DNA of 64,000 nt from Rhizophagus irregularis (Eukaryota): contig NC_089432.1 in NCBI RefSeq assembly GCF_026210795.1, positions 5,332,001 through 5,396,000 on the forward strand, written 5' to 3'. A program made the position numbers and the translations under genes. This document shows, one piece after another, positions 1 through 64,000 of this stretch (position 1 is its first letter; each line of letters opens with the position of its first letter). The notes beneath the pieces were generated by a model. The model worked only from the letters and a program-made list of their open reading frames with translations. It did not search any database and was not told where the DNA came from.

Positions 1-2354
1 AAGCAGGATACATTGGTGAACTAGTCAATCAAAATATGAATGTTATCGTCAGAAGTCTACGACCTGTAGCATATCGTATTTTGCATTTAATTGTTCATGC
101 TCTTATTGGAGCATCTGAACCTCCAACTGCCCTTGCTTTCCTTCGAAAAAATAATCAAACTGCTACTGATTCTGAAACATATTGTATTAACCATATTCGA
201 AATGATTGGGAAATTCTGAAGAAACTTCTTTATTGCTCAGATGATGTATATATCTTTTTTTATTATTATTATTATTTTCTTTATAATCTTATTTAATAAA
301 ATAGCTAACTAAAACAAAATTTTATTATCTTAATCAGAATTTGGCGTTAATATTCCATTCTCTAATTTCCTTAATGATGGAAAGACCTCCCATTCCGAAT
401 CAAACGACATATCCTGAACGCATAAACTGGGAGACATCATTTCAAGATAATTATGTTACACCTCTTACTGAGAATATAACGAAAACGGCAACTAATTATC
501 GTATGAAGCTAAGCGAAGCTCTAACCAAAAATAAAAAAAATAACTTAATTGAATGTGAAATTAATCAGACTTTAGTTATGGATAAGCAATATCGAAATGA
601 AACTTTACCAAATTTATGGAGAACAATTGGAACAACCAATTTTGATAGTTTCCACGCTTATTATATGAGTAACTTGACAAGAAACAACGATCATCCATTT
701 CTCTCTGTCTTTTTCAAATATTCAAAGCAGTTAGAATTACTTAAACATCTTTTACCTATTGTAAAATTTGCTCAACTTCTGAATAACAAACTTGGATATC
801 AATTAACCAGACAAACGGCAAAAGATATGAAATTCATACAATTTATAAAAGAGGAATCCAATGATGGTAGAAATAAAGAAATTTTCAATAATTTGAATAC
901 CGCTTTTAATGATTTTAAACTTGGTTGGAATACAGTAATACCTTTCGTAAATCGATATCAATGTCATGAACTTCCCAATGAAAAACCAGTCATAGGTTAT
1001 AATCTTCCAGTTATTTATGGTTTAGTGGAACCGAAAGATGCAGGAATTTTCTTATGCGCTATTTTAGATTATTTAATTGACTTGCAAAACCAGTTCTTAC
1101 AAGAAGTTATAGTAATTTCACCTGGAACTTGTAAATCTCTCAAGTTTTTAGATGAAATTACATTTGATATCGAACTAGCAATTTCGAAAACAGAACCAGT
1201 TATACCCAATGGATATTGCCTTCAATCTCTACGCCTTGATCATGTTCGTTCAGGAAATATTATAAATTTTGTTTGGGATGATGAGATTCTTACATATAGT
1301 CAAAGAAATTTAGCAATTGCAAGAGGAGAAGATATTGTGTATGATTTGACAAAAATTGAAGCGGAATTGGCAAACATTTTAGTTTTCGAGAAAGTTTATA
1401 TAGAAACTCTACCAGATTCACAACTATATCTAGAATGTTACCCGTATCACATGGAATTATTTCAAGGATATATGAGAATTCTTAGTGATATTAAGAATCA
1501 AATAACCCAAGAGCCAATCCCGATCGAAAAAATGAATTCATTAGGCTTTTCTGAAAATTCCGGTTTAGAATATGCTTCAAAATCGACTATAGATAACTCA
1601 TCAGAAATTTTGTCATCATTGGAAATACTTCTATGTTTCGTCAAGCGTACAGCAGTTGGAAATGGCGACAGATCTATTAAAGATTTTGTTTTACAATGGA
1701 TGAAACTATCATCATTGTATGAACATAGAGAATTCTCTAAAATTTTAGATATTGATTTAAGACTTAAACACTTGGTGTCATTATATGAACTCGTCGAAGA
1801 ACAAGTTGCCGATATTAAAATTAAATATATTCATGAAAAATATCAGGAAAAACTTTCAACGGATATGGAGGCGGCAATAATGGAATCTTTAGGTTTTGAG
1901 CAGCAAACGACAACGAAAAAAGTTATACAAGCAGAAACATTCGCATTAGCTTTAAAACGATTTATGTTACGATTTTTAACTTTAGAGGATCAAAAAGAAA
2001 CGGATCCATTAAAAATTTATTTACAAGATGGTTCATTAAATTTTTGGCCTTCAACAGTTCCAGAGGAACTTGTTGATAAATTGTTTCCAGAAAATTTATT
2101 GGTAGCTAATACATATGATGCTTATACATTCACAATGAAAAAGATTGAGGTAAGAAAATTTATAATATATATTTTTATATATTTAAATAATATTAATCTA
2201 AAAAAAATTTTTTATATATTATTAATTACTTAAGCAAACGATGAAAAAACAGAGAATCAATGATCTAACAAATCTAAACCAAACGGAACCTACAGCTAGC
2301 AGAAATACATCAAGAAGACCAAGAAATGGCCGACTTAGATTTGATGCGACGTAG
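1..2354 (+). CDS. 3' end of an RNF213-like E3 ligase paralogue (exons <1-245, 338-2149, 2235-2354); the 5' part lies outside the window
   Basis: The translation aligns almost residue for residue with the last three exons of the 8368-25916 gene (HIRNDWE, FNDFKLGWN, IVYDLTKIEAELANILVFEK, ALKRFMLRFL). Intron positions are the same (GT at 246 and 2150, AG at 337 and 2234). Stop TAG ends at 2354. Confidence 0.9.
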
Positions 2355-3342
2355 AAACTCTTTTTCTTGTTATCCGACTATTAAAATTCGTAGTATATAT
2401 AGTATCTTTATTGTTATTTTAGATATAAAACATCAAATTATTATTAAAATATATTATTATAGTATTGGAAAAATATTTATTATATTCTGATGTTTAAATT
2501 TGCCTGAGAAATCTTTAACGTTATTTTTAATATAGCCAAACTTTTCAACTTACTGGTAGATATCCGAATTTTATCCGACTTTCATTTTTCTCTTCTATGA
2601 ATATTTTACAGATCTTAGGTTGATGTAATCGCGAAATCAAAATAAAATAAAAAATGGGATGAGTTTGCGTTAAAGTTTGCGCAAAAAAAGCTTTTGTTTG
2701 ATGCTTTTGTTGCGTAGGCGTAACTCCGATGAAGTACATCCTCGGCTATTAAAATCCTTTTTTCTATGAATGTAATAAAAGCGTATTTTATTTATCCCTA
2801 CTCAGCATTTACTCAGCATTTACATGTGATGTACAGTAAAACACTGTTGTATCGTTCTTATAAGATCACGTGCTATTCTTATACGATCAAATTATGCTCC
2901 CCTTTATATGTATCTTTCTTATACCATCTTGTACGATCAGATAATTCAGATATACCAGCATGATTATGTATTCTTTTCTTGACCTGAAAACTAAAAGTAT
3001 TAACGCGTTGTTATTTCATTATTTTTTTCTTTTACAAGAGTATAGAGTATAGACATAAAAAGAATTATAATACTTAATGAAAAAATAATGCAGTAGTAAC
3101 AGTACTTACATATATACTACAGTATATATATACTGTATTCATAAATATTAAAAAAAAAATAAGATTAATTTTTTTATTTTAATATTATTTGATTTTAACA
3201 AGTTGTTTTTATTAATATTCAAAAATATTTCTTTTTGTTTATCACATTATCAATTATTGCGTATTAATTTTTGCATATACAAGAAAATAGCATCTGATGG
3301 TCTAAGTAAGATACATTTGCCTCTCTTTTAGTACACCCTCCT

Positions 3343-3480
3343 TGACCATAATGAAAATTTGAAAAAATGTACATTTAGAGAGAAATTTATACTTGGGACT
3401 GAGTAAGGAGGTTCATTTAGAGACAAATCATATAGTGCGTACATTTTAGGGAGTGTGCACTTAGAGAGAGTTGACTGTAT
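3343..3480. mobile_element. Partial Tc1/mariner-like MITE end; related copy at about 39836-39985
   Basis: It ends in gtgtgcacttagagagagttgactg followed by TA, a CAGTC-type TIR. The segment gaccataatgaaaattt...gtacatttagagaga...gcacttagagag recurs near 39843-39985. Confidence 0.55.
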
Positions 3481-5395
3481 AATTATCGATTTTAAAAGAT
3501 ACAATTTGGATATATATCAATGTGGCCTGAACTAACCTAATTATCTGGGGCCGTTGTAGATGTTATACAAAGATATCTTTTTTTTAAAAGAAATAATGAT
3601 TGGTCCGAAGAACTATAAATTTCTACGCAAGTTGTATGCAAGTCCGTCCGGCAAAAGTGTCATTCTTGATATATAAAAATAAAAATAAATAAATGCCTAT
3701 CAAGAATCATACCATAAACATATCAAAGAATGATGTTTTTGCTTCGTGCAACAAAAAAACTTTAAATGGCACTTCAGACTTAATAACGGATTCCTAGTAA
3801 TAATCATAATAGTAATAATAATGAACTTGCCGGTTTATTTTACTATCTTGATTTCTTTCCTTTTATTAATTTCATCATCTCTTATCCTTTCTTTATGTAC
3901 AGTATCTATGATACTTGCAACAAATGGAGAGATAAGTCTACCCTTATATATACATAAGAAGTTTATACTTACAACCAACCAAAAAAATCATATAAATTTT
4001 TTCTTTTTTTAAATAATGTCGGGGCGGAAAGCTATTACAATCCTTAAACGCTAACTGAAGTTATCATAATTCTGGCACGTATAGATAAAAGTAAATCTTT
4101 TTGTATACATTTCGGGACTAGACTAGTATGTTTCTACACAAACCATTCCCATTTTCACAAAATAATTTATTTTGCTACAGAATTATAAGCTTATTTACAC
4201 TCATCCCTTACTAGATTGTGATGGCGGAGTGTAATTTTAACTTTTAATTAAATATTCGAATACCAACAGTATTCGTCTAATTTATACCTGGTTTTTATCC
4301 TGGCATTTCCTTCTTTTTCATCAGATATACCATTGTGGAAGCGAAGATAATTAATTAATTGTTATTTTCATTCTATTATTAAATTTATCATAGATTTGGC
4401 TGGTATTATAAGTAAATATTGGAGAAAATAGTTTCATGCACGATAAATTATAAATAAATGCAAGTACATTTTTGTTTCATCAGATGGAAACCGAATTACT
4501 TTTGTGAAAAAGGAAGTACAATACTGTAAATTTAAATTTTGAAGATAAAAATTCTTTATAGATACCCGTTTAAAAATTAGTATATATAACTCAAACATAC
4601 ATGGTTGAGTATAAATTCGGCCTTTACTCTTAAATTTTAACTGATGTCATATATAAATAATTTGACGTAATAGATAAAAAAAAAAAATGTAAAAAATTAA
4701 ATAATGATATTCTTTATAAAATTTTTCAAATTTACGTGACTTAATCAAATAATGAAAGAAATTATAAAAATCTCTAAATTATTGTTTGTTAGTTGATATG
4801 AAGTCATGATTTCAATTTTATGGAGTTATCCTTATAAATATGTTTATAAAGTGTATCTGATAATTCAATTAAATATTTGAAAGATGAGAATATCATAAAA
4901 GCAAATTTTCAAAAGCAAAACTTTCGTTTAATTATGCAAATATCTATGAAGAAATTTATAAGTGAATGTTCATCTATAAAAAGTTTTCGTTTAGACTAGC
5001 TGTAACTTGTTGCGTTGCAAAAGGATTAATTTACGAATTTCAGAAAAAAATTCAGTCTAAGAAAATGGAAAAAAGTACTTTTAAAAAAAAAAGTTCGGTC
5101 TATAAGAAGCATATTTTTTTCAATTTCCGAGTTTATAAGAATTGAAAACCGAAAAAAAATATATATATTAAAAGTAACCGGATAGCATCGTTCTGAATAG
5201 CCAAAAGTGAAATATGACTAATAAGTAAGACAAATTAAACCTTTTCGTTAATTAAAATGAAAATCTATCAAAATGTACACATGACTCCGACAACCAATCG
5301 AATTATTCAAAAGCAAATTTACAACACAGAATAACGAAATAAGCTATTTTATTTACAGGATTTTATGAAAATAGGTCAACACTATACGCAGTAAT

Positions 5396-5495
5396 GCAAA
5401 TGTATCGTTCTTATACGTGTACGACATACTATATTATGTGACATATACGTCGTATAAGAACATAGCACCTGATCGTATAAGAACGATACATTTGC
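5396..5495. mobile_element. 100-bp MITE-like element with 22-bp perfect inverted ends; related half copy at about 2848-2890
   Basis: gcaaatgtatcgttcttatacg ... cgtataagaacgatacatttgc. Confidence 0.65.
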
Positions 5496-5626
5496 CGCAG
5501 TAATAAATAAAGCGATGATAAAAGTGCCTATTTTATCACATAATCCCATTTTCAATTACTTTATTTGAACCTTCTAAAGGAAAGGAAATTAATACTTCGA
5601 ATTTTCTTTGAAAATTTACATATAAA

Positions 5627-5702
5627 TATATATATGACATGTTCAATTGATCAGCGACTAAACAATATATATGTGACATGTTCAATTGATCAGCGACTAA
5701 AC
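5627..5702. repeat. Two-copy tandem duplication of about 38 bp
   Basis: gacatgttcaattgatcagcgactaaac occurs twice in tandem. Confidence 0.8.
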
Positions 5703-6014
5703 CATAACGAGCCTATAATGAACTTTTCTTGAAAATATAATTATATCAATTGATAATTTAGTTAATTAATAAGTGTTCTGTAAATGGAGATAATGAATAA
5801 TCCATACTGATGTTTAATATTTAATTGTTCTAATGGTTAAAATCACAACTATATTAAACTGTACTTTAATTTGACGTACCTCAAGACAGAGCTGCGACGC
5901 AAAAATTACCTTCTTTGACTCACCTCACCTAATCAACACTGCATAAATCATCGCACCCTACTGACCCCCTTGCTATAAAATATTTATTTATATTATGCAG
6001 AGGGGTGATGATAC

Positions 6015-6900
6015 GGCGTATCCGATCTTAGTATAGTATGATTTTGTAAAATAGTATGTAGCATTTTTTTTAGTACGTATGATTTTAAATCGTACATACT
6101 ACTTTGATTATTAAATATAGAAAAATTGTACGTATATAGTGAAAAAAAAATCATACATACGTGTATAAATCATACTTTTTTACCAGCCTCGTCATACACT
6201 TTTTCGATAGTGCTCGCTTTCTTTAAAATATGAAAACAAAAATTTAAATAAATATTTTTATTTGCTATACACTTACATTAGCATGTCATTATTTATGTGC
6301 ATTTATCTTTAAATAAATAAATTATAAACACAACCATATTTAAGCTTTTTCATGTTCTTTATTAAATTTTAAATTTTTTTAATTTTTTTAATTTTCTTGC
6401 AGAACTTAAATGAAAAAAATTGAAGCTGCAAAATACTAAATTAATTATAAAAAAATTATATAGGATTTCTTGCCTACATTAATAATTCTAATCCTATTTC
6501 TTACTAAATTAGCCAATTTTAAAGCTTCGATAATTTCTTTTACATCTGAGAGAGCTATTTCCATTTTATTAATTATTTAATTTTTAATTGATATAATTAT
6601 TTTAATTAATGTGAAATTTATTTATATTTATGTAATAAATTTTAAAAAAAAAATAAATCTCGAACTGATAAAAAAATCAGGGAAAAAATATTATATTTTT
6701 CGTATTTAATATATTGTGTAATCGTCGTCTGTGTAAGCGTTGATCAAACTTCGAATTATCATAATTATGTGTTATTTGTATGTAATAAAAAATTTAAATC
6801 ATACTATCATACATACATATTATATAATAAAGTATATATGTACCATAAAAAATCATACATACAAAGTAAAAATCCCACAAACATACTAACTTACAAAATC
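6015..6900. repeat. Dispersed ~0.9-kb non-coding repeat; inverted copy at about 61025-63300, interrupted by insertions
   Basis: Long reverse-complement matches, e.g. ttcttgcctacatt/aatgtaggcaagaa, aagctttttcatgttctttattaaa/tttaataaagaacatgaaaaagctt and gtatgattttgtaaaatagtatgtag/ctacatactattttacaaaatcatac. Confidence 0.85.
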
Positions 6901-8367
6901 GTACTATACTAATAAAATATATAGTCGTGATGATATGGTTACACGGGTTGAGGTAATTTTTGCAGCTGCGACCCTTCAATCCGGATCATATTCAAAACAA
7001 AAAAAGAATTACCCGACTCCATAACGGTATTACCCATTTTTACTTTTTATCAGATGTCCTGAGTATATTTGGTTATAAATTAATTATTTTTCTCAATAAA
7101 TATACAAATCAAGATATAACTTTAATATTGTTTAAAAAGATAAAAAGGTCTCACAAAATAAGCTCCAGTGGTAACCATCATACCACAATTCTGGCCGAAA
7201 TTATGATTTTGGCCCTAAGCCTTAATTCTGGTTGTCATGGCAGTTAAATTTTTGGATGGAGTAATTACCCGGATAATACCCGAGTATATACAGTATGTAT
7301 CAACTCAAACATAAAACGAATACAAATACCCGAGTATAACCGGATTGTATCCGGTAGCTCTACCTCAAAAAGCTTGTGACATGTTGCTCAACTTTATGTG
7401 TAATAGTCCATCACTTCCGAGTTAATTCGACTTTTAGTGCGTAGTTCATTGCTTACGTGCTTATGCTTTATCGTTATACTTATTGTTGTGATTGTGATGC
7501 TTATTGTTATGCTTCAGCATTATTAGAAAAATTATGTATATATATTGTGAACGATTATGTACTGTAAGTTAATCTACATAGTAAAGTATTGTAAAATAAT
7601 ATATATTTATATTAATCTTAAAATAGATGACGATCTCTCATTACTTTTAAGTTCATCGAAACGAATTCACCTTTTGATTTGACTGAAATGATCGGATTCT
7701 AATTAACCTTTTTTTGTCAGGTAAATCAAAATGTCGATGGTGATAATCAGAATCTGTATTTTTTGATTCACTATAAATAATTATTTTTAACGCTAACAAT
7801 TTTACTTTAATTTATATTTAGATTCTTTGTGTTTTTGATTGATAACCGATTAACCAAAAATGTGAATGTACCACGTGATGATTCAACAGTCGATTCCCTA
7901 ATTTGTGAAATTTCTTTTTTAATTTTTCGCTTTTTTTTTCGTTTTACTTTATTTTATTTCGTTAAAATGGGTTTTTTTCTTTTTGAACAATTGGTCCTTT
8001 TTTTTATTTTGAACTAAAAGTATAAATTTAATGGTTTACTATATAAGTTTTCATTATATAAAATTGGAAAGAATAAAAAGTTTAATTATTAAAATGGAAT
8101 AAATGGTATAAATGGTATGTAGGCTGATGATATGCAGCAAATTAAATAATTAAATAATTAATGATTAAACTGATAACCATTCCTATCTGAATAAAAAGTG
8201 ATTGTCGATTTTTATTTTCCTTTTTTTTTTTTTTATTTTTTTGAAAAAAAAAAAATATTATCAATTATTTCTTTTTTTTTCTAGCTTGCTTATGACTGAA
8301 ATTAAAATTTTATTTTATTTTATTTTCTTTTATATCCCCGATTTTTTAACGAATTAATTTATTTAAT

Positions 8368-11300
8368 ATGGAACAAGAAATAAATGAGGATGATACCGTA
8401 TCCAATAATGATCAAGAGTCATTATTAGATTCTTCTTTACAAGTTCCACGTTCCGATATAGAAAAAAATTTATTTGCAAATAAAGTAAGAGATATGATGA
8501 ATAATGGATATTCCTTTGGTAATGATAAAATAGTAGATGAGTCGATTGACACAATTCATAATAATAATGTGCATAATTCTGATATCGATGAACAAAATGA
8601 TACCTCTAATTCCGAAGATGATGATACCAGCGACTCTCAGGTCAAGAATTATGATGACATTCCATCTACACCAGGACATAATCGTATTGATAAGGAAAAG
8701 GAATATAAATCTAATTATAGAGAACAAAAGGATGAACTTACTCATCGTCCAAATTATCAAGATGATGATTATAATTCAACAGATGAAGAGACTAAGAAGC
8801 AAAGTTCAAAATCTAGTTACGCTGTGGGAAATCGACGAGAGACGTCAGATGATGAAAATGACGATAACGATCATGATGACAATAGTGGTGATGATTCAAA
8901 TTCTCGTTATGTTGTGAAAAATAGAAAGAAATTTGAAATTTCAGATGACAATGGCAATGACGATAACGATTTTGATGACAATATCGGCGATAATCAGGTC
9001 AAGAACAATGATTATTATGAAGATGACATTCCATCTTCATCAGGACATAATCGTATTGATAAGAAGGATGAATTTACTCGCCGTCAAAAAAATAAAGATA
9101 GTGATGATGATTCAGCAAATGAAGAGATCAAGATGCCAATTTCAAAATCTCGCTACGCTGAGAGAAATCGACGAGAGACGTCAGATGATGAAAATGGCAA
9201 TGACGATAACGATTATGATGACAATATTAGCGACTCTCAGGTCAAGAATTATCATTATCATGAAGATGTCATTCCATCTACATCAGGACACAATCGTATT
9301 GATAAGGAAAAGGAATTTGAATCTAATTATAGAGAACAAAAGGATGAATTTACTCGTCGTCTAAATTATCAAGATAGTGATGATGATTCAGCAAATGAAG
9401 AGATCAAGATGCCAATTTCAAAATCTCGTTATGTTGTGAAAAATAGAAAGAAATTTGAAATATCAGATAATGACAATGGCAATGACGATAACGATCTTGA
9501 TGACAATATCGGCGTTAATCAGGTCAAGAACGATGATTATTATGAAGATGTTATTCCATCTTCATCAGGACATAATCGTATTGATAAGAAAAAGGAATTT
9601 GAATCTGATTATAGAGAACAAAAGGATGAATTTACTCGTCGTCTAAATTATCAAGATAGTGATGATGATTCAGCAAATGAAGAGATCAAGATGCCAATTT
9701 CAAAATCTCGCTATGTTGTGAAAAATAGAAAGAAATTTGAAATATCAGATAATGACAATGGCAATGACGATAACGATCTTGATGACAATATCGGCGATAA
9801 TCAGGTCAAGAACAATGATTATTATGAAGATGACATTCCATCTTCACCAGGACACAATCGTATTGATAAAAAAAAGGAATTTGAATCTTATTATAGAGAA
9901 CAAAAGGATGAATTTACTCGCCGTCAAAAAAATCAAGACGGTAGTGATGATTCAACAGATGAAAAGATTAAGAAGCAAATTTCAAAATCTCGTTACGCTG
10001 TGGGAAACCGAAAGATATCAGATGATGAAAATGAAAACACTAATAATGATAAAGAGCCTGAGTTTTATGGAGAACAAATGGACGAAACTACTCGATATCC
10101 AAAGCATAAAATTGGCCAACATCTATCTATGCATGACGGTAATCAAAAGAAATTAGACAATACAAGTTACTCCTCTCAAGACGAAAATGATAATTATGAA
10201 GAACAAATAGATGAAACTACTCGATATCCAAAAAATAAAAACAATCAAAGTCTATCTATACATGGCGGTAACCAAAAGAAATTAGTTAACACGAGTGACT
10301 CCTCCCAGGACGAGAATGATGATTATGAAGAACAAATAGATGAAATTAATAGTTATCCATATAATAAAAATGGCCAAAATCTATCTACGCATGATAGTAA
10401 CCGAAAGAAATTAGATAACACGAGCGATTCCTCACAGGATGAGAATGATGATTATGAAGAACAAATGGATGAAACTGTTGAATATCCAAATAATAAAAAT
10501 AGTCAAAATTTGCCTATACACGGAGGTAACCAAAGAAAATTAGACAATATAAGTGACTCCTCGCAGGATGAGAATGATGATTATGAAGAACAAATGGATG
10601 AAACCACTAGATATCCAAGATATCCAAAAGATAAAAACAATCAAAATCTGTCTATGCATGGAGGCAACCAAAAGAAGTTAGATAACAATAGTGACTCCTC
10701 CCAAGATGAGAATGATGAATATAAAGATAGTGACTTTTTGCCTTCAGGTCGTGCTAATAAGAAAAAAGAACGAGAGCTTTATGAAGAACAAATAGATGAG
10801 ACCACTAGATATTCAAAAAATAAAAACAATCAAAAACTGTCTATGCATCAAAAGAAGTTAGATAACGATAGGGACTCATCCCAAGATGAGAATGATGAAT
10901 ATAAAAATAGTGACTTATTGCCTTCAGGTCGTGCTAATAAGAAAAAAGAACGAGAGCTTTATGAAGAACAAATAGATGAGACCACTAGATATTCAAAAAA
11001 TAAAAATAATCAAAAACTGTCTATGCATGGAGGTAACCAAAAGAAGTTAGATAACGATAGGGACTCATCCCAAGATGAGAATGATGAATATAAAAATAGT
11101 GACTTATTGCCTTCAGGTCGTGCTAATAAGAAAAAAGAACGAGAGCTTTATGAAGAACAAATAGATGAGACCACTAGATATTCAAAAAATAAAAATAATC
11201 AAAATCTGTCTATGCATAACGATAACCGAAACGAATTAAATTATAATGACAATGTTGGCGATTCCCAGAAATATAGTCGTTCCAATAAGCGAAATGAGTC

Positions 11301-14300
11301 CGAATCTTTTTATGGAGGATCAAGGAAGGAAATCACAAATAATCAAAATAATCAAAGTTCGTATAGAGATAATAATAAAGACTACTACAACAGTAATAAT
11401 CAAGAAAAAAATCGGAAACCAGATAATAGTAGTTCTATATGGCCTGGCGTGATTAATAGATGGATGCCTGGTAGTAATAAGGACGAGAATGAGATCAAAG
11501 TTATTTTCCATGTTCATTTTCCGGAAGGTATTGATAAAGTTGGAAACCCCGTAGTTCTTGGTAATGTAAAAGAATTAGGATCTTGGAAAAGCCCTATTGT
11601 AAAACTTATTCCACAAAATCGAACATATTGGCGATCCGACCAAATTGTTATTTCATTATCTTCTGTAGTTGAAGAAATTCAATATAAGTATGCCATTCAC
11701 ATACCTAAATCCATATTTCGTGGAAGAGAAGAAAGAATTGTATTTGAAGGAAGTAGTAATAGAGATGATCGCATGTTGAATATTGGAAATAATCAATTTG
11801 ATATATTCATAAGCAATAATCAATTACCTCGTTTATATCCTAATACTATACGTGATTTTGCTTTTGTGGGTTACATTTATAATTCTATAAAAGCTGACAA
11901 CCTTAAAGCTAAAGTTATGGAATACCAACATTTATTAACTCTTCATCATGATTTTACGATCCGTGCATCAAACCTCGATTTCATTGTCGATCGCATTGAT
12001 AATAGACTAAACAAAGAAAAACGTCTTTTCTTATGTTTTCTCTTAGGACAATATACTTCAAGGAAACAAGGCACATTCTATGAGCTACAAAATAACTTTC
12101 AATCTGGGTTGTTGCTTGATGCACTCGATGAATATAATCGAGATATTTTACCTTCAAACACTAAAAACCAGATGTATAGTGCCATTTTAACTTTAGTTCA
12201 GCATAATGCTTTTCGGATGCAATTTAATTGGGTCCTTATTTTTACAATTGCGTCAGAAGTTGATTCCAATTTTGATTTCATTGATTATTTAAAAAATTTA
12301 AAATATTCTGATGACAAATTATTAGCAAACTTCATTAAAGCAATTAAAATGATCAGACCTTATATTGATGGCATTGAAGCTGAATCTTATATTAAGATTG
12401 CAAAGGTAATTTTTAATATAATTATTGTTTTCTGATTTCTGATTAGTCTTTTTTTTTAAAGAAAAAAATTTATCTTTTTGTAGTGGTTAATTCAATTATG
12501 CCATAATATGGATTACCTTATTGTACTTTGGAATGATATTCTCTTACATAACAACGAACTTGACAAAGTCATTTTTAAGTGTTTTATTGAACGAATTCGA
12601 GAAAGTATCTCTCGTGATGATGCTGTTACCTTAGAATACCATTTTAAAAGACTCCCAAGAGATTATCGATATGATGTGTCCGAAGTTTTCCGGTCCCACA
12701 TATTACAATTACTTAAAGGTTCGAATAGAGATTGGACCGAGAAAAATATCACTGCTATTAAAAACCTCCTTCAAGAAGATAGTCTAAATTGGGGCAAAGA
12801 GGAAATTATTCAATCATTAGATTTAATATCTCAATCTAATACTTTGGAATTATTAAACATATTTCCTGTAATTTTAGATGATTGGTTTAATGGTAATTTT
12901 TCCGACACTAAAGAAAAAAAGATACCAAAAATATGCATGACTTGGTTTAAAAATCTTTTAATTAAAATTGACACGGGTACAAGCGCAAGAAATAGAAAAG
13001 AAAATAACATTGTGCTTTCAGTATTTTTACATTTAGAACGCATACACCCTTTGCTTGGTCATCGAAAAAATGTTTGGCAAAGTTTAACAACCATTGCTAT
13101 TGATAGAGTTAGAGTATGCTCGGAACCCCAAATATTTGGCGCGACAAAGTTTATAATTAAGATGAAAGAACAAGCTATTCAAGTATTATTTTTAGATTTG
13201 ATAAAAGAAATGCTAAGTAAGGCCGTTCAACAAATTAATGATCAACTAATAAATAAAATTTATATAATATGTGATTGCAATAAAAAGACTTTGGAAGTCC
13301 CAAACACGTAAGTTCTTTAAAAAATTTTATCTTTTTGTTAAATACAATTTACTTATATGTAAATATGTATATATATTTATTTATTAATTTATAATTATTA
13401 GGGTGAGCGAGGAAATTTTGTATCATATCATTACTAGATTACAAAACCAATCATCCGCATCTGATCCTTCAGAACATCATTTAAATATTCTAAGAGCAAG
13501 TCAATTTTGGAGCATTATATTACGTGCTACTGGAAATGTTACAAAACTTCATTCAAATCCGTTTGTTCAACGTGTTAAAAAGTCTATCAATGAACTTGGC
13601 GGATTACTTCGTGAAAAGAAGATTGATATACAATTGTTACAACAACTCTTAGAGTTTTCTGATGAAAAATTATTTCAACACTTCGATGCAGCTGTTTCTA
13701 AAAAGAAAGCCATAGTTGATGTGATTGTATCTCGAGATGAAATTGCAGAACTTAGAAAACTTTGTGGCAACTTTCAACTTCAACTTGATATACTTTTCAA
13801 ATTTTATAACGAATTTTGTCCAGTTTCTCAAGTAACCGATGTGGATGATTACATTCAAGACGTAAAGAAACATATGGCAAGTTCAAATAACGTGTTTTTG
13901 AGAGAAGTGTTATCACCAGATTATTGGGCGTTCCATGAAAAAACTTTGATCATTTCAAGACATTGCTACAAATATATTAAATCTCGATCTTTTCGAAATA
14001 TCTTTGAAGATTGTATCAAGAAAGACACTGCTGCAACAAATGTAGACTACATAGCGCAAAAATTAATACCAGCTGTTTTCAAAGAATACAATACTTACTG
14101 TGAACAATTTAAGAAATGGGAAAAACTCGAAGTTTCATATGCATCTTTGTTCTGGCATAATGTTACAGATGTTAACATGGAACTTGATTTAATGGATTAT
14201 AAAGGCTATAAAAACCAAGAGTTTCTACAAACAATTAACCATCTTTCAAAAATTCCTCATTGGATTAACCGACTTGAGGAGTTAGACATAGTTGTAAAAC

Positions 14301-17300
14301 TTTTTAAAATAGCACATGATAAAGATGATTGGTTAATTAAATCACTTAAAATTTTGAGTGACGGACATATGAAACTTAATCAAATTAATGATTTTTTTAA
14401 TTATCTTAATAACAATATTTCTAATGTTGATCAAGAATGTTGGAAGTTGATAAAAGAGCTATCAAATGCTGATGAATTTATAAGTTTTTTAGAAGAAATT
14501 GTCGAACACGATATTAAAAATTTGATAAATGGTGTGGATGACCATTCGGATGAAAGATTGGTTCAAGAAGATACAGTTTCATCACTTATTCAAGTCAAGC
14601 AAATTTTATTGCCATTTATGAATAAGAATAAAAGAGATGATATCGCTGGTTTTTTAGCTTCACTATCAAATATTATAAAAAAGAATCCTACTTTAGGGGA
14701 AAAGATTGCATTATGTAACAGCTGTCATATGGCGTTACGAAATATGTATAAGAACATTTCAGATCGTGGTGAAGTTACTAAGGAAAAAATCAAAAATGCC
14801 GTACTGAATGGGAGTTATACTTTTGGACGTGATGAAAAAGAAGACAAATGTTTTGTTACATTAAAATATACTTCTAGAACTTTTAAATCAGAGATGTTAA
14901 TGACATATAATATGAATGAAATCTTGGATTTACGTGGACGAGCTCTTTTAATTGCGAAACCTAAGATAAGCGTAATAAACGATAAGGATGATGAAATTTC
15001 AAAAAATATTTTGGATGAATTTACTGTTCAAGTCGATATTGCACAAGAAATAATTAACGTAGTGTCCGTGTTAATGCAATTGGGACATTTTGATTATAGA
15101 AGGTTCGAAAATGAATTAATGGGAACAGATAGAATGAAAGATTATTTAAAATTCTTAAAGAATGAGCTCAAAAACTGGTAAATATATTATTTTCCCTTCC
15201 TTCAGAGCGTGATATATAAATGAAAGATTATAACATACTTCATTTTTTACCAATTGCAGGCAAACTATAGTTGATCACGCACAAGAACAGTGTTATTATT
15301 TAACATTCTTCCCTGCTCGTCATATTTTGGCATTCCATGATTATTTCACATCGGAAAAACTAGATGAAGAAAATGAAGAAGAATGTAAAACATTGGTTAG
15401 ATTTGTGAACAACAAAGCTAAATTACCATTTCGAAAAGATGTTCAAGGAATTTCACGTGGATCTAAAGATTATCGCAAGATTCTTTGTGAGATTGGAAAT
15501 GAATTAGAAAAAATTTTTAAAAAAATTCCAAAACAATCGCGCGGAGGACTTAAAGCTGTTGGAACTACCGGACAACGCGCAACGTTGGATATAGTTAAAA
15601 AGGGTAAATTATTTATTGCTGCTTGTGCTGACAAAACAAGAGTTCCAAACATTATTATGTCATTATATGCCAATAATGGAAATTATCCAGAACCGTGGCA
15701 ACTCTTAATATGTACTACTTCAACTACTATGGAGGAATTAACTATCTTCATAAAAAGAAGTTTCTTTGCATCAAAAAATGGATATGAAAATCACTTATTT
15801 TGTATTGCAAATTTAGAATTATTAGACTTTGAATTACAATATGATTTAGTTAATCAAATTAGATCAATGCGAGATCAAAAAGATTTTCTTCTAGCGCTTA
15901 TTTGTTACAGAGAAAATGGAATTCATCATCACATTTTAGATCAATTTTCTTCAGATGTCGTTGAAACCAACGGATTAAATAATGTAGCTATGAGAGGAAT
16001 TTATAAGGAATTGTGTAAAAATGTTATATGTATTTCTTCCGACTTATCGGGACAAGGCAAAACTGAATGGATTAAAGAGGATAGTTTCAATAAAAAGAGA
16101 TTCCCACGTAGCTTTTTAATAAGTGATGATATGGAATTTGGCAGACTTGTACGCCAATTTAAAGAATGTAAACTCCGACCTGCAGAAAGTTTACATATCA
16201 ATATAGTATCATCTAACTTTCCTGGAGACGTCAATATGTTTTTATTTGAATTATTAACTTTGGGTATAGTCTCTACTAATGTTAATATAGCTTGCCTACC
16301 GCTTTCAGAAACACCTACGTATATATTTATCGAAATAGCTTCAACTACTGAACAATATTTACTTAATTCTCTTCCTATGGCAGGATATTTATTGTCCAAG
16401 CATTTAACTTGGGATATTAAAAGTTTGAAAATCTCTCAAGATATTACTAGTCCAATTCAGGTTACTTGTAATTATTTGAATTTATTAGATCTTAATGAGA
16501 TAGATACAAAAGAGATCCTTTTTCGGACGGATGATGCAATTAAAGAACCGTTACCAGTGGAACGTTGTCAAAACCTTATTGAGAAATATTTCTTTAACGA
16601 AAACAACAAAGACATTTCCTCATTTAGATTTGTTGAAATATTTGTTAATGTTCTAGCAGATCAATTAGTTCGATTTTCATCAAGTTTATTCTTTACAGTA
16701 GATAATCTGAGATTAATGGTAAAAGAAACTACTAATATTAGAAAACTTATATTAAAAACCTTAATGGATGGTTCAAAAGATTTTGCAACTAGATCTATTA
16801 AAACAAGAGAGGCACAATTGGAATCTACAAATACTGAAGATGAAAACGCTCGTCTTGGTACAATTGTTCAATGGGACGACTCAAATCATCTTATAGTATT
16901 TTTCAATTCTCAAACTCCCGATACAATATCTGCCTTATATCGTGACAGAACTAAAGTTCACGAAAATGTTAAGACTTTATTAAAAAGTCAAGTAATTGGA
17001 GATAGAACAAAGTGGGAATTAGATGATTACAATTCGATGTCTACGGATGCTCTTCTTGTGAAGTTAGAATATTTAGCGCGAAGGTCGACGGAAAAATTAA
17101 ATATTTCTGAATACGCTTTATCTGGTGATAACCTAATAAAGATGGCCTTAATTCTTTTAAGAGCACGTGCGAATATTCCAGTTATAGTTTGTGGTGAAGC
17201 AGGTTGTGGAAAGGTGATTTTTTTTATTATAATTGTTATTTTCATTATCATTATTTTTTTTTAAAAAAAAATTTTTATATCTCTTATAGACAAGTTTGAT

Positions 17301-20300
17301 TGCCTACTTGGCTTTGATGGTTGAAGTTCAATTCCAGTCTCTTAACCTTCATGCCGGAATTGATGAAAAAACTATTATGATGTTTATGGATGATTCTTTG
17401 GAAAAAGCAGAAAAAGGCGAGATTTGGCTATTCTTTGATGAGATCAATACTTGCAATTATATAGGTCTACTCTCTGATTTAATATCTCATCGAATGCTTA
17501 ATGGAAAATTAATACACCCAAATATTCGTTTATTCTCCGCCTGCAATCCATATCGCCTTCGTACAAAAACCCAAAGTGAGGCTGGTTTAACAAATAGGGT
17601 TAAAAAATTTGAAGAACGAAGTAATCTTGTTTATCAAGTCAAACCACTTCCTGATCAAATTTTAGATTATGTTTGGGACTATGGTATTCTAAAACCAAAA
17701 GATGAATATAGATATATTCAAATTATGGTAGAAAAAGAACTGAAAAATTTAGCACATCCCGTATTTGCGGAACTTTTATTTGCTTCACAAAATTTTATTC
17801 GAAAAGTTGAAGAACCATATAGTGTGAGTCTACGTGATGTCAAGCGAGCTATAAAATTGGTGATATTCTTTTATAAATCTCTTCATAATCGTCCTGCTTA
17901 CAGATATGGACATGTATATCCACCGCCTGGAAATCCAACCATATTGATTAGATCTTATGTTCTAGCACTTAGCCTTTGTTATCATTCTCGGTTATATGAA
18001 CAAGATTTACGTAGACAATATCGTTATGAAATGGGACAAATATTACACAATCACAACGCATTTGTAGGAGAAAATATGTTTTCTAAAATTATTCGTGAAG
18101 AACAAGAAGATTATATTAAGAGGATGCGATGTCCACCTAATACAGCATATAACGAAGCTTTATTAGAAAATGTTTTAGTTATGATCGTATGCATCTTGAC
18201 AAAAATCCCTCTGTTCCTTATTGGAGCACCAGGCTCTTCAAAATCTTTAGCAATTCGTCTTATAAGCTCAAATTTACGTGGAGCCGATTCATATGATAAA
18301 TATTTTAGAAATTTACCACAGATTTATTTAATTCCACATCAAGGTTCTTCATCTTCAACTTCTGATGGTATTATCAAAGTTTTTGATAAGGCGAATAGGT
18401 TTCAGGAAACAACTTCCACTCAATTTCCTGTTATAAGTGTTGTTTTACTTGATGAAGGTAGTTTCATTTATATTTAATATATTACTAAGTTTTTCGCATT
18501 ATTATTATTTATAATATTTTCTGTCTATCATAATTTTTCTTTTTCTTTTATATGTCATTCTAAAGTTGGTTTAGCTGAAACAAGTCCTTACAATCCGTTA
18601 AAAGTACTTCACTCCTTGCTTGAACCAAGTTATCCAGCTACAGGGCCAACTGTTTCAGTGATAGGAATATCTAATTGGCGCTTAGATAACAGTAAAAGTA
18701 GTCGTGCACTACTTGTTCAGAGGTACATCTAAATAACAATCATTGTATAATTTACAATTTCACTATGTAGTATGTACACTTATATTTTCTTACGTTTTTT
18801 GCAGACCACAATTTGATTTGGATGATTTAGTTGATACAGCTGAACGTTTATTAAATAAAAGAGTTGTCAGATCTCAAAGAGGGGCTTTAAGACCTTTAGC
18901 TAAAGCATATTTGAATTACGAAAAACATGGACAATCTTTGCCTAATTTCCACGGTCTTCGTGATTATTATGCGTTGGTTAAGCGACTTTCATTATGTGAA
19001 ATGACTCCAGAGAATATTCAAATGGCATTATCCCGTAATTTTGGAGGAACAGAGAATCATGTCAAATTATGCGAACTTTATTTTGGATATGTTTTGAAAA
19101 TGTTTAATAATCATAAACCATGGTTATATAAACAAATTCCAATTGAACAATTAATTACTTCAAATTTAGATGATTCTGATGCACGTCACTTAATGGTTAT
19201 CGGTAAAAGTGATTCAATTGTGAATTTGTTGACTTATCAGTTAAGAATGAGAGACTTGGATCCTGTTGTTATTTTAGGATCTCAATTTCCCGATGATCGG
19301 GATGATTATTATTATAGTGTTTTGAGGAGAATCATGGTAACAATTTATAAGAAATATTCTTTCTTTTACCCACATTATGTATAAAACTAATTTTATGATT
19401 TTAGATGTGCGTTGAAACAGGTAGACCATTGATTCTAACAGACTTGGAAATAATTTATGGTGATTCTTTTATTTGTTATCTTAAGTATAATAATTATTTA
19501 TATTAAATGATTTTTTATATTTCAATAGGGAGTCTTTATGATTTATGGAATCAAAATTACATCGTTGTGGGAAGTAAAGATAATGTCAAATACTTTACAA
19601 GAGTTGCACTTGGAGCATATGCTAATCCTATGCTGTAAGCGAATTAATTCATTAAATTTATCGTATATATTGATTATTTTATTTTAAAGTATTTTAAATA
19701 ATAATAATGAATTTTAGTTACGTTTCGCCGAATTTTAAATGTATTCTTGTCATGGATGAGAAGAACATGGCTTCAGCTGATCCTCCACTTCTTAATCGGT
19801 TTGAAAAGCAAAAAATGTCAATTAATGACACTCTTAATAATAAACAAAAATTACTTGTTGAAAATTTAGGTGATTGGGTAAGAAAAATGTCGACTCTGAT
19901 TGGAGTTAATCCAATAACTCAATTACGTAATAAATTCACCCAGAAGAATCTATTCATTGGATTTGATAAAGATGAAACCTTACAAAGTTTAATTATTGAC
20001 ATCACAAAGAATAATCCAGAAGCAGATAATGATGAAATTTTAGAAAAATGCAAGGAATGTTTAATTGCAACAGCATCTTCTGACGGAGTTGTAAGAGCCG
20101 AACAATCAGCTTTAGAAAGAGATGAAGTTGATCGATGGAAACAGATTTATTTCCACAAACAGCATCACAATAGTCTTTATGATTATTTTGCTAATCAAGA
20201 AGATGCGTTATCAGATCCTAATGGACATTTAGTGATTATAAATACATTTTCTAATATCAATACGGATGTTAAGTCTTGTTTACAAGAACTTGCAAGTTGT

Positions 20301-23300
20301 CAAGTAGATAAATTGTCGATTTTCAAAACTGAAGCTCAACTTTCAAATCGGGTAAGTCAAAGCAATGATTTAATAAGTTAATACATGCTTTCTTAGGTAA
20401 CTTATTACAACTCCATACTTATAGGTAAAACACTTCTGGTCAGAATCAACCGATCAAATGTTGATTCTTCAATGTGACTTAACTACCGTTAATACTGGAT
20501 GTATTAAACTAGCCAAATTCATTATTGAGCAATTTCGAAATGAATATATATCAAAGAGAGATCAAATGGAGCGGGATATGCCTACGAAGCATGCATGTAT
20601 CATTCTTCATATTCATCGAGATCAGGAATCCACTTTTACATCTTTTAATTTCATGTGCGGTTGGAAACAAATGACTATTGAAACATTATCAGGAAGTGAC
20701 GTTCCTACATCAGGTCTCCTAGATGGATCTTTAACTCGTATTGTTAATTCTACTTATCCATTCGAGAAAATTTTACAACAAGAACTCTTATGGTGTTTAT
20801 CATGTATGAAATATCCATCGAACGACAAGTCAATCAATCATATAAAGTAAGCGACATTATTTATTTGTATGATATTTAATAATTGCATTTATTAAGAATT
20901 TTTTTTTTTCCGCATTAAATTATTTTTTAGGACATTAAACGAAAAAATTCTAAAACATCCAATATTTATTGAATGTTTGAAAAAGAGAGTCCTTGAATGG
21001 GCTGAAGAGAATTCTACAAGTGACTGGCAATATAAGATAGCATCAAATAAACAAAATTTATATCCATACCCTTCATTTTCTGCAGCACTACAAGCTCACG
21101 TTAGAACACTTTTTAGAACACCGATAGCGCGGATTTTATGCGCTTTAGAAAGATTATCGGCGATAAAAACATTTTTCTATGTTTCTGATCAAACAAAGTC
21201 AAAAAAAGGAAACTATGAGAAGTTACTTAAGTTTTGGGAACAAATTTATGTAGACGAGAAAATAATAAAAATTGAAGATATACAAAATCCAAAACCTGAT
21301 GGATATAATATGCCGGCAGGAAGTTTGCTCGATCTTGAATTTCCTTTTTCATTTTATTATATGAAACAAATTGATAGTTTTAAAAGACATTATGAAGAAG
21401 AAATATCGATGTTACAAAAGGATGATGATAAAATTGATGACGAAACCAATGAACTTTATGATGACGTAATCGAGGATCATTTAAAAGATTTTAAAAATAA
21501 TCTTCTTACGTCGATTCCGCAATTAAAAAATTCACCTCTCGAATGGGAATGGGCTTCGGAGCTATATTTTAATGACTTTGTTACTGTTATTGCGTCAAAA
21601 GATGGTGAGACAAAAAATAGAAAAATGTTAGCATTAATCTTAAAGTTACTCATTGGTGCCGATAAAATGCGCCAACCAATTTTCCTACACGCATATTGGT
21701 GGAAAAATGCTAACGAAGTTTTGGCTCAATTGCAATTAGCTCAAATGTCTCCAATAATTATTAAAAATATTGAAAAACAAGGAAATTCTATTGTAAGGGG
21801 AAGTATAGAAAAATATCTAGTTAAAGAAGTGACAAAACTAATGTTACAGCGAATTTGTGGAAATTTTGAAGTCGCAGAAAATGCTCATTTGATCGATAAA
21901 TGGCAGCATGATGTAACAAAAGTATTATCTCTTGTTAATAAGATAACACGAGCAAAGAATTTACCGGATCTTCAGTTGTTACGTATTATAAACGATCTAG
22001 TTGCAACGAAGACAATTCCTTTAGAAAGTATTAGAGAAATTGTTCAACTTGGATTAAGTTCAGACGAGCAAGAAGTTCTTTCCGAGGAATTTATCAACAC
22101 TGTAATTGATAAGCTAGATAAACTAGAACAAAATGAGAAAAATATAATTCCAAAAAGATCATTTATCATGAGATGCCTTGCATTGATTCCTATCGAATCA
22201 GATGTACTTCTAAGTTTTTATAAGAAGTTATTCTCGAATGAACCTTTTCCATTAATGGGTGCAATCATTGAGAGGGTATTTATTAAAGAAGACTTAGAAA
22301 ATCAGGATATATTCTTTACAACACTTACAGATTTCGATGAAGCTATGAGGCAATCTACCCGGTTAAATATTATTAATGAATGTTTAGGAGATTTAAATAC
22401 AAACATGACTACTTTATGTTGTGATACCATTGAACAAAGCTTTTTTATGAATGAGAAATTGGAAAATTTAGCGGCTTATTGTGGATCGGCTCTTGAAGCT
22501 TTATATAAACAAGGAAGGCCATCATTACAAAAAATAGTCTCTATTGCGTTGCTTAAAGAATTCGTTCGTCGATTCTGGGATAGTTTTCTTCCGAAAAATA
22601 AAAATAACCCCATTGTATATGATAAGGCAGAGGAAAACAATTTTGATAATGAAATAATTAATCAAATCAACAATATTTTGACTTTTTCTCATCCTTTGAT
22701 TCATTCTCTCAAAATTTACTTTTTAAGAGATTTATTTCGGAGAGGTTTTTCAATTGATGACATTAGACGATTTTGCGAAGCTCAAAAAAATGTTTTGCCG
22801 TGGCTTAGAACTTTCAATTGGGAAGATACTAAAGAAAATCGTTTATCTGATAATCCATATTGTAATTTACCCGAATATAATGAAGCAGAAAACAGCTTTA
22901 TGGCCCTCTATAGTATAGGAAATAAGGCACCTTTCCAAACATATATCCAACAAATGAAGCAGAATATGACTTTGACAACAAAATTATCTTTAATGGGGCT
23001 CCTCTTTGTACGTCTTCATGCATTAAGAGCTTCAAGAGAATGGCGACATTCAGAAGTGCAATCGGCTGATTTCTTGACCAAAGAGATTACTGGAATGAAC
23101 TTATCGAATTCATTTAAAACAATTGCAACAAATATCCTATCGAATAAACAACCTTTACTCCAAATTATCAATCCGGAAATTAATAATACCGATTTGATAT
23201 TAAAATCCGTTATTGCACATATTATCGCATTTCATGCATCGATTGAGCCGAATTCATCTCAACTTGCAATGTATTTACACAATTTACAAGATTGTCAGAA

Positions 23301-25916
23301 TAAGTTTATTTTAACGTGCATGTCAGATATGGAATCAGTATTGTTAAATGCTATTAATGAAAAGGTTACAAGATATGTCTGTAAATGCGGTTTTAAATAC
23401 TTTGTCGCAAATTGTGGCAATGTGGTCCATGCTAGTAAATGTCCAAACTGTGGAAATACAATTGGAGGAAATGCCTATAATCAACCAGCAGCGGGTAATA
23501 CTAGGCTTGATGTTGCACCAGGTGGTCAAGCATCAAATGATCAAGTAGGATATATTGGCGAACTAGTTAATCAAGATTTAGGTCATTCCGTCAGATCTTT
23601 TCCACCTACAACATACCGTATGCTACACTTGATTATTCACGCCCTTATTGGAGCGTCTTCACCTCAACCTGCCCTTGTCTTCCTTCAAAAAAATAATAAT
23701 ATCGCTACAGATTCTGAAAAATATTGTATGGACCATATTCGAAATGATTGGGAAGTTCTCAAGAAACTTCTTAACTGTTCAGATGTGGTATTTAGAAAAA
23801 TTGTTTTTGTTATTTTTTAGACTAATTTGAAATAAAATTATTAACTAATAAATTTTATAATTTTTATTCAGAATTTGGCGTTAATATTCCATTCATTGAT
23901 TTCTTTGATGATGGAAAATCCTCCCTTACCGAATCAACAGACAAATACATCTGCTGAACGCATGAATTGGGAAACCGTATTCCATAATAATTATGTTACA
24001 CCACAAACTAAAAATGTTAACGAAACAGCGGCTAATTATCGTATGAAATTAAACGAAGCTCTAACCAAAAATAAAAAAATTAACTTAATTGAATGTGAAA
24101 TCAATCAGACTTTAGTTATGGATGAACAATATCGAAGTGAGAAGTTACCAAATTTATGGAGAACGATTGGAATAATTAACTTTGATAGTTTTCGCGCTTA
24201 TTATATGAGCGATTTGACAAGGAACAACGATTATCCATTTCTCAATATATTTTTCAAACATTCTAAACAAATAGAATTACTAAAACATCTTTTACCTATT
24301 GTAAAATTCGTTCAAATTTTGAATGCCAAACTTGGATATCAATTAACAAGACAAACGGCAAAAGATATGAATTTCAGACAATTTATAGAAAAAGAATCCA
24401 ATGGTGGTGAAAACGATGAAATTTTCAATAGTTTAAATACCGCTTTTAATGACTTTAAACTTGGTTGGAACACAGTAATGCCTTTTGTTAAACGATATCA
24501 ATGTCATGAACTTCCCAATGATAAACCAACAATGGGTTATAATCTTCCAGTTATTTTTGGCTTATTGGAACAGAAAGATGCAGGAATTTTCCTATGTGCA
24601 ATTTTATATCACTTAATCGAAATACAAAATAGATTCTTACAAGAAGTTATAGAAATTCCACCTGGAACTTGTAAATCTCTCAAGTTTTTAGATGAATTAA
24701 CATTTGATGTCGGACTACCAATTTCAAAAACAAAACCAGTTACACCCAATGGGTATTGCCTTCAATCTATGTATCTTGATCATGCTCGTTCAGGAAATAT
24801 CATTAATTTTGATTGGGATGATGAAATTCTTGCATATAGTCAAAGAAATTTAGCAATTGCAAGAGGAGAAGATATTGTATATGATTTGACAAAAATTGAA
24901 GCGGAATTGGCAAATATTCTAGTTTTCGAAAAAGTTTATATAGAAACTCTACCAGATTCCCAATTATATCTTGAACCTTTTCCGTATCACATGGAGCTAT
25001 TTCAAGGATGTATGAGAATTCTTAGTGATATTAAGAATTTAATAGCTCAAGAGCCAATTCCAATTGAAAAAATGAATTTATTAGGGGTCTCTAGTTTACA
25101 TTATGCTTCAAAATTAAATTTAGATAATGCGTCAGAACTTTTGTCATCATTGGAAATTCTTTTATGCTTTGTCAAACGTACTGCGGCCGGGGATGGAGAA
25201 AAATCCATTAAGGAATTTGTTTTACAATGGATGAAATTATCATCTTTGTATGAACATAGAGGATTTTCTAAAATTTTGGATACTGATTTGCAACTTAAAC
25301 ATTTGGTTTCTTTGTACGAGCTCGTTGAAGAACAAGTTGCCGATATTAAAATTAAATATATTCATGAAAAATATAAGGAAAAACTTTCAGCGGATATGGA
25401 GACGGCAATAATGAAATCATTAGATCTTGAACAGCAAACTACAACGAAAAAAGTTATACCAGCAGAGGCATTCGCTTTGGCTTTAAAACGATTTATGCTA
25501 CGATTCTTAACTTTAGAAAATCAAAAAGAGAAGGAACCATTATATGTTTATTTGCAAGATAGTTCATTAAATTTTTGGCCCTCAACAGTTCCAGAGGAAC
25601 TTATCGATGAATTGTTTCCAGAAAATTTATTGCTGGCTAATACGTATGATGCCTATACGTTTACAATAAACAAGATTGAGGTAAGAAATTTAATAAATAT
25701 GTATTAACTGTTAATATTTAAAATAATTTTAACTTAATAAATTTAATTTGTATTTATAAATTTTTTAAGCAAACGATGAAAAAACAGGCTAATTTTACTA
25801 GAAATATAGTTAATAATCAAACCATCAAGTCACCTAATAATCAAAAGGAACCTACTGCTAGCAAAAGCACACAAAGAAGGTCAAGAAAGATTCTATCAAA
25901 GTATGATGCGATGTAG
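8368..25916 (+). CDS. RNF213/mysterin-like giant AAA+ ATPase / RZ-finger E3 ubiquitin ligase, 14 exons, 5492 aa
   Basis: Exons 8368-12405, 12484-13307, 13402-15177, 15260-17213, 17290-18457, 18566-18722, 18805-19336, 19405-19459, 19529-19634, 19718-20351, 20425-20846, 20931-23787, 23872-25680, 25770-25916. All introns are GT-AG and the exons sum to 16479 nt in frame. RNF213-type motifs appear in order: SGQGKT, GEAGCGKT, WLFFDEINT, ACNPYR, LVYQVKPLP, VSLRDVKR, IPLFLIGAPGSSKSLA, VVLLDEVGLAE, PLKVLHSLLE, GISNW, GLRDYYALVK, RNFGG, GSQFPDD, SLYDLWNQ, PLLNRFEK, then an RZ-like finger. Confidence 0.93.
8600..10040 (+). repeat. Intragenic coding repeat family A (about 94 aa / 282 bp units, D/N/E/K/S-rich)
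   Basis: The anchor tcaggtcaagaa (QVKN) recurs near 8637, 8995, 9237, 9519 and 9801, with the last two spacings 282 bp. The peptides GHNRIDK and ISKSRY recur. Confidence 0.9.
10065..11220 (+). repeat. Intragenic coding repeat family B (43-aa units, then 60- and 63-aa units)
   Basis: EQ[MI]DE...SSQDEND units are spaced 129 bp (about 10072, 10201, 10330, 10459, 10588). Near-identical 180 and 189 bp units follow at about 10783, 10963 and 11152. Confidence 0.9.
11491..11810 (+). other. CBM20-like (starch-binding fold) domain within the RNF213-like protein
   Basis: VIFHVH...PVVLGNVKELGSW...KL...YW...IQYKYAI matches the CBM20 pattern V-x-G-N-x-x-x-L-G-x-W ... W ... Y-K-Y. Confidence 0.75.
23371..23500 (+). 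other. RZ (RNF213/ZNFX1)-type zinc finger, variant
   Basis: RYVCKCGFKYFVANCGNVVHASKCPNCGNTIGGNAY follows the RZ layout Y-x-C-x-x-G...CG...C-P-x-C-x-x-x-I-G-G. Confidence 0.8.
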
Positions 25917-26219
25917 AAACTCTTATATTCTTGTTATCAAATTATTTAAATTGTAGTATATAGTAGCTTTATTGTTATTTTTATTATGTTAGTTTTCATT
26001 CATATTGAATTTGCTTATGAAATAAATTTAGATTGAATTTATCGTTATTATAAAATACTGAATCAAACGTTTTATATGTAATCAGGTTAAATAAAAAAAT
26101 AAAAAATGTGATGATAATACGCAAAGTTTGCGTTACAGTAAAGTTCGCGTATCCAACTCCCCAGCGTAAAAAAGCTCGGGCACGTGATTCATGTGATTTT
26201 TCTATTATTGTCCGGAGAG

Positions 26220-26528
26220 TGTCCGGAGCGAAGCAAAGGATCCTTGCGCACTATGAAAAAAAATCGATCACGTGAATTTCTCTGTCCGCCACGTGATCGT
26301 CACCCAATGAAATCGCAAATTTTAGTTTTTCTCTCCGGACTTACAACGATTCCCGTTTCCTAGTGTACAGTAAAACTAGGAAACGGGAACCGTTGTAAGT
26401 CCGGAACGAAAAACTAAAATTTGCCGATTTCATTGGTGACGATCACGTGGCGGACAGAGAAACTCACGTGATCGATTTTTTTTTTCATAGTGCGTAGACA
26501 TATATTGTCCTTCGCTTCGCTCCGGACA
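26220..26528. repeat. ~310-bp near-perfect inverted repeat (foldback or MITE-like), ~145-bp arms, ~10-bp loop
   Basis: Left arm tgtccggagcgaagc...ctctgtccgccacgtgatcgtcacc...cccgtttcctagt pairs with right arm actaggaaacggg...ggtgacgatcacgtggcggacagag...gcttcgctccggaca. Confidence 0.9.
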
Positions 26529-29500
26529 ACTATTACAATTATCATTAAATGATTATTTTTATTTTTTATTTTTATTTTTTTTTTAAAAAAGACGTTTCGT
26601 TTTCTCAATTTCCTCTTCCTTTTTTTAATTGCATCATCATTAATAATTTTAATCATGGGTTTATAAAAAAATTGTGAAAAATTTTCTTTTTTAATGCCGC
26701 TACCATTAATTATCATCATAAATGGTTGACATTATATCAACATGATTTTAATTTAAAAAATTTTATATAGGCCAGAAATTAATCTTTTGATAAGTGAAAT
26801 GACGTCACACAAATCACAATCTGGTAAGGATAAACTGTTGTTTGAAATTTTATTATACTGCAATTCTGCATTTTTGTAAAATTAGTATAAATAATTCTTA
26901 AAAAAAAAAAATGTCAAAATTAAATAATGTTGTACTTTATTATATTTTTCAAACTTTACATTATTCAATTAATATTCTACATTTTGTTTGTTAGTTAACA
27001 AGCTTTGGTATGAAATCTCAATTCCAAGTTATCCTAATAAATATGTTTATAAAAAAAAAATAATAATGCTAAGTTAACTATAGCTTATCTGGATTTTACG
27101 ATGAGTAAATAAAATAAGTTTCAGCTTATAGCAACTATACTATAGCGACCACGACGGTTCGATCAACGATCAATTATCAACGTAGGTGTTATATTTGCAC
27201 ACGTCCATTTCCTACGCATGCATGTTTTATTACGATCAAATCATTCTTGATTCCCTTTTTTTAAAAAAAAAATTCTGTATTCAACAATCTTCGAATACCA
27301 TTTAATCACGTGATCTAAAGTAAAAATACGTTCTATTTTATAAATAATGCATTAGAATTACAATTGCCCATTTAATATCTTTAATATATATTATATTTTC
27401 CTAATTTACGCCTCCAATCACATAAAAAGAAATTTAAAAAATATAAACTTAAACTTATTTATCTTTATTTTACTTAGGCTGGAAGAAAATACAAAAAAAT
27501 TAATCACATGATTGCATTCATCGCATGCAAACGAATTACTTCGGTTATATGTAATATGATGTATTATTTATTTTTGTTATATATGGTCATTATTTGTTAG
27601 GGAAAAAGTAGTTGATCCCACTACTCTCCAATTCCACCCATTCGGATAGATTTTATGTATATGTTTGAAAAAAGAATTTTTCTCAAGAAAAAATGCAGCT
27701 GTAAAATAGATAAAAAGAGTTAGGATTGTGTCATAATTGTAACACTGCAAGAGAATAAACTTCAGGGTAATAATAATGGTTGTAATAAATTAATGAATAA
27801 TACCTTTGTTTGTTTCTCTAGCATAAAGATCCATTACTCATTTAAATCCTTCTGCGAACATTGGTATGATTCGGTAAACCGTAATTTAGAATAAAATAAA
27901 AATTACGCCACTGCTCTCCGAATATAACGACATAATTTATACTTTACCGAGTTAAACTCTCAACATGTGACCAAAGCTTATTTATTTTTTGTAAGCTCAA
28001 TATACAATTTTAAAGTATCATAATTGATCTTATGTCATCAACAGACAAACCCAATTATTCCATCATGCATGTCATTTTCACTCATTATATTGGTAAAGAT
28101 TTCACGATACTCCATTCTAGAGTGCTATACTGTAACACCCACGGGCAAAAATAAATTCTATAAAAATTATCCAGATGTATAATAGTTGTTTGTAATAAAT
28201 AAAGACGGTTGGTACATGATAATTTGCTAAAAGGAGAAAGGTTACTTTAAGCACAGAACTCTAATAACTTAAAGATGGAAATACTTTATTACAGATCGCC
28301 TAATTCTTGGTTCATAGTCGCCATATCATACAGCAATTAAAATTATTGTACCAGGACGTAATACTAACTGTATCACCAATACAAGCAAATGTTACTTCAT
28401 TGACTTCTTTTTCTTGGATTTGAAAAATTCGGTCATATAAAGTTACATCATTGTTACATTAAACCCATTTTATCAAGTTTATTCCATAAAATATCGTTGG
28501 GAGTTGGACGAGATCTAACAATGACAGGATCAGCTCGACCATCTAATACCATTTCTACATACTAACTTACCATAATCAATCTGAGCCTAAGATTCACTCC
28601 TGGAGGTTATCTTCTTTCCTTCAATAACAAAAGTATTAAAATTGTTAATAAATATATATACGTATTAATGAGAACCTGCCATAATGAGTAAGTTATTTCA
28701 AATATGACATTTTTTTTAAATTTTGCATGGGAGCATTAGGGATCTCAGGAATCTCAGGGATTTACGCTTATCATCATCTAATTCTAAGTCAACAAGACAA
28801 GACAGTGCATTAAGTTGTAATATCCAGTGAAGTAAGCAAATAATGACACACTTTCTTCTTGCCAGCAAAGTTCATAAAATGTTACATGTGATTCGAAGTG
28901 ATTAATTTCCGCTTTAGAGTTTTAGTAGATCTGTTTGGAACATAATTAACGTTAACGCACGAAAAAAAGAAATTAAAGTTATATTATATAATGGTTTTAT
29001 TCTACTATGTTTTTATAAATGTATTAATTTTTTACAACTTAATTTAATAAAAGCGTAAGGGGTATATGCGAAAAAATCGATGGTGTAATTGATTATTTGA
29101 TTGTGACCACTTTTAATCTATCAACAAAATTCCTGCATAAAAATATATAACATCTATTCATTATATGATGCAAATTTAGAACTTTTTTACACTCATATCA
29201 CATGCGAAATTGCGAACTTATGAAAAAAATAATATCGTTTACCCGTTTGCCGCTATTTTGGTTTATATCTGATACAATCGGTATGAGATTTTTTTTCGAT
29301 TGTTACGTGCGTAGGACTGCGCCAAAGAGACACGTACTGACAGAGTATCAGTCGGAGTCATTGGGATGACGAATCTAGCCGAACAACAATTTTTTTACTT
29401 TTAATACATTCACTAACTGGAGCTTCATACAAACTTCACCAAACTGTAAAGCGCAGGAAATGATTTTATTAAATGTAAGTAAATTTGCATCCTATTTAAT

Positions 29501-30017
29501 ACGTACAGACATTCCCACCTAATTAAAGTGCGTACGTTTAACTAATCATACAGTATGCTATAGCCAAGCCTTTTAAAAAAATATACAATAAATATTTTAT
29601 ATGTAAAATGTAACTCATCAGGAACTAATACACTTTTTCGTGGTTTGATTTTACACATTTTTTTTTTGGATATTACAGGTGAAAAATCATAATAATTTTT
29701 ACTAGTAGAAAAGAATTCTATGTTATAACCGTTTATTATATGTAAAATAAAAATAATATGTTAAAATAATATTTACATAAAATAATTGACAGATTGAAAT
29801 AGTAATAAATAAGTAGTATGAGAGATGGAAAGTGTTTTAATTGTGGAGAAAATTATATTAAGGCGCTTTTTTGTCATGATCAAAAATATTGCAAAAAAAA
29901 TGTTATATTAAGGGAAAGGAGAAAGCGAAGGGGAAAGGGAAAAGCGAAGAAAAATAAATCGTATGAATTATAAATAATTTGAACGATAAATAATAAGGAT
30001 AATAAATATTATGAAAT

Positions 30018-30072
30018 ATAAATAATTTGAATGATAAATAATTTGAATGATAAATAATTTGAATGATAAATA
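30018..30072. repeat. 16-bp minisatellite (gataaataatttgaat, about 3-4 copies)
   Basis: Tandem units are directly visible, with a degenerate copy near 29970-29992. Confidence 0.7.
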
Positions 30073-30234
30073 GTATGAAAAATAGTATGAGGAGAAATAA
30101 ATCATATAAAGGGAATGTATTATAAATAGTTTAAACGATAAATGATAATGAATTAATGAATTATAAAAATTAGTTTAAATAGTATAATTTATAAATAAAT
30201 TTCGCAGAGTTCAGACATTCTTCCTTACGATGAC

Positions 30235-30415
30235 GTACCGGTATTTATAATTGATGATGGTCGAAATATGGTAAAGTTTAAAAAAGCTTAAAAAAAGTTT
30301 GATGGTTACACCAGATAAATCACTTATTCACGCTAGCTTGTTATATTGGGAATCAATTTGATTTACCCAATATAACAGTTATTACTTATTCGGCACTTCG
30401 TGCCGAATAACTATT
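30235..30415. repeat. Dispersed repeat with an 11-bp hairpin; inverted relatives at about 34415-34545 and 42895-42985
   Basis: aaaagtttgatggttacaccagataaatcactta matches the reverse complement near 42900-42935. The hairpin ttattcggcac-ttc-gtgccgaataa (30386-30410) recurs inverted near 34422-34448. Confidence 0.65.
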
Positions 30416-32225
30416 TATTGTATAGTCTGAATAATACAATATGAAAAAATGCGAAATATTCGCGGAGATAGAAATACTTTTTTACAATAACGCAAGAGTA
30501 ATTTCCTTATTGTAGGCGTTTAGCCTAAATAATATGAAAAATAAATATAAATAAATTAATAAATTAATAAATTAACTGTTTTTCATACGCCACATCGTAA
30601 AAAGGAATCCTTACGACGATGCATGATTTCTTATAGATAAAAGAATAATAATTTTATTACATATAATAAGTTTTAATGTTTAATCTTTTAGATTGAATGA
30701 TAAATGTGAGAAATATTATAACAAATGTTTTTAAGAATAAATATAATAAGTAAAAGATTTTTTCATGTTTTGATTTGATTTTGAAAGAATAAAAAAAAAT
30801 TTGAAAAATTTAAACACGCCAAAAGTGAGGAGACTTTTTTCTCATTAGACGGGATATAACTCCGAAAAAATTTTAATTTTCCTAAATGGGAATTTATGCA
30901 ATTAAAACTAGTTTTTTTCATCAAGTTTTAAATAAAAAAAATTATTTTAAAAGTTTATTTACATCAAAGCCCAAATGAAGGTATCGCTTATCAAAGATGA
31001 ATTAAGAATTTGATTAACCTAATTTATATATTTATTGATTTTTTGACTATACCGAAATATTACATAATCATTCATTTCATAAATCGCAAAATAAACATAA
31101 TGGTACATATCTGCTCCTAAAATAGTCCTTTGATTCATTTGTAATTTGATTGGTCAGATCTTTGGTCTAAAAGTTCATATGAACGACTGTATGTATACTT
31201 TCAACAAACATTATTCCGTTATATGTCTTTTTAGTCATTTGTTAGTTTTGGTCTCCTGAAAGCAAATGTGTTCGAAAAGAACATCATATTGATAACAATT
31301 CTAATAAAATTGTTGGTTAATAAACGTAGTTGCATGCGTATTGCGGCGTTTCAGTTGTAAACGTTCAGGAATGATTTATAATTATATATTATGTCTTAAA
31401 TGCGGAATACAAAAGAAAAAAAAGTTTCGTATGTAATTTCAAAATATACATACAGTATAATAAATATTACATTTTATTATTAATTCTTTTAACAAAATGT
31501 AATATTATCAACAATAATATTAATTGCTTCTAATATGGAATAACAAAATTTTAATCGATAGACCATCTACAGCACTATAAATTTATTAAAGTAATGAAAC
31601 TGGTTGTTCAAAGTTTCGTACTGAATAGTAAGTTATTTAATTTAACGAGTGCTAATGAAATATCTCAAAAAGATGAAAGTAAATTCATTCAGGTAGGTGG
31701 TTGCTTTTTTAATTATTTTTGTTTATTTTTGTCGGTATTTTTTATCTACTCGGCCACCTCGTTTTTGGTGCTACCATCAAAAATTTAGTGTAACGACCAA
31801 AAATTCCGATCAATTAAAATTACGTACAAGTACAAGGGAATTATTAAAAACATACAACTATCTCTATAATAAAGTATTTTAGAATTCCTGAATATATTAT
31901 CTAAAATATAAAAATAACCTCTATTGTTTTAAATAATTATCAGACCTGTTAATAATAAGAACGATTGTATTGATTAATAATGGTATGTGACACGAAGTAT
32001 CATCAATATAATAAGACATGATGTGCTAAATATTGGTACAACAATTACACATGTACATATATTATTATTTTTTTTTATTATTTTATTATTATTATACTAA
32101 CAATACAACATGAGTTAAAATTACAAAATTACAAAATTTAAGAACAAGTCTTCTTACTAATGCCGCTGTCCATAATATCTAATATTTTGTATACCACCAC
32201 TTAAACCGTGTTTGGAGGCGTGCCA

Positions 32226-32671
32226 TCATTTTCGCCACAATCCATCGAGATCCACAGGTTGTTTAGCGATTTTACATTCACTTTCATATTTTATTGGAGG
32301 GTCGACAGGAAATTTGCAAAGTTGACCACAAGCAACAAGAGTATCATAAAATTCTTTAGTACACGCGCAACTTACATCGAATATAAAGTTTGCTTAAAAA
32401 AAAAAAATATTTATTAATTATTACTTTCCATGATAACTATATTTACTATATTTACTTGTTATTTATTGAACTTACCATCAACTCCCACACCTTTGTTTTT
32501 GTAATGGAATATTTTACTAAAATCAAGCTTGCGATTACAAGGAGCCAAAAGTTCATTTAAATAATAACAATTTTGATCAGCATTTGGGCAGTTAACAAGT
32601 ACTGCTAATCCGACATAAAAAAATAATGACAAGATTATGTTAATAATAATAAAATGATTTAGTAACTTCAT
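32226..32671 (-). CDS. Small secreted 8-cysteine protein, CFEM-like spacing (120 aa; exons 32671-32476, 32392-32226)
   Basis: Hydrophobic N-terminus MKLLNHFIIINIILSLFFYVGLA and a GT-AG intron. Spliced product: CPNADQNCYYLNELLAPC...DVSCACTKEFYDTLVACGQLCKFPVDPPIKYESECKIAK. A paralogue with the same first intron lies at 41485-42012. Confidence 0.8.
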
Positions 32672-33765
32672 TTTTAAAAACAACGTTTTCGTCGCAAAGT
32701 ATTTTTAAAGTAATAAAATTTTAACAGAAAGTACGTAGGTTTTAATTTTGGATTGGAAAGAAATTCGGTAGTTATTTATTTATTCTTTTTTTGTTTGCAC
32801 AATATTAATATGTTGCTCATTAAATGATTGTTTAATTTTTATAATAAATTAATTCCATCGATTTTTTTTTTTTAAGAAAAAAGAAGATTCCATCTATCTA
32901 TTTTGCTTGAGTTACAACAGAATTACTATATATAGATATATGTATAGTTCGTTCGATTTTGCAATTAAAGTTCGTGAACCATAAAATTATTTTTATCAAT
33001 CCACAATGTCGAATGCTTTTATTTGTTTTTTTTCCTTTGTTCTTCTTTTTTTGTCTTGTTTGTTCCTATTTTCTTATTATTCTTACAATTTAAGGTTTAA
33101 ACAGTTGATCTTTTATGAAACATCGTTCAGTACAGATTGCATGGAATGCAAATGAAATGTCTTTATAAATACAATCTGAGATAAAAAAAATGAAATGTGA
33201 TAAACCAATAGAAAATTAATATATTTATCGCTTTGTTAAATTATTCCGAGTCTTTCACCTCCCACTAGCCCTACTCGACGTTCTTATGTCTACAGAAGAC
33301 CCTACTGTACCTCAAAAATCCGTTGTATGGTCTTTACAAAGTCATAAAATCTGAAAAAATTTCCCTAGCCTTTCGACAACTGCACCATGTTTCGATATAA
33401 GGCAATTGGTACATTGTACCCAACTTTCGCAAGATATTACCTTTTATGACTAAATCCGGCTAACACTTTGTTATTTACCCTTATACGTACGTACCACCGG
33501 GATTTTTTTGTTATGATAAACAACGGATTTACCATCGGATGTCCAAAAATCATTTGGATCTTCAAATAAAATATTACGTAATTAGTTAAATTCATTTCTC
33601 AAAGGAACTGTTTCCAAATATTTTCGTCGGCTGTAACAATTACTCAAGGAGTCAAGGACAAATTGATTGCAATTAAAAATAGAATTTTTTTTATCAATGA
33701 GCCCACTAAAAATGGAAAAACCAAACCTTTTAAACTTTTTTTTCGTATAAACAATATACGATATA

Positions 33766-33883
33766 CCGTATTTTGCGGTTAGTAAGCACCCCTGGTCAGA
33801 ATTATGGCGATTTTGACCAGAATTATGAGGATCTTGGCCGGCATTAAGTGCAAAAAAGGGTGCTTATATACCGTAAAATACGG
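33766..33883. mobile_element. 118-bp Tc1/mariner-like MITE flanked by TA
   Basis: TA|ccgtattttgcggttagtaagcaccc ... gggtgcttatataccgtaaaatacgg|TA. Confidence 0.7.
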
Positions 33884-35642
33884 TATTTAGGATTCTATTT
33901 ACAATGTACATCCGAATGTTCTATACCTGCGACTCTATTATTAATCAAACTCATACGATATCACATCTACCTCGTGACCACAAATTTTACGAAACCCAAA
34001 CCAAAGAAAAAGTTAACAAACCAAAAGATGTTTATGACAAACACCTTGGTATGAAATACAGAGTTACTCTTAGACGATACTATAATCTTTGACAACATAT
34101 AGAATATATAAGAGAAGCTAACCAAGTTGTAAGCTTGAATTTGACATTGTCCAGCTATATGTGCATGTAATACTGCAAATACTCTCTTTCTATCTCTTTT
34201 TTTTTATTCCTTAAAAATATCATGTTTAAAAGAATTAAGGATTCTTAACCGCCAGCTTAAACGTAATTTATGTAAAACAATATTTTACACATTAATTTTT
34301 TTTTTATAATAGACGTCTTTTTTTTTGTACAAAAAATTCATTTATTTTAACCTAAATTACCTGGCCTTTGTCAAATAAGCAAAGCTGTTCAACAAGTATG
34401 AAACTACTCAGATAATTAATAGTTATTCGGCTCGAAGTGCCGAATAAGTGATTTATCCGGTATCCCGTGATTTGAAGATTGCCTGATACAATAATTATAA
34501 AAATCACGTGATACCGGATAATAGTTTTTATCAAGCTAGTTTGCATATTCATATTTTTATACTCATTTTTCGAATATCTTAATATAATTTAATAAAAATT
34601 AGGTAATTAAGTTTCACAAAAATGATTACACTTGTGCTACATGATCATATGACAGATATTAAGAAATTACTTCAACAAAAAGTTGCGTTAAAAAAAAATT
34701 TTTTCTTTCGTAACCTCCCTATTAAACTCCCCATCAACTCCCCCATCAAATTTTCAACCAGTTTTTACATCAAGTAAGTTGAGAAATTTTGCAAGTATAT
34801 TAGTAATTATTTTACATTAGACACAACTTGGTTTATTTAGAAAGCAAAATTATTCAAAAAAATCTTTCAATAAATAAATAACTCTAAATATTAATAATGA
34901 TGATTTTAGTGAAATTAAATTATGTCTTGATTAGTTGTTTAATTATAATCTATTTTGATATTTATTATTAATTATTTTTCAGTTAATTTTTTTTCGTTAA
35001 ATCATTAAATATTCTGGATTTTTGTAAAGTTTTTCTATAAACTAATTTTACAATATTTTTTTCCCTTTTTTTCTAGAAACTCCTTCTAATGGCTTCGGGT
35101 TAAAAGAGGTAAATATTTTGGGAGAGGTCTTAAAAGTTTTTTTATATATTTTTGACATTTTTTCTTACGTAGGAACGGATCGGAAAATATGTGCCAAGGG
35201 ACCGGTCGTTTAAAAAACGAAAATCGAAACGTTAGTAGAACGTTTCACTAAAAAAACAATTCCAAAATAAAATTTTGTATTCCTTCACTGAAATTCTTGC
35301 TCAAAGACCCGGTCACCTAAAAAAACAATAGAAACATATTAGTAGACGTTTCATATAAATTCAAAAAAAAACTTTTTCTCCTACCGAAATCTGCATCCAA
35401 ACAAAAAAGGAGGAAAGGGACCGTGATGATAATGAAATCAAGGCTGATCCGTGAAATAACTAATTTATACCACGGAGACTACCATTTTTAAATTGATACT
35501 TTTTAGCTTATCTTTTTAAATAAACATCATTCATAAAAGGGAAATCACAGGAATCGTGATATAAAACTAAAAAATTTATTTTAAGAAAAATAAATGGATA
35601 CAGTATTTTCTACTATATACTCTTATCATACATAATAATATT

Positions 35643-36529
35643 TTATTTGTTTTTTTGTTTCTTAATTGTTGATTTTTCATTCTCCAACCTATCTTTCAAT
35701 AAACCAGCAATAATCTCCAACACTTGTTTTACTTTTTTTTTTAGGTCTGATTCTTCCTCTGAATTTTTTAAAACAGTCTCTCGGAAAGTTTGATCATGAT
35801 TGGTTCTTTAAACGAACATGAAATTTTTTCTGGACTGTATGATAAAAAATACCAATCTGTTGCTGTTGTAATGGCACCATAAAGGTATTCGCAATCCCAA
35901 AAAGCAACACCTGCCTTACGTTTTTTCCTGTTAGTTTGTAGGGCACTCTCACATTGAATAACATTTTGAATGAAACCTTTATTAACCAAGTATCGCTTGC
36001 TTTCAGTAATACAAATCAGTTCCTCAAGTGATATTATTGTATAATCAACACGGCCACAATTTTCATCACCCACGATTTGAAGTTGAGGAAGCAAACTAAT
36101 TTCTTTATCAGTTTCTCTCCTGGCAATATGAATTGCAGCGTGAAGAATTGCCGAAATATACTCATTACGCATTGCCTCGTTACTATCAGGAATTAAAGTT
36201 CCCAAGTTGCGCAACTTACGTTTTATATCATTCATACATTGTTGCAATTCATCGTCATCATTGGTGAGTGATAAGGAAGACGGTGTGAATTGAGGAACAG
36301 CGGATAAACTGCTACCATAAATATTAAACTTACCTCCTTTCAACCCATAACTTCGAAATGTTTCTTCTGTTATTTTGAAAAAGATACTACCAGTTATTTC
36401 TTGATCGCGAAGAATATCAAAATATTCTTCTTTAATTTGGATATTGTTTCTTAAAAATTCGATGAGAGATTCAGTATCATATTTATAAATATCATCTAAG
36501 TTTTCTTCAAAAGTGGACATAATGGACAC
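35643..36529 (-). pseudogene. SAM-like header plus PD-(D/E)xK restriction-endonuclease-fold (Crinkler-like) gene with a 3' frameshift
   Basis: The N-terminus YDTESLIEFL...ILRDQEITGSIFFKITEETFRSYGLKGG is SAM-like. The C-terminal GRVDY...ICITESK...QNVIQ...YGAITTATDWYF is REase-like. After the gagaga run near 35780 another frame continues ETVLKNSEEESDLKKKVKQVLEIIAGLLKDRL...KKQKNK* to 35643. Confidence 0.7.
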
Positions 36530-37275
36530 ACTTATGTATTTGTTTGTTACACCATATTTGGCTTGTTCAAAATCCGGTTTATTTATTTTTGATTGGGCTG
36601 ATAAGTGACACGAAAATTTTTTTTTTTAGGATCGGTGGATTAGCGGATATGCAAAAAAAATCTCCAAAATTTTATAACATAAAAAAATCGTACATCATGG
36701 TCGTATGCGTCGTCTTGATAGTGCTTTTCTAACAAAAATGCCGATTTTTTTTTACAACTTTACCTTCTCGTAAACAAGACGATTTGAAACAAGTTATGGG
36801 TAGTCCTTTTTATTTTTTTTCGATGTTTTGAAACGACATTAACGCCCATTTTTACTTCTTTTTTTAGGAGAATTACCGAAGTGTTCTTTTGGTTCTCTTT
36901 TATTATCAAATAAAAGTAATAATTTTTTTTACAAGGACAACTAAGTTATGGGTGGCCTTTTTATCTTTTTTTTATTAACATAACATTTAGTATATAAAAA
37001 TAATTATTTTTAAAAAATAAAATTTTTTAAAATGTAATTAAAACAATAATGAATTTGAATTTAAATAAAATTCTTTTATGATCATAGAAAATTACTCAAA
37101 AAAACAGTTTTTTTTGTCTAATCAACAACTTTGTAAAAAATTTTATTCTCTATAAATTTTTTTTTTTTTTTTAAATTTCACGGCGTTGTTCTCTACAGTA
37201 TAATAAATTTTATAATCGAAGTATATAAAATTTGAAATATAAATCTACATCTTGTTTTTTAAAAATTTTTTTTTA

Positions 37276-37992
37276 CTATATTGTTTGTACAACTGATAAA
37301 TTTCGCGATTGCGCGATATAAAATTTAATATATACGTATCCCGCCATATTTACAAACCCATTAATTTCCTTTGATACTTTTTTTTTCCATTCAATTAAAA
37401 TTTCTCCTCTCAAAAATCGTGGTCGCCTTTTTTTGGTTGTTACTTTTGCAATTTTTGATTGATGATTGTAATAATTGTTCGAGAGGATCCATATCATCAT
37501 CTAATTGATTTTGAGAACTAGGACTGTTTATAGAAGAATTCCAAGAAACTGGATCTAAGCATACGACATAAGTTTCTTGATTTTGCGAGTAAACCTTCTT
37601 TCCCATTAATTTGAATTCAAAACTTCACTTAATTCTTGATATGCATTGAATCCTCGAAAAATACACCTAGAAATTTTTTTTGCTTTTGAATAATAGTGAA
37701 TATTACTGGTGAAGATAGAAAAAAAAAGGCTCTCTGGGCATGGTATAGAAATTGTTTTCTTCCCCATACTTCTAAAGTTCAAAGATAATTTTTTATGTAT
37801 TTCCGAGACTAAGACCTGTTTGAATTCTGCTACGATATTAAATGGTAACTCGTCAAGTTCTTGATTTTGATTATATTTTCGTACAATTATCTTATGTCTC
37901 GTCAAACCTTTTGAATTTTTGAACCCTTTTCCACAAGTAGAACAGAAAAAATTATTTGGTAATTGAGTGCAAGAAAGCGTTGCTGATGGCAT
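37276..37992 (-). pseudogene. Degenerate gene with an N-terminal C2H2-like zinc finger, broken into three ORF pieces
   Basis: FFCSTCGKGFKNSKGLTRH motif, an in-frame TAA at 37606-37608 and overlapping downstream ORFs in shifted frames. Confidence 0.5.
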
Positions 37993-40900
37993 GGTTGCAA
38001 TTTATGTAGTTTATAAGTTTTTTATGTGTTTAAAAACAAGAAAGTGAAAACTGAATATGCAATAGAAATGGTCTGTAATTAAACTTTATGTCCAGCGATA
38101 ATTATTTTTACTTGAATGGTATAATGGGTTTTTGACATGAATAATGGGTTTTACCTTTTGCTTTGTTGGTATTAGGTGGTTTCGAGAGGGTTATTTGAGG
38201 TTGTTTGACGGTTTTGTGGTACAAATAACCATTTTTAGGGACAATTTTGTGGTTCAAAATCCGCAGATCCGCAGATATGAAAAAAAGAAATTATATGTAC
38301 CGAAAAAAATTCTGAAAAAAAAAGGGTCCAAAAAGACCGAAAAAAATATTCAAAAAAAAAAATTAATAATTCGGTCTAGAAAAAAAAGACCGATAGGATT
38401 ATTTAAAAAAAAAAAATAATAATAATTTTTGGTTTGGGAAAAAAAACCAAACTGAAAAGAAAGAGGAAATTAAAAAAGAAAAAATTTCGGGTCTTATTTG
38501 ATACTCGATAATAAAATCAAAAAAAGTCTTTCTCGTTAATTATTATTTTTACTCCCCCAAAAGAAATAACTATCTCCACTTGTTTTACACAAAAAATATT
38601 ATTTTCTACTTATAAAAGTTATTAAAATGTTATCTTTGCTCATTTGTTTCACGCGAAAAACATTATATCGCATGAGGATCTTATTAAGATATTTTTATAT
38701 GAATATTTAGAGTAATCAAAGATAATAATAATAAAATATTAGAACATATATTTTTATAGCCAAGTAATTGTGAAGAAGACAATAATAATAAAGAGAATAA
38801 GTTGGCTTTAAATTTTAAAGAGCTTGAGTATTGAGAAAATGATTTAGCATTAAAAGAACGTGAATTTGCTTTAAGGGAACGTGAAGAAAAAATTCGTGTA
38901 ATGGTGGATCAAAATCGAATCTCATTTGTTGGAGAGAAAATTGAAATTAAACAAAAAAATTAATTCAACATTGCATTCAAAGATTAAATGCATGATTCAA
39001 AAAAGAAAAATTCAAAAATGACGAAATGATCGGCAATGATCGGATGTTATATATAATAAGGCAAAAAAATTTTTTAGATTTAAAATTTTAAGGCCAGCCG
39101 GCATTTTTTTTTTATATACTGTATGTAAAATTTTTTCATATGTAAAATTTTTTTACGCACATTGGCAAAAAACTTAAAATCACGTGATAAAAATTTCAAT
39201 GTCATCAAGATTGTTATATACATTTTGAGAATTGTTATTGGCCTGAGTTTTCTATTTGGAAGATGTTACAAATCATTTTTTTTTATTATAAAAAAAAAAA
39301 AATTTTCCATTTTTCGAAAAACTGACCCGGCCGGGGGTCGCGAGAATCTAAATTTTTTTTTTTTTTTGCCCGGCCTAATTTACAGTTGGGTATTAGTAAC
39401 GATATATAATTTCTTAATAGATTTTACAATTTTAATTCAGAATTTATATATTTACTAATCATGGAATTAATTATTAAAGCTTAAAATGAATTATCATTTA
39501 AGGAACAAAAAATCGAATCTACAAAGATTCGATAATCGATTCCAATCCTTATATAATGGAATTGTCTAATTGTAAAAAGGAGCATCAGTTGAAATTGGCT
39601 AATTAAGAAATGGTATTAATAAAAAATATTTTAAAGATTTTAATAAAAAATTCACAATAAAATTTTTCTGTTTATACCCTAAAGTCATTATTCATAATCA
39701 TTTGATTTTGATTGGTTGACAACTTATCACATGATTTTAATCTAAAAATTGAATTATAGTGCTGGGCAACATTAACCTCAGTCACTTTGAGAATATTCAT
39801 TTGTCATTTCAATTCATGTGCTAAACACTACGGTCTAAGTGCGACCATAATGAAAATTTTTAAAAAAATGTGTATTTAGAGAAGTGTACATTTAGAGAGA
39901 GAAGTTTCATATTATGTCTAGACATAGTAAGAGGATGAATTTAAATTTTAAAGAAAAAATATATAATACATGCACTTAGAGAGGGAATGCTACAATATTA
40001 AAAAATTAAATTTTGTTTATCTTGAAGACACGTGTTAAAAAAAAAATATAAAAAACCCCTGATTTCTATGCATGAAGCTCGTTCCAAAATTCTCTCACAC
40101 AAGGAGCAATGGGTTATGATTATTATAATCTTGAGGTTCAGCTTGTTGTTTCATTGGAATGGAAAGTGCTCATAAGTCCTAATCGAATAAAAAATATATA
40201 TATAGAACGTGAGATACTACGAATTTCTTGCTCAAGAGGTAAACACTTACCAGTGGTGGACTGGTGGGGTGTCCACAATTATTAAGTGGATATTTTCATC
40301 AATTGGACCTTGAGGGAAGTAAAACTCAATGTCTTCCCTAGAGGACATCTCCTTACCCCGAGTTCTTGTTCAAAGTTAATATCAGAAGGATGTTTGGCGT
40401 TAAGAAATTCCATTCTTTCGACAAATATTAACTTGCCATAGGATTAAGTCTTTCGCATCAATATTAATGAAACTTTTGGATTTACTTTGGAAATTAATTT
40501 CCTGAATTCCCCCATATATATATATAAATGGTTGTTGAATAATTATTACGAGCTGTGAGTCAGTAATTACTACGAACTGTGAAACAGCGATGTTTCAAGA
40601 ATCAAATGAAATCAGCTATCACAATAGGACCCGAAAAATATTAGTCCAACCAAAAAAAATTACTATTGGCTGTACGCATTTTTTCAGGGCCGGAATTATG
40701 ATACTGGAAATAAAATTCTGGCCAAATTTATCAAAAATTGTCTAAAAAAGGAAAGATTTACATGATTGTTTTTTTCCTACATATTCTACGCATTCTCCTT
40801 CTACCTATTTCAGTATTTTGCCGATCAAAGTGACCTCAGCCAATATCTATTAGAAATTTCGAGGGCATAAACTTTCAGAGAGTTTTAAAATTTATGTGCA

Positions 40901-41484
40901 GATCAATTTCCTTTTTTTATTATTCTCACACTTTCCAAAAAAAGGAATTGCAAAGTATAAACTGTTTAAGCGAATTATTTTCTTTTTTAGTGGTTTATAG
41001 ATCGGAATTCTTTCCTGATTCCATTCAAAAAATTTGTTAGAAACATAAAAATATACAAAGCTTTACTATTAATGTGCGAAGAAAACACTAATTTTTATTT
41101 CCAACTAATTGAATATCCACAAAAAAAGACATAAAAGGTATTATTAAAAACATCAAAGGTTTTTACAGTGATCTAGTAAATTATGGTAATTCTGAATATA
41201 CTGTCCAAAATAAAACAATAATCTTTATTGTTTTAATGATAATAATCATAATTATAGTTGGCTATTATTATTTATTATTATTATTTATTATTATTATTAT
41301 GATTAACAATACAACATGAATTTAAGAATGAGTCCACTTAAAAAAAATAAATAAAGCAATATATTGGATACAATAATATATATGAATTAAAAACTTATAT
41401 CTTAATTAATATTCAATTAAGATACCGTATACCTAATATTTTGTGTACCACCACTTGAACTACCTGTTTTGGAAGCGTGGCCAC

Positions 41485-42012
41485 CTATGTACCACCTGTT
41501 GTTGGAGCTGGATTCCTAGAAAGAATTAAAATAAATGAATTAATGAATAATAAGAAAATTTCATCAAATAGAATTATTTGCGATAAAACATACCCTCCAC
41601 TGAGATCCACCGGATGCTTAGCAATTTTACAATCACTTTCATATTTTACTGTAGTGTCGACAGGAAATTGGCAAAATTTACCACAAGTAACAAGGGTATC
41701 ATAAAATTCTTTAGTACAACTGCAATTTTCAAGGCCACTAAAATTATCTTAAAAAAAAAAAGTATGCTTGTATTAATTATCACTTTTATAATAACTATAT
41801 TTACTTGTTTGTTTATTGAACTTACCACCACCCACACTAAAGTAGTAATATATATAACTAAAATCAATCTTATAATCACAAGGAGCTAAAAGTTCATTTA
41901 AATAATAACAATTTTTATCAGCATTTGGGCAGGAAACAACTTCTGCTAATCCGATATAAAAAAATAATGATAAGATTATGCTAATAATAATAAAATGAGT
42001 TGGTGCCTTCAT
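41485..42012 (-). CDS. Small secreted 8-cysteine protein, paralogue of 32226-32671 (123 aa; exons 42012-41826, 41747-41594, 41515-41485)
   Basis: Signal-like MKAPTHFIIISIILSLFFYIGLA, then CPNADKNCYYLNELLAPC...ENCSCTKEFYDTLVTCGKFCQFPVDTTVKYESDCKIAK. Introns are GT-AG. The third exon is less certain. Confidence 0.78.
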
Positions 42013-43704
42013 AATTTAGAGATTTTAAGATTCAAAAATAACGTTTTCAATTTTTAACGTAATGAAATTCTAGCAGGAAGTAGGTTTTAATTTGAATTGG
42101 GAAAAAATTTGGAAGCTATTTATTCTTTATTTCTTTTTGTTTGCACAATATATCATGTTGTTCGTTTGTATTATAATGTTTGTAAAACTTTATGAAACAA
42201 ATTAACTAAATGTGTAAAGATAATGATAAAATGTCTAATTGGGAAGTACAAATTCTTTGGTTTGAAGTACAAGCGTTTAACTGTTATGGTGGATGAGAAC
42301 AAAGATGGCAGATTGAGCACGGCAGCTCCCGAATTTTACCAAAAGAGGTAGTCGAAAGTCATCTGCGCCGATATCATTCCCTAATTTCAAATTTCAGGAA
42401 AGAACCGGGAAACACACATTCACGATGACACGATCAACAATAAATGTTCCCGTCTTAGTTTGTACAACCTTACTTCAGGTTATGCCGTTGTTATGATACT
42501 GAATGAGAATCTTTCCCCAGTTTTACCTTCCGGATAGTGAATCTTGCTTGGCATTGTTCGCATTCCTTACGAACCTTAAGCTTCCAGCAGTCTACCAGCG
42601 ACCCTATAAAAAAAACCAGACATGTCTACCTGTCCGGAAAAAAAATGTCCACTTTATTAAGTTTATTTACATCGGAGTGTCACCTGTTCATATTTTGTTT
42701 AAAAGTATTTCTTTTATAACCCAAATTACAGCTGATTTCATAGTATACGGTTTTTTACTCCATACCAAGAGAAAACTCGGTAATATTCGGTATGACTCAG
42801 AATAAAATAAAAACTACACAAACATCAATCCGGATTATCTTAATATTTAATAGGCAAACAAATCAAAAATTGATTTACCCAATAAGCTACCTTTAGGTAT
42901 AAGTGATTTATCCTGTGTAACCATCAAACTTTTACATGATACACATGATATTTTGACCATAATCAATTATAAAATACCGGATAAGTAAATTAATTGATTT
43001 CTTGACTAAACCAAATTATTAATATTCATTAATTTATTAAATAGGAAGGTTGTATTTCAGAAAAAATGAATTAATACGGATCTTTGTTTCAATTATCTTA
43101 ATATGGTATTGATTACTGGTATGGTTAGCACAAAAAAAAGGCGGGTGATATTGTTACTGGGCGTAAATGCGTAATATTATGTCATAATAAAGGTATCCAT
43201 TCCACAACATGATCTTCCTAAAATAGTTTAGTCAGTTGCAATTTGATTGGCCAGACCTTTTGTTTAAAAGTTCATATGACCCAACAGATTATAAACAACC
43301 ATTTTAATTCGGCATTGAGAACGAACGTGGGAAATTTAATATAATTCTAATAAATTGCTGGTTAAACGCAGCTGCATTCGTACTACGACGTTTTCAGTTG
43401 CTCTTTTTTTTAATAATATTTCAAAGAAGGATGGATTTTCATCCTGAATTTTGTCCAATGGTCAACGCAAGCTTTAATGTGGATTTACGACTATAATTGA
43501 AGAAAGGATGTATTCTCGGATAATTTTTGCTGCAAAAATTTGATTGAATTAATTTACTTTTTTATCATCTTATTTTAAGTTCATTATATCTCAAGTGCGG
43601 AATACAAATATAGGAATGAACGAGTTAATTTGATTTAAGAAACTATTGATAAAAAATATAGTATTGAATCTGAAGATTTCAAAAGTTATTGCGAAATGTC
43701 GACA

Positions 43705-44017
43705 CAGTGTGTCGATCATTTCGAACACACACCGATTACGGCAATTAAAGATTAAGAAAAAAAAAAATTTTTCTCCTTATAAAACAAAAAAAAAATAAAA
43801 CCTTAGTAATATATTTTTAGGTAGTATGCATTAAAAAAAAATGTATAAAAATTATATTATTCACATATATGTTGTTCACTTGTGTTCGGTTATTCGGTCA
43901 CATTTTCAAATTTTTTTTTTCATATCTAAAAAATGATAAAAAAAAATAGGGTTTCAAGTTTGCATAATTTTTTTGTGTTCGGTGTGTGTTCGTTTTGTAG
44001 AAATGATCGACACACTG
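43705..44017. mobile_element. 313-bp MITE with 18-bp perfect TIRs starting CAG
   Basis: cagtgtgtcgatcatttc ... gaaatgatcgacacactg, plus the subterminal inverted pair cgaacacacaccga/tcggtgtgtgttcg. It is absent from the paralogous block near 31400. No clear TSD. Confidence 0.75.
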
Positions 44018-44753
44018 ATCAAATAACGTTAAAATCTGCCGAAAAAAATAATTCGTCGTATGCAATTTCAAAATATATAAAATCTATGTAATAAATATTA
44101 CATCTTTTATCATTATATTTACTTAATATTCAAAAATTAATTAATATAACAATAGTAATATTATTCGCTTCTATGGTTGTTCCTGAATAGGAATTATTTA
44201 TTCTAAAAAGTGAAAGTGCCAATGAAATATCTCAAAAAACTCTGATATCATATGTAGATCACCGATTTCAAAAAAATGGCACGGAGTTAAGAATTCAAGG
44301 AATATCTTATATTAAAAACTATCAAAATGCAAAACTTCAAATTAGACAGTTAAAGAAGATTGTGATCTAATAATAGTAAATTTGTGCTTTTTTAGAAGAA
44401 ATCAATAAGTGTAAAATCAACCGAGTAGAAAACTTTTGTTTGATTGAAAGTAGAATGGTCATTGACAGATATTTTTAATATTGTATTGTGATACGGTAAA
44501 TATTTATGAAGCCAATATAATGACCCTATAATGACACAATCCCGAGCTTAGGGGCTATGAGGGAGGAATTAAAAGTTAGTGTACTTTTTTAAACTGAGTT
44601 TATTCCAAAAAGAGTCCGTTTATTTGAGTTAAAGGAGAATATACAAAGTTAAATCATTAAATTTAAAGTCAACCCGTGATTTAGGCTTGGTATCGTAAAA
44701 TTCATAATTAGCATGAAAAATTTTATACCATTTATTACTAATAATACCAATTG

Positions 44754-45093
44754 AGTAACGTAGATTGGTTAAGTGTAGTAAATGTAAAGTATGTAATATC
44801 ACGTGATTTACTTGCTGTAAATTTTTAGAACTTGGTCAGAATTAAGATTTCAAGCCAGTAATTTTTGACTGGAGTTAAGAAAATCACGTGATTATATTTT
44901 CTTGAACCAATAATAACCTTTGAATGCAAAAATTGACGGATATTTATCATACGTTAGTGACAATTGAAAAATAGTATTTTTGATGCTATGCGATAAAGAG
45001 TAAACAAAGTATTTTCTAAAAGTGAAATGACAAAAAAATTGGTTGAATCACGTGATTTTATAGTAACTCCGCACTTTGCCAATCTACGTTACT
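44754..45093. mobile_element. 340-bp MITE-like element with 15-bp inverted ends
   Basis: agtaacgtagattgg ... ccaatctacgttact, with three internal tcacgtga palindromes. Confidence 0.6.
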
Positions 45094-45499
45094 TCGAATC
45101 AACAATAAAATTCCTAAATGTGGTTATTAAAATTAATTACATTTTCCTCAGCCTTGAATAAAAATTCATACTAAGCCAAAATTAATCCATATATAGATTA
45201 TTTGGAGATATAATAACAAATTCAGATCTAAGCGAAATTAATGTATATAATTATACGAATAAATTTTCAATTTAATGACCATTTAACTATTTTTAACAGG
45301 TTTCGCTTCACCTTTTGCAGAAAATTATTGTTTAAAATTAATCCGTGGCTGTGTTCATTACAATATTATCGTAAATTTATAAGTTCGCGACAAGTATATA
45401 AACGATCTGTTTCAACCTTCAAAAAGTGCTTCAAATCAAAAAAAATAAAATAAAATAAAATAAATAAGATCTAAAGAAAAAAAAACAAAATAACTCAAA

Positions 45500-46159
45500 A
45501 TGCAATTCAATCTTGTACTCTTCTTTTTAGCCTTATTCGCCGTGCTTTCCCTTGGAGCAACTGTAAGAAAAAATGAAGGAACTTCTGTAAAAAGACGTTC
45601 CAATGATTATGGTGACGACGATGGTTATGGTCATAAACTTAGTAAGTATGAAATTTTAATTTAAATAATTGAGAAAAGATGATACCACGGAAATACTAAT
45701 AGGAATTAATACTACTAATACTGATTTAATATTGGATGTATTATTCATTTACTTATTAAAAAAATTAACGTATTTACAGGAAGACGTAATGATTATGGTG
45801 ATCATGATGATCATGATAATTATGGTGGTTACGATAAACGTAAACTTAGTAAGTATAAAAAAAATCATAATTTAAATATATGGTATCATATATAATTTAT
45901 TTACTATAAATTTAACGTATTTACAGGAAGACACAATGATTATGGTGATCATGATCATGATAATTATGGTGGTTATGATAAACTTAGTAAGTAATATATT
46001 GTATCATTTGTATCTTATATAATTAACTATATTATTTACTTAATAATTGTAAAAATTAACGCATTCACAGGAAAACGTAATGATTATGATGACCACGATG
46101 GTTATGGCCACAAACATGGTCACAAACATGGTCACAAACATGGTCACGGACGTTATTAA
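45500..46159 (+). CDS. Secreted Kex2-processed repeat protein (KEP / SP7-like architecture), 119 aa; exons 45500-45641, 45780-45848, 45927-45986, 46071-46159
   Basis: Spliced product: MQFNLVLFFLALFAVLSLGATVRKNEGTSVKRRSNDYGDDDGYGHKLRRRNDYGDHDDHDNYGGYDKRKLRRHNDYGDHDHDNYGGYDKLRKRNDYDDHDGYGHKHGHKHGHKHGHGRY*. All three introns are gtaagt...cag and phase 1; the CDS is 360 nt in frame. Confidence 0.88.
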
Positions 46160-47499
46160 TTCTTTTCTTAAAATTCACTCTTACGAATTGCTTAAATAGA
46201 AATTACAGTATTTTTGACTAGTTTTTATTTTAGCTATAAATTTCTAAGGATTTAGTCTTGAAATTTTTTTTTTTATTTTTTTGAAACGAAATAAAAGTAA
46301 TTTAACGATTTTTTTTTAAAAAAATGTTTCTTACTACAAAAAATATCGATCAAGTACTCTAAATACGTAAAAAAAATAATTCACGTAATCAAATCGCAGT
46401 AAAATAAGATTTTTTCGTCCGAAACTTTACTGTATTATTATTGGGCGCAAAAGATGATGTCCACCTTTAATACATAATTATAAATAAGTTTTTCCATTAA
46501 ACATTAATATTATATTTACCAAAAATTATAACCATATATTTTTCAATTAATACTGCTTTATGAGATCTACGACTTGATGGAATCACTTTTGGAATATTTA
46601 TTACTTAACACATAAAATGGATTTTTTGCGATTATTTCATTGACTTAATTTTCTTCTGAATGGATCATTTCAACTAAATATCTTATAAAAACAATTATTA
46701 TTTTGTTAAATGATATTTATCATCCATTAATTTGCTAAAATATTATTGATAATCAAGTTTATTAATAGTTAAGTCTACATAAAAAAAGTTCGGAATATTC
46801 ATCGTGTCGTACAATTACTTTAAAAAATACGATGATCGGCGATTAGACCATTTTTATATTGATGCTAAGCCACTAATTTTTATTATTTTTTTTTTGTCAA
46901 TTTTTTTTTTGATATTTGGATAAATAGACACTTTATCACTTTGTTGGACAAATAAGTTTATAAAGTTTTCATAATAAGAAACCTGTTATTATATCTTTTA
47001 AAAGTTTAGATCACAACTTAAGATTCACAATAAATCACGATAAATAAAATCATACTGAAGAAAAACAGGAATCACGGGAAGTTTCATAATGAAAGTTACT
47101 CTTTGATCTATTTGGAAATGATATAATGAACATTTGGAAATGTTTATTATATATTTCTCTAAAAACTATGGTAAGTTTCCCTGTATAAAATAATAATAAT
47201 AAAATTTTTTGTGCTTCAAACGAAAATAATAAAATAATGTACGGTATGTTTGTTACGGTATTGTGCTTTGTTGTGTATATATTTTCGTATGTAACACTGC
47301 TTATTAAATCTTACTTGTTAAATGAAAATATCGCTAAACTATTATTATGTCATTACAAAATAAAACTTGTACTTAGGGAAAGCCAAATTCGGCTTCATTT
47401 GGTTAAGTTCTGTGTTATTATTAATGACCGTGTGGCAAAGTACTAATTTTTCGATTTTTTATTAAGCTAATAAATTGTATCAAATATTATAAATAATAC

Positions 47500-47603
47500 A
47501 AGTACCATCCGTTATAACGACACTCTTCGGGCAATTAGTAAATTATTTCTAATTGTCGTTATAATAAGATCGTTATAATGGGATGTCGTTATAACGGTGG
47601 CAC
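47500..47603. mobile_element. ~100-bp MITE-like relic built from gtcgttataac units
   Basis: agtaccatccgttataacgaca ... tgtcgttataacggtggcact form imperfect inverted ends. Confidence 0.5.
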
Positions 47604-47929
47604 TAGGCGCTGCTCCCTCCCTCTTTGATAGCATCATATATTTCAATTGCTTCTTCACTTCTCTGAAAATTTAATAAAAGTTCGCCCATTATCGCGCATA
47701 ATTTCTACACATGTATGTTATATGTAATAATAAAAAAAATATTTATATCCAGTTTTGAAAAGTAACAGAGAAAAGCTTCACGATAAAATGTGTGTATTAA
47801 TCTTAAATGAAAAATTAACTTGTATATAAAAAATAAAATCATTATTTTGATCGAGGTGCAAATATCAATTTTCTGTCTTTAAAGGTTTTTGTAAAATACT
47901 ATAAAAATATAGCGAAAAAATATATATAA

Positions 47930-49521
47930 CGTATGGCTATCCACCAATCTTTCAAAGTTTCTGAGTTTACCTCCTTTACTCCATTAGTTTCCATATACAG
48001 TTCTTGCATGGCCTCTTAACGGCTGAGCAATCCATCCTAAAATTTCATATAGTTAATTAATATAATAAAATTGGATCATACAAATAAAATGTACATACCA
48101 CATAATTTGACGCAAGCTCAAAATCACGCATATACAATGTGAATGGAAAGACAGCACTTCTAACCTCAACTTCTTTGCAAACCCGTGGTTTGTATAGTGA
48201 TACTTCTATTAGCGTGATTCGGTCTTTTGTAAAAGGACGAAGATTATTATCATATTAATGTCAACATGTGTCAAAGAAAAAAAAATTGCATTACCAATAA
48301 TTTGTATACTGTATGATTTTAACTTCTTTGCAGTATTAATACTAGCGCAAAGATATTTTCGGAGGCACATAATGAGAATATTTACATCGGTGTTTGAGGT
48401 CCGTAGCTAGTGCATCAACCTTCTTTGATGTCACTTCACCGGTTGGATCATCAATAAATTCTGGGGAAACTGTATCCTGGATTATAATTTGATATAGTGT
48501 AAAATTCCCTCAATGTCATTCCAAATATATCGTGTAGTTTCTTTTCTCGGTCTGTGACATGTTCGCCTTGCAATAGCTTCATAAGACTTTCAAGTAGCTT
48601 CTCTGGACTGGATGATGATGATAGAGCTACATGTAACCACTTCGTAAGAATTACTCCCAATCTAGATAGCTTTTTCTGTTCTCACTCATGATTTTCGATT
48701 TCATCTGCTATCTCTGAGTACCTCATACCCAGGTATACTGTAACTTTTGTAAATAACACATCAAACATTAATCGGCTTATGGGGTTGTTAAAAGCGATTC
48801 TGGTTTTCTTCTTTTTTGATCGTTGCCAGTCCAAAGCGCAATCTTTTCCTTGTCAGCAATAACGTATTCATCATAATCTTCCTCTTCGCCTTGAGCTTCA
48901 CTTTCAATATTCATTTTTGTTCTCGTTCAAGTGGGCGTGCTGGTATATTCATTATCTTTATCGAGTTCTTTTCTCTTTTTATCTCGTTCAGTAGCAGCAT
49001 CAATTTCATTATTTGAATCTTCTGCTGCGAATCTTGAGAACATCCTGATTTTCTGGAAGAAAAAATGTATATAGTTAATAGATGAAAATTACACGTCATT
49101 GAACGCAATATAATACTTACACTTTCAAATTCAACATTATCTCTGAAAACTTTATTTGTTTAATATATTTCATTTCTACAGTAGAACTGTTTGACTTCTT
49201 CGCCTTCTGAACAAAGTTCGATAGGTGCCTTCTCATCCAAATACGGAAATAACATAACGCACTTGTATTTTTTGCATCAGCTGCTTCATGATGGCAAGGG
49301 AAACATTTTCTGGTGGTTTGTCTCCAAAATGTATTGCATAGCTTGAGACCAGTTAGGATTTTCGTCTTCTTAAACTGGAGATACTCAATAAGAAACCGTT
49401 TGTACCATGATGTTTTTAAAAAAAATCGCAAACAATTCCTTCCAGCAGAGATTTTGGGACAACCCAATTCACGCCTACTTTGCGAATCAGAGTAACCACA
49501 GGACCTCGGAAATATATGCAT
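47930..49521 (-). pseudogene. Degenerate, apparently intron-containing coding relic of unknown family
   Basis: Higher-GC stretch with broken minus-strand ORFs (49117-49521, 48451-48660), splice-donor-like gtaagt/gtatgt sites and several stops. I recognise no motif. Confidence 0.3.
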
Positions 49522-50658
49522 ATTTTATACGCTTATTTATATAAAAGTAAGCATTGTTTAAATCAAATAAATGACAAATTTCAAAGATGTGGTATGTACT
49601 TTATAAGAAAGTTTATTTATTTATTTATTGTTATATTGTTAGTAAACTATTAAAGCTCTATAAAAAAAGTCGATCCGTTTTTTATATTTCACCTTTTTTC
49701 TGTAAAAGGCTCATATTTCCGGAATTAATAACCTTATATTACGGAATTTATCGAATTATTTTCATTTTCCGTCAATGGATCCGTGAAAGGCTCATTTTAC
49801 GAAGTTTTTACAGAAATACCGAATAAAATTTTTTATAAGCTTTATTTTTTAGGATTATAAATTTAGAATTTTAAAATAGTGAGATATCATTTAGTATCAT
49901 CTGATTCATTTGGTATAATGAGTGCTACGCAGTGGCACATAACAACACTCATTCAATAACGAAGTGGTCGAATTGAGTCGAGCCGATCTATAAAATCGAT
50001 TTTATAATAAACATAATAAACAACGCATCTACGTGTTTTTTTGCCCTATAAGCTAATATTAAAGTGACTTTTAAATAACCCGTAAACATAAACGTGATCA
50101 TAGGCAGATTTGATCGTTGCCTCAGTCGTTCATTTTTCTGCACATTTAAGTTCATCTGTATTTCCAAATATAAGATAGCGGGTCATATTTTTCAAGTTTG
50201 ATGTCACTTACATTGCATGAATTTCAACATTGTGAAGCACATCAAACATAAACCATAAAGTCAAACCTGATTTCATAAATACTTTTTCATGAGCATTATA
50301 AAAAAAAAGCCAGGGGCATATATTTCATAAACAAGTAAAATAATTTTTTTTTCTTATAATAAACAATACATCGTATTATTATATGTGAAAATATGCAACA
50401 ATAAAAAGACAATTGATTTTAATCGATCGTTTCTTGAAACTTTAAAATTAAATTTGCTTGTTTTTATTATCATAAATTTTCTCTCATACAATTACAATAG
50501 ATCATCAAAATTATTAAATTGATCGGTTATATTTTCGACTGGTTCATATTCGGGTAGTGTAATAAAATGATCATCATAATTTACTATTGCCTATATTTCG
50601 TCCTTGTATTTGTTGACCATTATCGTTATAAGAAGATTTACGGTTTTTTTAGCACCAG

Positions 50659-51840
50659 TTAAAGTTCTATGATTCCTAGAACTGACAGGAGATTCATAAT
50701 TATCATAGTTACTAGAATTACTTGCAAGAGTTTCATAGTTACTAAAGCTACTTGTTCCAAACAATTTCTTGAATTACTTGCAAGATTTTCGTAATTTCTA
50801 GAATCACTTGCACGAGTTTTACGATTTCTAGAATTACTTGCGAGGGTTACACAAATTCTAGTACTACTTTTAAGTGTTACATAATTTTTAGAATTACTTG
50901 CAAGAGTTTCACAATTTTTAGAATTACTTGCAAGAGTTTCGTGAGAGGTTCCATAATTTATTGAAATGCCATAAGCACTGCCAGGAGTTCCATATGTTGT
51001 AGAGACACTTCTGGGAGCTTCATATTTTGTACGATTGATAGAACTGTTGCGAGAAGTTTCATTTCCGAGGACATTGATAGGAGCTTCATATTTTACGTGA
51101 TTAATAGAATTGTTGCTAGAAGTTTCGAGTCTGCTGGGAGCTTCATATTTTATGTGATTAGTAGAATTGTTGCTAGAAGTTTCGAGTCTGCTGGGAGCTT
51201 CATATCTTATACGATTAGTAGAATTGTTGATAGAAGTTTCATGTCTGCTATGAGCTTCATATCTTATACGAGCTTCATATTTTATTTGATTAATAGATTT
51301 GTTGTTAAAAGGTTCATTTCTGATAGGAGATTCATATTTTATGTAATTAATAGAATTGTTGTTAGAAGTTTCATTTCTGATAGGAGCTTCATATTTTATA
51401 CGATTAATAGAATTGTTGTTAGAAGTTTCATTTCTGATAGGAGCTTCATATTTTATACGATTAATAGAATTGTTGTTAGAAGTTTCATTTCTGATAGGAG
51501 CTTCATATTTTATACGATTAATAGAATTGTTGTTAGAAGTTTCATTTCTGATAGGAGCTTCATACTTTACAGGACTAATAGAACTCCTTCCAGAAGTTTC
51601 ACATCTGAGGACACTGCCAGGAGCTTTATTTTTTCTAAACTGATCAACACTGGAACTACTTTCTCCATATTGTCTTTGATTATGAGGAGTAAAGTTATTA
51701 ACACCAGTATAGTTCATATATTTTCTATTCCTTAAGGTTCTTTGGCCTTTATAATTATTAATATTATCAATAGGAGGACCATATTTTCTAGTGTATTCTT
51801 TTAAAAAGTTTGACAGTCCATCGTACTGTTGGTTGCTCAT
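50659..51840 (-). CDS. N/S-rich tandem-repeat protein (19-aa and 10-aa repeats), probably frameshifted near its 3' end
   Basis: The 393-aa ORF has IKYEAPIRNETSNNNSINR units (57 bp) and ETLASNSKNC units (30 bp). The 10-aa repeat continues in another frame beyond about 50760. Confidence 0.6.
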   Translation of the reverse strand: MSNQQYDGLSNFLKEYTRKYGPPIDNINNYKGQRTLRNRKYMNYTGVNNFTPHNQRQYGESSSSVDQFRKNKAPGSVLRCETSGRSSISPVKYEAPIRNETSNNNSINRIKYEAPIRNETSNNNSINRIKYEAPIRNETSNNNSINRIKYEAPIRNETSNNNSINYIKYESPIRNEPFNNKSINQIKYEARIRYEAHSRHETSINNSTNRIRYEAPSRLETSSNNSTNHIKYEAPSRLETSSNNSINHVKYEAPINVLGNETSRNSSINRTKYEAPRSVSTTYGTPGSAYGISINYGTSHETLASNSKNCETLASNSKNYVTLKSSTRICVTLASNSRNRKTRASDSRNYENLASNSRNCLEQVALVTMKLLQVILVTMIIMNLLSVLGIIEL

Positions 51841-54059
51841 TTTGTTAATAGTTTAATAAAAAAAACGAAAATTTTGAATCTAAAACTCAAAAGGTTAAAA
51901 AAGTATACGTATTTTATATTGTTTTTTTTTTGTGTCACAAATTAATACGCCAGATATGTTAATTACGCACTTACCATCAAATGATCTAATCATTTTGTTT
52001 AAGCTCATTTTCTATTTTAAAAAACTGATAAAAAAAGTCTATAGATATAATAGTAGCTAGTCAACTAGCCAAACTTGGTCAATAATGATAAAGAAATTCT
52101 TCTTTTTTTTTTTTTGAGATCACGTTACCAAATCGAATAATCGAATAATCGTAATTGGTAAGTCATATTTTATAAATATAACACGTGATATTAACAGCCT
52201 CTCCCGAAATTTCTGGAACAAATATAACACCCTTCTTCGTCGGACGTTTATTTACCTATTACGACTTTACAAACCTTGCATAACTTTTCCTTTGACACTC
52301 TCTATACACCGACTGCGGCCATACGTAAAGTGTAACACTGTAAAATACTAAAAAATCAAGATACTACCATTACTACCTGTTCAACACCAATCATTTTACA
52401 GACGACATATGATCACCTTCATACATTTATATCCACAACCCAACCCTCGATTTCCTTTTAGGGATTTACATCACTAACGTTTTTTCCCTTAATGGACAAA
52501 TACTTTTGTCGTTTACGCCAACTTCTGCAAGAAAAATTGTACGCCCTCAGAAATAGGATTAATTCGCCAAAAAAAAAACCGAAACTTTCATATGATATCT
52601 ATTTAGGATTTTATTTATGAATGATCCTTGTGATCTACCGCAGCTTAATTAACCGATGGCGTTACAATGAACATGATTTAATTTCACCTCACAAAACACG
52701 TCAAATACCAAATAACCCTCGATTTTAGAGACCAGCTTAGAAGACTCTGTAATAAAGGCAGAAAAGGAAAAGTGAAAGAAATTCACACGGTATTAATTAC
52801 ACTATCAGGATTAAAAAATTTCAATCTCCGACCTTTAATTAAATACAAGAGCATCTTGACAAACATATGAAAATCCAACCGAATATCGTCGATTATGCTA
52901 TAAGGAATATTTCACGCTACGTTTCAGATCTAAACAACAGCAAGAACGATGGAATCGTTTAACGCGCCTTGTTTTAAAACAAGAATCTTTCTATGAGTTA
53001 AACCTGTTTCTTTTAGATGCAATAAGAATCTTCCTCCGTTCCTGATACTACTATAGAGATTGTCATAATATTAACCTTTTGATCCTGAAGTCCGAAAATG
53101 CTTTAAAGTTTATTCTTCTCAAAATATACTTAATTTTAGAGATCGATCGAAATTCGAAATGGTACTAATATATCACCGACCCGAAGACGGCCGTGACATC
53201 TACTATCATTGATGATGTTACAGCTAAAACTTCTGAAGGCACAACATTTATCATTTCAGACATCGGCAAACGTTATTAGCACAACCCGATTTATTCTTAC
53301 GACGAACCCCTCCTCCTGATGACAATTTCTGATCATCGCGCGCGGAAACGGTTTCCCCAAATCATGAAGATTAAGATTTGGAAATCATGAACAAAAACAA
53401 TATCGGACCTTTTTGAATATACCATTCTATACCTGACAGTATTTACGTACAGCATCGCTTGATGAAAGAAAAACATGGGCGACTTTATAAATTAGATTTT
53501 ATTATAATCATTTATTTTGTTCGTTGTTCTGGTGATATCTACATATGTAGTATAGATGTCATTGGTAATTAATTCAGTTAATTCAGTTAAATATGATCTT
53601 GTATACTATAATTCAATTAATCTTAGTATACTAGATTGTTGGTAGCACAGCAAATCACGTATCGTTAGTCTTTTTTTTTAAAGCTCTTTGAAAGTGAAAA
53701 TTTTTTAGGACGTTATCTGTTACTATTTTTCGATAATTTTACCGTATGTTTAAACTTAGAATAAAAATTTTTACCTGGGAGACTGGATAATTGAATACGT
53801 GTCTTTAATTATTGTCACGATAAAATGAACGATAGATAATATGTGCGCAAAGGATCAAAATAAACTTTAGATATTATTTTAGCATTTACTACTAACGTTA
53901 CAACGAGATATTTGTTTGATATACAGTACATTATTATTATTTTTTTTTTTAAAAAAAAAAATTTATTATTGAATTTAAGCAATCCCCACATGATGTGACG
54001 AGTAATTCTCACGCAAAGTATACAGATTTAATTAAAAGACCTTTTTCATTATAAAGAAT

Positions 54060-55496
54060 TTATTTATCATTCCATATAATACCCGTAGAATTATCATCAT
54101 CCCAAAAACCTCTACAATCAATATGTCCAACTACTCCTTTCATATTGTATTTATTAATTAATGAATTCCAATTACTTGTATGATCATATAGATGTAAAGT
54201 TTTTTTATCTTTCCAATTATTAAAAAATTTTTTCAAGGATTTTATAGAAAAATATCTATAATCAATATGAATTTTGTATAAATTATTTGGTGCCGATTTT
54301 AACAATAAATCTAAAAATTTACAACTTTTTAATTTGTCATCACCTTTTATTACAATTACATCTATTGCTTCCAAGTGTTGACATTTAGTTAAAAAAATTT
54401 CCAATTCATCCAAGTTCTGATTATTTAAATATATTGAAGCATATTTTATATATGGACAATTTTTATAAATTGCCTGAATATATTCTCTAGAATGAGTGAT
54501 TTTGATGGTTCTAATTTTAATTTTCCAAAGATTTCCTCCTGTATTTTGAATAATCTTTATTGCTATATGAATTGATATATATTCAAGTTCAAGTATTTGA
54601 AGTTTAGGATATGTCGCAACTGATAAATTCTTCATCATTATTTCATTTTCTACATACATTCTTTCAGATAATATTAAAGTTTGTAAATTTACAAACTTTG
54701 GGAATAAAATATATGAAAAAGTTTTTTGTATTGATAAATTTAGATAAATTATTGAATCTGCATGTTCTTCTAAAGCCTTAACAATATCATCTTTTTCACG
54801 TTCTTCATTTGTAATCTCTTCTACCTTTATATATTTAATTCGTTTTTGCGATTTAATTAGTTGAGCAAGTCCAATGTTGTCATATTTAAATTCTATATAA
54901 ATCTTTTCTATTAATTTACATATATGTGCCATTCCATAAAATAATGATGTTTCTAAACATGATTTACAATCAACTTCATTTAGATTTAATAAACAAATTT
55001 CCGCTCCAGGAAATAGATATATTGCATGTCTTACTTCCCCTAAATCCAAGTATCTTATATTTGAACATTCACTAACAAAAAGTTTATAAATTTCTTGTTC
55101 TAATAAAACTATTTGAAAGACACTTAAAAAACCTCCATAAATATCTTGATTTAATAAAAAATTATGAACACAAATATGTTTACAAAATCTAACATAATTA
55201 AATGAAAGTTTTTTATTAAGTTCCTCCTTTGAAATGATACTGATATTATGAAAGATTAAAAGTTGTTTTGATTTTTCTGATAAATGTGTTAGAATTATAT
55301 TTAATAAAATTCTTTTTCTTTTACTAATTAAATAATCATTATTGATTTCAAAATATTTTAATGGACATTTCCATAAAGTTGGGATGACGAGTTCACACCA
55401 TTGTTTATTAACCAATAAACAAGAAAGTAAAGAACTTCCATCATTATTTAATTTCTGAAAAATATAATGAAGTATATCGTTATATAACTTTGCCAT
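54060..55496 (-). CDS. F-box / RNI-like leucine-rich repeat protein (478 aa, single exon)
   Basis: The N-terminus LYNDILHYIF...LLSCLLVNKQWCELVIPTLWKCP is F-box-like, followed by LxxLxL-type repeats (NLQTLIL, KLQILEL, NIRYLDL). Confidence 0.8.
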   Translation of the reverse strand: MAKLYNDILHYIFQKLNNDGSSLLSCLLVNKQWCELVIPTLWKCPLKYFEINNDYLISKRKRILLNIILTHLSEKSKQLLIFHNISIISKEELNKKLSFNYVRFCKHICVHNFLLNQDIYGGFLSVFQIVLLEQEIYKLFVSECSNIRYLDLGEVRHAIYLFPGAEICLLNLNEVDCKSCLETSLFYGMAHICKLIEKIYIEFKYDNIGLAQLIKSQKRIKYIKVEEITNEEREKDDIVKALEEHADSIIYLNLSIQKTFSYILFPKFVNLQTLILSERMYVENEIMMKNLSVATYPKLQILELEYISIHIAIKIIQNTGGNLWKIKIRTIKITHSREYIQAIYKNCPYIKYASIYLNNQNLDELEIFLTKCQHLEAIDVIVIKGDDKLKSCKFLDLLLKSAPNNLYKIHIDYRYFSIKSLKKFFNNWKDKKTLHLYDHTSNWNSLINKYNMKGVVGHIDCRGFWDDDNSTGIIWNDK

Positions 55497-56001
55497 TTTT
55501 TTTTTTATTTTGTATTTTTATTTTAAGGAAGGAGAATGATATTGATATACAAGTTAGGAATTTAAAGCGCGTATTTATTTATGTTGATGTCGAGCGAGTC
55601 GCGTGATTCGTGTCAGATGACAATGTGACAATTGATTAGTCATCCAGACGCGTGATTGTACAAGCCACTTAACTACTTAAGCCATAAATTAAGCTATTAC
55701 CAAAATCTTCAAAAACTCGGATATGTAAAATTACATTATTTACATTATTACGTTATTCGTTTTATCTATTCGAACGCTCTAAACAATAACCTCTAACATT
55801 ATTACATTTTTTATTCTCGCGTATTATTTTATGAAAATATAAAACAAAGAATTTTGCTTTCAAACTTTTTATGTAATACTTAATTTTTCTGCAATATCAA
55901 TCATGAAAAAATATCACATGCAAATAGAAAAAAATGTTACTATAAAATAACATGCAAATTTCTTTGAATTTGAAAGATCTTCCTTATCTTCCTGCTTAAA
56001 G

Positions 56002-56200
56002 CCCTATAAAAAATTTTTATCCGAATATTTCCATTATTTCTCCGTGTCTTCCGTAAAAATTCCGTGAAAATGATACATTCACGGATATCTGTGTTAGCGA
56101 GATGAAAATTTCCATGATTTAGGGCTATAAATTCCATGAAAATGACACATTCACGGAAAAAACATGGAAAGATAAAACACGGATGAGATTTTTTACAGGG
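56002..56200. mobile_element. 199-bp MITE with CCC...GGG TIRs and a 3-bp TSD (AAG)
   Basis: aag|ccctataaaaaatttttatccg ... cggatgagattttttacaggg|aag. The subterminal motif tgaaaatga[tc]acattcacgga is repeated internally. A possible decayed relative lies near 49655-49840. Confidence 0.7.
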
Positions 56201-56775
56201 AAGGTTCCCGTACTTATTTACCTATTGAAAGCAATCGCTATACTCCGTGCTTTTAATTTCATATTCACTTTATGACTTACGAATAAATCACTTTTAAGTT
56301 ATAAAGCCACGTTTTTGTACATATAATACGCAAGGATAAAGATAAAGCCGAATGATATGTAGATTTTCTCTCACCGTCTCGCCGTAATATTATGTCCAAT
56401 CTTAAACAAAGCATTGCTTATTAATTTTTATTAATTTTTTTTTTGTAAAAAATAAATTTTATTGAATACTCGAATATAAACTTTAGCTACTACCATCGAA
56501 ATATTAATTTTTTTTCTTATTATAATAGAACAACATTAAAAAATTTGAATAATTTAAATAGTATACTAATTCATACGGTATTTATACATTTAATAATTTG
56601 AATAAATTTATTAAAATTATTTAAATTACAAACTAAGAATTTTTGTAAAACATTTACTACTCTAATCTTAGTGTTTAAATAATCCATGATAAATAAATAA
56701 ATAAATAAATAAACGATAATAATTTAAAATATAAAAAAAAATATTGTTTTAAAATTTGATTCATCAAAAGACAAT

Positions 56776-59051
56776 TTAAAATCCATCTAAAGATAAAAAA
56801 TAGATTAATTATTTGCTTTATAAGGAAATTTATATTTTTCTACTTTATTTTAAGAGCTTACCATCAGGAATTTCCAGTTCATCTTGTTCTTCTGAATGAA
56901 AGTTTGGATTATTATATACTTCATCATCATCTGTAAGGGATAAATAAATAGAATTAAAACAGTATTAAAATCGTTCGTTATTACATAAAATTTTCACCTA
57001 CCATCGACATATTTTTGAGTTTTCTCTTTTTCGTCATCTAAATTTTAAATAAAAGTCGCGTTTAATAAATTAAATTGATATAGTGACTTTATTTGTTAGT
57101 GATTTACTTACTATTTGAATTTATTTGCAACTTTTTAAATAATTTAGATAATTTTTTACTACTATCTAAAAATTAAGATATTAGAATTAATATTTAAATC
57201 GATCTCGATTTGACAATAATTAAAATATATTACCTCTAAAAATAGTAATTACTTTTGATGATTTGCTACTATTCTGCTCATTTGATTTATTAAAGTCGTC
57301 AACTAAAAAAAATTAATTATTAAGCATCATTATATGATATTTCAACGCTATAATGTTATTAAATACTTACTATTGTTAGGAATGTTAAAATCATACAATT
57401 TACTATGAAACCCTATTATTGGATAAATTAAAGTATTTTAAAAACTAAATTATTATAGTAACCAAAAAATGGTAGAAATTATTATTTATATGATTATGCC
57501 TTCTTGTTCTTCTATTATAATAAAAAAGATAACATTAATATTGTAATTTAAAATAAATACACTTCATTAATAAAATATTATACACTTTTACCTTCTGTTG
57601 CATTTCTTGGTTCAGGTAGATTTCCAAAGTTGTGAATTTTACTTGTAAATAATCTGCTACTCGTATAATTTTCTTCTACTTTATTCATTTCTAAATTATC
57701 CATTTCTGATTTGAATAATTCATCTGACATATTTTGATAATATAAATTAATTCTTTTTATCCTTTTCCTAATTTCATAAATATTAGGTCTTTTTAATGGA
57801 TCAGCATCCCAACATTCTTTCATTAAATTTTTATATTCTAATGGAGTTCCTGGCACAATTTTTGGCCTTATACCGTTAATAATATTCATTACAATATCAT
57901 TTTCATGTTCATAATTTATAAATGGTGTTTGTCCAGATGAAATTTCCCACATAAGAATTGCAATACTATAAATATCAGATGCAAAAGTATATTCTCTTCC
58001 AACAATAACTTCGGGTGCTATGTAAGGAAGATTTCCATATATACTTGTTGAAGATTTATCTGCAGGTCCACAAAATCCAAGATCACTAACACACCAAGAA
58101 TTATTGAGTTGAGAATATAATATATTTCCGGAATGCAAATCTCTATGAATTGCTTTCTCTTTATAAATATAATAAAGTGCAAGAGTTATTTCATAAATAA
58201 TTTTCATTCTATCTTTCCATGTAAGTTGATTATGATTTTGTTGTAAATATTTTCTTAAATCCATATCCCTTTTCATCATTACAAGCATATAATTTCCATT
58301 TGATGGATTTTGCGTTAAACCATAACATCGAACAACATCCGGCCATTTATTACTTATAGTTAAATGTGATTTAGCCTAAAAGTCAATAATTTGTAAAAAT
58401 ACTAGTGCTAATACAAAAATTACAACAATTTTATAAAATATAGAATACAATAATACAAACCTCTTCAAACCAACTTTGATTTGCACTTTCAACATTTTCT
58501 AATTTTTTAAGTATTATTTTAATGGTTCCACCTCTTTCTAATTGTTTTTTTCCAAAATTCCATTCATCATATCTTCCATCAACCCAATCTGCTGTATAAA
58601 TTTCAGAAAATCCACCTTTTGTTAAATATTTAATATTTTCTAAATTACTATATGGGATCCATTCAACTACCATATTTGGCATGAGTGATTCCATTTGACA
58701 TTTCTGTATTAAATTATCAATAACATCATTTCCAGATGTCCAATTTGAAAAATCTTCTTTTAAATAATTTCGAACACAATATTCACAATATAATGTGGCT
58801 AAACATTCTTGCTTACAATTTTCACAAATTCTTTTTGTACCATCATCATACAAAATTTTATTTCGATCATAACCTTTAGTTAACCATCTTATTGCATAAG
58901 TTTTTTCATCATTTGTAAGAATTTTATCAGCAAGGGCTGTTTGTTTTTGAAATTCAAATTGTTTGTGTATATTATTGTAAATATTAGTATCTGTTAGCAT
59001 TGTTGCTCTATTAATTGTTGCATAAATTAATTCATATCGAAGGGTGGACAT
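56776..59051 (-). CDS. Tyrosine-kinase-like (TKL) protein kinase with a Cys-rich N-terminal region and a microexon-encoded tail
   Basis: Exons 59051-58461 and 58375-57592 give KGGFSEIY, IILKK, HRDLHSGNIL, DLG, APE and SDIYS. About seven small exons follow (57511-57500, 57412-57371 and others) ending NPNFHSEEQDELEIPDDGF* at 56776. Confidence 0.88.
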
Positions 59052-61898
59052 AATGTAATCAATAAGAAAGAAAGAATAAATGAATTATTTAAGTTCATTC
59101 ACTTGATAAATTAAGTAAAATGCAAATTGTTGATCAAAATTTCATGTTGTCCCATATAAATTTTGTGACCTTGAGGCGTAATATTTTACGCCTCATAACC
59201 AAAACAAGAAAAATATTACTACAATAATTTACGTTTTTCGTTTTTTATTTTTATTTATTTTTTTTTTTCAGATATAATTTGCGTTTAACAAATTTGTCAT
59301 ACTTAATGAATAGATAATAACCTTATTAATATTCAATAATTTAATAAACAAAAATCAATGATTGGACTATTAATTTGTAATATCTTACTTAAAAAAAATC
59401 AATATAAAAAATAAAATAACAGATATTAAGTAATTTATATTCCAAAAATTTACTTGGATTTTTATGTTGTATTATTTTCATTTCTATTATTAAATTAAAT
59501 TATGTTACAATATATTTAGTAATAAAAAAAAAATTCTTTTTATATAGTGTTTTAATTTTACTATAATCATAGGACTGAAGAATTAGGACCTAATTTTGTA
59601 ATAAATAAACTTACAATATAATTTTCCGGTAAGTCAAATTAAAAGTGATTTATTGTAGGATTTTTTAATATAAAATCTTTTTATTTAATAAAATTCATTT
59701 TTTAAAAATCTTTTTTTAATGAGAAATTTTTTTTATAAAATCTATGGAAATTTTTTAATAAAATCCATTTAAATTTTTGATATAGATTTTTGTTGAGAAA
59801 ACTAATGTGAGATTTTTTTTGAGAAATTTCTGCATCAAATAATTGATACATTCGGAAAATTTACAAAATTAATTTATTGTTGACAAAGTTGTTTAATTGA
59901 AAAATCTTAAAATATTAATAAAACAGAAATCGGCGGAATATGTATAGTTTATGAATCGTAAAAATGGAGTTGGAAATTTTTCACGTCCAAAATATTAGGA
60001 CGGAACAAAAGTGGAAGAGTTCAAAAAAGTATGTAGAGTTTACATTTTTAACGCATTTCGACATCACGAACTGTTTATTTATTCCTTTACGAACACGTAG
60101 ATATAAAATTTTCACATTAATGTATGAGCGTTGCCAAAAGTGTAAACCCAAAAAAGGGCCAAGGAGGGCTAGGTGTATGTCATAATGTCAGCGCTTAAGC
60201 CTTAAGAGGAAGAAGTAACCGAGGTTTAGGACTACAAAAAAGACGACTATTAGCTTTATTTTGAGGATTTTTTGCTCTTTGGTTTTTTTTCGGTCTTTTG
60301 GAATTTTCGTTGCCTTGTTTTTTTACAATTGCCGTAGTAAAATTCAGCACAGTCGTGATATTGTGGTACAATATTCGGCAAATAATTTGCCGGAACCTGA
60401 TGACAAATGACCGCAGCAATTATCACGAGAAAAATTTAGATTGTAGGCTTAACACTTGGGATTCTGTAGCTACGGTGGATCGTTATTCTTATGGTGGTCT
60501 GGATTTAATTTTCGAGAGAGTTAGGCTAACGTCCTTGGAAAAGGAGACTTTACATGATTTCGTGTAAAAGATGTTCAAAATAAGAATATAAAGTCTCTCT
60601 TTTAGTTTAATTAGAGGATTGTGAAGGTGGAAATTAAAATCAACATGACCTGTTCAAAATTTTTTGAAGTTAGATCCAGTAAAGAGGTATTGGATGCGTG
60701 GGCGAGAGAGGAATCTTCGCCCATTTTCGATTACGTTTACATAGCTGATTTAGATTTCGGAAAGTTTTCTACCCTCAGTTTTTTTTTGGATTCTTGTACG
60801 ACGTTTGGAACTGTTGTCTTGTACGCCCTGGTTATGAAGCGCCATCAAAAGTCTGGGGTTTAACCCAGATTTCCCTATATTCCATCCCGGATCTTCCTGT
60901 ATTTTATCCCATATTTTATCCCGGATCTGATCTAAATTTTATCCCGGATTAATTCCTTAAATTTCACCAAAAATTACATCACACCTAATTACCATACCCT
61001 GGATTAATATGAGTATATACAGTATAAAAGTTAGTTTGTTTGTGGAATTTTTACTTTGTATGTATACTTTATCATAAATTTTTTTATTACATACAAATAA
61101 CACATAATTCGAAGTTTGATCAACGGTTACACAGAAGACAATTACACAATATATTAAAATACGAGATTTATTTTTTTTTTTATAAAAAAAAATTCAAATA
61201 TAAATAATTAATAAAATGGAAATAGTTCTCTCAGATGTAAAAGAAATTATCGAAGCTTTAGAATTGGCTAATTTAGTAAAGAAAAAGTATTAGGATTATA
61301 ATGTAGGCAAGAAATCCTATAGCTATTTTATTACTGAAATTAAAAAAAAAATTAATTAGCCCGTTTATCGATTACAAATACTTATTATAACTATGTTAAT
61401 TTTTTTTATAGGTACTTAGTATTTTGCAGCTTCAATTTTTTTTCACTTAAGTTCTGCGAGAAAATTAAAAATTTAAAATTTAATAAAGAACATGAAAAAG
61501 CTTAAATATGATTGTGTTTATAATTTATTTATTTAAAGATGAATGCACATAAATAATGACATGCTAGTATAACAAATAAAAATATTTAAATTTTTATTTT
61601 CATATTTTAAAGAAATTGCATAGGACTTCAAGGGGTTGAAAAAGTGTATGGCGATGTATGTATTATTTTTTTTTCACTACAATTTTTCTATATTTAGCAA
61701 TCAAAGTAGTACGTACGATTTAAAATCTTATTTATTTTATGTGAAGAATGGCAGGATCATCAAAAGAACAAAACTAACTAATTAAAGAAAGAAGTTCAAC
61801 ATAAATCTGTCATCCAGGGGAAGGAGAAGCCTACCCGCGGACCCAAACTTCTTTTGTCCGATTTAAAATCATACGTACTAACAAAAAACGTAAACTAC

Positions 61899-63250
61899 TG
61901 CCAAACAATCACGTGATCTTAAGTTTTACGATTTTCCAGCATATTGGAAGGACAATGATATATATGAAACTTTAAAGAAAGTAGGATACGTAGAAAGACT
62001 AGAAGTCAAATTGAATTATAAATATAGAACCGTGCGGGCTAGGATTCGCTTGACAAAAGAAATGGAGGAAAAGTTTCTGAAAGGAGGATCCAATATAGCC
62101 ATAGCAAAAAATGATCGGTACTATTTTTTTAGGATGTTTGACGCCAAAATGGACGCTACAGCAATAAAGAAAAGATAAGAATGGCAAGCTTATAAAAAGT
62201 TAAATGAAGAAGAAAGTACAAAAATAGAACATGTGTTATTAAAACTTTTCAATTTAAAGTATGGTGGACATTTTTCAAAAGTAATCAAGGTAAACAAAGT
62301 AAAATATATTTTGATGTACTTTAACAATGAAAGTGATCTACTTAAGGCTATATATAAGTCGACCATGGACGATGAAATGGGTAAAGGACTTCAGATGAAA
62401 AGTCAAGACGAGTTAATGGACGTACAAGAAGAGATTTGGAGTGAACAGATTCAAGATGCCAACGCAAACAAATTCTAAGAATAAATTTGTTGACGCCCAA
62501 TCTGATCCTCTATCAACAATACAGAGGAACATGAGGAATTTGACAATTTAAATTCTAATTTTGCTGAAAGATTAGAGGAAGTAAATAAGAGATCAAGCTT
62601 GTCAGAGAAGAAAAAGAAAAGGAAAAGCGGTAGATAAAGGAGATAAAGAAGAAGAGGACAAGGACAATCTTAACAAAAATAAAAAGCGGTTAGTGACGAC
62701 GCAAAAACAAAGAGAAGATTCCGATAGCGAATAAACAAATTTGTCTTTAAAAATTTTAACAAAATTTAAGGATAATGCTTAGGACGACACTTGGATTTGA
62801 CTAAAAAATGACGTTTTTAAATGATTGAACTCTTTGGGCGCTTTTTGAGTATTTCCAGCAACAGTGTAGTTTTTTTGTTCATTTTTCTTAATGTAAAAAT
62901 TTTTTTTATTTTTTATTTTTTGTCAAGGTTTAGTTTTTGTTTTATTCTTAGATTTACGTTTAGTGATCAATAATAATAGTGCAAAGCCTCTAAAATTAGA
63001 AAATATTAAAAAAACCAAAAACATCATAAAATTAGATTAGTTAGTAGCGTAGTGAACAATAATTTTTAGATCAAGCACAATTTAGTTAGATTTAAAAAGA
63101 AAATTTCATTTTGTTCAATTCCTTTAGTTATAGAGGGTAAATTATTTATTAATTTGCTTTCTAAGTGTTTTAGAAATTTATGTAATTTGCTCTTTGTATA
63201 AATTACTTAAATCAATAAACGCGTTACTAATTGTAAAAAAAAAAAATAAA
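61899..63250 (+). mobile_element. ~1.35-kb retroposed insertion with poly(A) tail and 8-bp TSD, carrying a decayed RRM-like / retroelement-ORF1-like frame
   Basis: taaactac occurs at 61891-61898 and 63251-63258. AATAAA lies at about 63214 and an A-run at about 63235-63246. The frame RDLKFYDFPAYWKDNDIYETLKKVGYVERLEVKLNYKYRT...KKR*EWQAY continues into ORF 62233-62478. It interrupts the host repeat, whose empty copy is near 6050-6085. Confidence 0.72.
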
Positions 63251-63399
63251 TAAACTACATACTATTTTACAAAATCATACTATAACAAGATCAGATACAC
63301 CTATATTTTATCCCGGATTAATCCATATTTTATCCCGGATCTGATTTATATTATATACATTACGAAATCAATTATTGATTTTGGCCAGTCTATTTAAAG

Positions 63400-63585
63400 A
63401 TGGTGATTTGTTCTGCCGAAATTAATTCATAATTTCAGCTGAATTCATAATTCCGCCCGAAATTAATTAATAATTTTAGAAGAATCCGTAATTCCAGCCA
63501 AAAATCGAAATTCAATAATTCCTGCTGGAATTAAGTGCGTAATTCTGGCCGAATTTACATATTTAATTTCAGAATTTCGGAAACA
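63400..63585. repeat. Cluster of short ccgaaattaatt / aattctggcc motifs, probably a TE-derived subterminal array
   Basis: Recurrent imperfect units; similar motifs occur near 7185-7250, 33795-33840 and 40688-40725. Confidence 0.4.
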
Positions 63586-64000
63586 TCTCAAATAAAAATT
63601 TAAAGTTATAAGAGAAGTTTCTAAAATGGTCTTATAAACAAAAAAAAAATCTGATCACATGACTTAGAAACATGTGATATAATCCAAGGAATCAAATCCA
63701 GATCAAATCAAATTAAAATTTTAAAATCCTGACTCAATAAATAATAATAAATCGTTTTAATTTATCATTTTAATTCGTTCCTCATACATACCAGTAGAAT
63801 ATTTATTACATAAATATACAATTATTTAATTATTAATTGCATCGACTCAAGAAATAATACAAACAAATATTTGAATTCATTTGTCCGAGGCATAATAATT
63901 AAAAATTTTTGAAGTTAATAAACTACATCATAGATAAGATTTCTATCATAATTTGTAACAAATTTAAACATTATTTAATATTTTACATGGTGTTTAAGTA

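What the first reader, a model, noticed from the sequence alone, without database searches (positions are those of the whole stretch)
8368..25916. Intact 5492-aa RNF213/mysterin-like giant E3 ligase in an apparently fungal (AM-fungus-like) genome
Seen: the large ORF fragments in the track plus four small exons it misses splice through 13 GT-AG introns into one frame. Splicing restores split motifs such as Walker A GEAGCGK|T and Walker B DE|VGLAE. Established: animal RNF213 combines a CBM20-like domain, a dynein-like AAA core and an RZ finger; it ubiquitylates LPS on cytosolic bacteria and associates with lipid droplets. Inference: the whole architecture is present here, suggesting an animal-like cell-autonomous immune machine in a lineage known to host endobacteria and to depend on stored lipid. 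I know of no functional description in fungi, although databases may already label such genes RNF213-like.
Basis: partly seen in the sequence, partly recalled or inferred. Interest (0 to 1): 0.9.

Follow-up and report, generated by a model that had tools for sequence, protein, structure and literature searches.

The report
Fungal RNF213 paralog, variable catalytic finger
This is a real, spliced and transcribed 5,492-codon gene of the mycorrhizal fungus Rhizophagus irregularis for a giant relative (likely a paralog, not the direct counterpart) of the human immune ubiquitin ligase RNF213; it lacks the RING finger, and its predicted catalytic zinc finger differs sharply from that of the near-identical copy next door, which would fit a defence role that is still untested.

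Summary
In detail: 14 exons and 13 GT-AG introns give one 5,492-aa frame. RNA shows 11 of the 13 joints; related protein models support the other two. The public R. irregularis model of this gene is identical but for two extra in-frame 'introns' that the RNA contigs contradict. CBM20, stalk, AAA core and E3 module match RNF213 in order by profile or predicted fold; no dynein or midasin chain is hit.

- There is no RING.
- The RZ finger keeps the catalytic Cys4717, but the zinc His is replaced (likely by a fourth Cys) and the general-base His is Tyr.
- Trees reject grouping with canonical animal RNF213 (AU p 0.009 and 0.012). The gene belongs to a second subfamily also found in protists, a fern and invertebrates.

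New here: a tandem copy 6 kb upstream is 96% identical in the AAA core but 48% in its His-type RZ finger, and His/Tyr switches at least 6 times across fungal relatives. Best reading: an ATP-gated transthiolating ligase, probably for defence; the link to LPS or endobacteria is untested. This scan found RING-less relatives before, in Jimgerdemannia and protists.

The parts
8368..25916 (+). Whole gene: 14 exons (8368-12405, 12484-13307, 13402-15177, 15260-17213, 17290-18457, 18566-18722, 18805-19336, 19405-19459, 19529-19634, 19718-20351, 20425-20846, 20931-23787, 23872-25680, 25770-25916), 5,492 aa
   Evidence: model; 11 of 13 joints in RNA; protein support; public model P0354 identical but for two gaps and one residue beside a gap
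8368..11480 (+). Acidic D/N/S-rich, likely disordered N-terminus (about 1,040 aa, net charge -94) with in-frame tandem repeats of 282, 129 and 189 nt; repeat number differs between close paralogs
11491..11805 (+). CBM20-like beta-sandwich (aa about 1042-1146), followed by stalk helices
   Evidence: Pfam CBM_20 E 0.001, below the curated cut-off; model pLDDT 90; Foldseek hits to laforin-type, STBD1 and glucoamylase CBM20 chains and mouse RNF213 9i1i, E under 0.001; paralogs pass the Pfam cut-off
11806..15177 (+). Helical stalk (aa about 1150-2200)
   Evidence: Profile-profile match to animal RNF213, probability 98%, E 8e-14
15260..20846 (+). Dynein-like AAA core. AAA2 P-loop K2480; AAA3 Walker A K2864 and Walker B E2915; AAA4 Walker A K3182 and Walker B E3253
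   Evidence: PDB RNF213 E 6.5e-45 for exon 5, 9 of 9 hits RNF213; motifs; profile match E 3e-145 and 4e-28
20931..25680 (+). E3 module and C-terminal domain, with no RING
   Evidence: Predicted fold of exon 12 matches the human RNF213 E3 module, Z 16.9, rmsd 15.0, 675 aligned, next hit Z 7.2; the bat RING lies largely opposite gaps; RING pattern in 0 of 131 fungal-clade proteins against 93 of 118 controls
23380..23478 (+). RZ finger: C4706, C4708, C4726, C4729 (predicted zinc ligands), C4717 (predicted nucleophile), F4710 at the mammalian zinc-His site, Y4738 at the general-base His site
   Evidence: Pfam ZnF_RZ-type E 3.8e-13; alignment and spacing
3..2354 (+). 3' end of a tandem paralog (last 724 codons, same two last introns), stop 6,013 nt upstream of the ATG; it equals public model P0357, whose RZ finger (just outside the window) is His-type
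   Evidence: 724/724 identical to P0357; dN 0.116, dS 0.427 against the window gene

Best explanation
The gene encodes a RING-less giant of the RNF213 family, likely from a second, ancient subfamily, that is predicted to work as an ATP-gated transthiolating ubiquitin ligase and most likely serves cell-autonomous defence in the fungus. Proposed steps: (1) CBM20 and stalk dock on a glycan-bearing or membrane surface (inferred from RNF213); (2) ATP binding at AAA3/AAA4 switches on the E3 module (motifs shown; coupling inferred); (3) E2~ubiquitin hands ubiquitin to Cys4717 in a four-Cys zinc finger (residues shown; chemistry inferred); (4) ubiquitin passes to a target, which would be marked for autophagy or degradation (inferred). 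The tandem copies keep a near-identical motor but carry different catalytic fingers, Tyr-type here and His-type upstream (shown), which would give them different acceptor chemistry or activity (inferred).
For: Collinear homology over CBM20, stalk, AAA and E3; fold matches. All four Walker residues are present; in mouse RNF213, Walker A mutants lose E3 activity and the RING is dispensable (bioRxiv 2021.05.10.443411; PMC7311170). The catalytic Cys is kept in 67 of 71 parseable fungal-clade RZ fingers. Purifying selection acts between the tandem copies, dN/dS about 0.27. Defence-like signatures: several paralogs per genome annotation, tandem duplication, RZ the lowest-identity 65-aa window in 7 of 7 nearest relatives, with a CBM20 window among the five lowest in 3 of 3 that cover it, and at least 6 His/Tyr changes on the backbone tree.
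Against: No activity, substrate or regulation was tested. The zinc His and the general-base His both matter in mouse RNF213 and both are changed here. The mouse E2-docking residues could not be matched. The 7 relatives are not independent (about three finger types), and the RZ dip is absent in 7 older fungal pairs (rank 0.26-0.91), while 2 of 13 vertebrate pairs also show a dip (rank 0.03). An RZ-only tree does not reject the backbone clade (p 0.625), so cassette swapping is not shown. Expression appears without a known challenge (run conditions unknown). No Mortierella or Rhizopus protein was among the 120 listed of 1,431 hits, although these fungi also host endobacteria (PMC10386755).
Confidence: 0.5

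Rival explanations
1. The same ATP-gated ligase, but with a housekeeping job: it senses energy state and tags glycogen or lipid-droplet surfaces for turnover in a fungus that lives on host-supplied carbon.
For: The CBM20 fold is like those of the glycogen-handling proteins STBD1 and laforin-type phosphatase (identity of 4rkk as laforin is recalled). Mammalian RNF213 responds to the ATP/AMP ratio and is tied to lipid droplets. The gene is transcribed in several runs. The subfamily is found in free-living protists and a fern.
Against: A housekeeping role does not predict many paralogs, tandem copies or a catalytic finger that diverges fastest.
Confidence: 0.22
2. The Tyr-type copy is a weakened or inactive ligase (decoy, sensor or scaffold) that works beside the His-type neighbour.
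For: His-to-Ala lowers mouse RNF213 autoubiquitination (PMC12075652). The family tolerates loss of catalysis: 4 of 71 fungal-clade fingers lack the Cys, and invertebrate members keep the zinc cysteines but mostly lack the catalytic Cys.
Against: The Cys is kept in 21 of 23 Tyr-type fingers (two of the 21 are models of this same gene). Tyr with Cys recurs in Jimgerdemannia, Gigasporaceae, Polarella and Andalucia.
Confidence: 0.18
3. An ancient ligase whose copies multiplied without special selection, as many AM-fungal families have; the RZ dip and His/Tyr changes reflect a loosely constrained, flexible appendix and an easy C-to-T change.
For: The RZ is a flexible appendix in RNF213. His and Tyr codons differ by one transition (genetic code). 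Many public models are partial or lack an RZ (60 of 131 had none parseable). Expansion of signalling families in AM fungi is recalled.
Against: RZ is not unusually variable in older pairs. Next to the RZ, dN doubles while dS does not (0.251/0.443 against 0.116/0.427 overall; 60 codons only, and the last 60 codons are also raised).
Confidence: 0.1

Closest known systems
Mammalian RNF213 / mysterin (PDB 6TAX, 7OIK, 8S24, 9JWG, 9I1I)
   Same: Order of CBM20, stalk, six-AAA core and E3 module; active-type AAA3 and AAA4; AAA2 P-loop; RZ finger with the catalytic Cys at the same spacing.
   Different: No RING; C-x-C in place of C-x3-H at the zinc site; Tyr at the general-base site; E2-docking residues not matched; 1,040-aa repeat N-terminus; multigene family; separate subfamily in trees (about 30% identity in the core).
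Second invertebrate RNF213-like clade (Branchiostoma P0069, Mercenaria P0072, Mya P0175)
   Same: 45% identity over AAA3-5 for P0069 and P0072, against 31-34% for canonical RNF213; same subfamily; one clade with fungi is not rejected (p 0.145); C-x-C zinc pattern where a finger was found.
   Different: No Pfam RZ in 4 of 4 scanned; catalytic Cys mostly missing.
RING-less RNF213-like proteins of Endogonales, protists and plants (Endogone, Jimgerdemannia, Pelomyxa, Paratrimastix, Andalucia, Mesostigma, Cymbomonas, Polarella, Spumella, Ceratopteris), known only as database entries
   Same: Same subfamily; mostly C-x-C fingers; Endogonales are the sister group of the AM-fungal clade.
   Different: Here a young tandem cluster with sharply different finger types.
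ZNFX1
   Same: RZ finger E3 chemistry; fungal ZNFX1-like proteins with RZ came up.
   Different: RNA helicase scaffold; keeps C-x3-H zinc site and the His base.
Dynein heavy chain / midasin
   Same: Six AAA units in one chain; dynein clusters appear as lower look-alikes in the Atlas.
   Different: No sequence hit at E 0.1; RNF213-specific loops, CBM20 and E3 module present.

Membership tests
RNF213 family (broad) | Dynein-like six-AAA core with Walker A/B in AAA3 and AAA4 and a P-loop in AAA2 | tested here: met
   K2864, E2915, K3182, E3253, K2480
RNF213 family (broad) | IR3 and IR5 signature insertions | tested here: met
   Both stretches align (IR3 about 12 aa shorter); their location was read from the mouse numbering
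RNF213 family (broad) | N-terminal CBM20 and helical stalk | tested here: met
   (weak)
RNF213 family (broad) | E3 module fold | tested here: met
   Z 16.9, rmsd 15.0, 675 aligned to 9jwg_A; profile E 1e-40 and 3e-30
RNF213 family (broad) | RZ finger with catalytic Cys | tested here: met
   Pfam E 3.8e-13; C4717 at the spacing of human C4516
Canonical (vertebrate-type) RNF213 | RING domain | tested here: not met
   No Pfam RING; pattern absent; bat RING largely opposite gaps
Canonical (vertebrate-type) RNF213 | CHCC zinc site | tested here: not met
   F4710 at the His site; C4708 is the likely substitute; metal binding not tested
Canonical (vertebrate-type) RNF213 | Cys/His catalytic dyad | tested here: not met
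   Y4738 at the His site
Canonical (vertebrate-type) RNF213 | CTD residues that dock UBE2L3 | tested here: inconclusive
   Region aligns with gaps and no clear identities; fungi conserve other hydrophobic residues there
Canonical (vertebrate-type) RNF213 | Orthology: one clade with animal RNF213 | tested here: not met
   AU p 0.009 (LG+G4, 28 rows) and 0.012 (mixture model, 23 rows); trees unrooted, long stem to the animal clade
Canonical (vertebrate-type) RNF213 | ATP-dependent transthiolation; ubiquitylation of LPS; coating of pathogens | not testable with these tools
   Needs bench work
Dynein heavy chain / midasin | Sequence affinity of the AAA core | tested here: not met
   9 of 9 PDB hits are RNF213; no dynein or midasin was placed in the trees

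The most novel reading that the evidence does not exclude
AM fungi run a diversified ubiquitin-based immune family from an RNF213 subfamily as old as the major eukaryote groups. Tandem copies share one ATP motor but vary the catalytic finger itself, switching between a Cys/His dyad and an undescribed Cys/Tyr active site in a four-Cys zinc finger, to tag different non-self molecules (endobacterial or viral) or to escape their inhibitors.
Probability: 0.22. Interest if true: 0.85.

Novelty: new variant of a known kind. Interest (0 to 1): 0.57.

Why it matters
RNF213 is described in the papers read as a vertebrate or animal protein. A second subfamily across fungi, plants, protists and invertebrates would push its origin back and show that the RING is a late insert. 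The His-type and Tyr-type neighbours are a natural experiment on how RZ fingers choose acceptors, an open question for RNF213 and ZNFX1, and the fingers are small enough to assay. For AM fungi, the family is a concrete candidate for how a multinucleate symbiont polices bacteria in its cytoplasm.

Tried and rejected
- No whole genome is held, so there is no copy count, no E2 inventory and no DNA for the upstream RZ.
- Run search: no RNA holder listed on record; raw RNA runs came as additions and were laid.
- Introns 3 and 7 and bases 8368-11299 have no direct RNA view.
- 'Several genes' rejected.
- The two extra in-frame introns of public model P0354 (aa 1167-1268, 1387-1443) rejected: X1 contigs run through both with no other letters.
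- Single-sequence search of exon 12 against PDB gave 0 hits; profile and fold were needed.
- RZ cassette swap from distant paralogs: not shown.
- The careful 40-row tree did not finish; the quick tree was used (17 of 57 rows dropped). AU tests used 28 and 23 rows. No outgroup, so no root, donor or order of events is claimed; horizontal transfer was not tested.
- The Atlas search added only mollusc- and rotifer-rich AAA clusters and dynein look-alikes.
- Zinc geometry could not be measured: model coordinates are not returned. No complex was predicted.
- Literature: 10 searches listed no paper on fungal RNF213; RNF213 + Rhizophagus gave 0, RNF213 + mycorrhizal gave 1 general review (listing only). 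Subscription papers, the original LPS paper and all supplements were not seen and may hold alignments with non-animal sequences.
- Scan notes: nothing for this genome or sequence.
Full report
Gene model. The + strand holds eight long ORF fragments between 8350 and 25707. PolyA reads and transcript-like contigs show 11 of the 13 joints and the control run shows none. Introns 3 and 7 were not among the listed rows; they are needed for the frame, and relatives' protein models cross them without gaps.

Organism and database status. Named public proteins of Rhizophagus irregularis are 99.9-100% identical. Relatives are labelled 'RZ-type domain-containing protein' or, in Gigaspora, 'E3 ubiquitin-protein ligase'. 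The kind of protein is thus in databases, though I found no paper on it in 10 searches (listed under Tried and rejected).

Architecture. Exon 5 hits only RNF213 chains in the PDB (E 6.5e-45, 9 of 9). A profile of 24 fungal proteins matches bat RNF213 in four collinear blocks, and profile-profile alignment covers CBM20/stalk (probability 78%), stalk (98%), AAA1-2, AAA3-6, E3 and CTD. The predicted fold of aa 1039-1346 (pLDDT 90) matches CBM20 domains and mouse RNF213. The fold of exon 12 (pLDDT 83, pTM 0.56) has RNF213 as its 8 best Foldseek hits and Z 16.9 to the human E3 module against 7.2 for the next. Walker residues K2864, E2915, K3182 and E3253 match human K2426, E2488, K2775 and E2845. 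The first 1,040 aa are acidic tandem repeats.

What differs. There is no RING; a RING pattern is found in 0 of 131 fungal-clade proteins and 93 of 118 control hits, mostly animal RNF213. The RING is dispensable for RNF213 activity (PMC7311170, passages). In mouse the RZ binds zinc with Cys-His-Cys-Cys and uses a Cys/His dyad; loss of the zinc ligands abolishes activity and His-to-Ala lowers it (bioRxiv 2021.05.10.443411, sections 4 and part 1 of 5; PMC12075652, passages). Here C4706, C4717, C4726 and C4729 keep the mammalian spacing, but F4710 and Y4738 stand at the two His sites. C4708 is nearly invariant in fungal fingers and also occurs in fern, algal, protist and invertebrate members, including those that lost the catalytic Cys, so it likely replaces His as the zinc ligand (inference).

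Family and phylogeny. The AAA3-4 query finds 2,614 clusters at E up to 0.001 (150 listed). Named members include Pelomyxa, Paratrimastix, Andalucia, Mesostigma, Cymbomonas, Polarella, Spumella, Ceratopteris, amphioxus and clams (30 looked up). Trees of AAA3-5 show canonical animal RNF213, a small protist group, and a large group with the fungi, many protists, the fern and a second invertebrate clade. Mercenaria has genes in the first and third groups, Cymbomonas in the second and third, which points to an old duplication. Fungi plus canonical animal RNF213 as one clade is rejected (p 0.009; 0.012 under a mixture model); fungi plus the second animal clade is not (p 0.145). The trees are quick and unrooted and the stem to animal RNF213 is long. 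Endogonales and Glomeromycotina form one clade (support 100). With Endogone as the query, 107 of the 120 listed hits (of 1,431) were named fungi, all from these two groups, and the list reached amphioxus without another fungus; this hints at a narrow fungal range but does not show absence.

The tandem pair and the variable finger. Window 3-2354 is the 3' end of a second copy, identical over 724 of 724 aa to model P0357. The two are 96% identical in the AAA core, 82% in CBM20 and stalk, 81-85% in the E3 module and 48% in the RZ, and P0357 has His where this gene has Tyr. The RZ is the lowest-identity window against 7 of 7 nearest relatives (42-65%), which fall into about three finger types and are not independent. 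Controls: no dip in 7 older fungal pairs, a mild one in P0189/P0190 (rank 0.05) and in 2 of 13 vertebrate pairs (0.03), none in P0003/P0004. Over the 721 shared codons dN/dS is about 0.27, so both copies are under constraint; in the 60 codons after the finger it is about 0.57. Of 131 fungal-clade proteins 71 had a parseable finger: 43 Cys/His, 21 Cys/Tyr, 3 Cys/other, 4 without the Cys. His/Tyr changes at least 6 times among 36 rows of a backbone tree; an RZ-only tree does not reject the backbone clade (p 0.625), so fast local change fits as well as exchange.

Mechanism. Shown: gene, expression, domains and residues. Inferred from RNF213: ATP-gated transfer of ubiquitin from an E2 to Cys4717 and on to a surface found through CBM20 and stalk. 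I rank defence first (0.5) because of expansion, tandem copies and divergence focused on the catalytic finger and, more weakly, on CBM20, where simian RNF213 is under positive selection (PMC11549300, passages). Carbon-store turnover (0.22), a weakened Tyr-type partner (0.18) and neutral expansion (0.1) remain open. The LPS link is weak. A review lists endobacteria for R. irregularis and Endogone but also for Mortierella and Rhizopus (PMC10386755, passages). The Mollicutes-type symbionts lack LPS, and the Gram-negative one is mostly known from Gigasporaceae (both recalled).

Other papers seen: bioRxiv 2025.10.14.682297 (passages; traces the ZNFX1 RZ to choanoflagellates, no mention of fungi) and PMC11573180 (passages, not informative). 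Earlier scan notes report RING-less relatives in Jimgerdemannia and protists; they are leads, not support.

Verdict: a real gene and a new variant of a known kind. The paralog status, the four-Cys finger and the His/Tyr tandem pair are the parts worth a specialist's time. Interest 0.57.

Noticed in passing
P0012, P0017, P0023, P0050, P0329 (not in window): Public models fuse a protein kinase or BTB domain to all or part of the RNF213-like protein; in P0012 and P0017 the match to the giant begins near the end of the AAA core. Could be true domain shuffling or merged gene models.
   Followed up: partly
P0069, P0072, P0175 and unnamed kin: A large invertebrate RNF213-like clade that keeps zinc cysteines at the RZ site but mostly lacks the catalytic Cys: possible pseudo-ligases.
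   Followed up: partly
P0002 against window aa 3751-4181: An older public model is identical to this gene except for 48 substitutions in one 430-aa tract and one 39-aa gap: gene conversion between tandem copies or a chimeric assembly.
   Followed up: partly
window 26247-26494: A roughly 250-nt self-complementary (92%) element about 330 nt after the stop, high depth in X15; looks like a small repeated inverted-repeat transposon.
   Followed up: no
window 6061-6796 and 61075-61730: Pieces of a dispersed repeat in inverted orientation, one copy between the tandem genes.
   Followed up: no
window 57578-59084 (-): Tyrosine-kinase-like protein kinase gene, Pfam E 7.8e-36.
   Followed up: no
window 54060-55517 (-): F-box-like protein, Pfam E 3.6e-6.
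   Followed up: no
window 35768-36625 (-): ORF with a weak SAM hit (E 0.013) and a C-terminal part that recalls Crinkler-type nuclease folds (recalled, untested).
   Followed up: no
window 50659-51852 (-): Repeat-rich 397-aa ORF with 57-nt and 30-nt tandem units, no Pfam match.
   Followed up: no
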